Assembly (NCBI GenBank): GCA_963702215.1
Contig: OY969726.1
Coordinates: 1,681,533-1,745,532, forward strand
Source: an uncultured Bacteroidota bacterium
GTDB taxonomy: Bacteria > Bacteroidota > Ignavibacteria > Palsa-1295
DNA: 64,000 bases
Reading direction: 5' to 3'
Shown here: one piece after another, positions 1-64,000 of the stretch
Numbering within the stretch: the first letter of the stretch is position 1
Layout of the letters: each line of letters begins with the position of its first letter
Notes under the pieces: model-generated
The model's database searches: none
Told to the model about the DNA's origin: nothing
What the model saw: only the letters and a program-made list of their open reading frames with translations
Translations under genes and position numbers: made by a program

Positions 1-334
1 GCATTACTATTCGATCCCGGCCGAGATCGAAATGATACTTGCAGACTTCCGATATAGACTGGAACATTCGCCGCCTACTGCCCGCAGTGAGTGGGACCGG
101 CTCGGCGCGGAATTCCATCACCGCATCGTAACGGTCCATTATTTCAACAACGGGAACGGACGCCATGCCCGCGAACTCACGGACTTACTCCTTATCCAAT
201 ACGGTCAGGAACCGTTCACATGGGGAAGCGAATCGCTCACAACGATGAATGAGACTCGTGCCCGATACATTGCGGCACTTCATGCGGCCGATCGGGGCGA
301 ATACCGGGCACTTACCGAGTTTGTGCGGAGCTGA
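1..334 (+). CDS. Fic/DOC family protein, C-terminal part (5' end cut by the window edge)
   Basis: The reading frame is open back to nt 2. The motif HYFNNGNGRHAR fits the Fic signature HxFx(D/E)GNGRxxR, and the frame stops at TGA at 332-334. Confidence 0.7.
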   Translation, partial: HYYSIPAEIEMILADFRYRLEHSPPTARSEWDRLGAEFHHRIVTVHYFNNGNGRHARELTDLLLIQYGQEPFTWGSESLTTMNETRARYIAALHAADRGEYRALTEFVRS

Positions 335-525
335 TTTTTCCTTCGGCATTTTAGGCGCGGGAACCGCGCCGCTACAAACCGCTGGGCACCTGTTTGCCCT
401 CGGAATCCTATTTTTCCATAATGTTCTTGTAACATTTTTGCCTTTTATGGGTTATATTGTCGGTACGCTTATAGGCACCTGCCTATAAAATTGACTTACA
501 CTAACCCTACAAGAGAGGCCAAACC

Positions 526-1293
526 ATGAAACAAGAAGGACAAGAAGCGCAGATCGGGAAGCTGGCGGAGCCATTACGGATCGCGGAGGTATTCCAAATA
601 GCGGAGGCGCGGGCGGCGCGGGAACCGGAGAAGCTGATTACGTTCGTGAACGGGATGCAATCGTTCCACGGGTATCGCGGAGAACTAACGATCGTCCTGT
701 GCCGGGAACTGAAACGGTCGGTGGAGATCGCGAGCGCCGTGGCGCTCAAGCTCGCCCTCAAGTTCCCGGAACGGAACGTGCTCCTCTTCAATACCTACGC
801 GAGCGCGGAGCTGCTGACGAGCGGGTTCGTTCAGGCGCTGCATTTGTTGGATATAAAAGTTCCGTATATCTTCCAGCGTTATCTTCCGAAAGCGTCCGCG
901 GCGGATTTTAGCGATACGGTCGATCTTCCCTCGCCCGAAAATCTTCGCGTGATCGACTGCCCGACTTCCACGCTCACGCCGGAGACGCTCGCGCGGGACA
1001 TCGAGCGCACCGGCGCGGAAATCGTCATCCTGAACTCGCTCGAATACGCGGGGTTCTCGGATCGCCGCCGGCGTGAAATCGCGCGCGGGTTACTGGATCT
1101 GCGGCACCGCACGGGCGTTTCGATCTTCATTTTCTCGCACGAGATGCGCCGGCTGCTACCTTATATGGGCGGCCGTGGGACGCTCGGGATGCTCAGCGCC
1201 TTCACAAAATCGGTCTGGCCAATCCTCAATGAATGGGAGCGGTCGGCGTGGGTTCAGCGGCTCTATTCGGAGCTCGATCAACTGGGGAATTGA
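526..1293 (+). CDS. hypothetical protein with a RecA-superfamily (DnaB/KaiC/RepA-like) C-terminal fold and a degenerate Walker A
   Basis: 255 aa ORF. The segment 'GAEIVILNSLEYAGFSD...RREIARGLLDLRHRTGVSIFIFSHEMRR' resembles DnaB/KaiC/AAA_25 C-terminal strands. 'VLCRELKRS' sits where the GxxxxGK[ST] P-loop would be. An SD-like AGAGAGG precedes the ATG. Confidence 0.35.
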   Translation: MKQEGQEAQIGKLAEPLRIAEVFQIAEARAAREPEKLITFVNGMQSFHGYRGELTIVLCRELKRSVEIASAVALKLALKFPERNVLLFNTYASAELLTSGFVQALHLLDIKVPYIFQRYLPKASAADFSDTVDLPSPENLRVIDCPTSTLTPETLARDIERTGAEIVILNSLEYAGFSDRRRREIARGLLDLRHRTGVSIFIFSHEMRRLLPYMGGRGTLGMLSAFTKSVWPILNEWERSAWVQRLYSELDQLGN

Positions 1294-1464
1294 GAGCGAT
1301 TTTAGAGCCGATTCATGAAGCAATTTCAAAAAGTGGCGATTTGAGACGATTCGGATAGTTTTCTATGAATTATGAACTCACACACACAACAAAAGTAGCT
1401 ACCTCGCTTTTCTTAAAGGCAGCATTGATTCATGGATGAGTTCCCAACACCGGCAACAAAAGTG

Positions 1465-2535
1465 CTATGCCGCCGCCAGCTTCTCCGCCCGGTCGGCAAC
1501 ACGCAGGGCTTCGATGACCCCATCCAAATCGCCTTCCATGATTTCGGCGAGATTATAGAGGGTGAGATTGATACGGTGATCCGTCATCCGGTTTTGCGGG
1601 AAGTTATAGGTGCGAATTTTCTCGGAGCGGTCGCCGGAACCAATCATGGAGCGGCGTTCGGCGGAATATTTTGCGTCCGCCTCGCTGCGGGCCTTCTCAT
1701 AAATGCGCGCCCGAAGCACCTTCATCGCTTTGTTGCGATTTTTGAGCTGCGACCGCTCTTCCTGGCAGCTTACGACAATGCCCGTCGGGATATGCGTGAG
1801 CCGCACCGCCGTTTCGACTTTATTGACATTCTGTCCGCCTTTGCCGCCGGAACGAAATATATCGACGCGAATATCGTTGGGATTGATATTGACATCGACA
1901 TCCTCCACTTCCGGGAGCACCGCGACGGAAGCGGCGCTGGTATGTACGCGGCCCTGCGTTTCCGTTTGCGGCACGCGCTGCACGCGGTGTACGCCGGATT
2001 CGAATTTCATCTTGGCGTACACATCCGTTCCGGAAAGCGAAAACGAGACTTCTTTGTAGCCGCCGATCGTCCCCTCGTTCACTTCGATTACTTCGAGCTT
2101 CCAGCCTTCGCGCTCGGCAAAGCGCGAATACATGCGGAAAAGATCGCCGGCGAAGATCGCGGCTTCATCGCCGCCCGTGCCGGCGCGAATTTCAATGATG
2201 CTATCGCGCGAGTCGTTCGGATCGGCAGGAATGAGCAGGATCTTTACTTCTTCTTCGGCCTTTACGAGTTCGGCTTCGAGAGAGTGCAATTCTTCTTCGG
2301 CCAACTCGCGCATTTCGGGATCGTGCGTTTCGCGGAGCACCTCGCGCGCGCCTTCGATGTTTCGGGTGAGCCGCTCATATCGATGGAATGCAACCTCGAT
2401 GGGTTCGAGCAACCGCCGCTCTTTCGAAAGCGCGCGCAGCTTCTCCAAATCGGAGGCCACGGCGGGATTTTCCAGCTCCCGCTCGATTCCTTCGAATTTC
2501 AGATGCACTTGCCGCAGTTTTTCGAGAAGTTCCAT
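1465..2535 (-). CDS. prfA: peptide chain release factor 1
   Basis: 356 aa with a GGQ motif (FRSGGKGGQNVNK) and an RF1-type tripeptide region (RVQRVPQTETQGRVHTS). The length matches RF1. Confidence 0.9.
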   Translation of the reverse strand: MELLEKLRQVHLKFEGIERELENPAVASDLEKLRALSKERRLLEPIEVAFHRYERLTRNIEGAREVLRETHDPEMRELAEEELHSLEAELVKAEEEVKILLIPADPNDSRDSIIEIRAGTGGDEAAIFAGDLFRMYSRFAEREGWKLEVIEVNEGTIGGYKEVSFSLSGTDVYAKMKFESGVHRVQRVPQTETQGRVHTSAASVAVLPEVEDVDVNINPNDIRVDIFRSGGKGGQNVNKVETAVRLTHIPTGIVVSCQEERSQLKNRNKAMKVLRARIYEKARSEADAKYSAERRSMIGSGDRSEKIRTYNFPQNRMTDHRINLTLYNLAEIMEGDLDGVIEALRVADRAEKLAAA

Positions 2536-2595
2536 TTCGGCGGGCTAAACGCGGAGAGCGGAAAGAATGTCCCACGATGCGACAAAGATTACCTC

Positions 2596-4296
2596 TCACG
2601 TTACGGCACTTCCCGATCTCTCGGACCGAGGCGCGGCGGCGCGGCGCTTTCGGATACGCAGCGCAAGCCAGTTCCCGATTCCCCAGAGGAGCGCGAGGAT
2701 GCCGTAGAACATGGCTGGAATCGCAATGTAATCGCCCAATCGAACGTACAATGTCTTTCGCTCGATGAGTGGGACCCGTTCCGTGATGGAACCCGAAACA
2801 AAGATTGGCAAAGACTTTATCGTTTGGCCTCGGTCGTCGAAGAAGGCGGAGATGCCGGTGTTTGCGCAGCGGACGATCCAGCGCCGGTCCTCGATGGCGC
2901 GCAGCGTGGCGAATTGTTCATGCTGATACGGCCCCGGTCTCTTGCCCCACCAGCCATCGTTCGTGATAATGGCAAGCATGTTCGCCCCGCGCTCGACGAA
3001 ATGGCGCACAAAGCTTGGATAGATGGATTCGTAGCAAATGGTCGGCGTTATGCGTAAGGTATCGCGTTCGGAGGGCAGCGGTAATGCGAGGGGCTCGTAG
3101 CCGCGCCCGAAGTTCCAGCTTCCGATTCCCACGTTCCATTCGAACCATTTATCGAGGAACGGGAAGTATTCGTTGAAGGGAATATGCTCGCCAAGTGGCA
3201 CAAGCTTTTGCTTGTGATAAACCTCGCGGTGCATCCGGCCATTCGAATCTTCGTGAATCAGCATGGCGGCGTTCCAACTTTTGGAATACACACCGTCCAC
3301 GCCAGCATAATGTGCATGGGGAGGAATGGTGTCCTCTCCGGCAACATACGTTTTCCGATCCGGGAACCCGGTGAGCAAGGGATGATCGATATGCCCCAGA
3401 AAATTGTACAATTCCCCGAGCTCGTAGGATTCCGCCGGGGACGTAATGTAAAATGTAATCGCTGTTTCCGGCCAGAGGACGAGATCGGTGGAATCGTGGC
3501 ACACGGCGAGTGCATTGCGGGTGGCATCGAAGTTGGTATCGAGCGTACGCCGGGCATCGTTATACCATTTCGCCCATGGATCGATGTTGGGCTGCACGAT
3601 CGTCACCCGAAGCGAGGCGCGCGAAGCTTCATGCTCGTGCATGGCGGGAATACCATATAACAGCGGCGCAGCCACCAAAATGATTAAAGTTACCAGATGG
3701 CCTTTGATTTCGTGCCGTCCGTTTTGCCCCTTCACCAACCGCGTAAGAATCTGAAAAACCTCGACATTCACCAGCACGATAAGGATCGAAAGCAAATACG
3801 GCCCGCTGAATTCGATAAACTGAACATACGGGAGATTGTACGTTTGCGTGTTGTAGAGATTAAGCCACGGATATGCGAGGTCGCCGAACGAATGCGCGTA
3901 TTCGAACCCCGCCTGAAAAATCGGGAGCGAATAGAGCGCAGCATTCCTTCCCACACGCCTGCGGACGACATCATAGAGCAGCCATGGCACGACCAAAAAA
4001 AATGGATGCACGACCGCCAGCAGCACCCCGCCTACCATCAGGAAGGGATCGACCTGGCCCGAAGCCTTCCATCCGCCTACCCAAAAATTCGCAACGATAC
4101 CGAGGACGAACATTGCGATCCAGCAAATCCAAAACGCCTGACGAAGCCGAGTGCCATCTTCGAGCGCGAAAAGCAACGGAACGAGCGCGACGAACGCGAA
4201 CAGACCGCCCGCGAGTCCGGTTGGCGGAAAAGCGAGCCCCAGCAATGCACCGGAAAGCGTGGCGAGTAAGTATCGGTTGCGGCGAGACAGCATCAA
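2596..4296 (-). CDS. lnt: apolipoprotein N-acyltransferase
   Basis: 566 aa with an N-terminal polytopic membrane region and a C-terminal CN-hydrolase domain (WPETA..., ...ICYES...). Confidence 0.85.
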   Translation of the reverse strand: MMLSRRNRYLLATLSGALLGLAFPPTGLAGGLFAFVALVPLLFALEDGTRLRQAFWICWIAMFVLGIVANFWVGGWKASGQVDPFLMVGGVLLAVVHPFFLVVPWLLYDVVRRRVGRNAALYSLPIFQAGFEYAHSFGDLAYPWLNLYNTQTYNLPYVQFIEFSGPYLLSILIVLVNVEVFQILTRLVKGQNGRHEIKGHLVTLIILVAAPLLYGIPAMHEHEASRASLRVTIVQPNIDPWAKWYNDARRTLDTNFDATRNALAVCHDSTDLVLWPETAITFYITSPAESYELGELYNFLGHIDHPLLTGFPDRKTYVAGEDTIPPHAHYAGVDGVYSKSWNAAMLIHEDSNGRMHREVYHKQKLVPLGEHIPFNEYFPFLDKWFEWNVGIGSWNFGRGYEPLALPLPSERDTLRITPTICYESIYPSFVRHFVERGANMLAIITNDGWWGKRPGPYQHEQFATLRAIEDRRWIVRCANTGISAFFDDRGQTIKSLPIFVSGSITERVPLIERKTLYVRLGDYIAIPAMFYGILALLWGIGNWLALRIRKRRAAAPRSERSGSAVT

Positions 4297-4311
4297 TGCA
4301 AAGGATACGGG

Positions 4312-5442
4312 CTATTGCTTTGCCAGTTCCGCCATCGCAAGCAGAAACGCGCCGGTTCCCCACCACCACTCGCCGGTCGAAAGCGATTTGTAATACTCCA
4401 CCGTGCCCGGCCATGTGCCTTCGGAGACGCCCGTTACGCTCCCCTCAGAATCCACCCTCGACGCCAATGCGCGCGCACCCAGCGTAACAAGGTTCATTGG
4501 CCCTCTGTGTTGAATCACTCCCAAATTCTGCGCCTTTTGAAACGCAAAAACGAACATCGCGGAAGCCGAAACCTCTTCATAACTGGAACTATCATCGAGA
4601 ATGGTACGCCATAGGCCCTGGGTGGTTTGCTCGCCGGCAATGGCTCCGGCCAGCCGCTCGAAAATGGCAAGCAAATTCTTGTAGAGGGAAGTCTTCCGAT
4701 CTAACAATGGCAGAATCTCGGCCAGGGTCATCATGACCCATCCATTGCCGCGTGCCCAGCTTCCCTCCGATCTTGCCCCTCCATGATTTTCTTCGCAATG
4801 AATAAAAAATGGCTTCTCGCCATCCTGCAATCGTTCCAAATGGAGAACGATTTGCTTCACCGCTTCATCTTCCCACGGGATGCCCAGGACAGGCCCGAGC
4901 TTCGAAAGCACCACGGCAGAATAATAGACCGTGTCAATATAAATATTTGGCAAATCGACATTGTGCAACAAGATCCCCTCACCATTGCGCAAAGCCTTAT
5001 CGCGAATAAAATCGTAAATCCCGCGCGCGGTGCCGAGAAGTTGCATTTGGAACTCCGGGAACTCGCGGATGACATCGGGATAGAGCAATCCGAAGCTCCA
5101 CGAGCCGCAAAAATAGTTCACGGGGACACCCTCCGCCAAATGAAAGGCCAGCCATCTTCGAAGATGGTCGCGCACCTTCGGATTATTGTCGATCTCCAAG
5201 CCGCGTAGCAAGCCGTATATCGCGAGCGATTGCCCCCAATCCGTCGATTGCGATTCCGGGCGATGACGTGCAACGAAGGACTCGCTCACTGTGCGAATTA
5301 GGGATAAAGGCTGAAGGGAAGAATTCCCTCCCTTTTGTATCCCGGTGCGCTTTGCCCTGTGCCCTTGACGCTTACTTCTTTCTGGCATTTGAGACAATTT
5401 GGCGCGCGCGATTTTCGATAACGGAGAAATCTCCGGCTTCAA
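4312..5442 (-). CDS. glycoside hydrolase family 105 (unsaturated rhamnogalacturonyl/glucuronyl hydrolase, YteR-like)
   Basis: 376 aa with GH105/GH88-type motifs (...WARGNGWVMM...; six-hairpin fold signature). The start is ambiguous: 5442 overlaps the eda stop by 70 nt, and the alternative start at 5388 still overlaps eda by 17 nt. Confidence 0.75.
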   Translation of the reverse strand: MKPEISPLSKIARAKLSQMPERSKRQGHRAKRTGIQKGGNSSLQPLSLIRTVSESFVARHRPESQSTDWGQSLAIYGLLRGLEIDNNPKVRDHLRRWLAFHLAEGVPVNYFCGSWSFGLLYPDVIREFPEFQMQLLGTARGIYDFIRDKALRNGEGILLHNVDLPNIYIDTVYYSAVVLSKLGPVLGIPWEDEAVKQIVLHLERLQDGEKPFFIHCEENHGGARSEGSWARGNGWVMMTLAEILPLLDRKTSLYKNLLAIFERLAGAIAGEQTTQGLWRTILDDSSSYEEVSASAMFVFAFQKAQNLGVIQHRGPMNLVTLGARALASRVDSEGSVTGVSEGTWPGTVEYYKSLSTGEWWWGTGAFLLAMAELAKQ

Positions 5443-6007
5443 TATCGCGATCGGTAATCAGCGGCGTTCCCACTCCGGTTGCGGAGGCGCCGGCCTCGAA
5501 CCACTCTCCGACGTTTTCGACGGTCACGCCGTTGGTTGGAACGAAACGAATATCCGGGAACGGGCCGCGCAGCGCGCGGATGTATTGCGGGCCGAGCCCG
5601 GCGAGCGGAAAGAGTTTCACGAAATCGGAACCGGCGGCGGATGCCTGCCATGCTTCGGTCGGAGTGAGCGCGCCGGCCATCGAAGCAACATCGGCGGCAT
5701 CGGCCACGGCGAGCATATCAAGATCGGTAACGGGGCTAACAAGAAACTTCGCGCCGCTTTCAACAGCTTTCGTTGCCGCTTCTACGCCGATTACGGTTCC
5801 GGCGCCGACGAGCACCGCGGGAAAATCCTTTGCGATGCGATGGATCGCTTCACTGGCGGCGCGCGAGTTCATCGTGATCTCGATCGTTTTGATCCCGCCG
5901 CGCAGCAACGCTTCAATCACCAGTTCGATCTTCTCGGTTCGTTTCAATCGCAGCACGGCGAAGACGCGCTCCTCCAGAATTCGCTGAATGGTAGTCTCTT
6001 TCTTCAT
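5372..6007 (-). CDS. eda: 2-dehydro-3-deoxyphosphogluconate / 4-hydroxy-2-oxoglutarate aldolase
   Basis: 211 aa KDPG-aldolase fold (..VLRLK.., GAGTV.., FVSP.., KLFPA..). Confidence 0.85.
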   Translation of the reverse strand: MKKETTIQRILEERVFAVLRLKRTEKIELVIEALLRGGIKTIEITMNSRAASEAIHRIAKDFPAVLVGAGTVIGVEAATKAVESGAKFLVSPVTDLDMLAVADAADVASMAGALTPTEAWQASAAGSDFVKLFPLAGLGPQYIRALRGPFPDIRFVPTNGVTVENVGEWFEAGASATGVGTPLITDRDIEAGDFSVIENRARQIVSNARKK

Positions 6008-6015
6008 AGAAGGGA

Positions 6016-6675
6016 TTAGAACGTTTCGAATTTCGAAAATAGCTCCCGGGCTTCACGCCCTGCAGCAAGGCCGGCCGCGGTTTTGTGTTCGCCTTCGATG
6101 GATTTCATCAGCTCCGCATAAATCATTTCAAAATGTACGCTCGGAATGACGATGACTCCATTCGCGTCTCCAAAAATAATATCGTTCGGCTTGATGGTTA
6201 CACCGCCGATTTGGAGGGTGGTATTATATTCCGCCATATATCCGCGTCGCCGGATATCCTTGATGCACCGGTACGCCCCGAAAACCGGGAACCCCAAATT
6301 CGCGATTTGCTCGAAATCTCGGATGCCGCCATTTACAAGTGCACCGACTGCGCCACGCGCCTTCGCCCGTGTGGACATGAGGCCGCCCCAGAGCGCTGCA
6401 TCGATATCGCGATCGGCAGCGACCGCAACAAATGCATTGGCTGAGATAGAATCCACCATTTCGAGGAGTCTGTCGATTTCGACGTACTCTGTCGTGGGCA
6501 CAACCCGGCATGGGAACGCCCGTCCCACCACTTTTAAGCTGGGATCGAAAGGAACGGATTGAATCTCTCGCGGCAAGACATGCGATGGAATTCCGAGGCG
6601 GTCCATCACATCCGAAACGAGCGGAGTAAAAAAATGCTCGAAGCTGCCGAGTTCGACTGGATTAGAAATAGGCAT
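6016..6675 (-). CDS. RraA-family protein (putative class II 4-hydroxy-2-oxoacid aldolase / RraA-like)
   Basis: RraA / dimethylmenaquinone-MTase-like fold (…GGLMSTRAKARGAVGALVNGGIRD…). The start was chosen at ATG 6675..6673, which gives a TGATG overlap with the kduI stop (translational coupling). The longer ORF to 6741 is less likely. Confidence 0.7.
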   Translation of the reverse strand: MPISNPVELGSFEHFFTPLVSDVMDRLGIPSHVLPREIQSVPFDPSLKVVGRAFPCRVVPTTEYVEIDRLLEMVDSISANAFVAVAADRDIDAALWGGLMSTRAKARGAVGALVNGGIRDFEQIANLGFPVFGAYRCIKDIRRRGYMAEYNTTLQIGGVTIKPNDIIFGDANGVIVIPSVHFEMIYAELMKSIEGEHKTAAGLAAGREARELFSKFETF

Positions 6676-7523
6676 CAGCGGAGACCAGTGGGCATCTGTT
6701 CGAAACCAGTCTGCACATTCACGCCTGCAAGCGTGCGCCACGTGTCATCTTCGAGCGAACAAAGCACCCAGCAGAAGTTAATCGGGTAGCCCGGCGCGGC
6801 GACGTTGGGGTGGTAACCTTTTACGATTGTAACGGCATCGTCCTCATACACGGGCTGGACAAATTCCGGGTGTTCCAAATCCGAATAAATAAATTGCGTT
6901 CCGAATCCTGGACGCGGCATATCGAAGAAAAGATAGAGTTCCTCCCGCGTTGCGGCATGTTCGTGCGGTGGCCAACTCGTCCAGTTGCCGGGCTTTGACA
7001 TCGTGGTGCCCATTAGAAGCCGCGAACCTTCCACATTCTCGGCGAGCACTTTGTAAATATCGCGGTAATATGGTTCGTGCCCGACGCGGAGCGTGAGCGC
7101 ATCATTGCTTTTCACCTCACTCTCGAAGTTCACATAATCGGTTGGATGGGACCGATCAGTTGGAGCGGAGGCTTCCACGAGGTCCAGAAAGTCCTCAGTT
7201 GCGATTCTAAACGCCTCGCCGCGCCGAACATAGACCCCATCGAACCTTTGAAGCTCGAATGTTTCCGTTCCCACCTGCACACGCCCGGTTCCGTGCAGGC
7301 AGAAGAGCATCGTCTCGCGGCCCGCGTTTTGGCCAGACGCATTGGGAACGGATTTATCGAGAATGATTCGCCCGGCACGGATCGCTTTGAATGCGGAGTT
7401 CTCCGGTGTAATAGAAATATTACGGCCCTTTTTGGCGGCCGTGTTGCGAAAAAGCCACCCCTGATTTTCCTGATTCATGTAATAACGATTGATTGGATTT
7501 CTAACATCTTTATTGGTAAACAA
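6675..7523 (-). CDS. kduI: 5-dehydro-4-deoxy-D-glucuronate isomerase
   Basis: 282 aa. The N-terminal 'DVR...' and the cupin motifs align with KduI (…WPPHEH…, …GYHPNVAAPGY…). Confidence 0.85.
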   Translation of the reverse strand: MFTNKDVRNPINRYYMNQENQGWLFRNTAAKKGRNISITPENSAFKAIRAGRIILDKSVPNASGQNAGRETMLFCLHGTGRVQVGTETFELQRFDGVYVRRGEAFRIATEDFLDLVEASAPTDRSHPTDYVNFESEVKSNDALTLRVGHEPYYRDIYKVLAENVEGSRLLMGTTMSKPGNWTSWPPHEHAATREELYLFFDMPRPGFGTQFIYSDLEHPEFVQPVYEDDAVTIVKGYHPNVAAPGYPINFCWVLCSLEDDTWRTLAGVNVQTGFEQMPTGLR

Positions 7524-7563
7524 TCATCCGAATCAAAGCAATCACATAAATCATAGTTCAGGA

Positions 7564-8346
7564 TTAATAGGCCAGCCACCCCCCATCGACTACGAGCACG
7601 TGCCCGCTCACGTAATCCGAAGCGGCGGAGGCAAGATACAGAATCGCTCCCTGTATATCTTCCGGCTCGCCCCAGCGCCCGGCGGGAATACGGGAAAGAA
7701 TTTGCTCTTTGCGCTTGGTGTCCGCACGAAGCGCGGCCGTCGCATTCGTTTCGATGTATCCGGGGGCAATGGCATTCACTTGCACTCCATATTTTGCCCA
7801 TTCGTTCGATAGCGCTTTCGTTAGCTGCGCGACGCCGCCTTTCGCCGCCGTATAAGCTGCAACATTCACCCCTCCCTGGAACGAAAGCAGAGAAGCCATA
7901 TTGATGATCTTTCCGCTGCCTTGCTCGATCATCACTTTGCCCACGGCTTGCGCCCAACTAAAAACGGCGTTCAAGTTCGTATCGATCACGTCATACCAAT
8001 CGTGTGCGGTGAAATCGGTGGCTGGTGCGCGGCGAATGATTCCGGCGTTATTCAGAAGAATGTCTATCGTTCGGAATCGCTGAAGCGTCGTGGAGATAAC
8101 CTCCATCATCTTCGCCGGGTCTTTGACATCGGCAACCGCAATGATGGACTGCTCACTCTGCTTTGTCCGATTAGCATCGATGGATTGCTTCACCTCGTTC
8201 AGCGCCGCCTCTTCGCGTCCGACGAGCACGACGTTTGCACCAGACGCGGCCAACGCGAGCGCGCCGGCGCGCCCGAGCCCGCGCGAACCGCCAGTGACGA
8301 TTGCGGTTTTGCCGTCTAAAGAAAATAGCGATTCGAGGAATGACAT
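7564..8346 (-). CDS. kduD: 2-dehydro-3-deoxy-D-gluconate 5-dehydrogenase (SDR)
   Basis: 260 aa SDR with TGGSRGLG, NNAG and YxxxK motifs. It sits in the kdu context. Confidence 0.85.
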   Translation of the reverse strand: MSFLESLFSLDGKTAIVTGGSRGLGRAGALALAASGANVVLVGREEAALNEVKQSIDANRTKQSEQSIIAVADVKDPAKMMEVISTTLQRFRTIDILLNNAGIIRRAPATDFTAHDWYDVIDTNLNAVFSWAQAVGKVMIEQGSGKIINMASLLSFQGGVNVAAYTAAKGGVAQLTKALSNEWAKYGVQVNAIAPGYIETNATAALRADTKRKEQILSRIPAGRWGEPEDIQGAILYLASAASDYVSGHVLVVDGGWLAY

Positions 8347-8690
8347 TACACAAAATTACGAAAAGGAAGAGTCAGCTCCTGACGTTTCGCTCGAATCAAC
8401 ATTCAGCCTCATACACGCTCTACGCATGCCGCTTGAAATATTGCACCTCCCGCTCGTGCTTTTTGGCGGCTCGCTCCGTTTTGAATGTTCCCAAATTTCG
8501 CCGCTTGCCTGTTTTCGGATTCCTTTTTCTGGAATAGAGGCGATATTCCCCGGATGCTAATTTGCGTATCGTAACAGGATTTCACACAATCTCAATGCCA
8601 CTTCACTGAATAATTAACACCGGTCGGTGTGGCTCCGAATAAGAATTTATTTTGTTCCAACTTCAACTTAGCACTTATCCATGAACGAAT

Positions 8691-8978
8691 ATGGGCGACC
8701 AGGAAGTATTTTCAGATCACAACAACGAGAATGATGAGGAGCACGCCAAGCGTGTCAGCGGGGCGTTTGGCTCGCTCGAAAAAAAACTTGGGGAGCGATT
8801 TACCGAAGAGGAGGAGCGCGTTCTCGACATTCGCGAGGCTGCCATTCATCGGGATAAAGCCGCCCTTGAACGGCATTTGAAAGCCACCAAGCTCGAATCG
8901 AGCTGGCTCTATGACGAATTGATGAAGCACCCCGAAGTCTCCGCGATCATCAGCGAGCTTTCGATTATGGGACTGTGA
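8691..8978 (+). CDS. small acidic hypothetical protein
   Basis: 95 aa ORF in an otherwise non-coding gap. There is no recognisable family, so it is an ORF-only call. Confidence 0.3.
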   Translation: MGDQEVFSDHNNENDEEHAKRVSGAFGSLEKKLGERFTEEEERVLDIREAAIHRDKAALERHLKATKLESSWLYDELMKHPEVSAIISELSIMGL

Positions 8979-8994
8979 GCATCGCGGAGCTACG

Positions 8995-9396
8995 CTACGC
9001 CCCGCCGGCCAGCGAAAAAATCAGAATGCCGAGCACGACGAGCGTGAGAACCACGTACATATAGTCCTTCTCAAAGAGGAACGCGAAGACGGAGACGGCA
9101 ACGCGCAGGATGGGCGTGAGAATAAGCAGAAGCATTCCGGTTTGGATGATGGCCTTTCCGTCGCCTGACACTGCTGCGCCGAGAATTCCCCAAACGGAAC
9201 GAAAGATGGCCGGTTCACTCACAAATTTTTGATATGAGGGATGCAGCAAATACGCCGAGGGCATATACACGCCAGCACCAAACACCACGACAACGATGGT
9301 CGCAATCACGCAGATGCGCAGCAGGTTGCCGATGAAAAGCTCGATCTTGTGGTACTCGCGAGTTTCGGTCGCGTCAAATGTTCCCGGTCGCGCCAT
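8995..9396 (-). CDS. DUF1634 family membrane protein
   Basis: 133 aa with 3-4 TM segments. It overlaps the TSUP gene stop by 23 nt; this pairing is typical of DUF1634. Confidence 0.6.
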   Translation of the reverse strand: MARPGTFDATETREYHKIELFIGNLLRICVIATIVVVVFGAGVYMPSAYLLHPSYQKFVSEPAIFRSVWGILGAAVSGDGKAIIQTGMLLLILTPILRVAVSVFAFLFEKDYMYVVLTLVVLGILIFSLAGGA

Positions 9397-10216
9397 TGTA
9401 AATCATCTCCAGTGCCAAGATAAAAATCACGACTGCAAAAATCCTTCGGAGCGTTTTTGGATCGGAACGTCCGAGAACTTTTACGCCCACGAGCGAGCCG
9501 CCGAGCACGCCGAGTACGACCGGCAATGCCAGAACAGGATCGATATAACCCCGGCTCAAATAAATTCCCGCGCTCGCCGCCGCCGTCACGCCGATCATAA
9601 AATTGCTTGTGGTCGTCGAAACTTTGAACGGAAGCTTCATCGCATGATCCATCGCGACGACTTTCACGGCCCCGCCGCCAATCCCAAGGAGGCCCGACAT
9701 GATTCCGGCAAACGCCGATATGCTAAACCCGCCCGCGACATTATGGACGCCATATTTCACCATCCGTCCCTCGTAGGGATATTCCGACGGCAGCTTGAGT
9801 TTTCGCGCGATCGGATCCGAGGTATGTTCCGGGTGATGCTCCAGGCGCGGCCGGCTGGACATCCAAGCAGAGTACAAGAGCATTACTCCGAAAATAATGG
9901 CGATAATGTCCGGCGAAAGAATCCCGGCGAGAAACGCGCCAATCAGCGCGCCAATCGTCGTCGCTATTTCGAGGAACATGCCGATGCGGATATTCGAATA
10001 GCCCTCTTTCACATACGCCGAAGCCGCACCCGACGAGGTAGCGATCACGCTTATGAGCGAGGCGCCGATCGCGTAGCGAATATTAACACCAAAGCCCAGC
10101 GTGAGAAGGGGAACGATAACGATGCCACCGCCCAGGCCGGTGAGTGAGCCCAGAAAACCGGCCAGCAGCGCTCCGCCGAAAAGAATGGCGTCAAATTCAG
10201 CAATGTTCAGGTGCAT
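9374..10216 (-). CDS. TSUP family (TauE/SafE) sulfite/anion exporter
   Basis: 280 aa polytopic protein with duplicated 4-TM halves and G-rich motifs (LTGLGGGIVIVPLL ... LLGIGGGAVKVVAM). Confidence 0.8.
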   Translation of the reverse strand: MHLNIAEFDAILFGGALLAGFLGSLTGLGGGIVIVPLLTLGFGVNIRYAIGASLISVIATSSGAASAYVKEGYSNIRIGMFLEIATTIGALIGAFLAGILSPDIIAIIFGVMLLYSAWMSSRPRLEHHPEHTSDPIARKLKLPSEYPYEGRMVKYGVHNVAGGFSISAFAGIMSGLLGIGGGAVKVVAMDHAMKLPFKVSTTTSNFMIGVTAAASAGIYLSRGYIDPVLALPVVLGVLGGSLVGVKVLGRSDPKTLRRIFAVVIFILALEMIYNGATGNI

Positions 10217-10401
10217 GAGCGGGCGCTACAACACCCAAGGTACAACTCTTTATCCCGACGCGCAAGGACAAGCTCCCGCTCGTCCCGGCGGGTTGGCAGC
10301 CACATCGGGTGCTGGACAAGCTGGAGCCGGGGCCTACACACGGCCTCTCTAAATTCTTATTTATGGCACTCTGAATTCATTCTGCTGTTGTTAGTAATTG
10401 G

Positions 10402-12027
10402 ATGCTCAGGCTTCGGCTCACCATATGGTACTCCGTGCTGGTCGTGCTCACGATTGGCGCAATTGGACTGTTCCAATATTACAAAATCCGGCAGTCACTC
10501 TTCCAGGCACTGGATGCCTCCCTTATAGACGATGCGAAAATTACGCTGACCCTCATCGCTACGCTTCCGCCGGAAGCCAATCCGCAGATGATCGTCCAAC
10601 ACGGCGAGGCCCATGAAGCCAATTCGCTCCGGGATTTGATTGACCAGGCGCTGCGCCGAGTTCCCGATACGCTGAAAGGACCCGCACTGGCGGACCGCGT
10701 CGTCAACGAGATCATTGATCAGGTCATAACAGAACTTTCCTTTGTCGATTCGACGGGCAAAACGGTCGATCCGCTCGACGCCATCGTCGAGCGGTCGGTT
10801 TCCAGCCGACGAAATAATCTCGTCGAAATCTATGCAATCGCGGAGGATAGCACGGGCCGGCGGCACGAGGAATCCTTCTTCCGAACGCCCAATCTTGGAT
10901 CCGATACGCTGATGCGGCTGGTGCGCGGCGCGCATTTGCACACCGAGTCCGATACAACGTCGGCCTATCATACAGTCACGATTCGGAAGGAGCACGTGCG
11001 TGTCGCTCGGGCGCATAACGCCCGATTCGATGTATATGTGGGCTATCCGGTGACGGATATCGAGCAGAGCCTTCGAAGCGTCCGATCCTCGTTCTATATC
11101 GGTATTCCGCTGGCGCTGGCGATTTCGATTTTCGGCGGACTCTGGTTCGCCCGAAAGGCTCTCAAGCCGATGGAGCGGATCGCCGATCAGGCTCGGGAGA
11201 TTACCGCGAAGAATCTTTCACAGCGCATCGATCTCCCCGGCAAAACGGACCGGGAACTCGTCCAACTCATCGGCACGCTGAATCTCATGTTCACCCGCCT
11301 CGAAAGTTCCTTCCAGCAGGTCACACAATTTACTTCCGACGCATCGCACGAGCTGAAAACGCCGCTCGCGATTATGAAGGGCGAAATAGAGCAGGCCGAA
11401 CGCCATCTGGATGCCGCGCAAGCTTTGGAACCCGAAGAATCCAGGGAAGTCCTGGCAAGCATTATGGAGGAAGTTGATCGAATGCAGCGCATTGTCGAAG
11501 GCCTGCTCATGCTTTCCCGCGCGGACGACCGCCGTTTGCCGCTTGCCAAGGAAACGATCAAGATTTACGATTATTTAAATTCCCTCTGCGAAGACGCCGA
11601 GATCCTGGCTGAAGAACGCGGCCTCACCCTTCGCGGCCGTCTCGATGAGCACGCTAAGTCGAAAGAGGTTTCGGCCGATGCCACGCGCTTATACCAGGTA
11701 GTAATGAATCTGGTCGATAACGCGCTCAAATATACGCCGGCCGGTGGCAAGGTTACGCTGTTCCTGAATGGCGAGGGCCATCAAGTCCACTTCGGCGTGT
11801 CCGATACCGGCATTGGGATTGCGAAGGAAGAGTTACCAAAAGTCTTCCGAAGATTTTACCGAACCGATGAAGCCCGGACCGGCCCCCACGGCGATGGCGA
11901 ACGTTCTCTTGGCCTCGGGCTCGCCATCGTCAAATCCATCGTCGAAGCCCACGGCGGAACAATCGGCGTCGAAAGCGAGCTCGGCCGCGGTACCCGATTT
12001 ACGATCACGATGCCGTCGATGAATTAG
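10402..12027 (+). CDS. sensor histidine kinase (two TM segments, HAMP, HisKA and HATPase_c domains)
   Basis: H-box SHELKTPLA; N, G1 and G2 boxes (LVDNALKYT, SDTGIGI, GLGLAIVK). No response-regulator gene is adjacent. Confidence 0.85.
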   Translation: MLRLRLTIWYSVLVVLTIGAIGLFQYYKIRQSLFQALDASLIDDAKITLTLIATLPPEANPQMIVQHGEAHEANSLRDLIDQALRRVPDTLKGPALADRVVNEIIDQVITELSFVDSTGKTVDPLDAIVERSVSSRRNNLVEIYAIAEDSTGRRHEESFFRTPNLGSDTLMRLVRGAHLHTESDTTSAYHTVTIRKEHVRVARAHNARFDVYVGYPVTDIEQSLRSVRSSFYIGIPLALAISIFGGLWFARKALKPMERIADQAREITAKNLSQRIDLPGKTDRELVQLIGTLNLMFTRLESSFQQVTQFTSDASHELKTPLAIMKGEIEQAERHLDAAQALEPEESREVLASIMEEVDRMQRIVEGLLMLSRADDRRLPLAKETIKIYDYLNSLCEDAEILAEERGLTLRGRLDEHAKSKEVSADATRLYQVVMNLVDNALKYTPAGGKVTLFLNGEGHQVHFGVSDTGIGIAKEELPKVFRRFYRTDEARTGPHGDGERSLGLGLAIVKSIVEAHGGTIGVESELGRGTRFTITMPSMN

Positions 12028-12049
12028 GCTTTTTATTTCCACGTTCCGA

Positions 12050-12070
12050 CCCGCCGCGGCGGGTTAATTC
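12050..12070 (+). terminator. perfect 14-nt GC palindrome CCCGCCGCGGCGGG downstream of the histidine kinase
   Basis: The hairpin lies 22 nt after the kinase stop, but it is followed by TTAATTCGGTTT rather than a clean U-tract. Confidence 0.35.
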
Positions 12071-12280
12071 GGTTTAAGACTCGGAAAAACAGGAATTCCT
12101 CGTGCGCGGTAATAGTTAGCCGATGCAGAGAACGCTTCTGCACCAAAGACCCACGCAATCACTTACGTTTTTTTGCATGATTCTTTTTATAGTACTTCCG
12201 TGTTAAACCGGGCAACCGTGGGAACCTCGGATGATTCATCATCCCGTTCCCGCGTATTCGAAGCAGCTTTTACCTTCGCG

Positions 12281-12688
12281 ATGAGCGGCGCACTTCTTCT
12301 GGCGTCTGCTTCACTCATGAGTCATTCGTTAGCGGCACGTCCGCGTCAGGGTCCGCCGATTCCGGGAGCGGTGGTGGTTTCGGGAACGTTTGTTGTTCCC
12401 GATCAGCATCGCGGCCCCGCGCCGAGGATTGTTCATGTCGATCCGCGGCCATTCACTCCGGTCTCGGCACCGGCGGTCTCGGGGCCGGGTGTCGCCAGGC
12501 CGGCGGTTTCCGCCCCGATAGTTTCATCGCCTGGGGTTCCAGTCGAGCGTATGGAGCCATTGCGGATCGATCCGGCGGAGCGTCAGCAAATCGTGGCGCG
12601 CCATGCCGATGAGATGAAGCGCGAGCATTGCCTTCGCAAGCTCGAAGCACGCCAGCGGGCACTGCGCGAGCGTAACGCAAACCATTGA
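12281..12688 (+). CDS. secreted proline/valine-rich hypothetical protein
   Basis: The signal-peptide-like 'MSGALLLASASLMSHSLAARP' is followed by low-complexity PV-rich sequence. The ORF could begin at 12173. Confidence 0.3.
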   Translation: MSGALLLASASLMSHSLAARPRQGPPIPGAVVVSGTFVVPDQHRGPAPRIVHVDPRPFTPVSAPAVSGPGVARPAVSAPIVSSPGVPVERMEPLRIDPAERQQIVARHADEMKREHCLRKLEARQRALRERNANH

Positions 12689-12936
12689 ACTCCACGGGTC
12701 GCCGACGCCCGGACGCCGCCCCGCGGGGCGAGAACCATACGGGTCGAAAGCCCTTCGATATTTGCTGAAAGACGCCTGCCCCGAAGAAAATAAATAATTT
12801 GGAAACAGGCGGAACTTCGGCATGAATCGTGCGGTTGTATTTTTTTACAAGAAGCAAAGTGTGAGACTTATAGATGTAGGCGGGTTCCATTTAGGCCGTT
12901 TGTATCTAAAGTCAAGGTGAGAGAAAAGACACTGTT

Positions 12937-12977
12937 GGCCTCATCGGAGCAATCCGGTGAGGCCGCAGTGTTTTTTA
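12937..12977 (+). terminator. rho-independent terminator with no annotated upstream gene
   Basis: GGCCTCA-N14-TGAGGCC followed by GCAGTGTTTTTTAT. The nearest plus-strand CDS ends about 250 nt upstream. Confidence 0.5.
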
Positions 12978-13135
12978 TACGTGGCGAATCTGTAATGGAG
13001 ATGAGCAATCGCTTCGGTCAACACGGAAGAGTAATTTGCCGCAACCATTTGGCAAGCGCGGGCGTGGCTCTAGGAGTCACCGCGGGCCATGAAGCATCTC
13101 GGCAGCGGGCTTACCGCGGAAAATGGTTGTAGCCT

Positions 13136-13531
13136 TCACGAGTCGAAAAGCAGGCGCGAAAAACGATTGCGCCGCCGGTAGGGCGCCCTTCGGAAACGCA
13201 CTTCCCTACCCGAGAGAAGCTGGAATTCCCGCTGCATCCGAAGCCGCTCTGCGAAGGACCATTCCGCCTCCGGCTCGAAACGCACGCTAAGATGCGGATC
13301 GGCCGCCGGCAAATCCACTGTCTGGTCACGATCGAGCGATAGCTCATCCACGCGCCAGCGGCGGCAAAATTCTGATATATTTTCGGCTGTAAGGTCGAGT
13401 TCGGATTGCATGGATTCCATTATGTAAAATCGGATTTCAGACCGTTGAAAAAATAGATTGGAAAAATGCCCTAACGCCTTCGGAATGGCCACGCAATTCT
13501 GCAAGAATACGTGGGCAAATGCAGTGAGCAA
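13136..13531 (-). CDS. hypothetical protein (the start is probably the internal MESMQ at 13420)
   Basis: ORF only, with no recognisable motif. Confidence 0.3.
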   Translation of the reverse strand: MLTAFAHVFLQNCVAIPKALGHFSNLFFQRSEIRFYIMESMQSELDLTAENISEFCRRWRVDELSLDRDQTVDLPAADPHLSVRFEPEAEWSFAERLRMQREFQLLSGREVRFRRAPYRRRNRFSRLLFDS

Positions 13532-13547
13532 TTTCTATTCCGTTCGA

Positions 13548-13739
13548 TTATGGGATGTTCACACCTCGTTTTTCGAGGGCGCGGCGTGTTCGATTCTCTC
13601 GGTACTGCCGCCCAATCTTTTCCCAGATGGCGGTCATCCAAATGATGCCGACGAACGTAATGACGAGAAGGCCGGCTGCGAAAACGATCAGGAATATCAG
13701 AATTTCTCGTGCTATCATACCCTCCTTCCCAACCAACAT
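13548..13739 (-). CDS. small single-TM hypothetical protein
   Basis: 63 aa with one hydrophobic helix and a basic C-terminal tail. Confidence 0.3.
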   Translation of the reverse strand: MLVGKEGMIAREILIFLIVFAAGLLVITFVGIIWMTAIWEKIGRQYRENRTRRALEKRGVNIP

Positions 13740-13897
13740 TAGCCCGACGAGCTGGCTTTTCCTGGAAAGAAAGCGTTGGCTGAGAAAGAAGTAAGATTGC
13801 CGGAATGGCCTAAAGAGCTTCTTTTTAGAATGACGAAAACATAATTAAATCGAGAGTGGAACGGAAGGTCAGATCCATCAGTTATAACTTATACATT

Positions 13898-14284
13898 ATG
13901 AGTCGTCCGTTTGCAACACCGAGTATTTACATGGCTATCGCGGATCCGAACCGGCGGGTCCTGCTCGATCTGCTGGCGAGTGGGGAACAGCCCGTTCGCG
14001 AGCTCCATGCGCGCGTCCGGCTGTCGCAGCCGGCGCTGTCGCAGCATTTGAAAGTCCTGCGCGATGTGGGCCTGGTGCGCCAACGCCGCGCGGGACGCGA
14101 ACGAATTTATGCACTCAATCCGAAGCCGCTCAAGGAAATATCGGACTGGGTGAAACACTATGAAGCATTTTGGGAACAAAAACTCGCCGCGCTGGGAGAG
14201 CACCTCGATCGCGCGGCGGGCAGGAGAGGGCATGCAATGAGCAATCATTCCATGAGCGATCCTGCTTCGAGATCGAAGAAATAA
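13898..14284 (+). CDS. ArsR/SmtB family transcriptional regulator
   Basis: HTH region 'RRVLLDLLASGEQPVRELHARVRLSQPALSQHLKVLRDVGLV'. The start was chosen at MSRP; the ORF extends to 13856. Confidence 0.8.
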   Translation: MSRPFATPSIYMAIADPNRRVLLDLLASGEQPVRELHARVRLSQPALSQHLKVLRDVGLVRQRRAGRERIYALNPKPLKEISDWVKHYEAFWEQKLAALGEHLDRAAGRRGHAMSNHSMSDPASRSKK

Positions 14285-14315
14285 CGATCATTTTCACACA
14301 AACCAAAGTCACAAT

Positions 14316-14807
14316 ATGCAAGAGAAGACTACCATTGAAAAACACCAAAACTTAGGAGTTCTCACGGCAAGGCAAAAAGATCTCATATACAGCATCAAAG
14401 CCGGCATAACTCCCGCGGAAGCAACCGAAAAAATCAGCCGCGTCTCCGAATGGTGGGGAAGAAATATCGAGGGCATCTCTCGGAAGCAGGGAGATGTTTT
14501 TACCTATCATGCCGGCAACACTTGGGTCACCTTTAAAATAGCGGAAGTCATACCAGATAAAAAAATTGTGTGGCATGTTACGGATTGCAATCTGCACTGG
14601 ATCCATGACAAAAAAGAATGGAAGGACACTAGCATCGTCTGGGATATCGCCGGCAACGGCGAGGTAACGCAAATCCATTTCACACACCTGGGCTTAGTTC
14701 CAGGAATGGAATGCTACAACGACTGCGAAAAAGGCTGGAGCGATTACATTCAACAAAGCCTCTTTCAATTTCTTACGAAGGACAAAGGGCTTCCAGATAA
14801 ATTTTAA
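14316..14807 (+). CDS. SRPBCC superfamily protein (AHSA1/Aha1-like domain)
   Basis: 163 aa. ArsR regulators are typically followed by SRPBCC genes, and this one has a conserved core. Confidence 0.7.
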   Translation: MQEKTTIEKHQNLGVLTARQKDLIYSIKAGITPAEATEKISRVSEWWGRNIEGISRKQGDVFTYHAGNTWVTFKIAEVIPDKKIVWHVTDCNLHWIHDKKEWKDTSIVWDIAGNGEVTQIHFTHLGLVPGMECYNDCEKGWSDYIQQSLFQFLTKDKGLPDKF

Positions 14808-14840
14808 CATCCGCTCATTTATTTAAAACCAAAATACACT

Positions 14841-15293
14841 ATGCAAGAAACGATTACGATAGAAAAACAATATCCATACAGCGTGGACGAAGTTTGGAAC
14901 GCGCTTACGGATGCCGAGTCGCTCGGCGAATGGCTTATGAAGAATAACTTCGAGCCACGCATCGGACACGTCTTCCAATTTAGCTACGTCATGGACGGCA
15001 AACGGGTCATCATCGACTGCAAAGTCCTGGAAGTGAAGCGACCGAGCAAGCTTTCCTATACCTGGACGTTGGATCCCATTCAGAAGGCGGGGGCTGATCT
15101 GGGCGGAGCCGATACCATTGTCACCTGGTCGCTCGAAGCAGCGAGCGGTGGGACGAAGCTTCTCCTCGAACATTCCGGCTTTGACAGCGAGAAGGATGAG
15201 CAAATCTTTAACGCGCTCTCCGGCGGCTGGAAGCAAAAACTCGACGAAGTGCTTCCGGCGTCCATCGAAAAACGACAGAGCGTTGCTGCGTAA
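14841..15293 (+). CDS. SRPBCC superfamily protein (AHSA1/Aha1-like domain)
   Basis: 150 aa with 'YSVDEVWNALTDAESLGEWLM...', the canonical Aha1-domain N-terminus. Confidence 0.75.
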   Translation: MQETITIEKQYPYSVDEVWNALTDAESLGEWLMKNNFEPRIGHVFQFSYVMDGKRVIIDCKVLEVKRPSKLSYTWTLDPIQKAGADLGGADTIVTWSLEAASGGTKLLLEHSGFDSEKDEQIFNALSGGWKQKLDEVLPASIEKRQSVAA

Positions 15294-15368
15294 TTCAGGA
15301 CAGGAATCGCGAATGACAACGGGGTAGCCTTGGCTCGTTTGTAGAATCGCGAATGTAATGGGAATTTT

Positions 15369-15421
15369 AAGCTCCGTTAGGAGCGGCCCTCGGTCGCTCC
15401 CAACGGAGCTTTATTTTTTTG
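15369..15421 (+). terminator. rho-independent terminator
   Basis: AAGCTCCGTT-(inner GGAGCG..CGCTCC hairpin)-AACGGAGCTT followed by TATTTTTTT. It lies 75 nt after the SRPBCC stop. Confidence 0.6.
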
Positions 15422-15522
15422 TCTTCTTGGTTCTGCAATCGAGCTGGCTCTGACGGAGCTATCATCCGACACGAATTGGAAAGAATCGGTGAGTTTTCCA
15501 TGATTCGGTTGTTATTGAAAAT

Positions 15523-16944
15523 ATGAAGTATCCTTCAATCCTGCTTCTCTGCCTTGTACCGATATCGGCAACGGCCAAAACCTGGCTCGTCGGCCCCACG
15601 CATCCAAACACCGCACCGAGCGCGGTCGCCTCGCTCGTCTCCGATGGCGATACCGTGCTCATCGACTCCGGCCTGTACATTGGCGATGTGGCCACGTGGT
15701 CGAAAAGCAATCTGGTTTTGCGATGTCCGGATGGCATGGCGCGGTTCGATGCTGCGGGAAACATCGCGGACACGAAGGGCATTTGGGTGATGTACGGGAA
15801 TAATACCTACGTGGAAGGCTTCGAATTTTACGGCGCGGCGATTTCTTTCAACGATGGCAATAACGGTGCGGGCATCCGCGTGCAGGGCGATGGCTTTACG
15901 TGCCGCCGCTGCTACTTTCATAGCAATCAGGAAGGCATTCTGACCGGCAACGATACGGCGAACGACAACATACTAATCGAATCCTGCATCTTCGATTCTA
16001 ATGGCGTCGAGGGAACGGAGAATGGCGGTTGGCAGCATAATATCTACATCGGTGAATCGAGCAGCTGCACGATAGAGTTCTGCTATTTCCATCACGCAAT
16101 GGTGGGACACGAGCTGAAATGCCGCGCGAACCGAAGCTATATTCTCTATAATTATATTGTCGATGGGCCGGTGAGCGATGCGAGCCTTTCGATCGATATT
16201 CCGCAGGGCGGCCTTGCCATTGTGATGGGCAATATTATCGAAAAAGGACCGATGACGGAAAATTCCACCGTCATCGGATATGGCGAAGAGGGATTTAAAA
16301 ATCCCGACACGGATTTTTATTTCGTCTATAATACTATTGTGACTGATCGCAATCCGACAACCTTATTTGAAATAGCAACAGGAACGAAGATCGCATACGT
16401 CTCGAATAATATTTTTGCAGGCACTACGCATCCCATCGTCGGTTTTACGGATACCGGCAGAAACGTAATGAGTACTGACACGGCGTTCTTCCATTTTGCC
16501 GATCCACTGAATTACGATTATCATTTCAGGTCCTTCCCCGGTTTCGATAGGGCCTCGAACCCGATCAACGTGGACGGATTTACACTTGCACCCATCTGGG
16601 AATACGCCGATCCTGAAGATAGCACGCCGAGAAATAATTATTATGAAATTGGTGCCTTTGAAGATAAGTTTGCGCTTTCAGTCGCTCCACAAGTAACGTA
16701 TCCTGAAATAACAAACTATCCAAATCCTTTCAGTTCCCAAACAACGATTTCCTTGCCCAACGGCATTTCTGGTTCCCTCCAGTTATCCAACGAATGTGGA
16801 AACCGAATAGAGGCTGCAACGCATCCGGATCAGAACGGCCTCGTCTTCGAGCGCGGGAATTTGCCGGCGGGAATTTATTTTTATCGCATTACTGCCGCCG
16901 ACGGCAAAGAACAGTTCGGCGGTAACTTTGTGATTGCACCCTGA
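15523..16944 (+). CDS. secreted right-handed parallel beta-helix (pectate-lyase-like fold) protein with a T9SS C-terminal sorting domain
   Basis: Signal peptide, PbH1-type repeats (NIYIG…, CYFH…) and a C-terminal 'NYPNPFSSQTTISL…GIYFYRI' module typical of Por/T9SS CTDs. Confidence 0.75.
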   Translation: MKYPSILLLCLVPISATAKTWLVGPTHPNTAPSAVASLVSDGDTVLIDSGLYIGDVATWSKSNLVLRCPDGMARFDAAGNIADTKGIWVMYGNNTYVEGFEFYGAAISFNDGNNGAGIRVQGDGFTCRRCYFHSNQEGILTGNDTANDNILIESCIFDSNGVEGTENGGWQHNIYIGESSSCTIEFCYFHHAMVGHELKCRANRSYILYNYIVDGPVSDASLSIDIPQGGLAIVMGNIIEKGPMTENSTVIGYGEEGFKNPDTDFYFVYNTIVTDRNPTTLFEIATGTKIAYVSNNIFAGTTHPIVGFTDTGRNVMSTDTAFFHFADPLNYDYHFRSFPGFDRASNPINVDGFTLAPIWEYADPEDSTPRNNYYEIGAFEDKFALSVAPQVTYPEITNYPNPFSSQTTISLPNGISGSLQLSNECGNRIEAATHPDQNGLVFERGNLPAGIYFYRITAADGKEQFGGNFVIAP

Positions 16945-16962
16945 ACCAAACCGGATTCATCG

Positions 16963-18393
16963 ATGAAGGCCACCCTTATTTTTTTTCTTCTCCTTTCGCC
17001 GCTTCCGTCCTCGGCCAAAACGTGGCTCGTCGGCGCAACGCGGCAATACAAAGTTCCGAGCGCCGTCGCTTCGCTTGTTTCGAATGGGGATACCGTGCTC
17101 GTCGATTCCGGCTCGTACACGGGCGATGTGAGTGTTTGGAACGCGAGCAATCTCGTCCTTCGCTGCCCCGATGGCATGGCGCGCTTCGATGCAAACGGCA
17201 ACATCGCACAGCAGAAGGGAATTTTTGTTATTTACGGCGATAACGATTACATGGAAGGCTTCAAACTCTTCGGCGCAGCGATTTCCGAAGCCAACGGCGA
17301 TAATGGCGCGGGCATTCGCATGCAGGGCCACGGCTTCACCGTACGCCGATGCTATATCCACGATAACCAGGATGGTATCCTTACCGGCATCGGCAGCGAC
17401 ACTACCAACAATATCCTGATCGAGGCGTGCGAATTTTATCATAATGGTGTTGAATCGGGTTCCGCGGCCGGGTACGAGCATAATATCTATATCGGCCATT
17501 GTGCAAGCCTGACGGTGAAATTCTGCTATTTCCACGGCTCGGTGCAAGGGCACGAACTCAAGACGCGCGCCAGCAGGAATTATATTCTCTATAACAAAAT
17601 CGTGGACGGGCAAACCGGCGATGGAAGCTTTTCGATCGATATTCCGAATGGCGGCTTAAGCTATGTGATTGGGAACGCAATCGAGAAGGGGCCGATGAAT
17701 GTGAATCATACGGTTACAATTGATTATGGTGGAGAAGGCATAATCAATGGCGATTCGGAATTCTATTTCGTGAACAACACGGTAGTGACGGACCGAGCGG
17801 CTACTACGCTTTTTCATCTTCAACCGGGAGCTACTGCGCTCATCGCCAACAATATTTTCGCGGGACAGATAAGCGGCTTCGCGAATTCCGATGCAACTAC
17901 GCCTGATACGGAGGCGAACGTCGAATCGCTGGATACGGCGTTCTTCCATTTTCGCAATGTGATTGGTTATGATTACTATCCGGTATCGAATTTCCCTGGA
18001 CTTCGGAGCGCCATTTTAATGGCGACCAATGGCGTGTTACCCGTACCACTGGTAGAATATGTCGATCCGCTCGATAGCGCCGCTCGGCCGTGGGAGAATC
18101 AGGTGGGTGCATTCAATGAAATCGGGGGCGCCGGTGTTGCAAATATCGTTCCCTCCTGTCCGCAACTGGCAAATTATCCAAATCCCTTCTCGCGCGAAAC
18201 GACGCTCGAAGGCCCTTCCGGGCGGCTCGCCCTGTTCGATGCCTCCGGCAACCGGCAAACAATCGCGTATCATCAAACGCAGGACGGGCTTGTTCTCGAG
18301 CGCGGCAGTCTGCCTGCCGGCATTTATTTCTACGGCATTACTTCGCTTTCCGGCGGCACGATTGCCAAGGGTTCGCTGGTTATCCGCAATTGA
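16963..18393 (+). CDS. paralogous secreted beta-helix protein with a T9SS C-terminal sorting domain
   Basis: ~55-60% identical to the preceding gene by eye along the whole length, with the same N-terminus (AKTWLVG…VASLVS.GDTVL.DSG.Y) and CTD (NYPNPFSRETTL…GIYFYGI). Confidence 0.75.
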   Translation: MKATLIFFLLLSPLPSSAKTWLVGATRQYKVPSAVASLVSNGDTVLVDSGSYTGDVSVWNASNLVLRCPDGMARFDANGNIAQQKGIFVIYGDNDYMEGFKLFGAAISEANGDNGAGIRMQGHGFTVRRCYIHDNQDGILTGIGSDTTNNILIEACEFYHNGVESGSAAGYEHNIYIGHCASLTVKFCYFHGSVQGHELKTRASRNYILYNKIVDGQTGDGSFSIDIPNGGLSYVIGNAIEKGPMNVNHTVTIDYGGEGIINGDSEFYFVNNTVVTDRAATTLFHLQPGATALIANNIFAGQISGFANSDATTPDTEANVESLDTAFFHFRNVIGYDYYPVSNFPGLRSAILMATNGVLPVPLVEYVDPLDSAARPWENQVGAFNEIGGAGVANIVPSCPQLANYPNPFSRETTLEGPSGRLALFDASGNRQTIAYHQTQDGLVLERGSLPAGIYFYGITSLSGGTIAKGSLVIRN

Positions 18394-19259
18394 TGCGGAA
18401 GACTGTCCTCGTTCTCGCTGTACTCCCCATCGCGGTTACCCTCACGCGCGCACAGCCGGCGCGGACGGATTCCGCGACCGTGCTCGGTGTTGCTGCAGCT
18501 TCGCTAATTCCGGCATCGCTCATTTCGGCGATTATCGTTTTGAATCAGGAAGCGTTTTGGAAATACGCGAGAGAAGTTCCGTTCCACGTTTCGAACGATC
18601 CGCCCTATGCAATGCACATCGATAAGTTCTCACATTTCTACGGGTCGATGGCGGGCTCCTCGCTCATGAGTTATGGATATGAGCGGGCGGGACTCTCGCA
18701 GCAAACATCCGTTTGGCTTGGCGCCGGTCTTACCTTTGCGGCAGGATTTGCCATCGAAATGGAGGATGCCCGGCACGGCGACGATCCGGAATACGGCTTC
18801 TCTCCGGGCGATCTTGGCGGCGATATTCTCGGCTCATCGCTTCCGATCCTGCGATACTATTTCCCCGTTGTGGAACGGTTCCAGGCCAAGCTGAGCATTT
18901 GGCCCTCGGAAGCCTACAAAACCGGGGTTTATAAATCTATTACGGACGATTACGAGAGCCAGTATTACTGGCTCTGCTTCGATCTCCATGGCTGGACGCC
19001 GTTGCCTCCGTGGCTTAACGTCGCCTTCGGCTTCAGCGCGGAGAATTTACTCAGGCCATCGAATGGACTTGGCTACCAGTTGCCGCCGCCCACGGGAATT
19101 CCTTACACCGATGTTTATTTCGGGCCGGATATAAATTTAAGAGGCATTCCGATCCGTGGGTGGTTCTGGGATGGGCTGACGAGTGTGCTCGCGTATGTTC
19201 GCATCCCACTTCCGGCGCTTCAGTTTTATCCGAGAATGAAATTTTGGTGGCTGCGATAA
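18390..19259 (+). CDS. secreted/membrane-associated hypothetical protein, DUF2279-like
   Basis: Signal peptide. The start has an ATGA overlap with the upstream beta-helix gene. The DUF2279 assignment rests on memory of 'DKFSHFYGS…' and is tentative. Confidence 0.45.
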   Translation: MMRKTVLVLAVLPIAVTLTRAQPARTDSATVLGVAAASLIPASLISAIIVLNQEAFWKYAREVPFHVSNDPPYAMHIDKFSHFYGSMAGSSLMSYGYERAGLSQQTSVWLGAGLTFAAGFAIEMEDARHGDDPEYGFSPGDLGGDILGSSLPILRYYFPVVERFQAKLSIWPSEAYKTGVYKSITDDYESQYYWLCFDLHGWTPLPPWLNVAFGFSAENLLRPSNGLGYQLPPPTGIPYTDVYFGPDINLRGIPIRGWFWDGLTSVLAYVRIPLPALQFYPRMKFWWLR

Positions 19260-19275
19260 TGTATTCAGCGGTGGA

Positions 19276-20034
19276 ATGGTAAAAAAAATCAAAGCGCCCA
19301 TCGTGAAACTGGCCGGCGCCGGCAGCGAGAACCTGGGCTGGCGCGGCGTCGAAATTCCCTTCGATGTCAAGAAGGCATTCGGCAAAAGTGGGCGCGTCCC
19401 GGTGCGCGGCGAAGTAAATGGATTCCCGCTGCGCACCTCACTATTTCCGCGCAAAGGCGAGCCGCATTTTCTTATGCTGAACAAACAAGTCCAGAAGGGC
19501 GCTGGGCTTTCCGAGCTTGGGCAAATCGTTTCCATCGAACTGGAACTGGATACGGAGGAACGAACCGTAGAGACGCCGCGAATCCTCGCAGAAATATTGG
19601 AGGATGAGGACGGCCTTCTCGAGTATTTTGAATCTTTCACCTATTCGACGCGCAAATTCATGGCGGATTCTATCTCGAACACTAAAAGCCCTGGGGCACA
19701 ACACCGGCGCGCCGAGCGAATCGCGATGATCCTCATGGAAATGCGCGATGGAGAAGCCCATCCACCGCCGATTTTGGAAGTGGAGTTCGCGAACAACCCG
19801 AAAGCGCGGAGCGGGTGGAAACGCATGTCCGTCGCACAACGCCGGGGACATTTGTGGGGAATTTTCTATTATCAAACCCCGGAATCGCGCGCGCGCCGGG
19901 GGAAGCAGGCGATTCAGGATATGGTAAAACATGCAGAATCAGATGCAACTCGAAGCAAGAAGCCTTTGTCGAACATCGGTAACGTCATTCCCGCGAAGGC
20001 GGGAATCGAGGCCCGGGGCCGAAAGGTGGAATGA
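19276..20034 (+). CDS. DUF1905 plus YdeI/OmpD-associated (bacteriocin-protection-like) domain protein
   Basis: N-terminal DUF1905-like beta region (GRVPVRGEVNGFPLRTSLFP) and a C-terminal YdeI-like helical region. Confidence 0.6.
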   Translation: MVKKIKAPIVKLAGAGSENLGWRGVEIPFDVKKAFGKSGRVPVRGEVNGFPLRTSLFPRKGEPHFLMLNKQVQKGAGLSELGQIVSIELELDTEERTVETPRILAEILEDEDGLLEYFESFTYSTRKFMADSISNTKSPGAQHRRAERIAMILMEMRDGEAHPPPILEVEFANNPKARSGWKRMSVAQRRGHLWGIFYYQTPESRARRGKQAIQDMVKHAESDATRSKKPLSNIGNVIPAKAGIEARGRKVE

Positions 20035-20093
20035 GGGATCTGGATTCCCGCATTCGCGGGAATGACATCGAGAGCACTTTTTCATACAGCCAG

Positions 20094-20804
20094 ATGATCA
20101 GAACTCTGAAATCCAAACTGCTTCTCGCTCAGCGCCAGCTTCTCCACCGGCTCTATATCAGCCGCGGCCGGGAGCGCACCGTGCTCGACGAGTTCCATAA
20201 GCTCTATTACTACTCGAACAATGCCGGCAAAACGTGGAGCGACACGTGGTGGCAGGGAACTCAAGTCCTGAAATGCCCGCTCGATCTTTGGATCTATCAG
20301 GAAATTATTTTCCGAACGAAGCCGGACCTCATTATCGAGACGGGAACCTACAAAGGCGGCACGGCGCATTTCTTCGCTTCGATGTGCGATTTGAATGAGC
20401 GCGGTGAAGTGATAACAATCGACATCGAGGAGTATCCCGGCAGGTCAACGCATCCGCGCATTACCTATTTGCATGGTTCCTCGACGGATGAAGCCATCGT
20501 TCACGGCGTCAGTTCGAAGGCCAAAGGAAAAGATTCCATTCTTGTCATACTCGATTCCGATCACAGCATGGCTCACGTTCGGCGGGAGTTGGAACTATAT
20601 GCGCCGCACGTGACCGCCGGGAATTATGTGATTGCCGAAGATACGAATATCAACGGCAACCCGGTGCTTCCCGAATCCGGCCCTGGCCCGAACGAAGCAA
20701 TTATCGATTTTTTGCGAACGCACAAAGAGTTCGAAGTCGATCGCTCAATGGAAAAGCTGCTGATGACATTCAATCCGGGGGGGTATTTAAAGAAAATTCG
20801 CTGA
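20094..20804 (+). CDS. CmcI-family (cephalosporin hydroxylase / rhamnosyl O-methyltransferase-like) class I SAM methyltransferase
   Basis: '…WQGTQVLKCPLDLWIYQEII…PDLIIETGTYKGGTAHFFA…' is the CmcI signature. The start was chosen at MIRTLKS; the ORF to 20031 overlaps the upstream gene. Confidence 0.7.
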   Translation: MIRTLKSKLLLAQRQLLHRLYISRGRERTVLDEFHKLYYYSNNAGKTWSDTWWQGTQVLKCPLDLWIYQEIIFRTKPDLIIETGTYKGGTAHFFASMCDLNERGEVITIDIEEYPGRSTHPRITYLHGSSTDEAIVHGVSSKAKGKDSILVILDSDHSMAHVRRELELYAPHVTAGNYVIAEDTNINGNPVLPESGPGPNEAIIDFLRTHKEFEVDRSMEKLLMTFNPGGYLKKIR

Positions 20805-20846
20805 CACGGAACTTGCTTTTCAGGAGTTGGGTTAGGAAGAAATACT

Positions 20847-20918
20847 ATGCGACGGAATTTTTCTCAGCCGGCATCGTTCGCGATGCATCATCATCATCAT
20901 CCAACACGCGGCTGGTGA
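20847..20918 (+). CDS. his operon leader peptide (23 aa, five consecutive His codons)
   Basis: SD AGGAAG, then ATG CGA CGG AAT TTT TCT CAG CCG GCA TCG TTC GCG ATG CAT CAT CAT CAT CAT CCA ACA CGC GGC TGG TGA. It lies 117 nt upstream of hisG and was absent from the ORF track because it is under 60 aa. Confidence 0.6.
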   Translation: MRRNFSQPASFAMHHHHHPTRGW

Positions 20919-20947
20919 TGGCTGAACTTATTCCATAAGTTTTTTCA

Positions 20948-20980
20948 AGCGCCGGCCAATGTGCCGGCGCTGCTGTTTCT
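20948..20980 (+). terminator. attenuator terminator of the his leader
   Basis: AGCGCCGGC-CAATGT-GCCGGCGCT (9-bp GC stem) followed by GCTGTTTCT. An upstream complementary pair, TCAGCCG…CGGCTGG, brackets the His codons and is a candidate pause/anti-terminator hairpin. Confidence 0.55.
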
Positions 20981-21034
20981 AATCGGTTTTTCGCAGCTTT
21001 GGTACATGGTCCCGGCCTCATTTAGAAGCTGCAA

Positions 21035-21919
21035 ATGACGATACAATCGAATTTATCAGACATAACCACCGACGCGATTCGCCTGGCGCTGCCGAAAGGC
21101 CGCATGCAGGAGGGAGTCTTGCGCCTGTTGGGCGATGCGGGCATCCGGGTTCACCAGGGAAGCCGCGGATACCGGCCAAGCATTTCGCTGGCCGGGTTCG
21201 AGGTTAAGATTCTCAAGCCGCAAAACATCGTAGAGATGCTGCACTTTGGCTCGCGCGATCTTGGTTTCGCCGGAGCCGATTGGGTTGCCGAGCTGGACGG
21301 CGAGCTTATGGAATTGCTGGATACAGGTCTCGATCCCGTATCGCTCGTTGCAGCAATGCCGCGTAGTGCGGACTTTCAGTCCGCGAATCCGCCGCTGGTT
21401 ATTGCCTCCGAATACCGGAACTTAACGGAACGATGGATCGCCGAATCCGGTATGCAAGCGACCTGCATTCGTTCCTATGGCGCGACCGAAGTGTTCCCGC
21501 CGGAAGATGCGGATTGCATTGTCGATATTACCGCAACGGGTGCGACCCTCCGGGCGAACGGCCTCGAAATTGTTGCAACACTGCTTGAATCTTCAACGCG
21601 CCTGTATTGCAATCCGCGTGCGCTCGACGAGCCCGGGAAGCGCGACTCGATCGAAAGCTTTACGCTTTTATTACGGTCGGTTCTGGATGCTCGCGACCGC
21701 GTGATGCTGGAATTGAATGTAACCGGCGAATCTCTCGAAGGCATCGTCCACCTGTTGCCGGCCATGCGCGAGGCCACGATCGCCACGCTCCATGGCAATC
21801 GCGGCTACGCCGTAAAAGCCGCCGTATGCCGAACATTGCTACCCACGCTCATCCCGCAACTCAAACGTGCGGGCGGAAGCGATATTATCATTTCGTCGCC
21901 GAGCCAAATCGTACCATGA
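21035..21919 (+). CDS. hisG: ATP phosphoribosyltransferase (long form with a C-terminal regulatory domain)
   Basis: 294 aa with a HisG catalytic core and a C-terminal ACT-like extension. Confidence 0.9.
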   Translation: MTIQSNLSDITTDAIRLALPKGRMQEGVLRLLGDAGIRVHQGSRGYRPSISLAGFEVKILKPQNIVEMLHFGSRDLGFAGADWVAELDGELMELLDTGLDPVSLVAAMPRSADFQSANPPLVIASEYRNLTERWIAESGMQATCIRSYGATEVFPPEDADCIVDITATGATLRANGLEIVATLLESSTRLYCNPRALDEPGKRDSIESFTLLLRSVLDARDRVMLELNVTGESLEGIVHLLPAMREATIATLHGNRGYAVKAAVCRTLLPTLIPQLKRAGGSDIIISSPSQIVP

Positions 21920-22980
21920 GCGTTGTGGAACAACTTATTCGAACGTCGATTCGCGCTTACCAAGCGGCACCGAAGGATCCCGCAATCGAGCTTGCGCTCG
22001 ACCGCACGGAGCCCCCAATTCCGTATCGCGCGATGAGCGGAAATTATTATTCATCGCCAACCTTCTGGTCACGCTATCCTTCGCCGCGTCCGCTCGAAGC
22101 CCAGCTTGCTCGCCGCCATAATATCCAACCCGAGAACGTTATCGTTACCGCCGGCGCGGACGAAGCGCTCGACCGGGCATGCCGCGCAGCGCTAACGAGC
22201 GGGAATGAATTGCTCACAACCACTCCTGCCTTCGAAATGATCGCAAAATACGCTTGCCTTGCCGCTGCGGAGATCGCGGACGTTCCATGGCTGGGTGGAG
22301 AATTCCCGATTGCGGATTTTCTCGATCGAATTTCATCGAAGACGCGACTTATTATTTTGGTCAGCCCGAATAATCCAACCGGGCAATCAATTCCATCCGG
22401 CATGCTCGAACGGATCGCACGGGAAAGCCCAAATATTCTTATCGTGGTCGATCTCGCATATGTCGAATTTGCCGAGATCGACCCTACGCTTGAACTTTCA
22501 CAGTTCCCAAATATTGTAATCGTTCGCAGTTTTTCGAAAGCATGGGGCTTGCCGGGGCTTAGGCTTGGCTATGCGCTCGGCGATAAGGAAGTCATTCAGG
22601 CGATGCGCGCGGCGGGAGGGCCTTATTCTGTCGCCGCTGGCTCGATGGAACTTCTTAGCAATCGTCTCGAACAATTCGAGGGCGAAATGCTCACGTACGT
22701 CGCGCGAATCAAACGGGAGCGAGCCATCACCGAGGAATGGTTGCGATCCAAGGCCATTTCGTTCATTCCTTCCCAATCAAATTTTATTCTGCTCTTCCCC
22801 GAAGATTCATCGAACTTTGATGAATTGTTCCGCTCATCCGGAATTGGAGCACGCTCCTTTGAATCTTCCGCTAACATTTCGGGAGCACGGCGGGTAACGT
22901 TACCCGGCAATACCGAGGCATTTGCACGGCTCCTATTCGCGCTGGAAACCTTCTTTCAATCACAATCTCTCGAATCATGA
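21916..22980 (+). CDS. hisC: histidinol-phosphate aminotransferase
   Basis: Start MSVVEQL at 21916, with an ATGA overlap on the hisG stop. PLP-lysine region '…IVRSFSKAWGLPGLRLGY…'. The upstream part of ORF 21607.. is an out-of-frame overlap of hisG. Confidence 0.85.
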   Translation: MSVVEQLIRTSIRAYQAAPKDPAIELALDRTEPPIPYRAMSGNYYSSPTFWSRYPSPRPLEAQLARRHNIQPENVIVTAGADEALDRACRAALTSGNELLTTTPAFEMIAKYACLAAAEIADVPWLGGEFPIADFLDRISSKTRLIILVSPNNPTGQSIPSGMLERIARESPNILIVVDLAYVEFAEIDPTLELSQFPNIVIVRSFSKAWGLPGLRLGYALGDKEVIQAMRAAGGPYSVAAGSMELLSNRLEQFEGEMLTYVARIKRERAITEEWLRSKAISFIPSQSNFILLFPEDSSNFDELFRSSGIGARSFESSANISGARRVTLPGNTEAFARLLFALETFFQSQSLES

Positions 22981-23564
22981 CACGCACAGCCACCATAGAA
23001 CGGACGACCCGAGAAACGCGAATCACAGGCCACGTGAATTTGGACGGAACGGGCACGTCCCAAATTAAAACAGGCCTCGGCTTCCTGGATCACATGCTCC
23101 ACACGCTGGCAAAGCATAGCCGCATCAATCTCACACTCGAATGTGCGGGCGATCTTACGGTGGACGACCACCACACGGTCGAAGATGCAGCCATCGCGAT
23201 CGCGGAAGCGATCAGCCAAGCGCTCGGAGATGGCCGCGGTATCGAGCGGTTCGGCGAGGCGCTCGTCCCGATGGATGAATCGCTGGTTCGCTGCGCGATT
23301 GATCTATCCGGCCGCCCCGCGCCCGTGATTGCGCTCGATCTTAATCGGGAACGCATTGGCGAGGTTTCCTGCGAGAACATCGAGCATTTCTTTCGCAGCT
23401 TCGCGAATACGCTGCGTTGCGCACTGCATCTCGATACGTTGCGCGGCGCCAACGATCATCACAAAGCAGAAGCGGCGTTCAAAGCATGCGCGCGGGCGCT
23501 GAAGCAAGCCATTTGCATTTCCGAATTCAACGATATTGCGAGCACGAAAGGATCCATCCGGTGA
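22977..23564 (+). CDS. hisB: imidazoleglycerol-phosphate dehydratase
   Basis: 195 aa with 'RETRITGHVNLDGTG…LDHMLHTLAKHS…' IGPD motifs. ATGA overlap with hisC. Confidence 0.9.
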   Translation: MTRTATIERTTRETRITGHVNLDGTGTSQIKTGLGFLDHMLHTLAKHSRINLTLECAGDLTVDDHHTVEDAAIAIAEAISQALGDGRGIERFGEALVPMDESLVRCAIDLSGRPAPVIALDLNRERIGEVSCENIEHFFRSFANTLRCALHLDTLRGANDHHKAEAAFKACARALKQAICISEFNDIASTKGSIR

Positions 23565-24169
23565 GAATAGTTACGATCGTTCCAACCGGCACTGCGAATC
23601 TCGCCTCGGTGATAACGGCACTGAGGCGCGCTGGTGCCCAGCCGATGCTTGCGGCTGGCCCGCTGGACGTGCTCCATTCCCAAGCTTTAATACTTCCGGG
23701 CGTTGGCAATTTCGGTGCGGCGATGGCGAAGCTCGAAGCGGATGGCACCGCCGAGACTCTTCGCGAGAAGCTTCTCGATGGCACGCCGGCGCTTGCCATT
23801 TGCCTCGGAATGCAAATTCTCTTTGAAGCAAGTGAAGAAAATCAGGATGTTCACGGACTTTCGATCTTGCCGGGCCGGTTCGGGCGCTTCCCAAATACTG
23901 TTCGCTCGCCGCATGTGGGATGGAATACCGTTGAGCCGATCGGTGCAGCGAAGTTCCTGCGTCCGGGCGATGCCTACTTTACCCACTCCTATCGATTGAC
24001 TGAATTGCCGCCAAACTCGATCGGAGCGATGACCGGCTATGGTGCGCCATTTGTTTCCGCCATCGAGTGCGGGAATATCCTCGCCTGCCAATTCCACCCG
24101 GAACTTTCCGGTGCGTGGGGAATCGAGCTGCTCCGACGATGGATCGATGCGGAGGGTATGCCATGCTAA
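23561..24169 (+). CDS. hisH: imidazole glycerol phosphate synthase, glutaminase subunit
   Basis: GTG start overlapping the hisB stop (GTGA). Class I GATase motifs (…LILPGVGNFG…, …ICLGMQIL…, …QFHPE…). Confidence 0.85.
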   Translation: MRIVTIVPTGTANLASVITALRRAGAQPMLAAGPLDVLHSQALILPGVGNFGAAMAKLEADGTAETLREKLLDGTPALAICLGMQILFEASEENQDVHGLSILPGRFGRFPNTVRSPHVGWNTVEPIGAAKFLRPGDAYFTHSYRLTELPPNSIGAMTGYGAPFVSAIECGNILACQFHPELSGAWGIELLRRWIDAEGMPC

Positions 24170-24915
24170 AGGCTCGAATCATGCCCTGCCTCAATTGTGA
24201 TGCGGGCCGCGTAGTGAAGGGCATTCGGTTTGCGAATCTTCACGATGCCGGCGATCCGGCGCAACTTGCAACGCGCTATGAGGCCGAAGGCGCGGACGAG
24301 ATCATCGTTCTCGATATCTCCGCAACCCTCGAAGCGAGGCAGCACCATGCCGGAACGATTCGCGCGATTCGGGATGCGATATCGATCCCAATCACCGCGG
24401 GCGGCGGCATTCGGACGCTCTCCGATTGTGAAGCATTGCTCGAAGCCGGAGCGGATAAGGTGAGCGTCAATAGCGCCGCGCATCGCACGCCGGATTTGAT
24501 CGATGCCATTGCAAACCGTTTCGGAACCCAATGCGCTATTCTCGCCATCGACGCGCGCCGGAATGAGAAAGAATGGCGAGTTCTCATCGATGCAGGACGC
24601 ACGCAAACCGAACGCTCGGTTACCAATTGGGCTTGCGAGGCAGCCGAGCGAGGCGCGGGAGAAATTCTGCTCACCAGTTGGGACCGCGACGGAACCCGGC
24701 TGGGTTACGATCTCGAACTCTTGCGAGCCGTCACTTCTGTGGTGGACATTCCTGTCATCGCTTCAGGCGGCGCCGCTAATGCGACGCATTTGGCGGAGGC
24801 ATTCCATGCAGGAGCATCGGGGCTGCTTGCGGCTTCTCTTTTTCACGATAACGATTATTCCATTTCCAAAATCAAGCGAAAACTTTATGATTTCGGAGTG
24901 CCAATCAGAATATGA
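24163..24915 (+). CDS. hisF: imidazole glycerol phosphate synthase, cyclase subunit
   Basis: Start MLKARIMPCLN at 24163, overlapping the hisH stop by 7 nt. Classic HisF N-terminus and (beta/alpha)8 motifs. Confidence 0.9.
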   Translation: MLKARIMPCLNCDAGRVVKGIRFANLHDAGDPAQLATRYEAEGADEIIVLDISATLEARQHHAGTIRAIRDAISIPITAGGGIRTLSDCEALLEAGADKVSVNSAAHRTPDLIDAIANRFGTQCAILAIDARRNEKEWRVLIDAGRTQTERSVTNWACEAAERGAGEILLTSWDRDGTRLGYDLELLRAVTSVVDIPVIASGGAANATHLAEAFHAGASGLLAASLFHDNDYSISKIKRKLYDFGVPIRI

Positions 24916-26184
24916 TTATTCCTTCTATCGATATTGAATCCGGCAATGCCGTGCAGCTTGTGGGCGGCGAGAAGAAAGCGATTGACGCCGGCGATCCACG
25001 AGTCATCGCGCGGAAGTTCGGGATTGTGGGCGAAGTGGCGCTTATCGATCTCGATGCCGCGCGCGGGATCGGCTCGAACGAGGCCATGATCGAAGAACTA
25101 TTGCCAATGGGGGCGTTTCGCTTTGGCGGTGGCATTCGTTCCTACGAGCAGGCCGTCCGTTGGCTCGATCGCGGCGCTACAAAGATCATTCTGGGAACCG
25201 CGGCGAGTGCGAAACTCTTGCAGCAATTACCACGGGAACGAACCATCGTGGCACTCAATGCGCGGCATGGTGAGGTTTATGATGAAGGCTGGCAGCGTGC
25301 AACCGGGGCGAGCGTGGCCAGCCGGATGCACGAGCTCGCGCCTTACACTGGCGGATTCCTCGTAACACTCATCGAACGCGAAGGCCGAATGGTGGGAACG
25401 GACATTTCCGTCATTCAGAAACTTCTCAGCGCCACCGGAAATGCTCGCCTCACGATCGCCGGGGGGATTTCCTCGGCGGACGAAATTTCCGAGCTGGACC
25501 GGATGGGCGTGGATGCGCAAGTGGGCATGGCGCTCTATGCTGGACGATTCGATTTCGCGAATGTGTACGCGGTCATGCTCCGCACCGATCGGCCGGATGG
25601 GTTGTGGCCAACGGTTGTCGCCGATGAAGACGGAATCGCACTCGGCCTTACCTATTCGAACGAAGAAAGCCTTCGATGCGCAATCAACGAACAGCGTGGG
25701 ATTTATTTTTCACGCACGCGCGGCCTGTGGCGAAAGGGCGAAACCTCCGGCAACACGCAGGAATTGCTTCGCATCGATCTCGATTGCGACCGCGATACAC
25801 TTCGGTTTACCGTGAAGCAAATCGGGGAAGGATTCTGCCACTCCGGGACGGACACGTGTTGGGATAACCTTCGTGGCATTCGCGCGCTCGAAGAACGGAT
25901 CGCGGAACGAATGAAATCGCCGGAAGAGGGCTCTTACACGAACAAGCTCCTTTCCTCCTTGGATTTTCTCTCCGCGAAATTAGTCGAAGAGGCGCAGGAA
26001 CTTTCAGAACGCCATCGGCCAAGAAGCCATCTACGAAGCGGCCGATTTGCTTTATTTCACGCTGGTTGCAATGCGCAAGCAAGGCGTTTCGATTGCCAAG
26101 GTTGCACGTGAATTAGACATGCGCGCCCTCAAACTCACGCGGCGACCGGGACTTCCCAAACATGGTAACGCTTTTGCAAAATAA
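24912..26184 (+). CDS. hisA/hisIE: fused HisA (ProFAR isomerase), HisI (PR-AMP cyclohydrolase) and HisE (PR-ATP pyrophosphatase), with an apparent +1 frameshift near 26005
   Basis: HisA N-terminus (MIIPSIDIESGNAVQLVGG…) runs to about residue 230. HisI follows (…GLWPTVVADEDG…CWDNL… with zinc-ligand cysteines). HisE follows (…EGSYTNKLL…LVEEAQEL). The canonical HisE continuation 'AIGQEAIYEAADLLYFTLVAMRKQGVSIAKVARELD…' is in the +1 frame and ends at TAA 26182-26184. The in-frame continuation to 26111 is arginine-rich nonsense. Confidence 0.7.
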
Positions 26185-26193
26185 AAAGGCAGG

Positions 26194-27447
26194 ATGATGC
26201 TCAAACAGATTACTATAGAAGAAGCACGTTCGCTCGATAGAACAGCTTCGCTCAATGATGTTTTACCGAACGCGGTTCAAATCGTGGAGGACGTTCGAAC
26301 CGGGAAGGATCTCGCGTTGCGCAGGCTTGCGGAACGATTTGGCGATCTTGCGCCGAATGCTCCGCTGATTATCGAGCGGGAGGAACTTGCGCGCGCGCTC
26401 GATGCGATACGTTCCAGCGAGCGAGCGATTTTGGAACGCACCGCGACACGAATCCGTCGTTTTGCCGAAGCACAGCGCGCGGCACTCAGCGATATAAAGG
26501 TTTCCGTAGAAGGCGGTTTCGCCGGACACACTGTCATGCCGCTCGAACGCGCCGCATGTTATGCGCCGGGTGGACGGTATCCGCTGCCCTCGAGCGTCCT
26601 AATGACGGCGGTCACTGCGCGCGTGGCCGGTGTAAATGCGGTTTGGGTTGCTACGCCGAAGCCATCGGACATCATGCTCGCCGCAGCCGCCGTTGCAGGG
26701 GCAGATGCGGTGCTCGCTGTTGGCGGCGCCCATGCCGTTGCTGCACTTGCATATGGCACCGAAAGTATTCCGCAATTCGATACAATCGTTGGGCCCGGGA
26801 ACCGGTGGGTTACCGCAGCGAAGCAATTGGTTGCGGGTATCGTAAAAATCGATATGCTCGCAGGCCCATCCGAACTTGCGGTTGTCGCCGATGACGCCGC
26901 AAATCCCGCCTGGGTAGCCGCCGATCTTCTCGCGCAAGCCGAGCACGACCCCGATGCACGCGTATTTTTGATTGCGTTTAGCGACCGAATTGTGCGATTG
27001 GTCGAGCGAGAGCTTGAATCACAATTGACGGATTTGCCGACGCAAGCCATAGCGCGCGAAGCCATCGGCAACAGTTTTTGTCTGATCGTGAATAGCGTGG
27101 AAGTGGCGGCGGAACTTTGTAATCAGATTGCGCCGGAACATCTTTCGCTGCAATTGGAACAGAAATCCATCGAGCGCTTGCACCCCATGCTTCGGCATTA
27201 CGGTGGATTATTTATCGGCGCTGGAAGCGCGGAAGTGCTTGGCGACTATGGGATCGGGCCGAATCACGTGCTGCCAACGCAAGGTTCCGCACGCGCGCGC
27301 GGCGGCCTTTCCGTATTCGATTTCCTGAAAGTTCAGACGTGGATGGATGTCTCGCGGGTTCCAGCTGGAGTATCCGAGGACATTGAGGCCCTCGCGCGCA
27401 TCGAGGGCTTGGAAGCGCATCGCCGCTCAATGGCGATGCGCGCTTAG
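26194..27447 (+). CDS. hisD: histidinol dehydrogenase
   Basis: 417 aa with HisD motifs (…AGPSE…, …QAEHD…, zinc-ligand His/Asp region). Confidence 0.9.
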   Translation: MMLKQITIEEARSLDRTASLNDVLPNAVQIVEDVRTGKDLALRRLAERFGDLAPNAPLIIEREELARALDAIRSSERAILERTATRIRRFAEAQRAALSDIKVSVEGGFAGHTVMPLERAACYAPGGRYPLPSSVLMTAVTARVAGVNAVWVATPKPSDIMLAAAAVAGADAVLAVGGAHAVAALAYGTESIPQFDTIVGPGNRWVTAAKQLVAGIVKIDMLAGPSELAVVADDAANPAWVAADLLAQAEHDPDARVFLIAFSDRIVRLVERELESQLTDLPTQAIAREAIGNSFCLIVNSVEVAAELCNQIAPEHLSLQLEQKSIERLHPMLRHYGGLFIGAGSAEVLGDYGIGPNHVLPTQGSARARGGLSVFDFLKVQTWMDVSRVPAGVSEDIEALARIEGLEAHRRSMAMRA

Positions 27448-28340
27448 TATTCGGGACCGAGCGTCGCTTTTGCGGCGACCTGCACCGCCGATTTCGCCTG
27501 CGCCGCTGCATCTTTCGCGGCAAGAGCCGCTTCGTGGACGCGGTGGGCGGCATTCTCTTTCGCGGCCAGCGCGGCCTGCTTGAAGTTGGGAACCGCGTGC
27601 TGGACGACTTGCACTTTCGCTAGCCCGAACAGCCTCAAAATCTGAATATACCACCATCCCATATCCACTTCGAACCAGCGTTTCGAAAATTTCGCACTCG
27701 ATGGGAACTTATGGTGGTTATTATGCAACTCTTCACCGGAAAGTAAAAATCCGAGTGGAATGATATTGCGGCTCGCATCCTTCACTTTATAATTGCGGTA
27801 GCCGAGTGTATGCCCAAGGCCATTTACAATGCCTGCAGCCCAAAAGGGAACCCACAATACCTGTCCACCCCAAACCAGCACGCCAGCGATCGGACCGAAG
27901 AGGAACAGATCGGCGACGAGCAGCGAAATGGGCCCAATGAATTTGTGGGGGATGAAAATCTTTCGCTCAATAACGTCATCCGGGCAGCCTTTCGAGAATC
28001 GCTCGATGGTTGCCGCATCGCTCGCCGCATCACGGTAATACTTGACACCAAAGAAAAGAATGCGCGCCCAGCCATGAATGACGGGCGAATGGGGATCCTC
28101 CTCGGTCTCGACAAACGCATGGTGCTTCCGGTGAACCGATACCCATTCCCGCGTGCTCATCCCGGTAAAAATCCAGAGCCACCAACGCATCGGCCAGCTT
28201 GCAATCGGGTGAAGCTTGAGGCCGTTATGAGTCATCGCTCGGTGCAAGTAGAGCGAGGTACACATGATGGTCAGGTGCCCGGTGAGAATTACAAAAAGAA
28301 CGGCTCCGTACCAGGTATGGAATAAAAACGATAGATTCAT
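27444..28340 (-). CDS. membrane fatty-acid (acyl-CoA / acyl-lipid delta-9-like) desaturase
   Basis: Histidine boxes HRKHH and HNNHH, a third HxxHH region, and four TM segments. Confidence 0.8.
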   Translation of the reverse strand: MNLSFLFHTWYGAVLFVILTGHLTIMCTSLYLHRAMTHNGLKLHPIASWPMRWWLWIFTGMSTREWVSVHRKHHAFVETEEDPHSPVIHGWARILFFGVKYYRDAASDAATIERFSKGCPDDVIERKIFIPHKFIGPISLLVADLFLFGPIAGVLVWGGQVLWVPFWAAGIVNGLGHTLGYRNYKVKDASRNIIPLGFLLSGEELHNNHHKFPSSAKFSKRWFEVDMGWWYIQILRLFGLAKVQVVQHAVPNFKQAALAAKENAAHRVHEAALAAKDAAAQAKSAVQVAAKATLGPEY

Positions 28341-28450
28341 GTATTAAAGATGGTCGGCGGGGCAAATAATGCGAGGCGACAGGTATCAAATCCTATTTTG
28401 ACCACGAAAGTTCACCGATGCTACTGAACTGTGATTAATGGACGCAAAAT

Positions 28451-29140
28451 ATGGTTCTTGGAATAACCATGAATTCGAACAATGCTATGAAATCGGGCTG
28501 GCGCCGCGAGTGGCTGCTTGCCATCATTCTCGTCGCGCCGTTCATTGCCCTCGCAATCGTCTGGCCCTCACTGCCAGCGCGGGTACCCACGCACTTCGGG
28601 CTACGGGGAAATGTGAATCATTATAGCGGCCCTTCCGGACTCCTGATCCTGCCGGTGATAAATGTGCTGGTCGCCGCTATTCTCTATTTTATTCCACGTC
28701 TCGATCCGAAGCAAGAGAATATCCTTCATTCCATGCCCGCGTATCGCTGGATTCGATTCTGGCTCGCCGCATTCTTCACCTATATTTTTGCCCTAACGCT
28801 CGACAAGACGTTCAATCCGGCGATCGAGATAGGGCTGTCCATTTCGCTGGGATTGTTCGCATTATTTTTTTCACTCGGTCTCCTAATGCCGAAGTTGAAG
28901 CAGAACTATATGATTGGCATTCGGCTCCCATGGACGCTCGAAAGCGAGGACAATTGGAACCGCACCCACGCTTTCGCCGGCAAATTATGGATGTGGGGTT
29001 CCCTGATTGGAATCGTTCTCGTACTAATTTTTCAGTCCGATGGGCTCTTCATCGCATTCGGAACTGTGATCGCGCTGATCGTTTGGACCATCGTCTATTC
29101 CTATCGGATTTTCAAACGCCAGAGGGAGCATTCCAATTAA
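28451..29140 (+). CDS. DUF1648 / SdpI-YhfL family membrane protein
   Basis: '…PARVPTHFGLRGNVNHYSG…' (DUF1648) followed by an SdpI-like 4-TM region. Confidence 0.6.
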   Translation: MVLGITMNSNNAMKSGWRREWLLAIILVAPFIALAIVWPSLPARVPTHFGLRGNVNHYSGPSGLLILPVINVLVAAILYFIPRLDPKQENILHSMPAYRWIRFWLAAFFTYIFALTLDKTFNPAIEIGLSISLGLFALFFSLGLLMPKLKQNYMIGIRLPWTLESEDNWNRTHAFAGKLWMWGSLIGIVLVLIFQSDGLFIAFGTVIALIVWTIVYSYRIFKRQREHSN

Positions 29141-29232
29141 CGATCCGATTCCTGCTTCCTGACGGCTGAGTTCGCCGCAAATCCCGGCATGGAAAATGAT
29201 GAGGCATTCGTCCTCATTAATTCTACTTTTCC

Positions 29233-30066
29233 ATGAAAGCAATCCTTAGTGCAGTTTTTTTCGCACTCGTGTCTGTTTTTGCGCTCAACCGTGCGTACGG
29301 CCAAACGAGCAATACCGAACCGATCATAGTCGGTGTCGAGGCCGGCACGAATTACACGCCTTGGCAGCACGCAGCCCCGAATTATTTCTCAACGGTTTAT
29401 CCGTACCCACCCGGCGCAGACACGGTGCAAATTCCCTTTCATTCCGGCGCGAAAGCGCTCTTCGGTTTTTACGCGGCGCTCTCCGGTAATTTCTTTCTCA
29501 ATTCGCACTGGTCCGTGCTCGCAAAATTCGGCTATTCGGAATGGCGCGGGGAGTGGAACTCGACGGAGCCGGTGGATTTCGATACGAACGGCGTGGCCGG
29601 GACAATTCCCGTTTCGAGCGATCTTGTCTTCATGCTTCGCACGGTAGCGCTCGAAGGGTACTTGGAATATCATTTCTGTGGAACGAAGGGATTTTATCTT
29701 GGCGCTGGCGTTGCGGTGCGGGCGCTGGCATCTAGCCATTACGATCTCGACCGCTCCATTACCGGCGGCCCGGCAAACCTGAGCTTTGTCGATTTTTCGA
29801 CCGGAACCGGGACCGGCAGTCGATCCTATTCCATCGGCGGGGATCAACCGATTACTACCTCAATTGCGGATGCGAAGCTGCTTGCCGGAATTCCCATCCC
29901 GCTTTCAGACCGCTGGAGTTTATGTCCCGAACTCGCATTCGATCTGCCGCTCGGAAGCATCTGGACCTCCGCGAAACAAGCCGAATATGACGCAAGCACC
30001 TACGGGAATTCGCCGGAACCGATTGCCATTACGGGTATCATTGCGCTGCGCTATCAGGCGCAGTAG
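29233..30066 (+). CDS. outer-membrane beta-barrel (porin-like) hypothetical protein
   Basis: Signal peptide, alternating amphipathic strands, and a C-terminal '…ALRYQAQ'. Confidence 0.5.
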   Translation: MKAILSAVFFALVSVFALNRAYGQTSNTEPIIVGVEAGTNYTPWQHAAPNYFSTVYPYPPGADTVQIPFHSGAKALFGFYAALSGNFFLNSHWSVLAKFGYSEWRGEWNSTEPVDFDTNGVAGTIPVSSDLVFMLRTVALEGYLEYHFCGTKGFYLGAGVAVRALASSHYDLDRSITGGPANLSFVDFSTGTGTGSRSYSIGGDQPITTSIADAKLLAGIPIPLSDRWSLCPELAFDLPLGSIWTSAKQAEYDASTYGNSPEPIAITGIIALRYQAQ

Positions 30067-30088
30067 CAAATTCAATGTTGTTTGGAGG

Positions 30089-30160
30089 GAGGAATCTTCG
30101 GTATTTTCGGCAAAACTCGAAGATTCCTCGACTCCGCTCATTCCGGCTTTCGCCGGAATG
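30089..30160. terminator. two stem-loops between convergent genes (GAGGAATCTTCG-N17-CGAAGATTCCTC; CATTCCGGC-TTTC-GCCGGAATG)
   Basis: Perfect 12-bp and 9-bp inverted repeats. Neither has a strong U-tract, so the terminator role is inferred from position only. Confidence 0.4.
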
Positions 30161-30267
30161 AACTCCGCTCGGAATGACAATAAGACTTTTCGGGGATCAC
30201 TGCTCTTCGTTCCGTGATGCCTCCTCGCAATGACGTAGAAAAGTCGGTAGCCGGTTAAATCCGCCTT

Positions 30268-31056
30268 CTACCACCCCCGGTGCCGAAGCCAGATCGCGTA
30301 TTGCGTGGGCGTCAGGATCACTTGTATGGTAAGGGTTAGTTCCGTCCGGCACGTTGCCAGATCGTTGAAGAAGGCGGTGCGGAGCGGCAGCGTCGCACTT
30401 TCGTAAAACGCTATAGCAGAATCGAGTTCGATGCGCGCACTATCGCGAGTAATCGTGCCCGAATCCATCGAGGCGACAATTGCGGCGCGCTGCACGCGGA
30501 ACGTATCGCGATAGGGTGCCAGCCGGACGGCGAACGAATCAATTGCGGGCGTTGCGCAATCTAAGAATGAGATCATGGCGGTATCGATCTCGCTCTTCTC
30601 GATCTCGGTCAATCTGAGCGAATCAGTCCAGTCCTCCTCGTGATCGCTGATATAGACGCCATGATTGTGCTTGGAACCCTTCACGAATTCGTGGATGTGG
30701 TTGTGATCGCCGTAACCGTGGCCATTCTTTACATACTGCACGATGAACTTGTAGTGGGGATCGTTATCGCCGTCATTCGCATCGTGGAGCGACTTGAGAT
30801 AATCCTGCTCATCCAAGAAGAAGGAGTAATCGACATCGTCCTCTGTGTCATTCAGGATGTAGAAGTCATCGGCATCGCCATTCGGCGGGAGCGTGAAGAA
30901 CTCGTCCAGCGTGATGGTGTTCGTGGTTGTAGCTGTTGCGGGTTGTGTTGGATATTTCGTAGCGCACGAAGAGAGTGTGATCGCGGCAAAGGCAACCGCG
31001 AAAAGCGCGACGGAAGAATAGCCCGCGCGCTTATGGATGAGTAACTGTGATCGCAT
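30268..31056 (-). CDS. lipoprotein with a His-rich motif
   Basis: The lipobox 'LSSC' follows a signal peptide. The protein contains 'NGHGYGDHNHIHEFVKGSKHNHG', a possible metal-binding segment. Confidence 0.5.
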   Translation of the reverse strand: MRSQLLIHKRAGYSSVALFAVAFAAITLSSCATKYPTQPATATTTNTITLDEFFTLPPNGDADDFYILNDTEDDVDYSFFLDEQDYLKSLHDANDGDNDPHYKFIVQYVKNGHGYGDHNHIHEFVKGSKHNHGVYISDHEEDWTDSLRLTEIEKSEIDTAMISFLDCATPAIDSFAVRLAPYRDTFRVQRAAIVASMDSGTITRDSARIELDSAIAFYESATLPLRTAFFNDLATCRTELTLTIQVILTPTQYAIWLRHRGW

Positions 31057-31166
31057 AAGAGTGAGTGTTCGTTAATATTCCGCCTGTTTTTTTAGATTCA
31101 TTCGGCGGCCGGCGGGGAGCAGTGCAAGTAGCGTACCGTTGGCCAGAAAGTCCGTATTTTGTACAG

Positions 31167-31514
31167 ATGAAACTACCGAATGCAGAGCAAGCCATAGTCA
31201 TGCTTGAGAAACTTGAAGGTTATTGCCTTAATCCGGGACACGAGAAAGGCAAGCACAAGGCCCGGGTCTTTTGGCGAGCACTCGGGATTGGCCGGGAGCA
31301 CTCATTGCTGTTGAGAACGGTTCTCCTCGAACGTGCCGTGACCGCAGATGCGATCAAGATCGAGTCGAACAGATTCGGAGATCATTATTTCGTTGATTTC
31401 ATCTTGGAACACGAGGGTAAAAAGGCGGAGATTCGTAGTAAATGGACTGTTCGAACAGGTGAGAATTTTCGTCGGCTTGGAAGCTGTTACGTTAAGAGAA
31501 GGATAAAGGAATAG
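31167..31514 (+). CDS. DUF6883-like protein (upstream partner of a two-gene module)
   Basis: '…KLEGYCLNPGHEKGKHKARVF…GDHYFVDFILEHEGKKAEIRSKWTVRTGENFRRL…'. The family assignment is from memory. The start was chosen at MKLPNAEQ; the ORF extends to 31065. Confidence 0.5.
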   Translation: MKLPNAEQAIVMLEKLEGYCLNPGHEKGKHKARVFWRALGIGREHSLLLRTVLLERAVTADAIKIESNRFGDHYFVDFILEHEGKKAEIRSKWTVRTGENFRRLGSCYVKRRIKE

Positions 31515-31516
31515 AT

Positions 31517-31741
31517 ATGGTGGAAAATCTAAAATTGCTGGATGTCGTCGCATTGTTGGAAGACGTTCCCGAACTCAAGCTCCACCGCGGAGAAGTTGGA
31601 ACCATTGTGGAAGAATTCGAGGACGGTTCGGTTGAAGTCGAGTTTGCAGACAAGCGAGGCGTGGCATACGCTTTCGCGGATTTACCAAAGAGCAAGCTCT
31701 TGGCGCTTCATACGGTAGATGTGGCGGAAGAGGTAGCGTGA
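31517..31741 (+). CDS. DUF4926 domain protein
   Basis: 74 aa with 'LLDVVALLEDVPELKLHRGEVGTIVEEFEDGSVEVEF', the characteristic DUF4926 architecture. It starts 2 nt after the upstream stop. Confidence 0.65.
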   Translation: MVENLKLLDVVALLEDVPELKLHRGEVGTIVEEFEDGSVEVEFADKRGVAYAFADLPKSKLLALHTVDVAEEVA

Positions 31742-31962
31742 ATACCTCAATCAATGAATTAGACGTGGTAGCACTCCTGGAAGATATTCCAGAGGACAAA
31801 CTTGTTCGCGGGGATGTTGGAACTATTGTGGACGATTCCGGAACGGGCCTCTATCTCGTCGAATTCGCCGACCGGTACGGACAAACCTACGCGATGCCTG
31901 CCTTGCGCGCGGAACAGTTCCTTGTGCTGGATCACATCGATAATGAGAAGGTGGAAGTGTAA
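31738..31962 (+). CDS. DUF4926 domain protein (tandem paralog)
   Basis: 74 aa with 'ELDVVALLEDIPEDKLVRGDVGTIVDD…YLVEF'. The GTG start has a GTGA overlap with the previous stop. Confidence 0.65.
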   Translation: MNTSINELDVVALLEDIPEDKLVRGDVGTIVDDSGTGLYLVEFADRYGQTYAMPALRAEQFLVLDHIDNEKVEV

Positions 31963-32451
31963 AATTTACTTCAACCTATGGAATGGATGAAAGTTTGTAA
32001 GGGTGACTAAGATTCAAGGTCTCAATCCAGATTCTAATATGGCTCTGTATTTGATAGTAACAGAAGGCGAAAACGTATATCACGAAGTGGTGCCGTTGAC
32101 TGCGGGGTGGATAGTGCAGCGCGCGTTTCCGTTTCGAAGACTTAGACGCCCTTATTTGTGGATGATGCTGAACGAGCCTCTTCAAGGTTCAGCATCAATA
32201 TTTAAGGCCGGTCGCTGGAAAGAATCTTTGTGCTGTCCCGTGAGATGAATCGCGGACTGCATCTGTTGAGATCGTTTCCCATCGAAGTGGAAGCGTGGGT
32301 GCAAACTAATCCCAATGCCTTATTAGACGATTTGCTCGAAACCAAACTTTGCTTGGTGTCGGGATGCTGACTAACAGGGCAGATGATGTTTCTTCAATGA
32401 GGAGTTGGCTAGAAAAGCACTCTTATTGAGTTAGCACAGGTTTTCCTCCAA

Positions 32452-34182
32452 TCAATTCTTCGAACTGATTTCCGTTCGAATAAGCTTTCCATTCGTCGGA
32501 ATCCGCCTATTCACCGTCCCATTCCGATGACCCTCCATCATCTCCCGCTGCTCCTGATGCAGCAAACTCGCCCGCACAAATTCGCGGAAGATGGGATGCG
32601 CCTTCGTGGCGCGGCTTTTTAGTTCCGGATGGAACTGCACGCCAATGAAGAAGGGATGCGCTTCGCGTTCCAATTCGATGATTTCCACCAAGTTCCCATC
32701 CGGCGAAACGCCGCTCATCACCATACCTTTGTCCGAGAGCAGGGCGCGGTAAGCATTGTTCACTTCATAGCGATGCCGATGCCGCTCGGTGATAAATTGA
32801 TCGCGGTAGGCGCGGTTGGCGATCGAGCCGCGCTTGAGGATGCACGGATAACTTCCCAGCCGCATCGTCGCGCCTTTGGTTTGCACTTGCTTTTGTTCCG
32901 GCATGAGGTCGATGACGGCGTTCGGCGTTTTCTTGAACTCGCTGGAATTCGCATCCTTCAGTCCGCACACATTCCGCGCATATTCTATGACAGCGCATTG
33001 CATTCCGAGGCAAATCCCGAAGAAGGGAATTTTCTTTTTGCGCACGTATTCGAGCGCCTTGATTTTTCCTTCCACGCCACGGGAACCAAATCCCGGAGCA
33101 ATGAGCACGCCATCGATTCCCTCGAAATAGGAGTCGATCTTCTGTTTGGATTCCAGTTCTTCGGAATTGATCCAGACGACCTCTACTTTCGCATCGTTCT
33201 CCGCTCCGGCATGGACAAACGCCTCACTGATGGATTTATACGCATCCTGAAGCTGAATATACTTCCCAATCATCCCGATGCGCACCGATTTTTTCGGATG
33301 CTTTACGCGCTCGACAAACTTTCGCCATTTGGCGAGATCGCGCTTCGCCGTCGTTGGCAAGCCAAGCTTCTCAAGCACGATCCCATCGACATTCTCATCG
33401 GCGAAGGTAAGCGGAACTTCGTAAATCGTTGGCGCATCGCGCGCTTCGATGACGGCGCGCGTTTCGACGTTGCAGAACAGCCCGATCTTCTCGCGAATCG
33501 CTTTCGAAAGCGGCTGCTCGCTACGGCAAACAAGCACGTCCGGCTGAATCCCGATTTCGAGGAGCGTCTTTACCGAATGCTGCGTCGGCTTTGTTTTCAG
33601 TTCCCCCGCGCTCGCGATGTAGGGAACATAGGAAAGATGAATCGTGATGCAATTCTTCTTCCCAACTTTCATCATGAGCTGGCGAATCGCTTCTAAGAAC
33701 GGCAGCGATTCAATATCGCCTACCGTCCCGCCGATTTCGCTGATGATGACATCGAAATCGCCGGACTTCGCAAGCTGCGTCATGCGGCGGCGGATTTCAT
33801 CCGTGATGTGGGGAACTACTTGCACGGTCGCGCCCAAGTAATCGCCGCGCCGCTCCCGCTGGATGACTTCGTTATAGACCTGCCCGGTCGTCGTGTTGTT
33901 GGCGCGGGTCATGTTCACATCGAGGAACCGCTCGTAGTGGCCAAGATCGAGGTCGGTCTCCGCGCCATCCTCCGTCACATACACTTCGCCATGCTGGTAC
34001 GGCGACATGGTTCCCGGATCGACATTGATATAGGGATCGAATTTCTGCACCGTCACGCGCAGACCGCGTGATTTCAGCAACAGACCGAGAGAAGAGGAGA
34101 CGATTCCCTTTCCGAGTGAGGAGACCACCCCGCCCGTAATAAATATAAACTTTGTCTGCTTCTTCGCCTTTGCTTTCGCCAC
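32452..34182 (-). CDS. pyrG: CTP synthase
   Basis: 576 aa with an N-terminal synthetase domain ([13 protein letters not shown]) and a C-terminal GATase domain (…GICLGMQ…). Confidence 0.95.
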
Positions 34183-34292
34183 TCTAAATTACAAAATTAC
34201 GACCGCACACACGATTGCGCGTCCACGATTGACCGGGACGTGAACGCGGAAAATGGGAAGTAGGTGCGCGAGGGGCAAATTATGTCGTAAAT

Positions 34293-34635
34293 TTGTGTCG
34301 CCTGATGGTGATTTCAAAAGACGCGACGATTCCCGTTGAGAAAATTCGAGACTATCTCCTGAAATGGATCGAGAAGGATGATAAGTCCGGATATTTGAAA
34401 CACGCGGGATATTCTAGTGAGAATTACCAGCAATTAATCGATGATATTCGGGAGCAACTTCTGCCGGCCGAGGCCGTGTTGCAGGAACAAAGGCAGGATG
34501 GAGATCTGTATAGAATTCGAGGCCGCCTTCGAGGACCAAAACGGCCGGGAACTTCCAGTAAGAACCGTTTGGCTTGCGAGCGAAGGAGCTAAACCACCTT
34601 TTATCACGCTTGTACCGGATAAGGAGAGAGGATAA
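34293..34635 (+). pseudogene. DUF6883-like gene disrupted by a single-base frameshift near 34520
   Basis: The N-terminal frame (34293..) reads '…IPVEKIRDYLLKWIEKDDKSGYLKHAGY…QDGDLYRI'. The conserved C-terminal block '…EFEAAFEDQNGRELPVRTVWLASEGAKPPFITLVP' is in the +1 frame (ORF 34441..34635). Both halves align to the intact copy at 31167..31514. Confidence 0.5.
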
Positions 34636-34880
34636 TGACCTACGAACTCTACTCACAAATTGCACTTACAGGGGAGATCCCGGAGCACGGCCTCAGGCGT
34701 GGCGATATTGCTCGTGTGGTCGAAAAAATCCCGCCGGAAAGTTCCGATCCCACATCCTATGTGCTTGAAGTGTCTAACGCACTCGGTGAGTCCATGAACG
34801 TCATCATCGTGAAAGCCAACCAGATTGAGCCGCTGCAAAACGACGAGTATTTCTCCGTGCGGCACATGGAGGCCGCGTAG
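34635..34880 (+). CDS. DUF4926 domain protein
   Basis: 81 aa with 'IALTGEIPEHGLRRGDIARVVE…YVLEV'. TAATG overlap with the upstream partner, and an AAGGAGAGAGG Shine-Dalgarno. Confidence 0.6.
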   Translation: MTYELYSQIALTGEIPEHGLRRGDIARVVEKIPPESSDPTSYVLEVSNALGESMNVIIVKANQIEPLQNDEYFSVRHMEAA

Positions 34881-34971
34881 ACCCGTTGCGCGGTACATTC
34901 GGGAAGGAATTCGGCTGGATGCGTGGAGGTAACATTACTTAGGGCGCCGAAGAATAGGAAGTATTTAACTT

Positions 34972-35382
34972 ATGAAATTCTTAGTGATGGTTGCAACCCC
35001 GTTGGCGTATTTGGTGATGTTATCATCGCCCGTCATGTCCCAAACTATTCGGGATGCCCATTACAATGTCGAATTTCAAGTGAGCATAGACGGGACGGTG
35101 AAGGACGCCCATTACAACAGCTACTGGCATATCAAGTCGGACGGAACTATTCGGGATGCCCATTATAATACGATTGGTTACCTCAAGAATGGCGTGGTTG
35201 AAGATTCCCATTATAACACGCTCGGCCACGTAAAAACGAATGGCGACGTTCTGGATGCCCATTACAATACGATTGGTCATCTTAAAGACGATGGGACGGT
35301 TCTCGATGCGCACTACAACACCATCGCGCACGCGCCCGGGATTCGAAAGGAATGGACCGCCGCCCTTCTTTTCTTTTTCTGA
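34972..35382 (+). CDS. secreted protein with six tandem ~17-aa 'DAHYN' repeats
   Basis: Signal peptide (MKFLVMVATPLAYLVMLSSPVMSQ) followed by the repeat DAHYN(x)2(IG/..)(x)3-4(D/N)G(T/V)(V/I)x, six times. It lies in a locally lower-GC region. Confidence 0.55.
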   Translation: MKFLVMVATPLAYLVMLSSPVMSQTIRDAHYNVEFQVSIDGTVKDAHYNSYWHIKSDGTIRDAHYNTIGYLKNGVVEDSHYNTLGHVKTNGDVLDAHYNTIGHLKDDGTVLDAHYNTIAHAPGIRKEWTAALLFFF

Positions 35383-35530
35383 ATCTAAAACTCGTTTTTT
35401 CCTTCCCCCGGAGAATGTGTCGCCGTCGCGCGAGCGCACATAGTTCCCGGTATTGAGGGCGAAATCTTTATTCCGCCCGGCAGGTTCGCAAGCTGGCGGG
35501 TGTGGTGCCCGCCGAGGGTTTTTACAACAC

Positions 35531-35568
35531 AAGCTCCGTTTGCTATGCAGGCGGAGCTTTTTATTTTT
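35531..35568 (+). terminator. rho-independent terminator
   Basis: AAGCTCCG-N12-CGGAGCTT followed by TTTATTTTT. A second GGCGGG-N7-CCCGCC hairpin lies just upstream. Confidence 0.55.
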
Positions 35569-35571
35569 ACA

Positions 35572-36123
35572 ATGAATACAACAGAAAATATCGTTGAGAC
35601 TTACTATCGGGTCTGCCGAAAGTGCTTTACAATGCAAGACATTAAGGTTCTCGGCGGTAATAATCGGCAATTCGATCTTCTGGCGTTTAGCGTCATTGAC
35701 CAAACAGCATTTCATGTCGAATCGTCCATCTCGATAACCGACGCTCGACCACTTCGAATGAAAGATGAATTAGGAGTAATTGAATCCCTGAAAAAGAAAT
35801 TTTTTGGAGACCCACCAATTCGCCAAGGAGCTCGGACGGATCACGCTAGGGGAATTAATTACGGAGATAAAATTGACTACATGTACAAATCCTTAGGTCT
35901 TAACCCGCAGAAGATCGAGAGAGTCTGTTGCAGGTGGGCTTTTTACGATGAAAATGAGAAGTTAAAGTCCTTTCTCAACACTAATAAAATAATTCAATTG
36001 AGTTTTAGGGACACAGTTCTTCCCGAATTGGAGCAGACCCTTACAACTGCTCACTACGAGAATGATGGCATGAGAACAATAAGTTTGATTCGCGAGTATA
36101 GGCGCCAAACAACCACGGCATGA
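35572..36123 (+). CDS. hypothetical protein (low-GC island)
   Basis: Start MNTTENIV, immediately after the terminator. The upstream part of ORF 35500.. spans that terminator and is rejected. No confident family. A speculative PD-(D/E)xK nuclease resemblance rests on 'FDLLAF…HVESS' and is weak. Confidence 0.45.
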   Translation: MNTTENIVETYYRVCRKCFTMQDIKVLGGNNRQFDLLAFSVIDQTAFHVESSISITDARPLRMKDELGVIESLKKKFFGDPPIRQGARTDHARGINYGDKIDYMYKSLGLNPQKIERVCCRWAFYDENEKLKSFLNTNKIIQLSFRDTVLPELEQTLTTAHYENDGMRTISLIREYRRQTTTA

Positions 36124-36658
36124 TTTTTTTGAGCGGGTTTTTATTTCGTATTTTTGTGATATGAAAAAGACCAAGGGAGTCGAACCAAAATTGAGGAACC
36201 CAAATTCGCTTACGATTTGGCGAATTGGCCGAACTATAGTCCTGAAGGAACTGCACAAAAAAGTGCCGACCTGCAGGCCGATTCGTCGGTTTATTGATTG
36301 CCCGGGGATCGGAAAATTGAAGGTTGTGTCCTCGTCCTATCGTAAGCCCGATAAAAGCACACCATGCTGGCATTGGGGCTGGGGCCTCGTTCGAAAAAAA
36401 GAGAAAATCGCCTTCACACACGTTGTGTGCGTTGCACTCGACAAAAAAAAACAAAGTGCACAATTATTATATTATTAACCGAGCCGATGTTAATGCCTTT
36501 CCCCAATGGCCGCGCCATTACAGCGAAAAGCATTCCCTGATTATCGCCGACGGAACTAAACCTTGCGCAACCGAATACGATGAGCTTGCACGGACCAAAG
36601 TGAAGAATGCAAAGCCTGGAACTCTTTTTCAGACATTCAAAAATTTGGAGGCACAATC

Positions 36659-38170
36659 ATGAAAAATGCTATAAAACTGATGGTGGGAACACTTGCCTTG
36701 TTTCTAGTCGGGATCCTTCTGGGGGGGTGCTACGTCATGCATTTAGGAGAGCATTTCGAAGAACTTAAGAATGCGGAAAGTATTGCGCAATCCAATGACG
36801 TTTCTCATGGCATCCCAGATTTCATTCTAGCCTCAATTGATGACGTAAAAAAAGTAATAAATGAGGACTCTACGGATGGAGAGGCGTGGTACCTATATGC
36901 AAAGATTTCATACCTTAAGTATCTCCAGTGGAATAGTTCCTCTTATAATAATGCCGATCCGTCGGATTTGGTCATCGCGATGCAGAAAGGCGTTGAATAT
37001 TCCCCCGCGCCTTTTTTCCCGTGGAGTCGTCGCGGAGAACTTATTGTCGAAGCGGATAGCCTTTGTAACTATTTAAGCAATAATGATGCCATAAACCCTA
37101 GTATTGGAAGGCTTCTAAGTGATTTGGTACCTAATAATGCTGGACTTTATTTAGGTTTAGGAAGTTGGTGTATGCGTGCCGGTGACACCTCAAACGCCGC
37201 AATGAATTGGGTTCATGCAGCTAATCTTCGCCGCAGTCTGACGAGTGTAACGCCAACGTGCGCCGCAGTGATTGCCGATTATTACATAAATTTGGGAGTT
37301 CGGAACATGCAAGCCGGCGATAGCATGATGTCCTCTCTTGATTTTGATAGTTCGTCAGTGTATTTTGATTTAGTTACAGACAGGAATCAACGTTCGTTGG
37401 TCTACGCGTCCCTTGGGAACGCTAGAGCTGGATTCCATGATTTTGACAGCGCCATTGAAGACTACAGCGAGGCTGTTGGCTTAGATTCCTCAGAAATTAG
37501 TGACCTGCAATATTTAGCTCTCGAATTAGGGCCGGAGGAAAAGAAAGGAATCCAGCGAAGTATGAGCCCCGCATCTATGCAACTTGCCGGAGTACTGCTT
37601 CGCAAATTGCTCTTGCAACAGGATGTGGAAAGTGCAAATTATGACGAAACCGAAAAAGCCCTCATGGCCATCTTCCAATTGCTGAACGATCAAGCGGGAA
37701 TAAAGTCGCTCGTGGTCTACAAGGCAAAGAAGGAGCAAGAGAGGTTGCAAGCTCAGGAGGTGGCGCGTCAAAAAGAGGAGGCCCGGCTTCAAGCAGAGGT
37801 GGCGGAACGTCAAAAAGAGGAGGTGGAGCAGCAAAGGGAGGAGGCCGCGCGTCAAGCTGATGATCGCCGAGCTGATGCGGCTGCACTAAGGATCGAAGGG
37901 CGCCTTAGCGCAGGCCTTATTCAAGAAATTGCGAATAACTTAATGGAGCCAGAGGATGTGATGAAAACCACGTTCAGATTGAATAGCTCATTCGGAACTA
38001 ACTTCAACCCTCAGCTTCTGAACGCGTATGCATACGCCGGAAATAACGCAGCAATAAAAAATTATTTTGCGCAACAATTTAAATCCATCGTCCCTCTCAG
38101 CGATATGCAGATAGGGATTTTAGCCCGATGCCTTAATGTGAGTACCGATGAACTGGGAGCTTTTCGGTAG
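36659..38170 (+). CDS. hypothetical lipoprotein/membrane-anchored protein with a charged coiled-coil (QK/E-rich) segment
   Basis: N-terminal hydrophobic anchor '…LFLVGILLGGCYV'. Central helical repeats, then 'ERLQAQEVARQKEEARLQAEVAERQKEEVEQQREEAARQADDRR'. Confidence 0.5.
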   Translation: MKNAIKLMVGTLALFLVGILLGGCYVMHLGEHFEELKNAESIAQSNDVSHGIPDFILASIDDVKKVINEDSTDGEAWYLYAKISYLKYLQWNSSSYNNADPSDLVIAMQKGVEYSPAPFFPWSRRGELIVEADSLCNYLSNNDAINPSIGRLLSDLVPNNAGLYLGLGSWCMRAGDTSNAAMNWVHAANLRRSLTSVTPTCAAVIADYYINLGVRNMQAGDSMMSSLDFDSSSVYFDLVTDRNQRSLVYASLGNARAGFHDFDSAIEDYSEAVGLDSSEISDLQYLALELGPEEKKGIQRSMSPASMQLAGVLLRKLLLQQDVESANYDETEKALMAIFQLLNDQAGIKSLVVYKAKKEQERLQAQEVARQKEEARLQAEVAERQKEEVEQQREEAARQADDRRADAAALRIEGRLSAGLIQEIANNLMEPEDVMKTTFRLNSSFGTNFNPQLLNAYAYAGNNAAIKNYFAQQFKSIVPLSDMQIGILARCLNVSTDELGAFR

Positions 38171-38751
38171 TGAGCAAACTCTCCCGCCTCCATCGTGGTG
38201 ATAAAGTCCTCTGGCAGCCTTCAATTGAGGAGGCGGATGACCACGCACTGCTGAAGCGCGCGCGGTGGTCGGATATGCCGGTGAGCCAGCACGCCGTCGT
38301 CGAAAGCATCAATCGCAAGCAGATTGAAATAACGCTACTCGATTTGCCAGACACAGCAAGCGGCGGTGAAATTCATCTGACTGTACATCGCGCATCGATC
38401 ACGCCGCTGCCGGGGCCTCCTCTGCCCCACGGACGGAAGTCGAAAGTAGATGCAAACGTACGAGAAATAAGGAGAGCGCGCAGTCCGAAAGATGTAATGC
38501 GTGTTGTTACGCGCGTGAACCATCAAGTCGGAATCATCATCAATATTTTGCTCTTTGCCTGGACGGTCTGTTCGTTCCTGAGCATTAAAATCCCACTTTT
38601 CATTTACGGTGCTCTGCCCTCTGGCATTGTACCTCTGCTTGGCCTGCGTGCAAGTGTGCGCGCCGCCGCCAAGAAAAAGCTAGGGAAGGAATACGTGGAG
38701 GAATTCCTGCGGGTTTACAATGGCCGCCGCAAGTGGAAGAGGATTATTTAG
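38170..38751 (+). CDS. hypothetical membrane protein
   Basis: GTG start with a TAGTG overlap on the previous gene. Two C-terminal TM helices. Confidence 0.4.
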   Translation: MSKLSRLHRGDKVLWQPSIEEADDHALLKRARWSDMPVSQHAVVESINRKQIEITLLDLPDTASGGEIHLTVHRASITPLPGPPLPHGRKSKVDANVREIRRARSPKDVMRVVTRVNHQVGIIINILLFAWTVCSFLSIKIPLFIYGALPSGIVPLLGLRASVRAAAKKKLGKEYVEEFLRVYNGRRKWKRII

Positions 38752-39204
38752 CAACCTCGAGGAGCACGAGCGCGGGCTTGTGCGCCTCTCCAATCAGTCG
38801 TTATAGCAACCGGACGTGCGCGGCGCGTCCCTAGGAGCGCCTTCGCGATACCCAAAAACTTCTCACCGCCATGTCCATCATCCCCGCCCATGGCTGGTTT
38901 TTCTATGCTATTCTCTTAGCAAGATAGCTTTCTAAGTTTTTCAAAACCACCCCACAAAAAAGTGAGCAAAAAAGTTACCACTTTTTAAAGACTGGCGAAA
39001 ACAGTCTGCAAATGGCACAGTTCATGAAGCACAAACGCGCGCGCACTATATAAAGTAGTTTTCCGGGATTTTTTCAAGCTGTAGAAAATTTGGAGATTCC
39101 TTCGCGCCGCTCGCAGCGAAGGCGAGTGGGAAAGGATTAGGAAAGAATCTCGGAATATTCCGGATTTTCAGGAACCTGTCAGGAGGGTAGGGAAAGGACG
39201 AAGA

Positions 39205-39396
39205 TTATTGCGCGCGCTTGCCACGCGCACCGGCGAACCACACAATCACTGCCACCGCGACCATTATCCCGCCGATGATGGCCCATTTGCTATCGTTCGT
39301 CATCACGCTGCCGTGAATTACGCCGATGCCCTGTCCGAACCAGACGAGGCCGATGAGGCCGATGATTATTGTAACTACGCGCCAAAGAGTTCGCAT
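39205..39396 (-). CDS. small two-TM hypothetical protein
   Basis: 63 aa with two hydrophobic helices and a basic C-terminus (ARGKRAQ). Confidence 0.35.
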   Translation of the reverse strand: MRTLWRVVTIIIGLIGLVWFGQGIGVIHGSVMTNDSKWAIIGGIMVAVAVIVWFAGARGKRAQ

Positions 39397-39442
39397 TTCA
39401 GACTAACCTTTAATTCGTGGAGTATCATTCCGGCATCGCAGC

Positions 39443-40768
39443 CTACCTTCTGGACCACCCCTTGAGGCGCCGGCGTTCGGCCTGGCTCATCTCGATGGGC
39501 GGCGGGGGCGCATAGCCTTCGCGGATCGTCCGCTCAATTTCGGTTCCCACGCGCTTTTCGATTTCGCGCATTAATGGTTCCTCTTCGGGGCCGACGAGGG
39601 TGATCGCCACACCGGTCTTCTCGGCCCTTGCCGTGCGGCCCACGCGGTGAACGTAATCGTCCGGCGACATCGGCGGCTCGTAGTTGATGACGTGCGTAAT
39701 GTCCTCGATGTCCAGACCGCGCGACGCCACATCGGTTGCGACGAGAATATTAAACTTCCCAGCTTTGAAATTGGCAAGCGCTTTGGTTCGGTCGCTTTGC
39801 GAAAGATCGGAATGCAGTTTTGTAACGCTCATTCCGGCATGGGCAAGGACGTGCGCTACGCGATCCGCATCATGTTTGGTGCGGGTAAAAATGAGGGTTC
39901 GCATCGGGATCGATTCTTGCCCGTCGGTCGTAATTTCCTCCTGCGAAAGTTCCTTTAGCAATTTTAGTAATAGTTCCGGCTTCTTCAGCCGCATCACGGA
40001 ATAGACCTTTTGTGTAATCCCCTCGGCGGGTTTGCGCCGACCGCCGACCTCGATCAGCGTCGGATCGTGAGTGAGGCGGCGGGCGAGTTCCTCGATGTCG
40101 TGCGAGAGCGTAGCGGAAAACATCAGCGTTTGGCGGTCATGCGGGACGTGGGCGGTGATGCGCTTGATCTGCGGCAGGAAGCCCATATCGAGCATACGAT
40201 CGGCCTCGTCGAGCACCAGAAACTCGACGACGGCGAGCGAAACGACGCGCTGATTGAGGAGGTCGTTCAGCCGGCCGGGCGTGGCGATGAGGACGTCGCA
40301 GCCGCGGGAGAGTTCCCGCTCCTGGGGCCGCTGCCCGACGCCACCGAAGATGACGACGGCGCGCAGTCGGGTTCCCTGCGCGAAGCTGACGGTCGCCTCG
40401 TGAATTTGCGTAGCGAGTTCCCGCGTGGGGGTGAGCACGAGGACGCGCGGCTGCTCCTTATGCTTCGGCGGTGGCGAGCAGATAAGCGCATCCAAAAGTG
40501 GTAACATAAAAGCGGCGGTTTTGCCGGTCCCCGTTTGGGCGATGCCGATGGCATCGTGCCCCTCTAAGATGAGGGGAATTGCTTCCCTCTGGATTGGAGT
40601 CGGCGTGGAATAGCCAATCTGCTGCACGCGTTCGCAGATTTCAGGGATGAGGCCGAGTTCGAAGAATGGGAGCTTTTCTGTGGTTGCCTCACGCTCCCCC
40701 TCCGCTTCGGTGTGGTGAGCCACTGGCTCGCTGTGGTGAGATTCGGCGTTGTGATTCTTTTTTGTCAT
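39443..40768 (-). CDS. DEAD-box ATP-dependent RNA helicase
   Basis: Q-motif (…TPTPIQ…), Walker A AQTGTGKT, DEAD, SAT and HRVGRTAR motifs. Both termini are His/charge-rich. Confidence 0.9.
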   Translation of the reverse strand: MTKKNHNAESHHSEPVAHHTEAEGEREATTEKLPFFELGLIPEICERVQQIGYSTPTPIQREAIPLILEGHDAIGIAQTGTGKTAAFMLPLLDALICSPPPKHKEQPRVLVLTPTRELATQIHEATVSFAQGTRLRAVVIFGGVGQRPQERELSRGCDVLIATPGRLNDLLNQRVVSLAVVEFLVLDEADRMLDMGFLPQIKRITAHVPHDRQTLMFSATLSHDIEELARRLTHDPTLIEVGGRRKPAEGITQKVYSVMRLKKPELLLKLLKELSQEEITTDGQESIPMRTLIFTRTKHDADRVAHVLAHAGMSVTKLHSDLSQSDRTKALANFKAGKFNILVATDVASRGLDIEDITHVINYEPPMSPDDYVHRVGRTARAEKTGVAITLVGPEEEPLMREIEKRVGTEIERTIREGYAPPPPIEMSQAERRRLKGWSRR

Positions 40769-40864
40769 TTAACTCTGCGGGTAACGCTTTTTTGGATGAG
40801 AGGGGTTCAGGCAGCGCGGTTATCTTTTCGGGATGTTCTGGAATCTTCGGGCGTTTGCCTTTAG

Positions 40865-41284
40865 ATGAAAACACGCGGCTCTTTTAGTCCCGCCAAATGG
40901 GACGAACGGACGGTCGATCAAATTTCGGCCACAAAGAAAATAACAAAGGCGTCCGTTGTTCTCGAATTTGGCGAGACGGGCGAAATGTCAGGGAAAGCCA
41001 CGGTCGAGTGGCTCATGTTTTATAAATACGCGGATGAGAAGGACCAGCATAATTCCTCCGCGACGTTTGTTGGACTCATGCGATTCGAAGGAACGCTCAA
41101 TGGCAAGATGGGTTCGTTTGTTATGGAAGATCGTGGCACGTTCGACAGTGGTGGGTTGAACGCGGCGTTAACCATTCTGGAAGGTTCGGGGACCGGGGAA
41201 CTCGAAGGGATGAGTGGTAGGGCGAGATACAGCTCTAAAGGAATGGCGGTTGACTTCGAGATCGAGTATGAGTGGAAGAGCTGA
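40865..41284 (+). CDS. DUF3224 domain protein
   Basis: 139 aa with '…GEMSGKATVEWLMFY…FEGTLNGKMGSFVMEDRGTFDSGG…', the DUF3224 pattern. Confidence 0.65.
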   Translation: MKTRGSFSPAKWDERTVDQISATKKITKASVVLEFGETGEMSGKATVEWLMFYKYADEKDQHNSSATFVGLMRFEGTLNGKMGSFVMEDRGTFDSGGLNAALTILEGSGTGELEGMSGRARYSSKGMAVDFEIEYEWKS

Positions 41285-41438
41285 GCATTTCTGCTCGGAC
41301 ATTCTTTCCTCCGCCCGCCTTTAGCCCGCCGAAAGAGACCTTCCTGGTCCCCGAAGGTTATTTGTTGTCAAAAGGACGTGAACCTTCCGTCGCTCGTAGA
41401 GTTGTGTGGCACGATTTCCCTGTTCTGAGGGGATCCCC

Positions 41439-41993
41439 CTACCGGCTACCGCCTCGCATCGACTCGGCAATGAGAGTAGCAATCTCTTCAAAGAAGAGAA
41501 GATCGTCGCCATCGAAAGACCGGCCCGTGCCGGAGGTGAGAAGCGTCAGCGCACCCAGGATATGCCCGCGCGCCACCAATGGCACGCAGATATACGAGCG
41601 GACGGCGAGGCCATCCAATATAAGTTCCGCTTCCGGGAAAAGGCGCCCGGCGATTCTGTCGCTCACGCCCGGAATGAATTGGGACTTGCCCGTCTTGATC
41701 ACACGCGGATAACCGTACGATGACGTCATGGCTAAAGGATGATCCGCGCGTTCTTTAATTAGCACGTTCTGCTTGTCGCCATCGGCGTGGCGGGTAAAGG
41801 CGCGCACGAGGGAACCATCGTCCTGAATCAAATCGATGGAAGCGGAATCGGTCGCCTCGTTAATCAATATTGCGAGAACCGCGGCAACCAGCGTATCGGA
41901 CGTCCCATCGTTGGATAACGCATCCTGAACCCTTAGACGAATGACGTCTCGGTCGCCGGTGCGAATAATTCCGTTCCTCTTGTTAGTTCCCAT
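41439..41993 (-). CDS. GAF domain protein
   Basis: 184 aa with a GAF-like core (…SYICVPLVARGHILGALTL…). Confidence 0.7.
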   Translation of the reverse strand: MGTNKRNGIIRTGDRDVIRLRVQDALSNDGTSDTLVAAVLAILINEATDSASIDLIQDDGSLVRAFTRHADGDKQNVLIKERADHPLAMTSSYGYPRVIKTGKSQFIPGVSDRIAGRLFPEAELILDGLAVRSYICVPLVARGHILGALTLLTSGTGRSFDGDDLLFFEEIATLIAESMRGGSR

Positions 41994-42898
41994 GGATTCC
42001 AGTTCTTGCAGCCTGCATAAAGAATTTCGAACAGTTAGACGAGTCGTTACGCTGAACGCGGCCGCAGTTCACGAATGTTGTCCATGCGGAGCAGCCGTGC
42101 TTAGTACGGAGAGAGAAATTGGAACCATAACAGTGGAATCGAACTCACGCGGGCGGTTCCATCCGAGTGCACTTCGCCGTCCCCCGGCGGGCTTCGTAGC
42201 GTCCGGTTGTCGCAGTGCGGTTCAGGCGATGCCTGCACTCCGGCATGAAATACGGTCAGTTGAAAACGGACCGTGCAAAGAGTAGTCGATAAAACTGCAA
42301 CGCCGATAAGGTTCCCATTCCGTCCCATCGAGCCACCAATGATCCTCGGAGGCTGGCTGAGCCGGGGAGGCCGGATCGATTCATCCGGCGAAGCGCTGCA
42401 AAGAACGAAGACGGCATTAAGCGGAAGCATCCGGCTTAATAAAGAATCAGTGTGCAGTTCAGGCCGTGCCGCACATCGGGATCAGGAACACACCCTGCTA
42501 CTTTGGTGCCGCAGCAGCATGCACCATCGAGCCATGAAGATACCCAAAATCAGAATCGAAGGTTCCGGTAAATGAAAGAAATTTTCATAAAACTCCTGGA
42601 GGAGAAAACCAGGACAGATCGTCAGACTATTCGGTCATGACAAAAGCACGAGTTCGATTCAACTTTCGCGTAATCACGTTGGCGGTAAGATGAGAAGCGT
42701 AGTTTAATCATAAATTTTGGATTGAAAAAAGCCTAAAAATCGAAGAGAGCCGCTTGGCGTGGATAACAATGCAGAACGACTCCAAGCAGAGCGCATTCAT
42801 CCAATAAAACAAAGGTCGAAACATGAAGAGATTTATCCACATCCGGATATGGAGGAAACGCAAATCACCGGAATTCAAACAAAACATAAGTTACCAAA

Positions 42899-43900
42899 TC
42901 AAGCCTCGGCAGCGTCCTCTCGCTTCTCTTTGAAAAGCTCCAATCGTTCGACACAACGCTCCACCGAAGTAATCTGCATCAGTTCCGAACGGACCCGCGA
43001 ACCGCCGTGAACTTCCCGCAAATATCCAGCATAATGCTTTCGAAACGCGAAAACACCCCGCTGTTCGCCGCGAATTTCGCAGGAATGAAGTAGATGACGA
43101 ACGCACAGCTCAATGCGCTCCTCGATGGTTGGCTGCCGGTAAGAGCCCGTTGCCCGAAACTCCTTAATTTGCTGGAAAATAAAGGGATTTGTGATGGCTC
43201 CGCGCGCGATCATCACGCCATCGGCTCCGGTTTCTCGGAACGCGCGCTCCGCATCTTCCGGAGTTTTTACATCGCCGTTCAGGAATACGGGAATCGAAAC
43301 CACCTGCTTAATGCGAGGAATCCAGCTCCAATCCGCCTGGCCATTGTGACCCTGGGAACGGGTGCGGCAATGAATAGTAAGCGCCTTCGCTCCAGCCTGC
43401 TCCAGCATTGGGGCGATATTCAGAATATTGATCGTCTCATGGTCCCAACCCAGCCGGGTTTTCACTGTAACAGGTAATTTCACAGCGTCGGCAACTGCAC
43501 GGACCATCCGCTCCATTCGAGGCGGATCCTTCAATAATCCCGCACCGGCGCCGTGCCCCACCACGTTTTTCACCCAGCAACCGCAATTAATGTCGACGAA
43601 ATCCGGCTCGGCTGCTTCGGAAATTTGGGCGGCTTCTCGCATCACATCCGGATCGCCGCCATAGATTTGGATGGCAACCGGTCGCTCTTTTGGGTCAGTC
43701 ACGAGCTTTTTGACCGATTTCGCTGCCTGCCGGATCAGCGCCTCGCTTGAAATAAACTCGGTGTAAACGGCATCGGCACCGTGCTCGCGCATGATGAGCC
43801 GGAAGGAAACATCCGTGACGTCCTCCATTGGCGCCAGCAGCAAAAGCTGCTTCGGATGATCGCTCATCCGGCCAAGCTCCAAATTGCCGATCTTTACCAT
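42899..43900 (-). CDS. dus: tRNA-dihydrouridine synthase
   Basis: '…LLLAPMEDVTDVSFRLI…' FMN-binding TIM barrel. 333 aa. Confidence 0.85.
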   Translation of the reverse strand: MVKIGNLELGRMSDHPKQLLLLAPMEDVTDVSFRLIMREHGADAVYTEFISSEALIRQAAKSVKKLVTDPKERPVAIQIYGGDPDVMREAAQISEAAEPDFVDINCGCWVKNVVGHGAGAGLLKDPPRMERMVRAVADAVKLPVTVKTRLGWDHETINILNIAPMLEQAGAKALTIHCRTRSQGHNGQADWSWIPRIKQVVSIPVFLNGDVKTPEDAERAFRETGADGVMIARGAITNPFIFQQIKEFRATGSYRQPTIEERIELCVRHLLHSCEIRGEQRGVFAFRKHYAGYLREVHGGSRVRSELMQITSVERCVERLELFKEKREDAAEA

Positions 43901-44041
43901 TCTGCCATGCCTAAACGAGAATTTGGGAAGGAAGTTCTACCTGCGCTATTAAACCAATCTTCATCCACGACAGCAAGGGACGCGTTGGACATTAACGACT
44001 GAAAGAGCTTTTTATCTTTTTCGTCCCCTAGCCGTTGGGCT

Positions 44042-44995
44042 TTACGCATCACGCATTACCGTAACCAGCTCATGTGCCAAATCGAAGCTGGTTCGCTGGT
44101 GTGCAACGATTCGGTCCAATTCGGCTTCCAAGAGGGCCGATCGATCCGGCGTCCAAAAATCGACGCGGCGCATCACTTCCACCAGTTCACGCACGCGTTC
44201 GCGCTCGCGCCCCTTGCGGCGGGTCAGAAGCTGACCGGTCGATTCGAGGTATGTGCGATGTTTCTCGATTTCGCGCAACACATCCGCCGTGCCGATATTC
44301 TTGCTTGCTGTCGTTTTGATAACAGGCGGAATCCATTCATCGGCCGCATGGGTGATGCGCATGGTCAGGATGGTCTTCAGTGCGCGAACCGCCTGATCGG
44401 CACCTTCGCGGTCGCTTTTGTTGACGACAAAGAAATCGGCGATTTCCATCAGCCCCGATTTCATTGCCTGCACCGCATCGCCGGATTCAGGAACTAACAC
44501 AACGATCGTTGTATCCGCGGCTTTTGCGATGTCGAGCTCCGATTGGCCGACGCCAACCGTTTCGAAGATCACAAAATCGAAACCGGCGGCATCGAGGATA
44601 TCGGCGGCGTCCTTCGCTTTCGCGGAAAGCCCGCCGAGCGATCCGCGCGTGGCCATCGAGCGAACATACACGCCCGCGTCCATCGAAATTTCCTGCATAC
44701 GTATGCGGTCGCCCAGGAGCGCGCCGCCGGTAAACGGCGAGGTGGGATCGACGGCGATGATTCCGACGCTCCTTCCTTGCGAGCGAAGTAGTTTTGTGAG
44801 TTCCGCGGTGAGCGTGGATTTCCCTGCGCCCGGCGGACCAGTTATGCCGACGCGATAAGCGCGGCCAGTATGTGGTGCGAGCAGGTGCAGCAAGGTGCCA
44901 GTTTCGGGAGAATCATTTTCGACGAGAGAAATCGCGCGCGCAACGGCGCGGCGGTCGCGCTTCGAAACCTGCGCGGCAAGCTCGGCAGTAGTCAT
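44042..44995 (-). CDS. meaB: methylmalonyl-CoA-mutase-associated GTPase MeaB/ArgK family
   Basis: P-loop GITGPPGAGKST, '…DPTSPFTGGALLGDR…', and switch regions. The start was chosen at MTTAELAAQ to avoid a 77-nt overlap. Confidence 0.8.
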   Translation of the reverse strand: MTTAELAAQVSKRDRRAVARAISLVENDSPETGTLLHLLAPHTGRAYRVGITGPPGAGKSTLTAELTKLLRSQGRSVGIIAVDPTSPFTGGALLGDRIRMQEISMDAGVYVRSMATRGSLGGLSAKAKDAADILDAAGFDFVIFETVGVGQSELDIAKAADTTIVVLVPESGDAVQAMKSGLMEIADFFVVNKSDREGADQAVRALKTILTMRITHAADEWIPPVIKTTASKNIGTADVLREIEKHRTYLESTGQLLTRRKGRERERVRELVEVMRRVDFWTPDRSALLEAELDRIVAHQRTSFDLAHELVTVMRDA

Positions 44996-45053
44996 CGGGG
45001 GCAGTAAACGTGTGCTCGAGCGTTTTCGAGCCGGCCCTGAGCGTGTCGAAAGA

Positions 45054-45932
45054 TCACGAGTGGGCGATGCAGATAAAATTCTCGGTCCAAACCGCTTGCG
45101 ATTTATTAGACTCGATTCGCCGAACCACATTTGCGGCCGCGCGAATTATTTTCCATGCGAGCGCGCGGAAGGCTCCCCTGTTTCCTTTGGGAACCGGCGC
45201 ACATTCGTAGGAACGAATATCTTGGAATCCCGTCGCGCGAAGCAGTTGGCCTAGCGAGCCGGGCGAGAGAATTGTTTCATGCGTAAGATCGCCATACATT
45301 ACCTGTCGCGCGAAGAGGCCTTCCGCATTTGGAGTTTGAAGTAAAAGAGTGCCACCGGGCTTCATGGCAGCATGAATCGCTCCGAACATGCGAAGAAGCT
45401 CATCTTTTGTAAAATGCTCGGCGAAGTCAATCGCAATGACCGCTTCGAATCCTTCAGAGTGTCGGTCCAGGAATTCAAAAACATCGGCCAATTCCGCATC
45501 GAGCCGATCGCGCAGAGCGATGTCGATTTGCTCCTGCGAGATATCAATGCCCTTCGCCTTGTCAAATCCTTTATGTCGAAGATAATTAAGAATCCTTCCA
45601 TGGCCGCAGCCCAATTCGAGAATCGAAGCCGACTGCGGGAGATGCTTTAGGTGAGGAAAATACCGGGCATCGCACCATCCATAATAATGGCGAAGTTCCG
45701 TGGGGGTGAGGGCCGCATTCTCCGGCTTGAACTCGCTGACGTAGCGATTATAGAGTTCCCGAACCGAACCTGGAGTGCGCGGATTAGTTGGATTCACTGG
45801 ATTACTTTCGGGAGGATCAAGTTTGCTTGAACTCGAACTATGGGGGTTCAGTGGGTTTCCTGCCTTCGGCAGATTTGTTTTGAGTTTTGGTTTTAGGTCG
45901 CTATACACAGCCGATGTATTCCGCAGCTCCAT
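45054..45932 (-). CDS. class I SAM-dependent methyltransferase
   Basis: Motif I 'ILELGCGHGRIL' and a motif II/III pattern. Confidence 0.7.
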   Translation of the reverse strand: MELRNTSAVYSDLKPKLKTNLPKAGNPLNPHSSSSSKLDPPESNPVNPTNPRTPGSVRELYNRYVSEFKPENAALTPTELRHYYGWCDARYFPHLKHLPQSASILELGCGHGRILNYLRHKGFDKAKGIDISQEQIDIALRDRLDAELADVFEFLDRHSEGFEAVIAIDFAEHFTKDELLRMFGAIHAAMKPGGTLLLQTPNAEGLFARQVMYGDLTHETILSPGSLGQLLRATGFQDIRSYECAPVPKGNRGAFRALAWKIIRAAANVVRRIESNKSQAVWTENFICIAHS

Positions 45933-47084
45933 CTAGTACGCGTGGACCAGATTCAGAGGCTTCCGATAGACTCGGTACGTCTTATACCTCACCCCGTTCA
46001 TCATCTCCGCGGCTCGGTTCATAGGCACATTCGTTTCCTGCACCCACGATGCCTCGCCGTAATGGTAACCTTTTCGCTTGGCGGTGTTCATCGTTTCCGA
46101 ATAAAGCATTGCATCCACACCGCGGCCACGATATTCTTTGAGCACGCCAAGCACGATAATGCGAACCGTATCGATTGCTTTCTTTTTCGTCATGAGCTTC
46201 CAGATCCCCACCGGCAGATTCATTGCGCCGCGGGGAATTGAGGTTCCCGTATGAAAAGCCTGATTCACGTCCGGTAACGAAAGCGCGAAACCAACAGCTT
46301 TGCCATCCACTTCGGCGAAGAGAACTAACTCAGGATCGTAAATCTGCTTCAGATCCTTTGCAAGAAAATCCATCTCGGCATCGGTAAACGGGACGAATCC
46401 AACATTCTCCCAGGCATTATTGTAAATTTGCTTGATGCGCTCCACTTCGGCGTTGAATTGCTTCGTATTCATTGGCCGCACAGTAACCTTTCCCCGCGTG
46501 GCTAAGGCGCTCGAAACGCGCGCGAGCTTTTCGGAACGCGCCGTATCCTGCGAAAGCAACCAGGCGTATAAATCCTGATCTTTGATAAATCCATTCTGCT
46601 CGATGAGTGAGGCGTAGTAGGGCGGATTATACGTCATGAGTAGCACCGGCGGCCGGTTGAAGCCTTCGACGAGCAAGCCGTACTCATCATTCGAGGATGG
46701 ATTCGCGGGGCCATAGACGACGTTCATCCCGCGCCCTCGGAGCCAGCCCTCCGCCTCTCGGAAGAGCGCGGAGGCAACACTGAAATCATTAATGGATTCG
46801 AAAAATCCGAAAAAGCCGGCTTTCTCATTCTGCACTTCATTGTAATTGTGGTTCACGATCGCGGCGATACGGCCCACCGGTTTTCCGTTTCGTTCCGCCA
46901 GCCACCAACCGCTATCTGCGTGGGAATAGAAAGGATTCTTTACCTCGTCGATGAGTTTCATCCGGTCCATTTCGAGTGGTGGAACCCAATTTGGATCACC
47001 CGCATAGATATCCCACATCATGCGCACGAAACGTCGCTTATCGGCTTTCGTTGATAGTTGGCGAATGGTTATCGAATCACTCAT
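45933..47084 (-). CDS. GNAT-family N-acetyltransferase (long, ~380 aa type)
   Basis: '…IRQL…FVRMMWDIYAGDPNWVPPL…' and a C-terminal acetyl-CoA binding 'RGRGVDAMLY'. Confidence 0.6.
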   Translation of the reverse strand: MSDSITIRQLSTKADKRRFVRMMWDIYAGDPNWVPPLEMDRMKLIDEVKNPFYSHADSGWWLAERNGKPVGRIAAIVNHNYNEVQNEKAGFFGFFESINDFSVASALFREAEGWLRGRGMNVVYGPANPSSNDEYGLLVEGFNRPPVLLMTYNPPYYASLIEQNGFIKDQDLYAWLLSQDTARSEKLARVSSALATRGKVTVRPMNTKQFNAEVERIKQIYNNAWENVGFVPFTDAEMDFLAKDLKQIYDPELVLFAEVDGKAVGFALSLPDVNQAFHTGTSIPRGAMNLPVGIWKLMTKKKAIDTVRIIVLGVLKEYRGRGVDAMLYSETMNTAKRKGYHYGEASWVQETNVPMNRAAEMMNGVRYKTYRVYRKPLNLVHAY

Positions 47085-47772
47085 GGTTTGGCGCCGACCC
47101 TTCTTCCTTTTGCTTCGTTAGTTGGTTCGCTTTCGCGTTCGCACGGCGCAGCGCCTCGTTAGCTGCGTTCAGTGTTTTCGAATCGGCATCGACCGTGCCC
47201 ATCAACTGCATGTATTCTTTAACCTGGTCGTGAGTCTCGAAGACCGGTTGGTCTTTACGAATCGTGTAATGCGTATGCTGCAAAAAAAGCAGGGCATCGA
47301 GCACGTCCGCATAGACTTTGTTCATCGCATCGAGAAAATTATTGAAGGCGGTGCGTTCAGTTCGGAACGAAGTTTCGACGTTCGCCGCATCGAGCACTTT
47401 CAAGTTAGCCGGCCGGTCTTCAGAGAGCACGTACATGGAATCGAGGAACGAATGATCGAGCGAATCGCTCCACTGGCGCTCCCGCTGGAGGTACGTCGCG
47501 AAGTCCATAACACGCGCGACGTTTGCGGTAACATCGGTCGAATCCAAGTGCTGCGGAGCCAATGGTTGGGCAGCGTTCATTTCCGCAATGTGCGCGTTGA
47601 ATTCCACATTCTCGGCGTTTTGTCCGGCGGTCATGGAATTAATGTTGCCATTCAGCCGCTGGACGTAAATGGCCTCGGGGCTTCCGGCAACAAGTTTGGT
47701 CTGTGCGTTCAACTGCCCCGCCGTCGCCAGCAACAGCAACGGGAGGCATCGTCTTCCGAAATTACTTGACAT
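47077..47772 (-). CDS. secreted hypothetical protein
   Basis: Signal peptide 'LPLLLLATAGQLNAQ'. No family recognised. Confidence 0.45.
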   Translation of the reverse strand: MSSNFGRRCLPLLLLATAGQLNAQTKLVAGSPEAIYVQRLNGNINSMTAGQNAENVEFNAHIAEMNAAQPLAPQHLDSTDVTANVARVMDFATYLQRERQWSDSLDHSFLDSMYVLSEDRPANLKVLDAANVETSFRTERTAFNNFLDAMNKVYADVLDALLFLQHTHYTIRKDQPVFETHDQVKEYMQLMGTVDADSKTLNAANEALRRANAKANQLTKQKEEGSAPNHE

Positions 47773-47922
47773 GTACGTTCCGTAACGGCGAAGCGATTGG
47801 GAAAGATTCGTAAAACATTTTGAAACGGGTGGAATGCCGCTCCGGTTAATCGCGTTTTAGCATTTGCGGCTCTGACCCACCGGGCAGGCTTACGAAATCC
47901 GCACAACCCAGGTTCTCTCTTT

Positions 47923-49083
47923 ATGAATTTTCAACTCTCCGAAGACCACATCGCAATCCGCGATGCCGCACGCGAATTTGCGATCAATGAAATTGCTTCG
48001 AGCGCCCTCGAACGCGATAAATCGGGCACATTCCCGGATGAGATCGTCCAGAATATGGGCGAGCTTGGTTTCATGGGAATGATGGTTTCCTCTCAATGGG
48101 GCGGCGCGGGGCTCGATGCAGTGAGCTACGTGCTCGCGCTCGAAGAGATAGCGAAGATCGACGCAAGTGTGGCAGTGATTATGTCTGTAAATAATTCGCT
48201 CGTTTGCTGGGTCATCCAAACATTTGGCACGGAGAAACAAAAAGAACAATTCCTTCGCCCGCTCGCGACCGGCCGTAAACTCGGCGCGTATTGCCTCAGC
48301 GAGCCCGGCATCGGTTCCGATGCCACGCAGCAGGCCACCACGGCAAAGCTGCAACCTGATGGCAGTTATCTCATCAACGGGGCAAAAAATTGGATCACAA
48401 ACGGTACGAAAGCCGATCACTATATCGTCTTTGCGCAAAACGATGCCACGAAAGGGCATCGCGGTATTACGTGCTTCCTCATTGATAAGGGAATGCCCGG
48501 ATTCGAAATCGGCCTCAAGGAAGACAAACTCGGCATCCGTTCCAGCGATACGTGCTCGCTCGGATTTACGGACGTGAAGGTGGGCGCGGATCGTGTGATT
48601 GGCGAGGTAGGAAACGGATTCAAAATCGCCATGGAGACGCTGAACGGTGGACGCATCGGAATTGCCGCGCAGGCCCTGGGCATCGCAACCGGCGCGATGG
48701 AACGTTCAACGCGCTATAGTTTCGAGCGTCATGCCTTCGGCAAGCCGATCAACCAGTTGCAGGCGATTCAGTTCAAACTTGCCGACATGCAGGTGAAGAC
48801 CGAGGCGGCGCGCGCGCTAATCCTTCGCGCCGCAAGAACTAAGGATGCCGGCGAGAATTATATCAAGGAAGCAGCGATGGCAAAGCTTTATGCCTCCAAG
48901 ATCGCGATGGAAGTGGCGACCGAAGCCATTCAGGTTCACGGCGGATATGGATACGTCCGCGAATATTTGGTCGAGCGCGCGTTGCGCGATGCGAAGATCA
49001 CCGAAATCTACGAAGGCACGAGCGAGATTCAACACATCGTCATCGCGCGGCAATTGTTGAAAGAGTATGAGCTTCAATCCTGA
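47923..49083 (+). CDS. acyl-CoA dehydrogenase (short/branched-chain type)
   Basis: 386 aa. The ACAD N-terminal, middle and C-terminal domains are all present, and the catalytic Glu region 'YEGTSEIQ' is near the C-terminus. Confidence 0.9.
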   Translation: MNFQLSEDHIAIRDAAREFAINEIASSALERDKSGTFPDEIVQNMGELGFMGMMVSSQWGGAGLDAVSYVLALEEIAKIDASVAVIMSVNNSLVCWVIQTFGTEKQKEQFLRPLATGRKLGAYCLSEPGIGSDATQQATTAKLQPDGSYLINGAKNWITNGTKADHYIVFAQNDATKGHRGITCFLIDKGMPGFEIGLKEDKLGIRSSDTCSLGFTDVKVGADRVIGEVGNGFKIAMETLNGGRIGIAAQALGIATGAMERSTRYSFERHAFGKPINQLQAIQFKLADMQVKTEAARALILRAARTKDAGENYIKEAAMAKLYASKIAMEVATEAIQVHGGYGYVREYLVERALRDAKITEIYEGTSEIQHIVIARQLLKEYELQS

Positions 49084-49645
49084 AATAACCGCGTGGTTCC
49101 AGGAGTTTCCTCCCGGCACCACGCGGAGGGTTTTGTTCCTCATATTTTTGTGTCTTCCCGTTGGAGCATTGGCCCAATCCGCCGGCAAATACGAATTCTA
49201 CCGCTACAAGCAGGCGTACGCCATTCAAGTCGATCCACTCGGACAAATCCTGGGACGGTTAAGCGGGCAATTCGAGGACCGGCTCGATCCAAATTTCACG
49301 CGCACCTACGAATTCGTCTATCACAAAGACGTGGGCGATAAACATCTCGGCGGCTGGTATCCGGAATCGGCAGCTTCAATCGGCGCAATCGAGCGGATTT
49401 ACTTGGTCGATAATGCGGCGATGCTTGGCCTCTACGTCGGGGTTGGCGGAGGCGTAGGAATGACCCATCTGACAGGAACCTTAAGGCTCACCGCAGAGAT
49501 CGGCTACAAATTTTGCTTCGGTGGTGGCGCAGCGCATTACTTCATCGAGCCGCGTGTGATCATGGATTCGTACCTCATTACCAACCACGATAGCCAGCGG
49601 GTTCTGCCCTACATCTCACTTCCGTTCGGATATGCGTGGTGGTGA
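49067..49645 (+). CDS. small outer-membrane beta-barrel protein
   Basis: Signal peptide, amphipathic strands, and a C-terminal '…FGYAWW'. Confidence 0.45.
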   Translation: MSFNPEITAWFQEFPPGTTRRVLFLIFLCLPVGALAQSAGKYEFYRYKQAYAIQVDPLGQILGRLSGQFEDRLDPNFTRTYEFVYHKDVGDKHLGGWYPESAASIGAIERIYLVDNAAMLGLYVGVGGGVGMTHLTGTLRLTAEIGYKFCFGGGAAHYFIEPRVIMDSYLITNHDSQRVLPYISLPFGYAWW

Positions 49646-49657
49646 AGGTTCACCGTG

Positions 49658-50311
49658 TTACGTGGTTCGTTCGCGCAGCATTTGAATCACCGGCTCAATA
49701 TGACGCGAGAGAATTATCAGTACTACGATGCCGACGGATATCTGAACCGCTCCGCTATTTCCAGCCAGGCCACTCATCGAAAGCGACGTCATTTCGAGGA
49801 GTGGGTGCGGAACGATTAGCAACAGTGTAAGCACCCCGCCGCTTGCCAGGATCGAGGCAAAATGCACATCGAATCCATCCCACTTGTCCGTGGGCATGAG
49901 CTTCTTCGTCAGTCCATAGAACAGAATCCATACCGCCACGGCGGCGGGGTTCACCAGCGCGAGCGCTCCCGCCGACGTTGCAAGCCCGCGCCCGCCGTGG
50001 AAACGAAGCCACACCGGATAGCAATGCCCCAGAACCAAAGCGGGCACAAGCACGGGGATTGGTGCCAGCCAGCCCTCCAATTCGAAGGCGAGGATGGGGA
50101 TCAATCCCTTCAACAGATCGGCGACGAGCACGATCGCGCCGATGGAGCGGTTCCCGGTCACCTCGAAGGCATTGCGCGCCCCAATATTCCGGGAGCCTAA
50201 TCGCCGAAGATCCTGCCCCGTCTTCCATTTTGTGACCAGGTAGGCCGAAGGTATTGAGCCAATGAAATAGCCGAGGATGCTGCCGAGAAGCAGGGAATGT
50301 AGTGAAAGCAT
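49658..50311 (-). CDS. plsY: glycerol-3-phosphate acyltransferase PlsY
   Basis: '…GSRNIGARNAF…' and a 5-TM architecture. 217 aa. Confidence 0.85.
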   Translation of the reverse strand: MLSLHSLLLGSILGYFIGSIPSAYLVTKWKTGQDLRRLGSRNIGARNAFEVTGNRSIGAIVLVADLLKGLIPILAFELEGWLAPIPVLVPALVLGHCYPVWLRFHGGRGLATSAGALALVNPAAVAVWILFYGLTKKLMPTDKWDGFDVHFASILASGGVLTLLLIVPHPLLEMTSLSMSGLAGNSGAVQISVGIVVLIILSRHIEPVIQMLRERTT

Positions 50312-50417
50312 TCTAATCCTGAATTACCTAATACCGAACGAAAAAGTGGCCACGTGAATTGCAGCCCCTGCACGTCCTTATCGAAATCCGTTTAATCCTT
50401 CCCATCCTTTACTCGTT

Positions 50418-51251
50418 TTGAAGGAAATGGATATTATTCAGGATTATCTGGAACTCGCAATCCAGACCGCGCGCGAAGCCGGCGATTTTGCCCGGCACAT
50501 TCAACGAAGCGAACTCGAAATTAGCACCAAAACAAACGAGATGGATATCGTTACCCAAGTCGATTCGCGGAACGAGCGAACCATTCGCGATACCGTTCTC
50601 GCCCGCTATCCGGATCATGTATTCCTGGGAGAAGAGTTGGGTGCGAGCGATGGGCAGGCGGAAAGCCGGGCCGGCAGCACTGACCCACGCGGAACATCGC
50701 GAGTTCGATGGATTATCGATCCCATCGACGGGACGGTAAACTTCGCGCACGGCCTGCCCATCTGGTGCGTTTCGATCGGCGTTGAGGTGGATGGCATCGT
50801 CGAGTGCGGCGCGATATACCAACCGAATTTGGGGGAGATTTTTAGCGCGCGGCGCGGTAAGGGCGCCTACCTGAATGGCGAACGAATTCAAGTTTCCGAA
50901 AATTCGATTCCCAGCAAAAGCCTTTTCGTTACCGGCTTCCCATACAATGTTGACGAGAACCCCGAATCGGTAATCGAGCAATTTGCACGGTTTCTCCGCC
51001 GCGGGTTGCTAATCCGGCGCTTAGGCAGCGCAGCGCTCGATCTCGCCTATGTCGCCTGTGGCCGCATGGAGGGGTTCTGGGAAATCGGGCTTTCGCCGTG
51101 GGATACCTCGGCCGGGCAGCTCATGGTGCGCGAAGCAGGGGGCCGCGTGACGCACTACGATGGAACCGATTATGATATCTATAAACGTTCCATCATCGCG
51201 ACGAACAGCCTGCACCACGATATGATTTTCGAGGTACTATTGCAACCATGA
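50418..51251 (+). CDS. suhB: inositol monophosphatase family protein
   Basis: '…WIIDPIDGTVNFAHGLP…' and '…WDTSAG…' IMPase motifs. Confidence 0.85.
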   Translation: MKEMDIIQDYLELAIQTAREAGDFARHIQRSELEISTKTNEMDIVTQVDSRNERTIRDTVLARYPDHVFLGEELGASDGQAESRAGSTDPRGTSRVRWIIDPIDGTVNFAHGLPIWCVSIGVEVDGIVECGAIYQPNLGEIFSARRGKGAYLNGERIQVSENSIPSKSLFVTGFPYNVDENPESVIEQFARFLRRGLLIRRLGSAALDLAYVACGRMEGFWEIGLSPWDTSAGQLMVREAGGRVTHYDGTDYDIYKRSIIATNSLHHDMIFEVLLQP

Positions 51252-52306
51252 CGGCCTCCAGAAGCGTGACGTTTCCGCTAATCGCGATCGCAGTCGTGAT
51301 CGTTGGCGGAGCGTTGCATCTGATGCAGCCGGTTCTGCTGCCCTTCGTGGTCGCTTTGTTTCTTTCAAATATCTTCCGGCCCATCGTCGCCTGGCTGCAT
51401 AGGCGGCGCGTGCCAATGGCGGTCTCGCTCATTTTGATCTTGCTACTGGTGGGCGCGCTATTGTTCGGTATCGGAATGGTAACGATTTCGAGCGTACAAT
51501 CACTCATCGCGGCTTTGCCACGGTACGAACTTCGATGGAACGATTCCATTCTGCCGGCCCTCGAACGCCTCGTCTCCCAGTCGCCGGCGCCCTTGCAGGA
51601 ACAGGTCCGGTCTCTTCAGTGGGCTAATTTGGTCCAGACCTCGACTGTGTTCTCGTATCTTTACGCGGGCGCAGGAGGAATGATCAAGGTGCTGGGCGAT
51701 CTTGGCCTAATTCTGCTCTTCATGCTTTTCATTTTAGGGGGTCAGGGCCTGTTCGATCGAAAAGTGCGCGTGGCCTATCCGGATTCCGCAGACGAGCTTA
51801 TCGCGCTCCTCCGCCGCATTGACGCAAAGACGGAACGATACTTCATCACCGTGACCGGAGTAAACATCGTGAGCGGTGCGATCTCGGCCATGATTCTCAT
51901 GGCCTTCGGAGTCGATCTGGCACTGTTATGGGGCCTGATTACCTTCTTAGTTACTTTCATTCCTACGATCGGTTCCGTCATTGCGCTGGCACTGCCGATT
52001 TCAGTCGCATTTCTGCAATTTGATGCGCCATCAATCCCGATTGCAATCAGCGTCACGCTCGTCGTCGCACAATTCCTTTGGGGCAGCGTCCTGACGCCGC
52101 GCATCATGGGAACCAGCATGGATTTAAGTCCCCTTCTTGTGCTTATTTCCCTTATATTTTGGGGATGGATTTGGGGCCCCTGGGGCATGGTGCTTTCGGT
52201 TCCAATCACCTCGATGATTAAGATCGCGCTCGAAAGCGTTCCGGCCACGCGGCCCATCGGGCTCCTCATGAGCGCCAACGCCGAGGCATCAAAAGCGAGA
52301 GCGTGA
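51248..52306 (+). CDS. AI-2E family transporter (UPF0118/PerM-like)
   Basis: 352 aa with about 8 TM segments and a conserved '…GLITFLVTFIPTIGSVIA…' region. ATGA overlap with suhB. Confidence 0.8.
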   Translation: MTASRSVTFPLIAIAVVIVGGALHLMQPVLLPFVVALFLSNIFRPIVAWLHRRRVPMAVSLILILLLVGALLFGIGMVTISSVQSLIAALPRYELRWNDSILPALERLVSQSPAPLQEQVRSLQWANLVQTSTVFSYLYAGAGGMIKVLGDLGLILLFMLFILGGQGLFDRKVRVAYPDSADELIALLRRIDAKTERYFITVTGVNIVSGAISAMILMAFGVDLALLWGLITFLVTFIPTIGSVIALALPISVAFLQFDAPSIPIAISVTLVVAQFLWGSVLTPRIMGTSMDLSPLLVLISLIFWGWIWGPWGMVLSVPITSMIKIALESVPATRPIGLLMSANAEASKARA

Positions 52307-52419
52307 TCGCGAACGCGCTTTAATGGATTTGGTTGACTTCCTCTTGCGCCGCCCTTTCTGCCTCCGTTTGAGTACTGCCAGTGCCGAAATCATGATGAGG
52401 ACAACAGCCGCGATGATTC

Positions 52420-52818
52420 TTGGAAAAGCATGGATTAATGGCAGCGGCTTCATTGAATTATTTCGCAGCTTCTCGGCTTAGTTTAATTGTGGGAGCAATT
52501 ATCTATTGGGCGCTGATCCGTTTTGCCATCGTGATGCTGGCGGCATGGGCGCTCTTTGCGTACGTTCCAAAGTACAGCGATTGGTGGACGATGTTTTTCG
52601 TCTCCGTCACGCTGATCGTTGTCTATCCGGCTCAACTCGCGTGGCGCAAGCAGCAAGATGCAATTCGGCGTGCCGAGCAAAATGGCTTGTGCGCCACCTG
52701 CCGAAATTACGCGCGAAGGGAAATGCTCTGCACCAAGCTCGATGAGCATGTTCGAAAAGATTACACGCCGTGCGACGGCGAAGCGTGGGAACCGATCGGG
52801 ATCGAATTGCCCAGCTAA
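52420..52818 (+). CDS. hypothetical membrane protein with a C-terminal Cys cluster
   Basis: Three TM helices, then 'CATCRNY…C…C' (four Cys). Confidence 0.4.
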   Translation: MEKHGLMAAASLNYFAASRLSLIVGAIIYWALIRFAIVMLAAWALFAYVPKYSDWWTMFFVSVTLIVVYPAQLAWRKQQDAIRRAEQNGLCATCRNYARREMLCTKLDEHVRKDYTPCDGEAWEPIGIELPS

Positions 52819-53456
52819 ACAACAGCCCGGCTCGCAAATTGCGCCAGGTATCGTTCCATCGCCTCGCGAACATCGGGGCGCGTCCTTGCCACATCGAAAA
52901 TATTCGCCAGCGCGAATACCGGCAGTCCGGTTTCGTTTTCGAAATGCTCTTTCGCGGTTAGCGCGGAGCCTTCGGCCGGCTCGGCGCGGTTGAAGGCGAT
53001 GATTAGCCCCAGCGGTTCCGCGCCGGCTTCCCGCAGCTTTTCAATGGCCTCCAGTTTCGTTCCGCCGGTCGAAATGACATCATCGACGATGACGACCGAA
53101 TCCCCACGCTTCAGCGTTCCCAAAAAAGAACTCGTGTCGCCGTGGGTCTTCGCTTCTTTGCGGTCGCTTACGGCGCGAATATTCGGGCGCGAATCCGATA
53201 GTGCAACGGCGGTTGCAACGGAAATCGGAATTCCTTTATAGGCCGAGCCAAAAACGACATCGGCGTTATCGAACACGCGCTCCGCTACCAATTTCGCAGC
53301 GTATAGTTCTCCAAGCTTTTTTAGCTGCCGCGCGGTACACAGCGAACCAGTATTAAAAAAATATGGTGATTTGCGGCCGCTTTTGAGCGTGAAGTCGCCG
53401 AATTTCAGGACTTCTTCTTGCAAAAAAAATTCGATGGCTTCGTGTTCGATCGTCAT
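52815..53456 (-). CDS. pyrE: orotate phosphoribosyltransferase
   Basis: PRPP-binding 'VVIVDDVISTGGT' and '…FGSAYKGIP…'. Confidence 0.85.
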   Translation of the reverse strand: MTIEHEAIEFFLQEEVLKFGDFTLKSGRKSPYFFNTGSLCTARQLKKLGELYAAKLVAERVFDNADVVFGSAYKGIPISVATAVALSDSRPNIRAVSDRKEAKTHGDTSSFLGTLKRGDSVVIVDDVISTGGTKLEAIEKLREAGAEPLGLIIAFNRAEPAEGSALTAKEHFENETGLPVFALANIFDVARTRPDVREAMERYLAQFASRAVV

Positions 53457-53773
53457 TCCGATTCGTCTTCCAATTCGCCCAGTGCGGCTTCGAGTTCGCT
53501 CATGGCATGGCGGTCATTCCCCTTTCGGGCCTGAACAATGCCCTCCTGATAGATGAGTTTCGCGCTCTCGTTGTCGTGAGTTTTTCGGTAATATCCGGCG
53601 AGCATGTAGTAGGTGGGAACATATTCCGGAGCCTGCTCGCGGAGTACTTCGAGCGCGCGAATGGCCTCATCGTATTTCCCCGCTTTGGCAAGCTCCAGTC
53701 CGATCGCGTAGCGCGTAAACGCATCCCTCGGATCCTGTTCGAGCAGAGCTTGCAATTGTTCTAAACGAGCCAT
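53453..53773 (-). CDS. TPR-repeat protein
   Basis: 106 aa with two to three TPR-like helices (…AIRALEVLREQAPEYVPTYYMLAGYY…). Its stop overlaps the pyrE start. Confidence 0.6.
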   Translation of the reverse strand: MARLEQLQALLEQDPRDAFTRYAIGLELAKAGKYDEAIRALEVLREQAPEYVPTYYMLAGYYRKTHDNESAKLIYQEGIVQARKGNDRHAMSELEAALGELEDESE

Positions 53774-53813
53774 GCCGTAATCCTCTTGGTACTCATTAAG
53801 CTGTACCGACTTG

Positions 53814-53885
53814 CTGGGGCGGGAGGATTCGAACCTCCGAATGCCGCCTCCAAAGGGCGGTGCCTTACCGCTTGGCGACGCCCCA
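53814..53885 (-). tRNA. tRNA-Gln (anticodon UUG)
   Basis: The reverse complement reads TGGGGCGTCGCCAAGCGGTAAGGCACCGCCCTTTGGAGGCGGCATTCGGAGGTTCGAATCCTCCCGCCCCAG. Acceptor pairs TGGGGCG/CGCCCCA, anticodon stem CCGCC/GGCGG, loop CUUUGGA, T-arm GGAGG-TTCGAAT-CCTCC, discriminator G73. CCA is not encoded. The sequence is nearly identical to E. coli tRNA-Gln in the first 30 nt. Confidence 0.9.
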
Positions 53886-53930
53886 ATTTGGGCAAAACAT
53901 GGGTCGGTCTGGAAGCACCGACCAACGCGA

Positions 53931-54602
53931 TCAAAATGCCGTTGTATCCTGACGGATCTCCGCTACACCTTGAAGCGAGGCGGTAACAGCCTCGAGCAAG
54001 CGGAAGTTCTGAACGTGCGCAGTGGGATTTTTTGGCGGGACAAGCTCGATCATCCCCAGTTCATAGAATTTCGCTCCTGTCGTGAAGAGCACAACGCGGT
54101 TTTGGATGGCGCGCGAGGAATCGGCGCCCAGCACCGAGTAGTCGTAGCATGCCAGCACTTTTCCATTTTCGGTGTATAGATCGGTGGGTCGCGTAATCAT
54201 AAGCTTGCCGGGCGCGACCGCTGATTTCGTAGCGAAGGATTCATCTGCCAGCGCGAGCATGCCATCTCGCTCGACGCTCCGGCGGAATTCTGCAGTCGAA
54301 GGAATCTCGGCTAATACTAACGCGCGCGTTCTGGCACGGTCCGTATAAACTTCCTCGATATTATCCATTGGAATAGTTCGAATATCGACATGCAGCCATC
54401 CCTTTGGATAATGGGCTGCAATATCGCCGGATGGAGAATGAATGTAGTCTTCATCCAGTGTTCCGCTTGGAGGATAGGGCGGGATTGGAAGCACCGGATG
54501 TATCGCATTGCCGGAAGGGCCGCAACCCGTAAGGCCCGCAAGCATCAAAGCCGCCACGAATGCGGCAGCCACAAGACCGTTTCTTATCTGCACGCTTGGC
54601 AT
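53931..54602 (-). CDS. hypothetical lipoprotein
   Basis: Signal peptide plus the lipobox 'LTGC'. Confidence 0.5.
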   Translation of the reverse strand: MPSVQIRNGLVAAAFVAALMLAGLTGCGPSGNAIHPVLPIPPYPPSGTLDEDYIHSPSGDIAAHYPKGWLHVDIRTIPMDNIEEVYTDRARTRALVLAEIPSTAEFRRSVERDGMLALADESFATKSAVAPGKLMITRPTDLYTENGKVLACYDYSVLGADSSRAIQNRVVLFTTGAKFYELGMIELVPPKNPTAHVQNFRLLEAVTASLQGVAEIRQDTTAF

Positions 54603-55418
54603 CTATTGAATAGATATCGTCTCGCTCGGCGAATTGAAAGTTCCTGGCACAGCGGTGCCATTCGGCGATGTGAGCTGGAGCTTGATCGCGTGCTCGCCAG
54701 TCGGGAGTCCTTCAATATAATAGGCTTGCCAGAACATGAGGTCCGGCATCGACTTGCCATCGATCCAGAGCTTCACGCGGTAACGGTCGGGCGCGAGCTT
54801 CGCATTCGAAACGTAAAAATCGAGCAATATCCTTTTGGCTTCATCGCCCGAATAGGTTCCCTTCGGCCGCGAATAGGTGAGCAGCGGTCCATCCAAGTTA
54901 TTCGCCGGTTCGACTTTTCCTTTCGCCGCGCGCCCAACGTAAAACGTCCGCGTTGCAAAGGCGTTCGGTGACTTAATGCTTTCGTGCCAGGAAAACGCCG
55001 GAAACGCCCGAATCGTATGCATTCCCGAAGCGAGAACACCGATATTAAAGGGCTGCCCGTTCTGGAAGTTCGCCATGTATGGCCTATCGTCTATAATTAC
55101 GTGGATGTGCTGCCCTTCCCTTGCGTACGCGATTCCGCGCGTGCTGTCATCTTTGGTCCGAATCCCGAGCGCTATGCCGGTCACTTGAATCACAATCCGT
55201 ACCGAATCTCTTGGATTCTTGAACACCTCGCCCTCGCGAGGCTCGACGATTTTTAGCTGAACCTCCGGATATTGCATTTGCGGCGCGGGAATGACACGAA
55301 TGACGCTCGGCGAACTTGCGGGCGGCGAAACTTCCGGTTCTTTTTTCGAGCACGATGCGAGGGCCAGTGCGATCATGGCGCCAGCGATCGCAATACCTTT
55401 TTTGCGCATTTCCTTCAT
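54603..55418 (-). CDS. hypothetical lipoprotein
   Basis: The start was chosen at MKEMRKKG…ALASCSKK (lipobox). The long N-terminal extension to 55694 is not supported. Confidence 0.5.
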   Translation of the reverse strand: MKEMRKKGIAIAGAMIALALASCSKKEPEVSPPASSPSVIRVIPAPQMQYPEVQLKIVEPREGEVFKNPRDSVRIVIQVTGIALGIRTKDDSTRGIAYAREGQHIHVIIDDRPYMANFQNGQPFNIGVLASGMHTIRAFPAFSWHESIKSPNAFATRTFYVGRAAKGKVEPANNLDGPLLTYSRPKGTYSGDEAKRILLDFYVSNAKLAPDRYRVKLWIDGKSMPDLMFWQAYYIEGLPTGEHAIKLQLTSPNGTAVPGTFNSPSETISIQ

Positions 55419-55505
55419 ACCTTTCAATGCAAAAATACGAAGAATTCTTCGCATGGAACAGCATTCGCTTATCTGAGAAAGAAAACGATCCATAATTAAA
55501 GGCCA

Positions 55506-56447
55506 ATGCCATATCGCAACCCCGTTTATCCGCATGATTTCCCGGATCCCTTCGTCGCAAAATTCGGCGAGGAGTATTGGGGCTACTGCACAGGCTTCCA
55601 GCCGGATGGGAATGCTTTCGGCATTATTCGATCGAGCGATCTCGTCCACTGGAGCTATGTTGCGAGCGCTCTGAGGCCGATTCCTGGAAACCATCCATGC
55701 TATTGGGCCCCGGAAGTCAGCCGGGAAGCCGACGGTACGTTCCTTCTATACTACAGCGTCGGCAATGAAGAGACGATGCAAATTCGAATTGCCCGAAGCG
55801 AAAAAGCAGAAGGCCCGTTCGAGGATACGGGCATCGGGCTCACAAAAGAACCTTTTGCGATCGACCCGCACGTTTTTATCGACGACGATGGTTCCCGCTA
55901 CCTTTTTTATGCTACCGATTTTCTTACCCATTCGCACATCGGGACGGGAACGGTGGTCGATCGGATGCTGGATCCATTCAAACTCGCAGGAAAGCCGGAA
56001 GCAGTTACGCGGGCGCGATATGAGTGGCAAGTCTATGATCCTCATCGCGCTTCCAAAGGGGGTGTAAAATGGCATACTGTTGAAGGGCCATTCGTGCTAA
56101 AGCACAATGGCATCTATTACCAAATGTTCTCCGGTGGGAATTGGCAAAATCTTACTTACGGGGTTAGTTATGCAACGAGCGATAAAATTAAACCGGGCCG
56201 AGAGTGGGAGCAGCATGCCGATGGAGCGCGCGTCCTGCCTATCCTTCGCACGATTCCCGGAAAAGTGATCGGACCGGGACATAACTCCGCAGTGCTAGGC
56301 CCGGATGGCAAGGAGTGGTTCTGCGTTTATCACGTTTGGCACGAAGGAATGCGCGCAATGTGCATCGACCGTATGGAATGGAGCGGCGATGAACTTATCA
56401 TCCACGGACCAACAACGACTGAGCAGCCCTCTCCTGGCAATCCGTAA
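55506..56447 (+). CDS. glycoside hydrolase family 43-like (five-bladed beta-propeller) protein
   Basis: '…FPDPFV…YYCTG…', '…WAPEV…LYYS…', '…IDPHVFIDDDG…' catalytic Asp/Glu blocks. There is no signal peptide, so it is likely cytoplasmic. Confidence 0.7.
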   Translation: MPYRNPVYPHDFPDPFVAKFGEEYWGYCTGFQPDGNAFGIIRSSDLVHWSYVASALRPIPGNHPCYWAPEVSREADGTFLLYYSVGNEETMQIRIARSEKAEGPFEDTGIGLTKEPFAIDPHVFIDDDGSRYLFYATDFLTHSHIGTGTVVDRMLDPFKLAGKPEAVTRARYEWQVYDPHRASKGGVKWHTVEGPFVLKHNGIYYQMFSGGNWQNLTYGVSYATSDKIKPGREWEQHADGARVLPILRTIPGKVIGPGHNSAVLGPDGKEWFCVYHVWHEGMRAMCIDRMEWSGDELIIHGPTTTEQPSPGNP

Positions 56448-56567
56448 AGGGGAACGGGCGGGGTAAAGATAATCGGCAGCTACAAACAGTGATAAATTCG
56501 GACGAGACGGCATTCGGGAACGATAAGGTCGAGGAAACATCGCAATCTTCTACCCTAAACGAGCCTT

Positions 56568-57872
56568 TTGGCTGTGCTCCGGAACAATTCGTTCTGGGCG
56601 ACCGGTATTGAAAATACCTTCGTCGTACAATCGCGGAAAGGCCATCGGCCACTGGACGAATACGATCTCATGGGCCATTACCAGCATTGGCGTGGAGATC
56701 TGAAGCTTGCGAAGTCCATAGGATTTACGGCAATTCGATGGGGCGTACCATGGTACCGTGTCGAACCCAGGGAAGGGCAGTTCGATTGGTCTTGGACTGA
56801 CGAAGTGATTCCTTTCATAGTTCAGGATCTCGGGTTAACGCCTATCATCGATCTCATGCACTATGGCTGCCCGCTCTGGTTAGAAAAAGAATTTATCAAT
56901 AAGCGATATCCCACCGCCGTCGCGCGTTATGCCAAGGCTTTCGCGGAGCATTACAAATCACTGGTCCGCTATTATACGCCGCTCAACGAGCCAGTAGTCA
57001 ATGCGCTGTGGTGCGGTAAACGTGGCGTTTGGCCGCCTTATTTGAAGGGTGATAGCGGGTATATCCGAATCATGCTACAACTCGCGAGGGGCATTCAGAA
57101 TACAGTCGATGCAATCAAAGAAATTCAGCCGGATGCCGTGATGGTGCACGTCGAGGCCACCGGACTTAGCCGCGCTGCAACGGAGGAACTCCGCGCGCTC
57201 GCCGTTGAAGATTCCCACAAAAATAATCTGTGTCTCGATCTGCTCTCCGGTAAGCTGGTGCGCGATCATCCGCTGATCTCATGGCTCATTCGCAACGGCA
57301 TTTCAATCAATGAGGTAGCGGAAATTACAAGCCGAGGCCGCGCCTTCGATATTCTGGGCCTCAATTTTTACCCGCAGTGGTCCACGCAGCAGTTGTATAT
57401 CGACGCGCGGGGCAAGCTGGCGTATCGCGCGCACGAGCAAGATGGCTCCGGCTTCGGCACTCTGATTCACGATGTGTATGACCGGTACCGATGCCCCATC
57501 ATGATCACCGAAACAAGTGCGTTCGGTTCGGACGAACTGCGAGCCAAGTGGCTCAAAACTTCAACCAGCACTGTGAAGGAATTGCGAGGAAAGGGCGTGC
57601 CCGTTCTAGGCTACACCTGGTTCCCAATGTTTACGATGATTGACTGGCGTTACCGCTTTGGCCACGGGCCGAAGGAGCAATATCGAATGGAATTGGGACT
57701 TTTCAAGCTGGGACACCCCATGGATCAGATGGGCGAACTTGAGATGGAGGGCACTCGCTGGGTTCCAACGCCGCTCATCGAGCGATTTCGCCAGTTGATT
57801 GCGAATCCCCTCGAGGCCGTAGGAACAGTGAGGAACGAAGAGCCTGCTACCGCCGAGCAAGCCCGATCATGA
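56568..57872 (+). CDS. family 1 glycoside hydrolase-like TIM-barrel protein
   Basis: 'LNEP' acid/base-like and 'IMITETSAFG' nucleophile-like blocks, and a 'YTWFPMF' C-terminal block. The family assignment is tentative (GH1 vs GH5-like). Confidence 0.55.
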   Translation: MAVLRNNSFWATGIENTFVVQSRKGHRPLDEYDLMGHYQHWRGDLKLAKSIGFTAIRWGVPWYRVEPREGQFDWSWTDEVIPFIVQDLGLTPIIDLMHYGCPLWLEKEFINKRYPTAVARYAKAFAEHYKSLVRYYTPLNEPVVNALWCGKRGVWPPYLKGDSGYIRIMLQLARGIQNTVDAIKEIQPDAVMVHVEATGLSRAATEELRALAVEDSHKNNLCLDLLSGKLVRDHPLISWLIRNGISINEVAEITSRGRAFDILGLNFYPQWSTQQLYIDARGKLAYRAHEQDGSGFGTLIHDVYDRYRCPIMITETSAFGSDELRAKWLKTSTSTVKELRGKGVPVLGYTWFPMFTMIDWRYRFGHGPKEQYRMELGLFKLGHPMDQMGELEMEGTRWVPTPLIERFRQLIANPLEAVGTVRNEEPATAEQARS

Positions 57873-58210
57873 TACCACCGGCAATACCGGCCATGCTGCT
57901 AACGGCGTGGGTCTCAAAGCGCGAAAGCTCGAATTGCTCGGTGAGCAATTCGCGAGCAAGCTCCTGTGCCAGCCGGGAATCTGGAACGCAAGTGGCGAGC
58001 TCCGGCCCACTGTGCGCGGGCGCGTATTCCCGACTAAAAATTGAGAATTCCGAATCACGGCTGCAGGACAGGTCAGGACCTTTCATAGTTTCTCTCCCCG
58101 GATTAATTTAATAGCAGTTTTTCAACCTTTCGCATCCCGCGAAAGTTCAGAGTTTCTATGCTAATGGAAAACCAGCGATTCTTGACTTCACAGCCTTCAA
58201 TTTTACTAGT

Positions 58211-59224
58211 ATGATTCCCTACTATTGGCAAGGAGTAGCTGTTCCGCTTGCAATTGTGCTTGGTGGATTAGTGCTCGGATTCATTGCGGAGCATATCCTT
58301 CTCAGCCTTCTGCCGAGCTTTTTCCAGCATCGCAAGCAGGCTAAGCGGGATGCCTGGAACCTGGGGCGGCGCCTTGTGCGCTCGTTCCGCGGCCTTATTA
58401 CCGTGTGGTTCGGGCTCGCGGCATTCCGGAGTGTGCTACATGAGTTCCCGCTTCGCCCCGCCGCGTTTCCCATCTTAGCGCACACGGCATCCGCGATACT
58501 GATTTTCTCCTTCGCCATCCTTTGCGCGCGCCTCCTGATCGCGCTGTTTCGCACCTATTCCACACCGCATGAGCGCGCAGTTCCCTCGATTACACTCGTA
58601 CAAAATATCGTCCGTTCCACGCTCTATCTTTTGGCAGTTCTCGCCATTCTGCATATCTATGGCATTGCCATCACGCCGCTCCTCGCTGCCTTGGGCGTTG
58701 GCGGGTTGGCGGTTGCGCTGGCCTTACAGGATACCCTCACGAATTTTTTCGCGGGAATTTATATCATGATTTCTCGCAATCTGGATCCGGGCGATTACGT
58801 CAAGCTCGATAGTGGTCAGGAAGGAATCATTCGCGACATTGCCTGGCGCGTGACCACCCTCAAAACTCCGGACGGTTCACTTACCGTCGTGCCCAATTCG
58901 AAATTTTCAACCAGCATCGTGACGAATTTCGACAGGCCCGACCGGAGTGTCATCCTACGAATAGACATTCCGTTGGATCAGACGATGGCGGCTTCCTCCC
59001 TCGAAACCGCCGCCAAGGAAGCAGCCGGTGAAACCGCCGAGGCGCTGAAGGATTTGATCGAAGGAGATCCTGAACTATTCTATACCGCGGTAACCACCAC
59101 CGGCGCGACGCTTCAGCTCTCAATTCGGATCACCGATTTTTCGCGCGCCACGGAATTGCGCCACGAGATTCTACGGCGAATATATTCGAAGCTTCACCCA
59201 CCGCCAAGCTCGAAGCCCGTATGA
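58211..59224 (+). CDS. mechanosensitive ion channel (MscS family)
   Basis: TM region plus '…LQDTLTNFFAGIYIMISRNLDPGDYVKLDSGQEGIIRDIAWRVTTLKTPDGSLTVVPNSKF…', the MscS beta-domain signature. Confidence 0.8.
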   Translation: MIPYYWQGVAVPLAIVLGGLVLGFIAEHILLSLLPSFFQHRKQAKRDAWNLGRRLVRSFRGLITVWFGLAAFRSVLHEFPLRPAAFPILAHTASAILIFSFAILCARLLIALFRTYSTPHERAVPSITLVQNIVRSTLYLLAVLAILHIYGIAITPLLAALGVGGLAVALALQDTLTNFFAGIYIMISRNLDPGDYVKLDSGQEGIIRDIAWRVTTLKTPDGSLTVVPNSKFSTSIVTNFDRPDRSVILRIDIPLDQTMAASSLETAAKEAAGETAEALKDLIEGDPELFYTAVTTTGATLQLSIRITDFSRATELRHEILRRIYSKLHPPPSSKPV

Positions 59225-59250
59225 TAAGATGAGCCCTTTAACAATGCGAA

Positions 59251-59290
59251 ACGGCCCGGTGGAATCCTTCCGCCGGGCCGTTCTGCGATT
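59251..59290. terminator. bidirectional terminator hairpin between convergent genes
   Basis: ACGGCCCGG-N13-CCGGGCCGT (9 bp) with T-rich tracts on both sides. Confidence 0.5.
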
Positions 59291-59312
59291 TCTTGTTATC
59301 GTTTTCGAAGGC

Positions 59313-62300
59313 TTACTTGCTCAGGGTCAGCTTCTTCGAGAGCGTGACGGTCTGTCCGTCGGCGCCGGTGGCTATGAGTTCATAGACATAGCTGCCGTTG
59401 GCGAGTCTCGAGAGATCGAGCGTTACGTTCTGCTCGCCCGCGCCATAGCTCGCGTTCGTCACCGGAGCGCTCACCACCTTGCCCGTCACATCCATGACGC
59501 GCAGTGTAACTTGCGAGGCTTCCGGAAGCGTGAAGCTCACGTCCGCCGCGCCACTCGTCGCCGGGTTCGGATAGCTCTGGCCTAGCGTGAACCCAAGCTC
59601 CGCCGCATCGGGGCCAAGTTCGATCGCGTTCGAATACGTCTTCGCCCCGCTCTGATCGATCGCTACCACGCGGTACGTGTAGCTCTTCGTCAGGTCGATC
59701 GTTGCATCCGTATAGGCATACTGCGTCTCGGTTATCGGCCGCACTGACGGAACCGAGTTTCTCCCACATCGGCTGCACGTCCGCGCCTGAGGCTGCGCCC
59801 GTACCCGGAACCATTTGTTCCACGTCGTACTGCGCCACATCCTTCTGCTGCGCGATCTGCCAGGAGATCAGGGCGTTCTGGCCCACATGCTCCGCCGTCG
59901 CATTCACGAACTCCACCGGAAGGATCGTACCCGCATGGCTGCGGAAGAAGGCGAAGGCTGCCGCCAGCGTCCGAGTCGTGCCGCTCGTCGTGTCCCCAAA
60001 CCCGCCCGGTATCGTTTGCACCGGATCCGACCAGTCGAACCCGTAGAATACCGTGTTGATCGTCGGGTTGTAGTACGTCGTACCCGCGCCGGAGTCCGCC
60101 GAACTGTTCGGATGCATCCGGTACGTATAGGCATAGCCCGTTACTTCCGGTCCAACTAACGGCGTCGAGAACGACGGTTTCACAACGTCCGGCGATGTCG
60201 AGTTCAGGCTGTCCGGATATTTCCAGAACGCCGGCTGCTGACCATCGATCCAGTTGTGGTACACCGCGCCGTCCATCATCGGATCGTTCTGCACGAACCG
60301 CGTGTGCATGTACGATTGCAGCCATTCCGTATCCGTCACCGGGATGAAGCCCGGCGCGTTGTTCGGCATGACGTAACCGTTATAGTAGGCAACGTTCTGA
60401 CCGGCTATCACCATGCTCTTCTTCGCATAGTCACGGCCCTGCTGCAGGTAGCGCTCCACTTCCTGCGTCTCCTTGAAGGAAAGACCACCCTGACCCGTCA
60501 CCTGACCGTAGGACGGGGCGATCGTCGGATCGCCGCTCACCCAGACCAGCGTCCACCACGGGGTGTAGTCGATGTCCGTCGAATCCGAAAGCCCGTCCGG
60601 AGCATTACGATCCAGCGTATCGAACGGTACGCCCAACCGGGTCAGCGCAAGCTTCACCGAGTCCAGATTCTGAAGCCCAAAGGCCGTCGCACCGTTGTAG
60701 CTTACCAGCACCGCGTTCTGCTTCAGCAATACGTGGAAGACCTTGACCTGCGAATTGTTCACATTGTCCTGATCCGTCGGTACGCTCACCGTTAGACGGA
60801 ATACGCTCTGCGATACCGTGTTCGGGTTGAGGGTCGGACCCTGCCAGACTACTTGCTGCGTCTCGCTCACGTCCCAGTTCATTGCCGACGAGTTCGAGTT
60901 GAAGATCGTCGTCCATGGGCCGCCATTGATCGCCTGTTCCACCTTCGCGTTCACCGTACGGCCAAAGACCGACTGGCTCGAAAGGTTCTTCACCTGCGCC
61001 GTGATCCACAGCGGATTCTCCGTCGTCACCAGCGAGGTGTCCGATGTCTCCGAGAAGCCCGCTGGCTGCGTGATCGACATCACCGCAAGGTCGTTCGTGT
61101 ATTGGAATCCATCCCATTCGTCCGCGCCGATATCGACCGACTGCGCGCTCAGACGCTGGTCGCCATCGAAATCGCGAGTCTGCGTCGCCGTCCCGAGCCA
61201 CGCCCCATTGCCCGAGGCCGCGCTTTCGATATACGTCAGCGCAGAAGGCATGTGAAGCGAATCCGTTCCAACCGCGAACCGGGGATCCCCTGTCAGCGAG
61301 TGCAGATCCTGACCCACATACGAACGCCAGTCGTTCAGCGTGCGGAAATAACGAGTCTGGAAGACCGTACCATACCGGACGTCATATTCCACTAACGAAT
61401 CGAATACGTTCGTGCCGCGAAGATCGAACAGGTTATAATCCGAACTGATCGCGCTCGCAAACGGTCGCGGAACCTCCAGCCAGTAGTTCGAATACGGACC
61501 CGAGCCGGTGTTCTGCAAAATGTTGTTCCACAAGAACACGTGCTTCGCGAACTGCACCTTGATATTGGCTAACGCGTTGTTCGTCGAGATCGAGTTGTTG
61601 AAGATCGAATCCTGGTCCGCAGAATACTGCGAGCCCGCCGTCGTCATCGCGATCGGGTACGAGCCAAACGTCCCTTCTTCTTCTTCGCCACCGCCGGCCT
61701 GAAGATCGAAGATCATGTTGTTCGTGATGCGGTTCTGCGTTTCGATCGGTAACGTCGATTGATCCCCAGGGCCCCCATTGCCGACCTGGTAGATCGTCAC
61801 CGCCTGCTGGATCGCTACACCATAGGCATCGCCACCCACCGAACGAATGTCGTGAATACGGTTGGCATCCACCCAGCAGCGAACCACGTTGCCCGCCGTG
61901 TCCGGAACTACGCCAAGCGTGTCCGTAACCAGCGTCAGAGGAACCGTCGTCTGAGGGCTTTCGATGCCATAGACGTTCCAGTTCATCCCCGTCGAACCCG
62001 CGTTCGCCGAGTTCACGTTCGTGATCTCGTTGTGCGATACCGTCAGATCCTGTTCGTTCGTGAACGAGATACCCGCAAACGAGAGCGGATCGCTCGAGGT
62101 CCCGATCGTATTCCGGGTGAACGTGTTCGAATTGTTACGCCACACGATATACTGCTCCGAGCCTAAGTTGAACATGTCGTGCAGCCCGTGATCGTACAAG
62201 CCATACTTCGCATTGCCAAGCTCGCAGTTGTTCACCACGATATGGTTGATCGGAATCGTGTCGTGAACCAACTGAAGGTAAATCGACCGGTTCTGCTGGT

Positions 62301-64000
62301 TGTAAATGCGAATCGCCGATGAGGAATCGCTCGTAAAGTTACCATTGCCGTGAAGAATCAAATCCTTCATCGTGAGATGGCTCGAGCCTTGCTCAATATC
62401 GAAGATCGAACCCGCGTTCGTCTCGTTATCCACGATCGTCAGGCCTCGCTTGGCCGGCTCCGCCATCAGTTTGTCCGGAACCGGTACGCCCAACGGGTTA
62501 TACCCTTCGAACGTCATGTAGCCGCCAAACAAATCGCCAAAGTAGAAGCACGATGGCTGACGGCCCGTGAATGTAATCGTCGGATGTACGCCCGGCTTCG
62601 GTTCCCAGATCACCGGTGTCGTCGGGGAAAGCTGGAGGTGCCGGAAGTCGATCGCCGCGTTCGGTGAAGAGGCGATGTCCGTCCCGTTCTCCGTGTAATT
62701 CGCATCCGTCAGGATGAGGTGAAGCGTATCCGATACGCCGCGGAAGGCAATCGAATCCGCCGCCGCGTGGATCGTTTGGAACCGCTGGCCTACACCTACA
62801 TAAATGTTCCCCTTGAGCTGCGGAATGATCGAAAACTCCGAACATGCCGTGTCGTTCGTGTGATCGCCATCGCCCGGATACTTCGCGATCGCGCAGATCG
62901 TGTAACAGCCCGGCGGCAAGTTCGAAATACGGTACGTCCCATTGACTGACGGGAAGTAGAACCGTACGTTGCCCTGATCGATGTTCAGTTCCGGTATCGT
63001 CGAGTCCGATATGAAGACCGGTGTCGTGGGATTCGAGCAGCTATAAATACGAACTTCCGTCGGTACGTCGAATAAATCCGAGACGCCCAGTGAAGCGAAT
63101 AGTGCACCCGGCTGCCACGTCGTCTTCTCCGGCTTCTCTTCATCCGGCTGTGGATTTACGATCGAAGTCGCCGCCGCATCGTAAATCGGACGAACGAGCA
63201 CCTGGCCGCATACCGTGTCATCGCCGGGTAGTTGGTCGCCGGGCAAGATCGAGATGCCGCAAATCTTATGGATGCCGACCACCGTCGGAGTCCATTGCTC
63301 CGGAAATGTCGTATCGTAATACGGGCCTTTGCCAGGACCCTGACCTGCCTGCGAGAAATCAGAACTGCCATCCGAATTGCCGCCGAGCGAACCCGTCGGC
63401 CAATTCGGTATCCAAAGCGTATCGCGGTATTCAACCGCGCCCGATGGATCGCGAATCACTGCCGTAAGCGGTACATTCGTTTGGTTCGCCGTGCCCGTAT
63501 TGCGGAACCGCATATCGATTGGCGTTGCGATAGCGATTGGAGTCCGGTCCGATGCGCCCAAACCCACCGGTGGACTCAGAATAGCCACAGCCTTGATGTC
63601 GTTCGGAGGCGAACAAATCCATTCGTTCGTCGTCGTGTTGTTCGACGGATCCTGATCCGCTGTCGGCTGTAAATTATAGACGATCGCCGTGTCCTCGTAA
63701 ATATTATAACCGTAATACAAGATTCCGTTGATCGTCGTATCGTGAGGTCTGTAAGGCGGGAAGGAAACCGTGCCCGTCGAAAACGCACCCGGTAGCGTTC
63801 CAGAAGGCGGAACCGTGATCGTTTGGTTATACACTTCCGGACCGTTCACGATCGACATCACCAAATTCACTTGAAGCGAAGTCGGAATTAAACGACCCTG
63901 GTTCGTAATCTGAACCCTCGGCGTAAAGACGGAGTCCTTCGCCACTAAGTCCTCGTTCCCGGGAGCCGTAATCGCATCGGCCGAAAAATCGTAATTCCAC
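59313..64000 (-). CDS. giant beta-helix (PbH1 repeat) surface protein with an Fn3-like domain and a T9SS C-terminal sorting domain; 5' end beyond the window; apparent frameshift near 59760
   Basis: The frame of ORF 59380..63945 is open to the window edge, so the GTG at 63945 is not a real start. It has many PbH1-type repeats (…NNCELGNAKYGLYDHG…). Its last ~120 codons are arginine-rich nonsense. The +1 frame (ORF 59313..59840) instead encodes an Fn3-like segment (…TQYAYTDATIDLTKSYTYRVVAIDQSG…) and a T9SS CTD (…GQSYPNPATS…VTLSKKLTLSK). Confidence 0.7.

Follow-up and report, generated by a model that had tools for sequence, protein, structure and literature searches.

Pectin, glycosaminoglycans and alginate yield unsaturated uronates, which are an important source of carbon, and the textbook route for their degradation requires a kinase and a KDPG aldolase. 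In the window (the whole 64-kb stretch of DNA analysed here, from an uncultured Kapaibacteria bacterium), genes of this route are clustered with a gene of the RraA family, which raises the question of what an RraA-like protein does in uronate catabolism. The preliminary description proposed that it may convert 2-keto-3-deoxygluconate (KDG) to pyruvate and glyceraldehyde without phosphorylation, partly on the ground that no KDG kinase gene was found nearby.

Organization of the operon

The cluster consists of five genes on the minus strand, as follows.

8347..8690, minus strand: non-coding stretch 5' of kduD, inferred as the probable site of the operon promoter
7564..8346, minus strand: kduD-type SDR, 260 aa, first of the five genes
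6675..7478, minus strand: divergent KduI/IolB-family bicupin isomerase, 267 aa (PF04962)
6673..6677, minus strand: TGATG stop/start overlap of the kduI-like and RraA-like genes, by direct sequence reading
6016..6675, minus strand: RraA-like protein, 219 aa (PF03737)
5372..6007, minus strand: eda, KDPG/KHG aldolase, 211 aa (PF01081, TIGR01182)
4312..5388, minus strand: GH88/GH105-type unsaturated uronyl hydrolase, about 358 aa from the ATG at 5388 (PF07470)

Reading of the minus strand placed the TGA of the kduI-like gene at 6677-6675 and the ATG of the RraA-like gene at 6675-6673, giving an overlap of 1 nt. The TAA of the RraA-like gene (6018-6016) is followed after a gap of 8 nt by the ATG of eda at 6007, and the probable start of the hydrolase, ATG 5388, gives a 17-nt overlap with the end of eda. 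The one-strand cluster, the TGATG overlap and the 8-nt spacing given in the preliminary description are therefore correct. The region 8347..8690 has no ORF and only weak sigma-70-like matches; it is probably the promoter region of the five-gene unit, and scanning for sigma-70 promoters and terminators was uninformative for this lineage.

Among 231 SDR models, the kduD-type SDR had its top match with TIGR01832 (323.9 bits, cutoff 338.85); it scored 325 bits with NF005390 (cutoff 369), both a little under the trusted cutoffs, and also matched Pfam adh_short_C2. The kduI-like protein belonged to PF04962 (E 3e-33) and was under the equivalog cutoffs of both KduI (52 bits against 250) and IolB (81 bits against 205). 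Its PDB matches were to IolB-like 2QJV and to KduI structures, at E 1e-6 to 1e-8 only. It means that the name kduI used before is right for the family and does not hold at the equivalog level: the protein is a member of the KduI/IolB family only, and its role as isomerase is assigned from the gene context.

The eda product matched PF01081 (E 5.7e-42) and, with 175.8 bits, exceeded the TIGR01182 cutoff of 156.05, so that the KDPG aldolase of the canonical pathway is encoded directly beside the RraA-like gene. The hydrolase matched PF07470 (E 7.5e-45), a family that spans both GH88 and GH105 and within which the tools used cannot separate the two; the former label GH105 is correct as far as PF07470 membership and is widened here to GH88/GH105. 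The translated N-terminus of the hydrolase is basic and non-hydrophobic and carries no signal peptide, which puts formation of the unsaturated uronate in the cytoplasm.

Family, fold and active site of the RraA-like protein

The RraA-like protein matched PF03737 with an E-value of 1.9e-30 and 106.5 bits (cutoff 24.5), covering profile positions 1-152 of 152. Using its AF2 model (pLDDT 88.6) in Foldseek, the best 26 matches were all RraA-fold structures with TM of 0.53-0.82, led by 5IR2 (TM 0.82), 2C5Q, 3K4I, 5X15 and 3NOJ. Judged by alignment, residues R119, D120, E196 and G97 correspond to R123, D124, E199 and G101 of 3NOJ, and all four were invariant in 20 of 20 family members aligned. In the HMG/CHA aldolase of P. 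putida, Arg-123 is the essential enolate stabiliser, Asp-124 and Glu-199 are metal ligands and Gly-101 lines the pyruvate pocket (PMC5065237). The catalytic residues and metal ligands known from the aldolase clade are thus kept. The protein does not cluster with true RraA. These results support an enzyme-type RraA-fold protein and not an RNase E regulator of E. coli type.

Asp-102 of the HMG/CHA aldolase, which reportedly holds the metal-bound water, aligns with G98, and Gly is found at this position also in HLB5 and in yeast YER010c. In addition, the family has its own invariant basic loop, K139-D-I-R-R-R-G145, which hints at a substrate more anionic than KDG, for example one with a phosphate or a second carboxylate.

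Domain fusions occur among the relatives, namely RidA-RraA (P0365), tandem RraA and cytidylyltransferase-RraA, and they gave no clear functional lead.

KDG kinase and the canonical route

No PfkB kinase was detected in the 64-kb window, either by tblastn using five KdgK-type kinases as queries (no match under E 0.5) or by Pfam scan of 30 larger window ORFs, which included most of those of kinase size. The earlier statement that 2-dehydro-3-deoxygluconokinase is absent from the 64 kb is therefore right, but the argument drawn from it is not supported at the level of the genome. A KdgK-type PfkB kinase, P0151, is on a contig of 3,581,381 bp, equal in length to the contig that encodes the RraA-like protein of the window, and both proteins occur in run ERR11594399; L001, from this run, is 99.94% identical to positions 5160-8719 of the window. 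P0151 shares 63% identity with a kinase encoded in a relative about 8 kb from the equivalent cluster, and its best PDB matches are ketodeoxygluconokinases (3LHX, E 4.6e-36; 4E69). KdgK was the top model for P0151 orthologues, yet they scored under the KdgK cutoff. Judging from sequence, the genome of the window thus encodes a KdgK-type kinase elsewhere, with predicted activity on KDG. In 3,550 complete genomes, kdgK and kdgA co-occurred with 98% of isomerase-reductase clusters (PMC12838403).

Because eda is adjacent and a KdgK-type kinase is encoded elsewhere, the canonical phosphorylative route is complete. It means that the RraA-like gene replaces no missing step, that the known pathway is not overturned in this organism, and that a non-phosphorylative route is only possible as a parallel branch. 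Of the refuting outcome named in the preliminary description, one half holds, kdgK being encoded elsewhere; the other half does not, as the protein stays apart from true RraA and has the catalytic residues.

A function of the RraA-like protein as substitute for the kinase was considered, as its fold resembles phosphohistidine domains. It was ruled out: none of the phosphotransfer residues are shared (PMC5065237), and PfkB kinases co-occur with the RraA-like gene in relatives.

Conservation of the gene cluster

The trio of KduD, KduI and RraA was present in 23 of 27 informative Kapaibacteria loci, and 15 of 20 independent Kapaibacteria loci had a stop/start overlap of 1 or 4 nt (TGATG, TAATG or ATGA). 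The linkage of the RraA-like gene to KduI and KduD, already seen in the window, is thus tight and conserved. In four Kapaibacteria loci the gene was away from any KduI or KduD. The pair of Eda and GH88 came after the trio in 10 related loci. Mean identities over 19 loci were 62% for KduD, 66% for the RraA-like protein and 74% for the KduI-like protein, the most conserved of the three, showing similar rates of divergence; the top match in a species-representative genome collection was 81% identical.

In a rough tree based on the core region, the RraA-like protein grouped with an Acidimicrobiia homologue adjoining a KduD-like SDR and a PfkB fragment, and with a Paracoccus plasmid homologue (40% identity) located between a KduD-like SDR and a cupin. 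Similarity of this cupin to the KduI-like protein of the window was undetectable. An SDR was the most constant neighbour of the clade across phyla. The next-nearest family was HLB5/5IR2, on a tree branch separate from the Kapaibacteria protein. In the HLB5 clusters of Bacteroidota, the neighbours were an SDR resembling sugar-1-dehydrogenases, a lactonase, a dehydratase of the enolase superfamily or of UxuA type, and a transporter, and kinase, Eda and aldehyde dehydrogenase were all absent. If a 2-keto-3-deoxy acid is finally split by a C-C lyase in these clusters, the RraA-fold protein is the sole candidate.

Proposed function

The RraA-like protein is probably a new keto-deoxy-sugar-acid lyase, and in our best reading it is a Mg2+-dependent KDG lyase that forms a side branch and not a replacement of the canonical route, with plausible rivals remaining. 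It would be a cytoplasmic, divalent-metal-dependent enzyme with an active site of the class II pyruvate-aldolase type, in which the Arg would stabilise the enolate of the 2-oxo acid and the Asp and Glu would hold Mg2+, and it would be co-translated with the KduI-family isomerase and the KduD reductase. The GH88/105 hydrolase would free the 4,5-unsaturated uronate in the cytoplasm, and ring opening would give 5-keto-4-deoxyuronate (DKI), which KduI and KduD would convert through DKII to KDG. By a retro-aldol reaction, the RraA-like enzyme would then cleave KDG, or a close 2-keto-3-deoxy-hexonate, to pyruvate and glyceraldehyde, a non-phosphorylative side branch beside KdgK and Eda.

That the enzyme works in the metabolism of 2-oxo-3-deoxy sugar acids and is linked there to the KduI/KduD step is considered probable. 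For a KDG aldolase specifically, where both substrate and reaction are deduced, we estimate a probability of about 0.4. The KDG role given in the preliminary description has lost its missing-kinase basis; it stays the leading hypothesis because of the enzyme type, the kept residues, the linkage to KduI and KduD and the neighbours of distant relatives, which adjoin enzymes making 2-keto-3-deoxy sugar acids. FlDet, an RraA-family enzyme with proven action on a derivative of a 2-keto-3-deoxy uronate, is a precedent (PMC8563752).

Some observations do not suit KDG as the substrate. The characterised HMG/CHA aldolases use 4-carboxy-substituted substrates, and FlDet was inactive on KDG. PfkB and/or Eda genes adjoin the RraA-like gene in one Acidimicrobiia and one Bacillota relative, and no glyceraldehyde-handling enzyme was seen near any locus examined. 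The basic loop K139-G145 and the four Kapaibacteria loci separated from KduI and KduD point in the same direction, and a KDG aldolase would be redundant, since the canonical route is complete without it.

A wider and more tentative idea is that the Kapaibacteria protein and the very large HLB5 family of Bacteroidota might together make up a class, so far overlooked, of metal-dependent aldolases with the RraA fold that act on 2-keto-3-deoxy sugar acids (for example KDG and keto-deoxy-pentonates). In polysaccharide utilisation loci they could offer ways out of uronate and oxidative sugar pathways that need no kinase, and the 'cellulase' 5IR2 would then be a misannotation.

If the KDG lyase reading is true, a metal-dependent RraA-fold lyase in an isomerase-reductase operon would be a new step in the uronate pathway. 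It would also add to the few activities proven for the RraA fold, so far HMG/CHA aldolase, oxaloacetate decarboxylase and the dehydratase/decarboxylase activity of FlDet, and would supply a working hypothesis for thousands of Bacteroidota genes named 'RraA family protein' in sugar-utilisation loci, including that of the 'cellulase' structure.

Alternative explanations

The enzyme may catalyse some other reaction of 2-oxo acids that is loosely tied to the pathway, as an oxaloacetate decarboxylase, a 2,4-diketo-3-deoxy acid hydrolase or a KDPG/DKII lyase. Enzymes of the RraA fold generally decarboxylate oxaloacetate as a side activity (molecule name of 3NOJ; PMC5065237), RraA-like domains are fused to FAH-family hydrolases (NF009399) as well as to the RidA domain of P0365, and the phosphate or second carboxylate suggested by the basic loop, together with the unrelated gene contexts in four Kapaibacteria loci, would suit such a reaction. 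We regard it as unlikely; a loose tie fails to explain the trio in 23/27 loci and the overlap in 15/20.

The gene also takes the slot that the cupin KdgF has in other clusters, beside isomerase and reductase (PMC12838403), so the protein might be a KdgF analogue that speeds the ring opening and the enol-to-keto step from 4,5-unsaturated uronate to DKI, feeding KduI and then KduD, KdgK and Eda. Ring opening turns the unsaturated uronate into the enol form of a 2-oxo acid, and ketonisation of metal-bound enolpyruvate is a half-reaction of every enzyme of the RraA fold, as pyruvate proton-exchange data indicate (PMC5065237). Translational coupling to KduI would suit the hand-over of an unstable product, the hydrolase without signal peptide places the unsaturated uronate in the cytoplasm, and no extra enzymes would be necessary in a genome having KdgK and Eda. 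No KdgF-sized cupin was seen in the Kapaibacteria loci, a result that covers ORFs of at least 90 aa, the small ones without a systematic cupin screen. However, an RraA-fold tautomerase is without known precedent, the HLB5-type contexts, in which unsaturated uronate is not expected, would be unexplained, and the cluster of the Paracoccus homologue has a small cupin that is itself possibly KdgF-like. On balance this role is improbable too.

Less probable still is a function like that of FlDet from Flavobacterium sp. UMI-01, an RraA-family dehydratase/decarboxylase of 5-keto-4-deoxy-glucarate (KDGR). In this oxidative branch, the SDR would have the additional role of oxidising DKI to KDGR, from which the RraA-like enzyme would form alpha-ketoglutarate semialdehyde. 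FlDet has exactly this activity and its SDR both reduces and oxidises 5-keto-4-deoxyuronate (PMC8563752); an SDR is also the neighbour kept most constantly in our clade, and a second carboxylate could bind to the RRR of the basic loop. But identity to FlDet was 30% over 92 residues, the nearest structure is 5X15 for FlDet and 5IR2 for the RraA-like protein, and the rough tree had FlDet beside the HMG/CHA aldolase, apart from the RraA-like clade. The equivalent of Asp-102 is kept in FlDet (GD) and is Gly in our protein. Aldehyde dehydrogenase was absent among the scanned window ORFs (cluster neighbours and ORFs of matching size) and the neighbours examined in related loci. Orthology to FlDet itself was rejected at this low identity; FlDet orthologues are 63-80% identical.

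A regulatory function of RraA type, by which the protein would bind RNase E/G or a DEAD-box helicase and tune mRNA decay during uronate use, is very improbable, although the fold is common to E. coli RraA and the Streptomyces long-form inhibitor RraAS2, and the 83-95% conservation of the HLB5 family across Bacteroidota classes, not usually seen in enzymes of peripheral catabolism, could stem from interaction with another protein. The RraA-like protein scored 42 bits with the RraA equivalog NF006875 (cutoff 136), it has 219 aa against about 160, its catalytic and metal residues are all invariant, and its gene is translationally coupled in a catabolic operon.

The strict form of the first reading, an organism without KdgK in which the RraA-like aldolase is the sole exit from KDG, suits the kinase-free window and is largely refuted by P0151 with its ketodeoxygluconokinase matches, on a contig of identical length and in the same run as the window protein, by eda 8 nt downstream and by the 98% co-occurrence of kdgK and kdgA (PMC12838403).

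Comparison with known systems

Among solved structures, the closest to the RraA-like protein is 5IR2, HLB5 of Parabacteroides johnsonii (34% identity, Foldseek TM 0.82, phmmer E 8.5e-28). The two proteins have in common a long N-terminal extension, a GG motif where GD would be expected, the catalytic RD pair and an Arg equivalent to R144. HLB5 belongs to a separate family of 247 aa, 83-95% identical across Bacteroidota, to which the RraA-like protein is only 34-40% identical and of which it is not a member; HLB5 is without the DIRRRG loop. It is found in xylan-type loci with lactonase, dehydratase and sugar-dehydrogenase genes, whereas the RraA-like gene is with KduI and KduD. Both the PDB entry 5IR2 and the publication on HLB5 call it a 'novel cellulase' (bioRxiv 10.1101/516542). 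The reported cellulase activity is unexplained by the fold. We judged this label an unreliable guide to function.

The HMG/CHA aldolase (LigK/GalC/ProA; 3NOJ of P. putida F1) has the same fold, and its Arg, metal Asp, C-terminal-helix Glu and pyruvate-pocket Gly are kept, but identity in the structural alignment was 18%. The equivalog scores were far lower than the cutoffs, with 50.7 bits against 304.5 for TIGR02798 and 60.6 against 179 for NF006731, so that by score the RraA-like protein falls outside the HMG/CHA aldolases, as it does outside true RraA. Asp-102 is changed to Gly, and the likely substrate is without the 4-carboxylate. The context of a protocatechuate/gallate 4,5-cleavage cluster is absent, and the neighbours are uronate-pathway and housekeeping genes.

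FlDet is alike in being an RraA-family enzyme that acts, downstream of an SDR, on a 2-keto-3-deoxy acid from 5-keto-4-deoxyuronate and is stimulated by divalent cations (PMC8563752). It is inactive on KDG, KDPG and DEHU (PMC8563752) and requires an alpha-KGSA dehydrogenase as partner, none of which was among the scanned window ORFs or the neighbours examined in related loci. The E. coli-type RraA shares the Pfam family and the core fold; with about 160 aa, it is without the N-terminal extension and is not known from catabolic operons. No paper tying this subfamily to uronate catabolism came up in literature searches that combined RraA with KDG, KduI/KduD, polysaccharide utilisation or 2-keto-3-deoxy.

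The cluster resembles the canonical pathway in that GH88/105, the KduI-family isomerase, the KduD-type reductase and Eda are together and the KdgK-type kinase is elsewhere, as in most bacteria. It differs in its divergent isomerase, in that no cupin KdgF was seen in Kapaibacteria loci, small ORFs aside, and in having an RraA-fold gene between isomerase and eda, coupled to the isomerase.

Gene cluster in the window

Five closely packed genes lie on the minus strand at 4312-8346 of the window. From first to last they are:

7564-8346, minus strand, KduD-type SDR
6675-7478, minus strand, KduI/IolB-family bicupin, after a gap of 85 nt
6016-6675, minus strand, RraA-like gene (PF03737, E 1.9e-30)
5372-6007, minus strand, eda, for a KDPG/KHG aldolase (TIGR01182, above its cutoff), beginning 8 nt past the RraA-like TAA
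4312 to ATG 5388, minus strand, PF07470 (GH88/GH105-type) hydrolase

The ATG of the RraA-like gene and the preceding TGA have one base in common (TGATG, 6677-6673). ATG 5388 is the most plausible start of the hydrolase and gives a 17-nt overlap with the end of eda; the protein is predicted to be cytoplasmic because its N-terminus is basic and non-hydrophobic. The preliminary description of these five genes, with the TGATG overlap and the 8-nt gap to eda, was accurate as read from the sequence, except for two labels. The gene called kduI encodes an isomerase that scores under both the KduI and IolB equivalog cutoffs (NCBIfam) and is best regarded as a divergent member of the KduI/IolB family. 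The label GH105 becomes GH88/GH105-type, as the two were not separable by the methods used.

The lnt gene (apolipoprotein N-acyltransferase; 2596-4296, minus strand) begins 15 nt past the hydrolase stop. Since its position is identical in the related loci L003 and L004, co-transcription with the catabolic genes is a possibility. Upstream of kduD on the same strand, a DUF1634 protein gene (8995-9396) overlaps a TauE/SafE-family permease gene (9374-10216), and a plus-strand 95-aa ORF and a non-coding stretch separate this pair from kduD. A 1521-aa ORF is present at 59380-63945 (minus strand).

Conservation of the SDR, isomerase and RraA-like trio

Relatives of the RraA-like protein (219 aa, P0001 in the protein collection) at 58-86% identity belonged, with few exceptions, to Candidatus Kapaibacterium and to related MAGs labelled Bacteroidota, Ignavibacteria or Chlorobi. 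Species-representative genomes, which do not include that of the window, were scanned and gave 34 loci, 28 of them Kapaibacteria-type, and neighbours were counted after ORF clustering in the 27 loci with enough upstream sequence. The KduI-like gene was directly upstream of the RraA-like gene in 23 of these 27, usually preceded by the KduD-type SDR, and a stop/start overlap of 1 or 4 nt was found in 15 of 20 independent loci, so the tight linkage to kduI and kduD first noticed in the window is robust. Mean identities to the window proteins over 19 loci were similar (KduD 62%, KduI 74%, RraA-like 66%), so that the trio evolves as a unit. Unrelated neighbours surrounded the RraA-like gene in four loci (L025, L026, L027, L029). 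The Eda-GH88/105 pair followed the trio in 10 loci; what came after the trio in the remaining loci was unrelated, for example SecDF or genes for unknown proteins.

A small glyoxalase/VOC-family protein (108-126 aa) is encoded after the GH88/105 gene in L006:12335-12661, L012:8505-8843 and L022:12241-12621; this gene is not present in the window, and its product might handle a reactive dicarbonyl intermediate. Five loci without the Eda-GH88 pair (L011:10800-12709, L015, L018, L024, L028) carry a paralogous pair of about 279 and 334 aa after the trio, and the two L011 members tested had no Pfam match.

KdgK-type kinase outside the window

The absence of kdgK from the 64 kb, as originally described, was confirmed: tblastn with five KdgK-type kinases gave a best E of only 0.5, and Pfam scans of 30 larger window ORFs, including most kinase-sized ones, revealed histidine biosynthesis, housekeeping and membrane proteins and no PfkB kinase. 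In four relatives (L006, L007, L012, L013), the same cluster is followed some 8 kb downstream by the gene of a PfkB kinase, with a xylose-isomerase-like TIM-barrel gene on one side and one for GH38 on the other. Among NCBIfam models the kinase matches the KdgK equivalog best, although its 163-182 bits are below the cutoff of 400. Searching the protein collection with the L007 kinase identified P0151, which is 63% identical to it and has the ketodeoxygluconokinases 3LHX (E 4.6e-36) and 4E69 as best solved relatives. The longest contig of the P0151 cluster and the contig carrying P0001 are both 3,581,381 bp. Run ERR11594399 contains P0151 too, on a 4.1-kb contig that retains the TIM-barrel/PfkB/long-ORF context, and the same run gave a contig 99.94% identical to window 5160-8719. 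G+C content is 54.5% in the P0151 contig versus 54.0% in the window, and the two do not overlap. We conclude from these comparisons that the genome of the window encodes a putative KdgK-type kinase outside it.

With this kinase elsewhere and eda adjacent, the canonical phosphorylative route appears complete in the genome, in agreement with survey data from 3,550 genomes, where kdgK and kdgA accompanied 98% of the isomerase-reductase clusters (PMC12838403). The preliminary argument that a missing kinase made a non-phosphorylative route obligatory thus fails genome-wide.

The KdgK-type kinase of this lineage always adjoins the xylose-isomerase-like TIM-barrel and GH38 alpha-mannosidase-like genes (L037:1228-2196, L006:18969-19949 and equivalents), a neighbourhood with no obvious uronate relation. 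L037 comes from the window organism's own sequencing run.

Fold and catalytic residues of the RraA-like protein

All curated NCBIfam subfamily models were missed widely: the RraA model gave 42 bits against a cutoff of 136, and the HMG/CHA aldolase models 50.7 against 304.5 and 60.6 against 179. Two "hypothetical protein" subfamilies scored highest (88 and 82 bits). The nearest solved structure by sequence was 5IR2 (E 8.5e-28), the Parabacteroides johnsonii protein HLB5, then 3K4I (6e-18); true RraA, yeast YER010c and the P. putida HMG/CHA aldolase 3NOJ were each at about 1e-8 to 1e-9. A confident AlphaFold model (pLDDT 88.6), based on 20 family members, matched the same structures, 5IR2 at TM 0.82.

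In 3NOJ, Arg-123 is the essential enolate stabiliser, Asp-124 and Glu-199 are metal ligands and Gly-101 is in the pyruvate pocket (PMC5065237). They align with R119, D120, E196 and G97 of the RraA-like protein, all four invariant across the family alignment, whereas Asp-102 of 3NOJ is replaced by Gly, as also in HLB5 and YER010c. The loop homologous to the active-site loop bearing Thr-145 and Lys-147 reads K-D-I-R-R-R-G, is nearly invariant within the family and is common to an Acidimicrobiia homologue. With this modelled fold and these aligned residues, the protein looks like an active metal-dependent 2-oxo-acid enzyme rather than a degradosome regulator.

Wider relatives

In the full-library search just 15 representative clusters reached an E of 1e-30 or lower, which makes the close subfamily a small one. 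In a rough neighbour-joining tree (90-residue core, without support values), the Kapaibacteria clade groups with homologues from Acidimicrobiia and a Paracoccus zhejiangensis plasmid. The former (45% identity) adjoins a KduD-like SDR, a PfkB fragment and an ABC transporter; the latter, on pPZ01 (40% identity), lies between a KduD-like SDR and a ChrR-type cupin. In Bacillota, the neighbours of a homologue with 36% identity are a KdgK-type kinase, Eda, two lactonases and an HpcH aldolase.

The order on pPZ01 (L043:3512-9184) is FCD/GntR regulator, tripartite tricarboxylate transporter, KduD-like SDR, RraA-like gene and ChrR-type cupin; an alphaproteobacterium thus has the trio of SDR, cupin and RraA as well, here alongside a carboxylate importer. 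Among other relatives are P0365, in which RidA (L-PSP) is fused to an RraA part of 41% identity, and several RraA-RraA tandem proteins about 420-450 aa long (among P0372, P0374, P0382, P0470, P0488).

The next family outward, that of HLB5, has a very large membership and is extremely conserved, with 83-95% identity from one Bacteroidota class to another. Members at the loci looked at (L038-L042, L044, L045) often belong to xylan-type SusC/D loci, where GH10 xylanases are encoded as well; the others have smaller clusters around them. Recurrent partners are a glucose-/rhamnose-1-dehydrogenase-like SDR, a lactonase, an enolase-superfamily or UxuA-type dehydratase and an MFS transporter, and no kinase, Eda or aldehyde dehydrogenase was found in the clusters examined. 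These clusters suggest a path from sugar through lactone and sugar acid to a 2-keto-3-deoxy acid, where the RraA-fold protein would be the sole candidate for a C-C cleaving last step. The family looks like the terminal lyase of an oxidative sugar-acid route. HLB5 was published as a "novel cellulase" from CMC and Miscanthus assays (bioRxiv 10.1101/516542), a doubtful label; neither the RraA fold nor the gene context supports it.

Proposed function and comparison with known systems

The analysis shows the fold, the catalytic residues, the conserved coupling and the kinase and Eda genes; from context in the Kapaibacteria clade and the HLB5 family we infer the substrate and reaction. The best of several hypotheses is that the RraA-like protein is a Mg2+-dependent lyase on the 2-keto-3-deoxy-hexonate produced by KduI and KduD, most probably a KDG aldolase giving pyruvate and glyceraldehyde by retro-aldol cleavage, as a branch beside KdgK and Eda. 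The non-phosphorylative KDG cleavage proposed at first would then stand as an enzymatic reading and not as an obligatory route.

A KdgF-like role, ketonisation and ring opening of the unsaturated uronate, is one of the main rivals: the chemistry is natural for the RraA fold, agrees with the gene position and requires no redundancy with KdgK and Eda. Some other 2-oxo-acid reaction is also plausible. A singly charged substrate such as KDG leaves the invariant triple-arginine loop unexplained, so phosphorylated or dicarboxylate substrates stay alive. Less likely is a dehydratase/decarboxylase of an oxidative branch, like FlDet of Flavobacterium sp. UMI-01, given the low sequence similarity to FlDet and the lack of an aldehyde dehydrogenase in the neighbourhood. 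A regulatory role of the RraA type, which the preliminary description gave as an alternative, fits poorly with the invariant catalytic residues and the low RraA score.

The enzyme fold is a known one, but the subfamily is uncharacterised and its pathway context is new, which is of relevance to specialists in carbohydrate catabolism; no paper linking this subfamily to KduI, KduD or KDG was found in the literature searched. The RraA-family FlDet converts 2-keto-3-deoxy-glucarate to alpha-ketoglutarate semialdehyde, a step in an oxidative branch by which uronates from alginate are catabolised; an SDR supplies its substrate, and it has no activity on KDG, KDPG or DEHU (Nishiyama et al., PMC8563752). 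The FlDet sequence, assembled from Supplementary Fig. 8 of that paper, had 30% identity to the RraA-like protein over 92 residues and a different nearest structure, and orthology was rejected on both grounds. FlDet is thus best taken as a precedent for the RraA fold in uronate catabolism, not as an orthologue.

Follow-up and report, generated by a model that had tools for sequence, protein, structure and literature searches.

An earlier note on this DNA, here a window of 64,000 nt, described five consecutive genes (G1 to G5) that begin with two T9SS-secreted beta-helix proteins and lie near genes of pectin catabolism. The beta-helix proteins were therefore read as possible pectate- or alginate-type lyases. 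The question is whether the cluster digests pectin or serves some other glycan. We consider it more likely to act on the cell's own surface polysaccharide than to digest pectin, and we hold this view with about even confidence.

Layout of the locus

The five open reading frames and their domains were re-derived (Table 1), and the gene content and domain calls of the earlier note were correct. All five genes are on one strand. G1 and G2 are separated by 18 nt, the stop codon of G2 overlaps the start codon of G3 as TGATG (a gap of -1 nt), and 16 nt separate G3 from G4. The +16 nt gap described before matches the last of these values. At the G4-G5 junction there is a strong palindrome (-60.7 kcal/mol, z -6.7). 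The gene order is the same in the related genome L001 and differs in other loci. Upstream, a terminator-like hairpin with a T-run (CTCCGTTAGGAGC...GCTCCCAACGGAG, then TTTATTTTTTT) forms the 5′ boundary. Thus, the promoter of G1 should fall in 15422-15522. The genes of the locus may be co-transcribed. What had been called a "five-gene operon" is two separately conserved gene pairs standing side by side.

Table 1. Coordinates of the features discussed in the text
Feature	Position	Strand	Remarks
GH88/105, eda, RraA-like gene, kduI, kduD	4312-8346	-	about 7.2 kb upstream of the cluster
Terminator-like hairpin and T-run	15371-15421	+	ends the upstream ArsR/SRPBCC unit
G1, 473 aa	15523-16944	+	signal peptide, beta-helix core, linker, T9SS type A domain
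G2, 476 aa, paralogue of G1	16963-18393	+	architecture as G1
G3, 288 aa, YfiM-DUF2279 lipocone protein	18393-19259	+	counted from ATG 18393 (open reading frame 18390/18393-19259)
G4, DUF1905 + OmdA (YdeI-like)	19276-20034	+	without signal peptide
Composite palindrome, 83 nt, REP-like	19984-20066		at the G4/G5 junction
G5, CmcI-family SAM-dependent methyltransferase	20094-20804	+	probably 236 aa from ATG 20094; listed open reading frame 20031-20804

Two beta-helix paralogues with secretion signals

G1 and G2 can be aligned end to end with 56% identity (E 2e-174). Read by eye, both N-termini look like Sec signal peptides, as in T9SS cargo: MKYPSILLLCLVPISATA before KTW in G1 and MKATLIFFLLLSPLPSSA before KTW in G2, which end in ATA and SSA, respectively. 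In G1 the signal peptide comprises residues 1-18 (ending in SATA), and the AF2 model has an N-terminal helix at residues 2-11. The core, approximately residues 20-320 of G1, is modelled as a right-handed parallel beta-helix with 8-9 stacked coils of three strands (AF2, pLDDT 88.5). Residues 399-473 of G1 are a T9SS type A C-terminal domain. TIGR04183 scored 30.6 bits in G1 and 24.8 bits in G2 (cut-off 23), and PF18962 stayed below its threshold in both (25.2 and 16.6 vs 27). The family profile matched the T9SS substrate domains 8glk_D and 8glj_D (E 1e-5), and the modelled C-terminal domain resembled 8glk_D with a TMt of 0.73. None of the window ORFs scanned was a T9SS component gene. The shared signal peptide, beta-helix core and T9SS domain that had been proposed for the two proteins are thus confirmed.

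The pair had also been taken for a recent tandem duplication, which the modest identity contradicts. Both orthologues are present in L001 (69% identity for G1, 80% for G2), and a neighbour-joining tree places the G2 clade outside the entire G1 clade. Therefore, the duplication is old. G2 retains all of the invariant residues of the helix family.

Sequence models, folds and a conserved groove

The family of G1 and G2 is large (3,732 cluster representatives), and we compared the two proteins with 52 homologues. G1, G2 and all of the 52 were without a match to a PL model or to any other specific CAZy-type model of Pfam; the generic Beta_helix model (PF13229) matched 16 of the 52 homologues and neither G1 nor G2. 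For G1, no PL-family Pfam model appeared even at E ≤ 1. G2 had a sub-threshold match to Pect-lyase_RHGA_epim (E 0.011), and at E ≤ 0.01 the homologues gave just two weak RHGA_epim matches. A profile search of the PDB returned one pectate lyase (E 0.024). No significant Pfam match therefore places the proteins in PL1, PL3, PL6 or PL9.

The best Foldseek matches of the G1 model were the PL9 lyase Pel9A (1ru4, E 2.6e-5), 8bwk, 5gkq and RbmB (9ozd). The PL9 and PL6 hits, including chondroitinase B (1ru4, 8bwk, 5gkq, 7o78 and 1ofm; E 2.6e-5 to 5e-3), are right-handed parallel beta-helices. They are secreted enzymes of acidic polysaccharides, and their base, a Lys or Arg, sits on the face of the helix. 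All of the structural matches are weak (TM 0.3-0.56, identity 10-14%), and the residues could not be superposed. Compared with PL9 and PL6 enzymes, G1 and G2 have only 11-14% identity and show neither a PL model match nor an evident conserved Ca-binding Asp/Glu cluster. AlgE6 and pectin methylesterases were also among the fold matches, although the lyases ranked higher.

Within core residues 20-385, 89 positions are at least 90% conserved in the 52 homologues. The conserved polar residues K85, R119, H172, N173, Y175, H196, K199, R201 and E256 map to the PB1 strands of successive coils. In the model, the conserved Lys, Arg, His and Tyr residues line a basic groove on one face of the helix. The acidic Ca-binding cluster of PL1/PL9 is not conserved in the 52 homologues, the DPHD-type motif of AlgG/AlgE is not among the invariant residues, and the paired Asp of CE8 is not in the conserved groove. 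On a beta-helix fold, Lys serves as the base in PL6 enzymes and also in RbmB, where the general base is K227 (PMC12993940). By position and by analogy with RbmB and PL6, G1 and G2 may also have a Lys base.

RbmB, the beta-helix lyase with which Vibrio cholerae attacks its own VPS matrix polysaccharide (9ozd/9ozl), is the best functional analogue for an enzyme acting on self-made glycan. It matched the G1 model with a TMt of 0.41-0.49, without sequence similarity, and unlike G1 and G2 it has neither a T9SS domain nor a lipocone partner.

Structural prediction and a search for catalytic residues had been suggested as checks of the lyase proposal, and each gave a divided answer. PL9, PL6 and RbmB are the top folds, but at identities of 10-14%; an invariant groove of catalytic-type residues exists, but not the Ca-binding cluster of PL1/PL9. 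A lyase-like role is still the best single guess from folds and groove, whereas the pectate/alginate specificity is unsupported. The folds, the invariant groove and the three CBM60 modules of one helix homologue also speak against the case that the earlier note had named as its refutation, an adhesin without catalytic residues.

A YfiM-like protein coupled to the helix genes

G3 is predicted to have a signal peptide, a helical lipocone domain (about residues 30-160) and a beta-rich C-terminal region (about 163-285; AF2 pLDDT 88.3). Its score for Pfam DUF2279 (PF10043) was 27.1 bits, just below the cut-off of 28.6, and PF10043 is annotated on most of its homologues. Alignment of a 41-sequence G3 profile with E. 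coli YfiM (hhalign probability 92.9%, E 3.7e-7) confirms the homology at the profile level and bears out the previous label "DUF2279-like". In this alignment, H81, E122, D140 and D144 of G3 correspond to the catalytic H31, E72, D87 and D91 of YfiM, so that all four reported catalytic residues are shared. H81, E122 and D140 are invariant in the 41 G3 homologues, and D144 is at least 90% conserved.

YfiM is reported to be a lipid-linked oligosaccharide pyrophosphatase (bioRxiv 10.64898/2026.09.16.752124). Phosphoesters of lipid head groups in the outer membrane are the predicted substrates of the YfiM-DUF2279 family, and fusion or linkage to an outer-membrane beta-barrel is one of its features (PMC12419801). 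G3 is longer than YfiM (288 vs 107 aa), its signal peptide has no lipobox Cys, and it has the additional beta-rich domain. This domain, with approximately 125 aa and six strands, is too short for a typical outer-membrane barrel, and no structural match was found for its model. By its sequence, G3 probably cuts lipid-linked sugars; its membrane location would follow by analogy with the published family. The biochemical activity of YfiM/DUF2279 was reported only recently.

G4, G5 and the junction palindrome

Both domains of YdeI proteins, DUF1905 (as in 2d9r) and OmdA, scored above their Pfam cut-offs in G4. G5 matched RMNT_CmcI (PF04989; structure 2bm8) over its full length, profile positions 3-206 of 206, with 198.3 bits against a cut-off of 23.2. 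The Pfam domains thus agree with the earlier assignments of both genes. The suggestion that G5 modifies sugars fared less well: the family is right, but G5 reached just 150.6 bits with the rhamnosyl O-methyltransferase equivalog NF045824, for which the cut-off is 400. Similarity to CmcI itself was limited to 53 residues (E 4.6e-4). Homologues of G5 number in the thousands and are named CmcI family or "cephalosporin hydroxylase".

The palindrome occurs once in the window and is missing from the orthologous junction in L001. It encodes the last ~17 residues of G4, a non-conserved tail, and the first ~12 residues of the listed G5. Orthologues match G4 up to about residue 221 and G5 from residue 22 on, and the orthologues of G5 have 235-236 aa. 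The match limits and lengths indicate that the real start of G5 is probably the ATG at 20094. The palindrome would then largely fill the space between the conserved coding regions of G4 and G5. It seems that the "overlapping" spacing of the two genes is an ORF-calling artefact of this repeat, and the deposited models of both genes are probably distorted by it.

Gene neighbourhoods

A helix gene followed by a DUF2279 gene was verified in nine loci (the window, L001, L002, L010, L081, L083, L086, L089 and L090), and tight stop/start coupling of the helix gene to G3 is kept in several genomes. In the Bacteroidia locus L060, a helix gene with 37% identity has a DUF2279 gene 1.3 kb upstream. The two gene pairs are also found apart from each other. 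Helix and DUF2279 genes occur without YdeI or CmcI in L081, L083, L089 and L010, YdeI and CmcI without a helix gene in L085, and a lone CmcI gene in L084, which is from the same genome as L002. Therefore, the cluster is a composite of two modules, a tight helix-DUF2279 pair and a looser YdeI-CmcI pair. The helix-DUF2279 pairing is limited to the Kapabacteria/Ignavibacteriota clade and the one Bacteroidia case, and could partly be inherited synteny. No helix neighbour stood beside the more distant DUF2279 homologues (identity of at most 40%), and across 80 genome loci the helix family had no generally conserved neighbour.

Among these loci, approximately 6-8, all outside the lineage of the window, place helix homologues in an EPS context. 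In Methylophilaceae, the order is PrsK-PrsR-ElyC/DUF218-helix-polysaccharide deacetylase (TIGR02916 895 bits, TIGR02915 748 bits). Another homologue adjoins an exosortase-A-associated O-ligase (TIGR03097, 437 bits), WecB and AsnB-like genes are further neighbours, and in Acidobacteria helix homologues adjoin PMT_2 GT-C transferases. The hosts include several methylotrophs or autotrophs (chemolithoautotrophs), for which polysaccharides are not an expected food source. The YfiM-like partner, together with EPS-locus homologues in other phyla, points to the cell's own glycans and not to dietary pectin.

The linkage to the kdu/GH105 genes, on which the pectin reading had leaned, is real in the window, at about 7 kb, but six unrelated opposite-strand genes stand between them and the cluster. 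No homologue of the kdu/GH88 cluster was detected in the upstream flank retrieved for four of the five closest loci (flanks of up to 8 kb, reaching just to the window position of kduD; L010 had no upstream sequence).

Own glycans or dietary pectin

From the observed gene order, domain identities, conserved residues and neighbourhood patterns, we infer activities, substrates and, beyond the sorting signals, localisations as follows. G1, G2 and G3 (module A) would be the functional core of a system that processes glycans of the cell's own envelope or matrix. G1 and G2 would be Sec-exported, T9SS-secreted enzymes in whose basic groove an acidic glycan is most likely bound and cut by beta-elimination, making them lyases; the nearest alternative is epimerisation or a similar reaction that starts with abstraction of the C5 proton. 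For G3, translationally coupled to G2, the most likely reaction is hydrolysis of the (pyro)phosphate that joins the glycan to a lipid carrier or anchor. As a set, the three proteins would serve to trim, release or recycle a polysaccharide of the cell's own making, either lipid-linked or on the cell surface (EPS, capsule or LPS-like glycan). G4 and G5 (module B) would be cytoplasmic, and as a pair conserved on its own they are probably only loosely tied to module A; a possible role of G5 is the O-methylation of a sugar or glycolipid.

The nearby GH88/105-KduI-KduD-Eda pathway needs lyase products, which counts against this reading. The strongest competitor is a nutritional reading, in which G1 and G2, as secreted lyases of pectate, alginate or other uronans, break down environmental polysaccharide and feed the unsaturated products into this pathway, whose kduI, kduD, GH88/105 and eda genes lie 7-11 kb upstream. 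In this bacterial group, polysaccharide degraders commonly leave the cell through the T9SS, and export of G1 and G2 by this system, their PL9/PL6 fold matches and the basic groove would all suit such a role, as would three CBM60 modules on one helix homologue and the SusC/SusD-type neighbours of a few others. We nevertheless consider it unlikely. No PL-family model matched the proteins or their 52 homologues, six unrelated genes separate the unit from the kdu genes, which are on the opposite strand, and no kdu homologue was detected in the retrieved upstream flanks of L001-L005. The unit itself has no transporter, SusC/D pair or catabolic gene, its conserved partner is an enzyme of lipid-linked glycans, and homologues stand within EPS biosynthesis loci of methylotrophs and chemolithoautotrophs. 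The pectin-degradation reading is thus not upheld by the PL models, the linkage or the partner of the helix genes.

It is less probable still that G1 and G2 modify a matrix polymer without cleaving it, as C5-epimerases of the AlgE/AlgG kind or CE8-like esterases. Epimerases use the same proton-abstraction chemistry via His, Tyr, Lys or Arg; AlgE6 and pectin methylesterases appear among the folds, and the EPS contexts also hold a polysaccharide deacetylase. However, the invariant residues include no DPHD-type motif, the groove has no CE8 Asp pair, and lyase folds rank higher. That G1 and G2 are non-catalytic, T9SS-displayed adhesins or binding proteins beside functionally unrelated genes is very improbable: beta-helix adhesins are known, some homologues are fused to Kelch, PKD, fn3 or Calx-beta domains typical of surface proteins, and the family lacks general neighbourhood conservation, but invariant His, Lys, Arg and Tyr on one face in 52 sequences at ~40% identity are more than binding usually needs, adhesin-type structures are absent from the best fold matches, and the tight coupling to G3 is kept in several genomes.

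If the own-glycan reading is true, it would offer the first lead to the function of a large secreted family that matches only the generic Beta_helix model or nothing, with K199, R201, H196, H172 and Y175 as a testable active-site proposal. YfiM/DUF2279 lipocone enzymes would acquire a new partner in the genome and with it a possible physiological setting; the partners that PMC12419801 lists for that family include no beta-helix T9SS protein. Some T9SS cargo of Kapabacteria/Ignavibacteriota would then help the cell to turn over glycans of its own envelope or matrix, not to forage. A more specific version, which we regard as doubtful, is that the helix protein and the YfiM-DUF2279 protein constitute a new two-enzyme outer-membrane system, in which one would cut the chain and the other the (pyro)phosphate link, and that the helix family is a new PL family for self-made EPS. 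In that proposal, a lipid-anchored surface glycan would be released or recycled. The helix family also occurs in PEP-CTERM/exosortase EPS loci.

Organization of the cluster

All five plus-strand ORFs described in the earlier note were present. They encode two paralogous, putatively T9SS-secreted beta-helix proteins (G1 and G2, "the helix"), a YfiM-DUF2279 lipocone protein (G3), a YdeI-like protein (G4) and a CmcI-family methyltransferase (G5). The domain calls for G4 and G5 were borne out. The DUF2279-like call for G3 was sub-threshold in Pfam and was backed by profile alignment to YfiM. The most likely start of G3 is ATG 18393, where start and G2 stop codon overlap as TGATG; the resulting protein of 288 aa matches its homologues in length. 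In an Rfam scan of positions 13000-22000, the sole match was a chance-level PyrG_leader on the upstream terminator.

Positions of the cluster genes and of other features in the window
Feature	Position	Strand	Remarks
Large ORF	1432-3057		541 aa; no Pfam match at the thresholds used
GH88/105, eda, RraA-like, kduI, kduD	4312-8346	minus	compact unsaturated-uronate catabolism set; eda, KDPG aldolase
HAMP/HisKA histidine kinase	10402-12027
Unannotated ORF	12173-12688		171 aa
ArsR and two SRPBCC genes	13856-15293
Intrinsic-terminator-like hairpin with T-run	~15371-15421		closes upstream ArsR/SRPBCC genes
G1	15523-16944	plus	473 aa
G2	16963-18393	plus	476 aa
G3	18390/18393-19259	plus	DUF2279, 27.1 bits (cut-off 28.6)
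G4	19276-20034	plus	DUF1905 and OmdA
Composite palindrome	19984-20066		83 nt, REP-like
G5	20031-20804 (as listed)	plus	RMNT_CmcI, 198 bits
Short ORF	20847-20918		five consecutive His codons
GC-rich hairpin	20948-20971		9 bp, T-rich tail
hisG	21035
Large ORF	36659-38170		503 aa; no Pfam match at the thresholds used
Large ORF	59380-63945	minus	1521 aa; no Pfam match at the thresholds used

G1 and G2 could be aligned over their full length with 56% identity (E = 2e-174). Both had signal-peptide-like N-termini (…SATA/KTW and …PSSA/KTW) and exceeded the cut-off of 23 bits for the T9SS type A model TIGR04183 (30.6 and 24.8 bits, respectively); for Pfam PF18962, their C-terminal domain was slightly under the cut-off. 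Their paralogy and export signals were thus confirmed. A related Kapaibacterium genome (L001) carried the same five genes in identical order, and its helix genes were orthologous to G1 (69%) and G2 (80%), compared with 57% to the other paralogue. In a neighbor-joining tree, the G2 clade (G2, L001b/P0026 and P0035) lay outside the whole G1 clade, which takes in single-copy genomes. Therefore, contrary to the earlier note, the tandem duplication is not recent.

In a survey of 80 genome loci, in which ORFs were clustered and 142 flanking proteins were searched with Pfam, the helix had no general neighbor beyond lineage-specific patterns. A helix gene followed directly by DUF2279 was seen in nine loci (the window, L001, L002, L010, L081, L083, L086, L089 and L090), often with overlapping or nearly overlapping stop and start codons. 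YdeI and CmcI were missing from several of these. They occurred together without the helix in L085, were separated by inserted genes in L003-L005 and L086, and in the source genome of L002 CmcI was located elsewhere. Within the window's clade, the cluster resolves into two modules, helix-DUF2279 and YdeI-CmcI, and the "five-gene operon" of the earlier note is a composite of both. In one Bacteroidia locus (L060), a helix gene of 37% identity had a DUF2279 gene 1.3 kb upstream, and no helix neighbor was found for DUF2279 homologues of 40% identity or less.

The histidine kinase and the unannotated ORF were kept upstream of the helix in some relatives, unlike the kdu/GH88 genes, whose homologues were not detected in the retrieved flanks. 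The kinase copies in L003 and L004 were 77-78% identical, and the ORF was 28-45% identical in L001, L003 and L004. In the window, ArsR and the two SRPBCC genes appear to have been inserted between this pair and G1. The kinase may regulate the cluster. In the scanned ORFs next to the kdu/GH88 set, no polysaccharide lyase was identified.

Fold and candidate active site of the helix

An AlphaFold2 model of G1, built from a 52-sequence alignment (pLDDT 88.5), had 8-9 coils of three strands each that form a right-handed beta-helix (about residues 20-320), then a linker and, at the C-terminus, a beta-sandwich domain resembling the T9SS substrate domain 8glk_D (TMt 0.73). Its top Foldseek match in the PDB was the PL9 pectate lyase Pel9A (E = 2.6e-5, TM 0.48/0.56). 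PL6 alginate lyases, chondroitinase B and RbmB, the Vibrio lyase for its own VPS matrix, were also matched; pectin methylesterases, tailspikes and AlgE6 ranked lower. The proposed likeness to polysaccharide lyases stood at the level of fold, with identity to all matches of only 10-14%; no PL model matched G1, G2 or the 52 homologues. In Pfam, G1 had nothing beyond its C-terminal domain, G2 had sub-threshold RHGA_epim and NosD matches alone, and the homologues had only the generic Beta_helix (16 of 52). A PDB sequence search with G1 alone gave nothing meaningful; a profile search with the family returned only T9SS C-terminal domains and one pectate lyase (E = 0.024).

The core (residues 20-385) retrieved 3,732 representatives of 50%-identity clusters at E ≤ 1e-3 and 1,045 at E ≤ 1e-30. 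Family members were fused to Kelch propellers (recurrently), Calx-beta, fn3, PKD, FlgD_ig and T9SS C-terminal domains, and one carried three CBM60 modules. Some close G1 orthologues (L003-L005 and L090; about 680 aa) had one domain more, roughly 200 aa in size, which separates the beta-helix from the T9SS domain and for which PF15780 (ASH) and PF22544 matches were precomputed in some; it is missing from the window copies.

Among the core positions, 89 were at least 90% conserved, and the polar ones lay on PB1, the first strand, in one coil after another: K85, W88, N114, R119, H172, N173, Y175, H196, K199, R201, S221, N247 and Y253. E256 directly follows PB1 of coil 7, and H133 and H190 are on PB3, as is the usual Asn ladder. 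G1 and G2 each retain all of these polar residues. Judged from conservation, they would form a contiguous candidate groove, basic and aromatic and poor in carboxylates, that may suit binding of an anionic glycan and proton abstraction. Such a groove would favor a lyase or an epimerase, and by analogy with PL6 enzymes and K227 of RbmB the most likely candidate base is K199. Neither a two-carboxylate glycoside hydrolase nor a plain adhesin would be expected to show such a groove. By eye, neither GH28-type motifs (NTD, DD, GHG, RIK) nor the AlgG DPHD motif was seen among the invariant residues. The family is new in being large, in matching none of the PL/CAZy-type models tested and in having a definable candidate active site.

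The lipocone partner

The 59 homologues of G3 were nearly all from Kapabacteria and Ignavibacteriota, with PF10043 on most. DUF2279/YfiM has lately been assigned to the lipocone superfamily, in which the YfiM-DUF2279 family is predicted to have phosphoesters of lipid head groups as substrates and to act in the outer membrane (PMC12419801). For E. coli YfiM, pyrophosphatase activity on lipid-linked oligosaccharides has been reported (bioRxiv 10.64898/2026.09.16.752124). We compared the G3 profile with MG1655 yfiM by hhalign (probability 92.9%, E = 3.7e-7). The four reported catalytic residues of YfiM (H31, E72, D87 and D91) aligned with H81, E122, D140 and D144 of G3; among 41 homologues, the first three were invariant and D144 was at least 90% conserved. 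In the G3 model (pLDDT 88.3), a signal helix at the N-terminus was followed by a helical bundle that ended near residue 160, and the C-terminal domain, about 125 residues long, was rich in beta structure. The model had no Foldseek match in the PDB at E below 0.3. The pairing with the helix is new, being absent from the partners listed for the YfiM-DUF2279 family in PMC12419801.

Functional interpretation

Sec would export G1 and G2, and their C-terminal domain would direct them on to the T9SS and so to the cell surface or the outside, where the PB1 groove would bind an acidic glycan and cut it by beta-elimination. Translational coupling would supply G3 in fixed proportion, and in this glycan or a related one G3 would remove or recycle the end that is linked to lipid (pyro)phosphate. 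The products G4 and G5 would stay in the cytoplasm, where a sugar or glycolipid may be methylated by G5. We regard it as an even call that the helix is a secreted enzyme acting on glycans in functional partnership with the lipocone, with G4 and G5 as a separate module; that its substrate is the cell's own polysaccharide is put forward tentatively.

Contexts in other phyla are a pointer to a self-made glycan, not a proof. Outside the Bacteroidota/Ignavibacteriota group, the helix lacked the T9SS domain and occurred in EPS or polyprenyl-glycan contexts, which account for no more than about 6-8 of the 80 loci. Two Methylophilaceae genomes had the order PrsK (TIGR02916, 895 bits), PrsR (TIGR02915, 748 bits), ElyC/DUF218, helix and polysaccharide deacetylase; PrsK/PrsR loci are associated with EPS (PMC1569441). 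The helix adjoined an exosortase-A-associated O-ligase (TIGR03097, 437 bits) in L071 and WecB and AsnB-like amidotransferases in L025 and L053, and directly followed a PMT_2 GT-C transferase in two Acidobacteria genomes. Polysaccharide foraging is not expected in several of these hosts, which live as methylotrophs or chemolithoautotrophs.

A nutritional role on pectin or alginate, which had been drawn from the nearby kdu/GH88 genes, is unlikely. These genes are on the minus strand and are separated from G1 by a TauE exporter, the histidine kinase, the unknown ORF, ArsR and the two SRPBCC genes. Their homologues were not detected in the retrieved upstream flanks of L001-L005.

G5 failed the rhamnosyl O-methyltransferase equivalog (150.6 bits, cut-off 400), and its likeness to CmcI itself is weak. 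Downstream of the CmcI-like gene in L085 and L086 lay a convergent MsbA-like ABC exporter (ABC_membrane and ABC_tran), followed in L085 by GT2 and GT9 (heptosyltransferase-type) genes; this exporter family was also upstream of the helix in L002. The exporter neighbors and glycosyltransferases hint at a role of the CmcI-like enzyme in modifying LPS or glycolipids.

Every domain of G1-G5 is of a known kind. For biologists working on carbohydrate enzymes or the envelope, the cluster is a lead of moderate interest, and it overturns nothing.

Gene models at the G4/G5 junction and a putative his leader

The third new point is that the "operon" is a composite and that a palindromic repeat probably distorts two of its gene models. 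The composite palindrome (folding energy -60.7 kcal/mol, z = -6.7) has 27-nt arms that are 93% complementary, each a small hairpin itself (ATTCCCGC-N4-GCGGGAAT). There was no second copy within the window, and it was missing from the orthologous junction in L001. Both the tail end of G4 (…VIPAKAGIEARGRKVE) and the listed head of G5 (MRDLDSRIRGNDIES…) are read largely from it. The match of orthologues to G4 ended near residue 221 and that to G5 began only at residue 22, and G5 orthologues are 235-236 aa long. The reported overlap of G4 and G5 is therefore an artefact: the palindrome lengthens the G4 ORF and gives a false N-terminus in the deposited 257-aa G5 model (P0180). G5 probably starts at ATG 20094.

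Farther downstream, the region 20847-20971 contains the short ORF MRRNFSQPASFAMHHHHHPTRGW and a hairpin just upstream of hisG. Rfam His_leader gave no match here at E ≤ 1. The region looks like a leader-peptide attenuator of the his operon, so the hairpin is better explained in this way than as a dedicated terminator of the five-gene cluster.

Follow-up and report, generated by a model that had tools for sequence, protein, structure and literature searches.

Is the histidine operon in this stretch of DNA, which comes from an uncultured member of the Ignavibacteria, controlled by a leader-peptide attenuator? The question is raised by a short open reading frame (ORF) with a run of His codons and by a G:C-rich hairpin, both located directly upstream of hisG in the 64-kb stretch analyzed here (hereafter the window). 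In an earlier note, these elements had been read as ribosome-mediated his attenuation, a type of control that was described there as classically proteobacterial. This description is true of the experimental work, in which His-leader attenuation has been studied in gammaproteobacteria (PMC9413887, PMC3766115), but predictions already exist in Firmicutes (PMC9413887, PMC2965389). Leader-peptide attenuators of other amino acid operons have also been predicted in Actinobacteria (PMC1262725).

The his operon and its leader ORF

The operon and the ORF upstream of it are formed by the following features:

21035-21919, + strand: hisG, long form, 294 aa, first gene of the his operon, with the Pfam domains HisG and HisG_C
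20847-20918, + strand: leader ORF of 23 codons plus UGA, MRRNFSQPASFAMHHHHHPTRGW followed by the stop, read from the sequence as ATG...TGA
20886-20900, + strand: region 1, the regulatory codons, five consecutive CAU (CAT) His codons

The genes of the operon are arranged in the order hisG-hisC-hisB-hisH-hisF-(hisA+hisIE fusion)-hisD, up to hisD at 27447. The fusion of hisA and hisIE, which had been claimed earlier, was confirmed by the domains of a single 399-aa ORF (24912-26111) combining hisA (His_biosynth) with hisIE (PRA-CH and a weak match to PRA-PH); the PRA-PH part of this fusion is short and weakly scoring. The genomic context was also found to be T9SS-bearing and non-enterobacterial as described, with two T9SS sorting-domain proteins (15523-18393) scoring above the NCBIfam cut-offs. 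These two proteins are adjacent paralogues (15523-16944 and 16963-18393) of about 475 aa each; apart from the T9SS type-A sorting domain at the C terminus (TIGR04183, 30.6 and 24.8 bits, cut-off 23), they lack Pfam domains. Together with the best HisG match, an Ignavibacteriota MAG, these sorting domains point to the lineage of the window. A methyltransferase gene (20031-20804) is located upstream of the leader on the same strand.

The 23-codon ORF with five CAT codons is present as the earlier note had it, and it has the form expected of a classical attenuator, i.e., a short ORF with tandem end-product codons upstream of the first biosynthetic gene. When all six frames of the window were scanned, the codons at 20886-20900 were the single run of at least four consecutive His codons, and a run of five is expected from the composition about 0.004 times in the window. 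The last of these codons is 135 nt from the start of hisG, and the end of the leader ORF is 116 nt from it. No codon bias for His was found in the nine window genes counted (CAC 40 vs CAT 38).

Alternative folds of the leader RNA

Downstream of the His codons, the RNA contains one terminator-like hairpin and several segments that are able to pair in more than one way:

20948-20971, + strand: terminator hairpin (regions 3 and 4), AGCGCCGGC, loop CAAUGU, GCCGGCGCU
20950-20957, + strand: core of region 3, CGCCGGCC, within the terminator 5' arm
20910-20925, + strand: region 2, the 5' strand of the antiterminator, which pairs with region 3 in stalled-ribosome folds
20924-20942, + strand: small spacer hairpin, GAACUUAU / AUAAGUUU, which bridges regions 2 and 3 in stalled-ribosome folds
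20864-20870, + strand: UCAGCCG, an optional partner of region 2, pairing with GGCUGA (20920-20925) or CGGCUGG (20909-20915)

The terminator stem has nine base pairs, eight of which are G-C (AGCGCCGGC, 20948-20956, with GCCGGCGCT, 20963-20971), and is closed by a 6-nt loop. Its folding energy is -18.6 to -19.9 kcal/mol, and it was the only terminator-like site called in 20300-21300. The 9-bp GC stem reported earlier is thus present after the leader ORF, although it follows the stop codon at 29 nt and not at the 30 nt given before.

The free leader RNA folds well (z = -3.5). However, equilibrium folding with ribosome masks was uninformative, as the terminator appeared in every masked state (pair probability 0.99), and therefore a kinetic analysis was used, in which only the RNA downstream of the ribosome was folded, before the terminator 3' arm is transcribed. 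The attenuator model depends on co-transcriptional order, like all classical attenuators. Once a ribosome on a His codon masks the RNA 5' of region 2, GGCUGGUG (20910-20917) pairs with CGCCGGCC (20950-20957). Whichever of the five His codons the ribosome was placed on, the result was a single 2:3 fold of -20.3 kcal/mol, which occupies seven of the nine nucleotides of the terminator 5' arm. The core of region 2, GGCUGGUG, extends from the last two sense codons (Gly22 and Trp23) into the UGA stop (20916-20918), of which it takes in the first two bases, so that a ribosome at the stop covers it fully. The best alternative fold in this state was only -1.2 kcal/mol, with the terminator 5' arm left free. 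Folding of this region, which had been proposed as a check for mutually exclusive structures, therefore revealed an antiterminator pairing that excludes the terminator, uses its 5' arm and is free only under a stall at the His codons.

The pairing of regions 1 and 2 is less clear. AUCAUCA can pair with UGGUGAU (duplex -16.1 kcal/mol, z -2.7 against shuffles), and in the minimum-energy folds of the free RNA UCAGCC is paired with GGCUGA; together, these two pairings would make a classical 1:2 anti-antiterminator. In the window, the 1:2 and 2:3 pairings are nearly iso-energetic. The anti-antiterminator formed with a long but not with a short 5' context and was significant in 26 of 46 leaders of the family described below. 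It had also been suggested that TCAGCCG (20864-20870) and CGGCTGG (20909-20915) could act as a pause or antiterminator element. The two are complementary over 7 bp, one pair being G.U, and CGGCTGG is best taken as the antiterminator strand, whereas the pairing of TCAGCCG is at most that of an optional anti-antiterminator. UCAGCCG is not kept across the family and its role is uncertain.

Proposed mechanism

From these folds, the element most likely senses charged tRNA-His and controls the his operon by ribosome-mediated (leader-peptide) transcription attenuation. The sequence elements, the exclusive pairings, the geometry of the ribosome footprint, and the conservation and co-variation across loci argue for this reading, and the earlier proposal of His attenuation thus gained in silico support from the exclusive pairings and from the conserved micro-ORF and hairpin. 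The transcription start is presumably located at the leader ATG or 5' of it, and RNA polymerase would make the leader RNA while a ribosome translates the 23-codon ORF. When His-tRNA is plentiful, the ribosome would reach the UGA (20916-20918) and cover about 20901-20928, including GGCUGGUG. With region 2 masked, there would be no competitor for the terminator 5' arm; the hairpin at 20948-20971, which is taken to terminate the host polymerase, would form and transcription would end before hisG. When charged His-tRNA is scarce, the ribosome would stall on one of the CAU codons (20886-20900) and leave region 2 exposed 10-25 nt downstream. The exposed region 2 would then pair with CGCCGGCC (20950-20957) ahead of the synthesis of the 3' arm, so that no terminator could form. 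His starvation would in this way relieve termination, with read-through into hisG-hisC-hisB-hisH-hisF-hisA/IE-hisD.

Conservation in the closest relatives

Related loci were collected by HisG searches, which gave 80 species-representative genome loci and 80 metagenome loci with HisG 59-85% identical. The closest locus with an upstream region is L081 (HisG 81% identical), the leader of which reads MNSRNNFTQHLHHHPPHGW followed by the stop; in L002, an Ignavibacteriota MAG (HisG 71% identical), the leader reads MNLRTNATQHHHHHTRGR followed by the stop. In both loci, the stretch that begins at the His codons and closes with the terminator is far more conserved than its flanks and the terminators are nearly identical to that of the window. 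The sequence of the spacer hairpin is kept in L081 and largely in L002, and L002 has GGCCGG in place of the GGCUGG of the window, by which the G.U pair becomes G-C. The micro-ORF and the hairpin are kept not only in these two loci but also in about 75 more distant ones, which answers the question of conservation raised by the earlier note. Two minus-strand ORFs over the leader (20845-21021 and 20832-20900) were considered and rejected, as the model matches are strand-specific; the longer of them (20845-21021) is broken by a stop in L002.

In these closest relatives, the conserved sequence begins at a promoter-like box and stops short of the upstream gene. Upstream genes vary by locus, while the order hisG-hisC-hisB is common to the relatives with the leader; the leader seems to travel with the his operon. 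The sequences just before the leader ORF are:

20808-20836, + strand: candidate promoter, GGAACTT (20808-20814), a 15-nt gap and GGTTAGG (20830-20836)
20834-20839, + strand: SD-like AGGAAG, read from the sequence, 7 nt before the leader ATG

Written as hexamers, the box is GGAACT, 17 nt, GTTAGG, 10 nt and the ATG. GGAACTT-N15-GGTTA is kept with the same spacing in L081 and L002, and the sequence further upstream is unrelated. In most family members (55 of 66), TTGAC(A/T) begins 35-40 nt (mode 36) 5' of the leader start codon, followed by a -10-like hexamer whose end is 7-10 nt away from that codon, and the geometry of the box in the window matches that of these 55 leaders. The form shared by the window subgroup, GGAACT, 17 nt, GTTA(G/A)(G/C), resembles ECF-type -35/-10 elements. 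Judged from this spacing, the leader ORF is probably leaderless or near-leaderless in most family members. The AGGAAG in the window had been regarded as a good SD; it is present, but it is kept neither in L081 nor in L002 and overlaps the -10-like part of the conserved box, and because of this the leader ORF of the window may also be nearly leaderless, in which case AGGAAG may be outside the transcript.

A proposed leader family across phyla

The same arrangement was found in about 77 of the 160 loci. According to the titles of the records, from which the taxonomy was taken, the carriers belong to Planctomycetota (mainly Phycisphaerae), Myxococcota/Bradymonadia, 'Deltaproteobacteria' MAGs, Acidobacteriota, Ignavibacteriota, Gemmatimonadota, Sumerlaeota, and Eisenbacteria. 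The leader motif was found in none of about 25 loci labeled Alphaproteobacteria, Geminicoccaceae or Pseudomonadota (L004, L009, L019, L021, L022, L025, L026, L028, L032-L035, L040, L042, L043, L049, L054, L055, L057, L059, L066, L069, L070, and L079). The HisG proteins of these motif-less loci are just as similar to that of the window (62-67% identical). One carrier, L052, is recorded as 'uncultured Enterobacteriaceae'; its label looks wrong, the DNA around the leader having 72% GC and the leader motif being non-enterobacterial.

His-rich micro-ORFs occur 60-240 nt 5' of hisG in 72 of the 151 loci with enough upstream sequence. In these 151 loci, runs of at least three His codons are 26-fold enriched in the 300 nt upstream of hisG (1.69/kb vs 0.065/kb elsewhere). 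The shared motif consists of (CAY)n; GGCCGG-UGA-UGGUG; about 30 nt; and (A/G)CGCCGGCC, a loop, GGCCGGCG(U/C) and a U-run. Over 48 non-redundant leaders, 93% pairing was obtained for the terminator helix, and compensatory changes are seen at six of its nine pairs, which was equaled by none of 500 shuffles. In two loci (L044, 2674-2852, and L037, 1289-1448), the leader ORF reads past the UGA in GGUGAUGG, which is out of frame, and is 40-80 nt longer; this could be a variant design or a frameshift error in the MAG.

These comparative data bear on the reading that a chance micro-ORF stands beside the ordinary terminator of an upstream methyltransferase operon (20031-20804), with no regulation involved. 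In favor of it, no further terminator-like site was called for the upstream gene, which shares the strand of the leader, and as a triplet repeat (CAT)5 might be prone to slippage. However, the His run, the context of the stop codon, the spacing and the hairpin recur at about 77 hisG loci with unrelated upstream genes; the mixed CAC and CAT codons in relatives mean that the run is no simple repeat; and the enrichment of His runs upstream of hisG would not be expected by chance. This reading is therefore very improbable and is effectively refuted by the comparative data.

The antiterminator was more difficult to follow through the alignments. On the MAFFT alignment, the antiterminator in the register of the window is 72% paired, the best of all slid registers; it is only 72% because subgroups differ in register. 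When covariation of the antiterminator was scored column by column, on either MAFFT or covariance-model alignments, these register differences (GGCCGGUGA vs GCCGGGUGA) blurred the signal, and an alignment-free own-versus-other duplex test was used instead. Region 2 pairs better with the terminator arm of its own leader than with those of other leaders (-21.7 vs -18.5 kcal/mol), a difference that none of 10000 permutations equaled. Divergent arms are matched by a divergent region 2 in L031, L053, and L064; for example, GGGCGGGUCGG pairs with CCGACGCCCGCCC in L031. In all of the 23 relatives analyzed, the stalled-ribosome fold pairs 5-15 nt of the terminator 5' arm, with energies of -8.9 to -62.7 kcal/mol against -0.5 to -8.7 kcal/mol for the alternative with the ribosome at the stop, although in some of them the latter fold still touches several bases of the terminator arm.

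Another reading is that the His-rich peptide itself is the functional product, e.g., in metal binding or signaling, with the RNA structures being incidental. Trans-acting leader peptides are known from some bacteria (peTrpL, PMC7298713). The sequence and length of the peptide, however, vary freely outside the His run, the C-terminal GR, AG or GW before the stop reflects the conserved nucleotides GGCCGG-UGA, and it is the RNA that is conserved, in connection with the terminator arm. A functional peptide is thus hardly to be expected as the explanation of the element, and attenuation remains the preferred reading.

Two covariance models were built for the leader. The first, R1, matches about 30 of the 80 genome loci and 47 of the 80 metagenome loci, and every match is on the sense strand just 5' of hisG. 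Its matches outside the seed, e.g., in Gemmatimonadota and Eisenbacteria MAGs, carry interrupted His-rich ORFs, as in a Gemmatimonadota example (MKNSTRHHRHHRSHHVHSGGAR followed by the stop). The second, R2, was built without the window, L081 and L002, and it matches 20886-20980 with 44.1 bits (E 2e-8) as the sole significant match in the 64 kb. No element common to all loci was found between the terminator and hisG. The leader of the window may quite possibly, although we propose this only tentatively, be one member of a single, uncatalogued His-leader RNA family, not represented in Rfam 15, that is conserved in sequence over at least eight phylum-level lineages. The features proposed for this family are (CAY)n, GGCCGG-UGA-UGGUG, about 30 nt and ACGCCGGCC...GGCCGGCGU-U(n), with the stop codon placed within the antiterminator strand and a leader ORF that is usually leaderless, and it is associated with a hisG-hisC-hisB operon.

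Terminator tail and the output of the proposed switch

Two features between the terminator stem and hisG bear on how the proposed His-codon sensor would act on expression:

20972-20980, + strand: terminator tail, GCUGUUUCU, an imperfect U-tract
20993-21032, + strand: second hairpin, GCAGCUUU / GAAGCUGC, fold -19.1 kcal/mol, z -2.2

A predicted intrinsic terminator separates the leader ORF from hisG, but its U-tract is interrupted. The sequence directly 3' of the hairpin is GCTGTTTCT; the U-tract GCUGUUUCU is weak, being interrupted, and GC intervenes between stem and tail. The U-rich tail described earlier is hence T-containing but neither continuous nor directly attached to the stem. The tail GCUGCUGUUU is identical in L081 and L002, and a stronger U-run is found in most other family members. 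The second hairpin buries an SD-like AGAAG and ends 2 nt short of the hisG AUG. It is retained in L081 (AGGAG), where the changes partly compensate one another, and L002 lacks it. Pairings that would couple this hairpin to the state of the leader were not found. The hairpin may be an added translational layer or a stabilizer of the mRNA.

The same sensor could therefore have another output, with the hairpin at 20948-20971 being an inefficient terminator and control being exerted on hisG translation or mRNA stability through the RBS hairpin (20993-21032), or by Rho-dependent termination. The imperfect U-tract and the burial of an SD-like sequence of hisG in a stable hairpin that is kept in L081 would fit such an output, and translational attenuator variants have been mentioned (PMC9413887). 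On the other hand, a strong U-run comes right after the same hairpin in most family members, the RBS hairpin is not general in the family and is missing from L002, and the leader state is not connected to it by any pairing found. We consider this alternative unlikely, and transcription attenuation at the hairpin is the reading carried on below.

Comparison with known systems

No match to the Rfam model of the enterobacterial his leader (His_leader, RF00514) was obtained at E<=10 in 20700-21150 or at E<=1 in seven related loci. T-box riboswitches, also common among the RNA regulators of his genes, likewise gave no match with their Rfam model at E<=10 in the window region. Scans of the window region and the seven loci with Rfam 15 returned noise only (snoRNA, STnc350, mir-8338), and a match to Thr_leader was sub-threshold (28.8 vs 55 bits).

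The element resembles the enterobacterial hisL (RF00514) in that a short ORF with tandem His codons is placed directly 5' of an operon with a long-form hisG and in that the position of the ribosome chooses between antiterminator and terminator, but there is no detectable homology in sequence or structure. The his leader of E. coli and Salmonella contains seven His codons, and its six segments (A-F) form five alternative stems. In contrast, the element of the window is simpler, with three or four segments, and its stop codon is inside the antiterminator strand. It shares its minimal logic with trpL of E. coli, in which the regulatory codons likewise precede the stop by a few codons, region 2 is masked once the ribosome has reached the stop, and the 2:3 pairing excludes 3:4. 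It differs from trpL in that His and not Trp is sensed, in its unrelated sequence, and in the weak or ambiguous 1:2 pairing of the window. Leader-peptide attenuators are reportedly also among the predictions for Bacteroidetes/Chlorobi in the abstract of Vitreschak et al. 2004.

Outside Proteobacteria, His-leader attenuators have been predicted in Firmicutes, i.e., in the B. cereus group, Peptostreptococcaceae, and Erysipelotrichales (PMC9413887, PMC2965389). These are like the present element in having a predicted His-rich leader peptide with a terminator and an antiterminator. However, they are also found upstream of hisZ or his transporters and have been described as lineage-restricted independent inventions, whereas the motif of the window is conserved in sequence across many phyla. 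Leaderless attenuator ORFs are known from Deinococcus deserti and from the poly-Cys uORFs of mycobacteria, which start at or within a few nucleotides of the transcription start site (PMC4007540; bioRxiv 10.1101/834739). In the family described here, by comparison, the leaderless state is deduced from geometry only, and in the window GGAACT...GTTAGG replaces TTGACA...TAnnnT.

Implications

For the his operon of this genome, a concrete and testable model of regulation has been gained. Textbook and Rfam coverage of amino acid leader-peptide attenuators is essentially gammaproteobacterial, and a gammaproteobacterial origin with few transfers has been suggested by one comparative study (PMC3766115). 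The mechanism of attenuation itself is textbook, and the wider meaning of the result would come from the distribution of the leader. If the reading as a single family is true, it would imply either that the family is very old or that operon and switch have been passed on jointly by repeated horizontal transfer. If it holds up, such a cross-phylum distribution would merit a new Rfam family and would improve annotation, since leader micro-ORFs are not called as genes. It would also provide a marker for tracing the transfer of the his operon, as well as a natural series of variants for the study of transcription-translation coupling in phyla where this coupling is unstudied.

Follow-up and report, generated by a model that had tools for sequence, protein, structure and literature searches.

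Does a single gene in a bacterial histidine operon really encode three consecutive enzymes of the pathway, and is the change of reading frame that interrupts its last domain a property of the organism or of the assembly? A sequence-only reading of the window (the whole 64-kb stretch of DNA that was analysed) had placed at 24912-26184 a HisA domain followed in frame by HisI and HisE modules, with a frameshift near the C-terminus. We conclude that this is one gene with its domains in the order HisA-HisI-HisE, predicted to be trifunctional from domain family, fold and context. Taking the evidence together, we regard it as likely that the locus encodes a trifunctional fusion belonging to a conserved family, that the frameshift is an artefact and that Asp-to-Asn readings at CTCGAT sites are miscalls.

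The gene lies in a compact operon on the plus strand (21035-27447), in which Pfam assignments give the order hisG-C-B-H-F-[A-I-E]-D. The operon opens with hisG, a long-form ATP phosphoribosyltransferase (21035-21919, 294 aa; PF01634 and PF08029, HisG_C) with no deviation at 70 near-invariant columns, followed by hisC, a histidinol-phosphate aminotransferase of class I/II (21916-22980, 354 aa; PF00155), whose start is the ATG at 21916 overlapping the hisG stop (ATGA). hisB (22977-23564, 195 aa; PF00475, IGPD; ATGA overlap) encodes the imidazoleglycerol-phosphate dehydratase only and has no phosphatase domain, and hisH (23561-24169, 202 aa; PF00117) encodes the glutamine amidotransferase subunit from a GTG start in a GTGA overlap; a 202-aa gene is called at the same place in the related contigs L002 and L083. 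The cyclase subunit gene hisF (24163-24915, 250 aa, ATG start; PF00977, 239.5 bits) overlaps hisH by 7 nt, and the fusion, identified by Pfam, starts at 24912 within a further ATGA, with an ORF of 399 aa as assembled (24912-26111). The last operon gene is hisD, histidinol dehydrogenase (26194-27447, 417 aa; PF00815, 434.7 bits). Both the gene order and the overlaps at the junctions from hisG to hisA-I-E (ATGA, ATGA, GTGA, 7 nt and ATGA) are exactly as the sequence-only reading had given them.

In enterobacteria the corresponding order is H-A-F-IE, whereas here hisF precedes hisA and, because of this, hisA adjoins hisIE. Searches by tblastn with all His proteins found hisA, hisI and hisE only once each in the 64-kb window, and one A module per locus in the relatives. 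The his operon is complete, and within the window the fusion domain is its sole candidate for hisA. An Rfam search upstream of hisG detected no leader or riboswitch, the only match being a tRNA elsewhere.

The N-terminal domain is HisA-like by both sequence and fold. The HisA (ProFAR isomerase) domain, delimited by PF00977 and by PriA/HisA structures, occupies residues 1-222 (24912-25577, plus strand), with PF00977 (His_biosynth) matching residues 1-213 at E = 1e-37 and 130.2 bits against a cut-off of 23.6. It is followed by the HisI (PR-AMP cyclohydrolase) domain at residues 223-322 (25578-25877, plus strand), delimited by PF01502 and by alignment with the HisIE structure 6j22; PF01502 (PRA-CH) matches residues 246-317 (E = 1e-25, 89.5 bits), and C292, C309 and C316 are invariant across the family alignment. 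The HisE (PR-ATP pyrophosphohydrolase) domain, recognised by PF01503, begins in frame 0 at residues 323-366 (25878-26009, plus strand), and in the family alignment its EEAxEL motif is conserved and its glutamate and aspartate motifs are invariant. No flexible linker separates HisA from HisI: in the alignment, the last barrel helix runs straight into the HisI stretch SDRPDGLWPTVV, a junction motif that is highly conserved in the family. Pfam and NCBIfam models, fold and structure alignments thus agree on the N-terminal HisA and the in-frame HisI-HisE modules that had been proposed.

Among NCBIfam models the top ranks are taken by HisIE (NF002747, 142.6 bits) and HisA (TIGR00007, 130.9 bits), and on the N-terminal domain the HisA models outrank those for HisF (25.7) and PriA (65.4). 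The equivalog cut-offs are nevertheless missed, by TIGR00007, which ranks first for HisA (130.9 against 228.95), by NF010112 (126.8 against 243) and by NF002747 (142.6 against 187). These scores therefore point to a divergent subfamily, and it is for this reason that functions are assigned here from domain family, fold and context. An AlphaFold model built with 35 family members (pLDDT 91.5, pTM 0.84) is confident across the junction, and in Foldseek comparisons it aligns with PriA/HisA at TM 0.82-0.85 (rmsd ~2 Å) and with HisIE 6j22 at TM 0.83; no solved chain found by Foldseek covers more than half of the fusion model. Sequence comparison with solved structures gives the same picture, the N-terminal part being closest to actinobacterial PriA/HisA (E = 1e-18) and the C-terminal part to HisIE 6j22 (E = 2e-22).

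Residues 223-405 are colinear with HisIE of E. coli/Shigella (6j22) and with plant HISN2 (7bgm) (phmmer E = 2e-22, Foldseek TM 0.83), sharing the succession of PRA-CH and PRA-PH, the three HisI cysteines and the HisE motifs EEAxEL...EAADLLY. Unlike HisIE, the protein carries a complete HisA barrel fused upstream without a linker, and its loop connecting the two HisE motifs has a few residues fewer than that of 6j22. The barrel itself is a (beta-alpha)8 fold like that of PriA from S. coelicolor and M. tuberculosis (2vep, 2x30, 3zs4) and of S. enterica HisA (5a5w), with which it shares the GGGIR and AGG phosphate-binding motifs. The domain is, however, ~20 residues shorter than free-standing HisA and only 24-29% identical to it, and, as we read the alignments, an invariant Glu (E157) takes the place, in the family, of the Asp in 'KDG' of PriA. 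The strand-1 catalytic Asp (T. maritima D8, PriA D11) corresponds to D7, which is invariant in the family. At the strand-5 catalytic Asp (T. maritima D127, PriA D130), which corresponds to Asp116 of the family, the window and L083 both read Asn116 (AAT).

As assembled, the HisE domain is incomplete, with PF01503 (PRA-PH) covering only positions 2-42 of 86 at 20.1 bits, below the cut-off of 21.3. The second half of HisE is found in the +1 frame at 26010-26184 (plus strand; …AIGQEAIYEAADLLYF…AFAK, stop codon 26182-26184), where the frame read from ~25996 to 26184 gives ...AIGQEAIYEAADLLYFTLVAM...AFAK followed by the stop, and in frame 0 the ORF runs on spuriously to the TGA at 26109-26111. Removal of one base yields a protein of 423 aa in which PRA-PH is complete (residues 324-404, 60.7 bits). 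The placement of the last part of HisE in the +1 frame, ending at 26184, was therefore described correctly; its status as a genuine feature of the gene is another matter.

Exact-protein look-ups with the 399-aa ORF, hisD, hisF and hisG gave no match, and only the look-up with HisB, a protein identical on contigs L083 and L084, led to near-identical contigs. L083, a Logan assembly contig of run ERR11594399, matches window positions 19323-26400 at 99.87% identity (alignment of 7078 bases). It does not have the A at 26008, the difference being located at 26007-26008 on the plus strand (window TTTCAGAACGCC, L083 TTTCAGACGCC; one extra A in the window), and encodes an intact 423-aa ORF with an intact HisE domain, equal to the repaired window protein except for E366D. 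With L002, a soil relative at 78% identity, the protein alignment is gapless and the window DNA is longer by one base near 26005-26010. Apart from the indel, the +1-frame tail does not differ from L083; it is ~72% identical to L002 and shows no decay. A frame change between the I and E domains was seen in none of 81 other loci, the window standing alone among 82 sequences, so the C-terminal frameshift is not supported as a genuine feature. L083 in turn has lost one nucleotide from a CCC run, a private deletion by which hisG, intact in the window, is split; the indels are therefore assembly-specific, each in a different his gene. From these comparisons, the frameshift in hisE most likely consists of one extra A at 26008 that is a sequencing or assembly error and not biological, in which case the true product would be the 423-aa protein encoded by L083. 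The window gene is thus probably an ordinary member of its family with a one-base assembly error.

A conserved truncation was also considered. Of the best 120 database matches to the repaired protein (398-434 aa), 118 have all three Pfam domains and align over 95-100% of the length at 56-78% identity. The other two are cut short at the C-terminus, namely P0001, which is the window's own 399-aa ORF, and P0014 (398 aa, from contig L001), which ends at almost the same place. This candidate was rejected, L001 being a chimeric or error-prone contig: beyond 'GELAK' it continues as a reverse-strand fragment, read from sequence alone as a succinate-dehydrogenase flavoprotein gene, and its hisG is also split.

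The indel is accompanied by a second class of differences. All 7 substitutions between the window and L083 are G/A (C/T on the other strand) inside YCGAY, and 5 of the 7 fall at CTCGAT. L083 has the A form at window positions 20007, 20069 and 20336, while the window has it at 24193 (HisF codon 11) and 26254 (HisD codon 21). The two assemblies differ at 5 of 27 CTCGAT sites versus 2 of ~7050 other positions (Fisher p = 1e-11), that is, at ~20% of CTCGAT sites versus 0.03% elsewhere, a ~700-fold difference that runs in both directions between assemblies. Codon 11 of hisF (24193-24195) reads AAT (Asn) in the window, against Asp (in PCLD) in all 77 aligned relatives and in L083; codon 21 of hisD (26254-26256) reads AAT in CTCAAT, against GAT in CTCGAT in L083. 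Codon 116 of the HisA domain (25257-25259) is AAT in CTCAAT in both the window and L083, and CTCGAT in L001, L002 and L003. Position 116, which aligns with PriA D130, is Asp in 118 family proteins and in 82 of 82 aligned relatives. Each His protein of the window shows 0-2 deviations at near-invariant columns, and two of these deviations hit catalytic aspartates; in HisF, Asp11 and Asp130 are essential catalytic residues (PMC5919458).

Motif-bound purine/pyrimidine ambiguity has been described for nanopore Kit 14 sequencing of methylated bacterial DNA (PMC11610573), where it varies between assemblies of one sample and has the minimal context 'RA/TY' (PMC11610573). The substitution pattern between the window and L083 appears to match such methylation-linked nanopore errors, and the fit is good. 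We suggest that HisF D11N and the Asn at HisD codon 21 are most likely G-to-A miscalls at CTCGAT, and that HisA D116N is probably a systematic miscall common to both assemblies. Miscalling of TCGA in general was rejected as an explanation, as the window contains 601 TCGA and 110 CTCGAT sites, of which only a fraction are affected. The assembly carries error signatures associated with long-read data, and a crude coding-potential scan combined with Pfam revealed a second mid-domain frameshift at ~59721-59742, where a large minus-strand ORF (59380-63999) loses its Por_Secre_tail to another frame; near 59730, this T9SS-tailed protein probably has a missing base.

Could the lesion nevertheless be real, as a very recent mutation of this strain in which the histidine operon is being inactivated and histidine is obtained from the community? 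We consider this unlikely, although it has the most to be said for it among the alternatives. The shift would remove the second metal-binding helix of HisE (EAADLLY) and would be accompanied by Asn at the catalytic Asp of both HisA and HisF, so that three changes fall at functionally critical places in one operon. The truncated ORF is present in a deposited contig of 3.58 Mb, P0001 being this 399-aa ORF; the HisA N116 reading appears in two assemblies and may be a genuine replacement of a catalytic Asp; and L083, obtained from another run, might represent another strain. If N116 and the frameshift were both real, the gene would be in the process of being lost. Yet the near-identical L083 has both the intact ORF and HisF Asp 11, the coding sequence downstream of the shift shows no decay, and only 0-1 near-invariant columns deviate in the other His proteins. 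On the same kind of evidence we rejected a general decay of the operon, the 0-2 deviations per protein at near-invariant columns being no more than in relatives, and the second mid-domain frameshift in the window points to assembly quality. G-to-A change at CpG is also a natural signature of 5-methylcytosine deamination, but the differences at CTCGAT exceed those elsewhere ~700-fold and occur in both directions between assemblies, an excess that is, to our knowledge, far beyond deamination hot-spot effects.

Programmed +1 ribosomal frameshifting in the manner of prfB, such as a CUU_U slip at 26001-26004 that would give regulated synthesis of full-length HisA-I-E, is very improbable. A CTT_T does precede the shift window, with AGGA just upstream, and the product would have exactly the family length. 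Against this, the site offers no in-frame stop or rare codon to stall the ribosome, and the difference from L083 is most simply described as one additional A, which lies four bases 3' of the presumed slip site. A frame change is found in none of the 81 loci, including L083 (99.87%) and L002 (78%); the in-frame L083 and the lack of conservation in orthologues effectively refute it.

Scarcely credible, finally, is the view that separate hisA and hisIE genes were joined only in assembly or annotation, by loss of a stop codon or in a chimeric contig. We found no support for it beyond the absence of the fusion from textbooks: 118 aligned proteins and 80 loci, drawn from several phyla and independent projects, show the same colinear architecture with the SDRPDGLWPTVV junction, and the AlphaFold model stays confident where HisA meets HisI. 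Survey of relatives, which had been named as the way to expose an assembly chimera, instead found the same fusion, and a chimeric origin is refuted by this recurrence.

The fusion is genuine and common, far from rare. In a scan with one genome per species, at least 592 confirmed stretches in species genomes encode it, and these genomes are mostly of Planctomycetota, Myxococcota and Alphaproteobacteria; the closest of the species genomes listed is a metagenome-assembled genome labelled 'Bacteroidetes bacterium' (72% identity). Counted from record titles, the 80 loci comprise ~37 from Planctomycetota, mostly Phycisphaerales, 18 from Myxococcota/Bdellovibrionales/'Deltaproteobacteria' and 15 from Alphaproteobacteria, with the rest scattered. 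A 141-residue fragment spanning the HisA/HisI junction retrieved 40 clusters at E<=1e-30 from a 50%-identity library, and most of its top 150 matches align across the junction in one stretch. The colinear full-length architecture recurs in the best 120 matches and in the 80 loci and is therefore no chance pattern. Gene neighbourhoods are equally consistent: by tblastn, nearly all 80 loci have the order B-H-F-[AIE], mostly preceded by G and C and followed by D, so that the operon of the family can be written G-C-(HAD phosphatase in some)-B-H-F-[AIE]-D, with a variant G-B-H-F-AIE in Alphaproteobacteria. The G-C-B-H-F-AIE-D operon is spread over Planctomycetota, Myxococcota, Alphaproteobacteria and a clade of the FCB group.

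Histidine genes are well known for fusions. Reviews list the elongation of hisA/hisF, hisIE, hisNB, hisHF (HIS7) and hisIED (HIS4), and name seven fused his genes, hisA not among them (PMC1963479, PMC7284861, PMC8305728, PMC10138114), which bears out the earlier remark that a hisA-hisIE fusion is not a textbook arrangement. As in fungal HIS4 (HisI-HisE-HisD), hisNB and HIS7 (hisHF), consecutive or related histidine enzymes are joined in one polypeptide (PMC1963479), but in contrast to all three the partner here is an N-terminal HisA. A 2024 survey mentions in passing 'HisA/F fusions with HisIE' in four archaeal metagenomic assemblies (PMC11237513); a literature text search for names of the fusion returned nothing relevant, this being the only mention found. 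Databases annotate the bacterial fusion proteins only as phosphoribosyl-ATP diphosphatase or HisIE. The A-I-E architecture is therefore present in databases and has been mentioned once, but is neither described for bacteria nor characterised.

On the assignments above, one polypeptide would carry three consecutive steps of the pathway: the HisE module would convert PR-ATP to PR-AMP (step 2), the HisI module would open the ring to give ProFAR (step 3), and the HisA module would isomerise ProFAR to PRFAR (step 4), to be consumed by the neighbouring HisH/HisF pair. Translation of the fusion may be coupled to that of hisF through the ATGA overlap. HisI and HisE are dimeric enzymes, and the fusion protein is therefore probably a dimer in which the I and E modules hold the chains together and two HisA barrels are present. 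Bringing the three sites together may help to hand over the labile ProFAR. If one polypeptide does take PR-ATP to PRFAR, hisA would here be seen for the first time in a his fusion, and the protein would offer a natural system for testing whether ProFAR is channelled. The predicted joining of steps 2, 3 and 4 in hundreds of mostly uncultured species merits a proper description.

For annotation the locus carries a practical warning, as miscalling of CTC GAT (Leu-Asp) as Leu-Asn imitates active-site mutations. Left uncorrected, the assembly would be annotated as a potential histidine auxotroph with catalytically dead HisF and HisA; correction of one base restores the complete histidine pathway.

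Related arrangements extend to eukaryotes, in the form of multi-enzyme proteins with the order A-I-E-D-C-HAD in Protostelium nocturnum and A-I-E-G in Clastostelium recurvatum, and of related forms in Arcella and in the diplonemid Sulcionema. We see about an even chance that A-I-E is a distinct, laterally mobile block with its own G-C-B-H-F-AIE-D operon, overlooked by reviews, which also seeded these larger eukaryotic proteins.

Elsewhere in the window, clusters of small ORFs at 31-32 kb and 34-35 kb were considered as further frameshifts and rejected, as they are real small genes (DUF6883 and DUF4926), and fragments following a DEAD-box helicase at 39.2-39.5 kb gave no family match. Two proteins of the window carry T9SS sorting tails, an observation that fits a host of the FCB group.

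Between 19323 and 26400 the window and L083, a Logan contig from run ERR11594399 that is 99.87% identical to it over this interval, differ by seven substitutions (20007, 20069, 20336, 24135, 24193, 25985 and 26254). All seven are G/A differences within YCGAY, five of them at CTCGAT, which suggests that a methylated CTCGAT/ATCGAG motif gave rise to base-call errors at these sites. Differences of this type produce the apparent D11N in HisF and D21N in HisD of the window. The codon for Asn116 of HisA (25257–25259), another position at which relatives have Asp, lies in an identical context in the window and L083 alike. Across the whole window CTCGAT is slightly in excess (110 observed vs 85 expected), and two palindromes are strongly depleted, GTCGAC (2 vs 22 expected) and CTCGAG (20 vs 62), as would be predicted by restriction systems aimed at both.

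L083 also carries a private 1-nt deletion (CCC to CC) at ~2309, corresponding to 21632 in the window, which breaks its hisG into pieces of 222 and 71 aa; hisG is whole in the window. In L001 (region ~9140–9719), a 69%-identical relative, the fused hisA-I-E gene stops past 'GELAK', only a few codons from the position of the extra A at 26008 in the window. On sequence alone, the stretch beyond this point can be read as a putative reverse-strand fragment of a succinate-dehydrogenase flavoprotein, and hisG is split in this contig as well. L001 is therefore best regarded as a probable chimera or a long-read contig prone to errors, and the proximity of its break to the shift in the window is likely a chance coincidence.

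A second indel of the window assembly is probable on the minus strand at 59313–63999, in a region with a very large ORF that extends past the window end. Here the frame breaks at ~59721–59742, partway through a conserved domain, where a base is apparently absent from GATAACC, and the C-terminal T9SS sorting domain (Por_Secre_tail) is displaced to another frame (ORF 59313–59867). Two short minus-strand ORFs of coding-like composition (39205–39533), matching no family, lie immediately downstream of the DEAD-box helicase gene (39443–40768) in other frames, and may represent its frameshifted C-terminal tail.

The composition of the his operon varies among the fetched relatives carrying the fusion. 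Among 23 of these loci (e.g. L006, L009, L064 and L075), 20 have a HAD-family hydrolase module (PF00702/PF13419) of ~650 nt, likely a histidinol-phosphate phosphatase, which is located between hisC and hisB and seems to run on from the end of hisC. Neither the window nor its closest relatives have this module, and their operons are without any phosphatase. Alphaproteobacterial loci (L011, L017, L021, L026, L029, L046, L057, L068 and others) have a shorter operon, G-B-H-F-AIE, with hisC and hisD not adjoining.

The A-I-E module is also found at the head of far bigger eukaryotic proteins (P0136, P0141, P0153, P0188 and P0228), with 47–58% identity across the HisA/HisI junction fragment. Their arrangements are A-I-E-D-C-HAD, seen in Protostelium nocturnum (1501 aa) and in a metagenome (1586 aa), A-I-E-G in Clastostelium recurvatum (777 aa), I-E-D-C in Arcella intermedia (1242 aa) and X-A-I-E in Sulcionema specki (911 aa). 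In two bacterial-type sequences, P0121 (912 aa) and P0122 (862 aa), a single ORF spans hisA-I-E into hisD; these could be genuine A-I-E-D fusions, or else the products of lost stop codons or gene-calling artefacts. P0121 shares one 90% cluster with P0003, which is of normal size (419 aa).

Rfam and ARAGORN searches over the window returned a tRNA-Gln (anticodon TTG, 53813–53885, minus strand) and nothing else. Small plus-strand genes, DUF6883 followed by DUF4926, occur twice, at 31065–31962 (with two DUF4926 copies) and at 34233–34880, where DUF6883 matches only positions 6–82 of the 110 in the profile. A gene for a 5-fold beta-flower protein (34969–35382) lies 3' of the second set.
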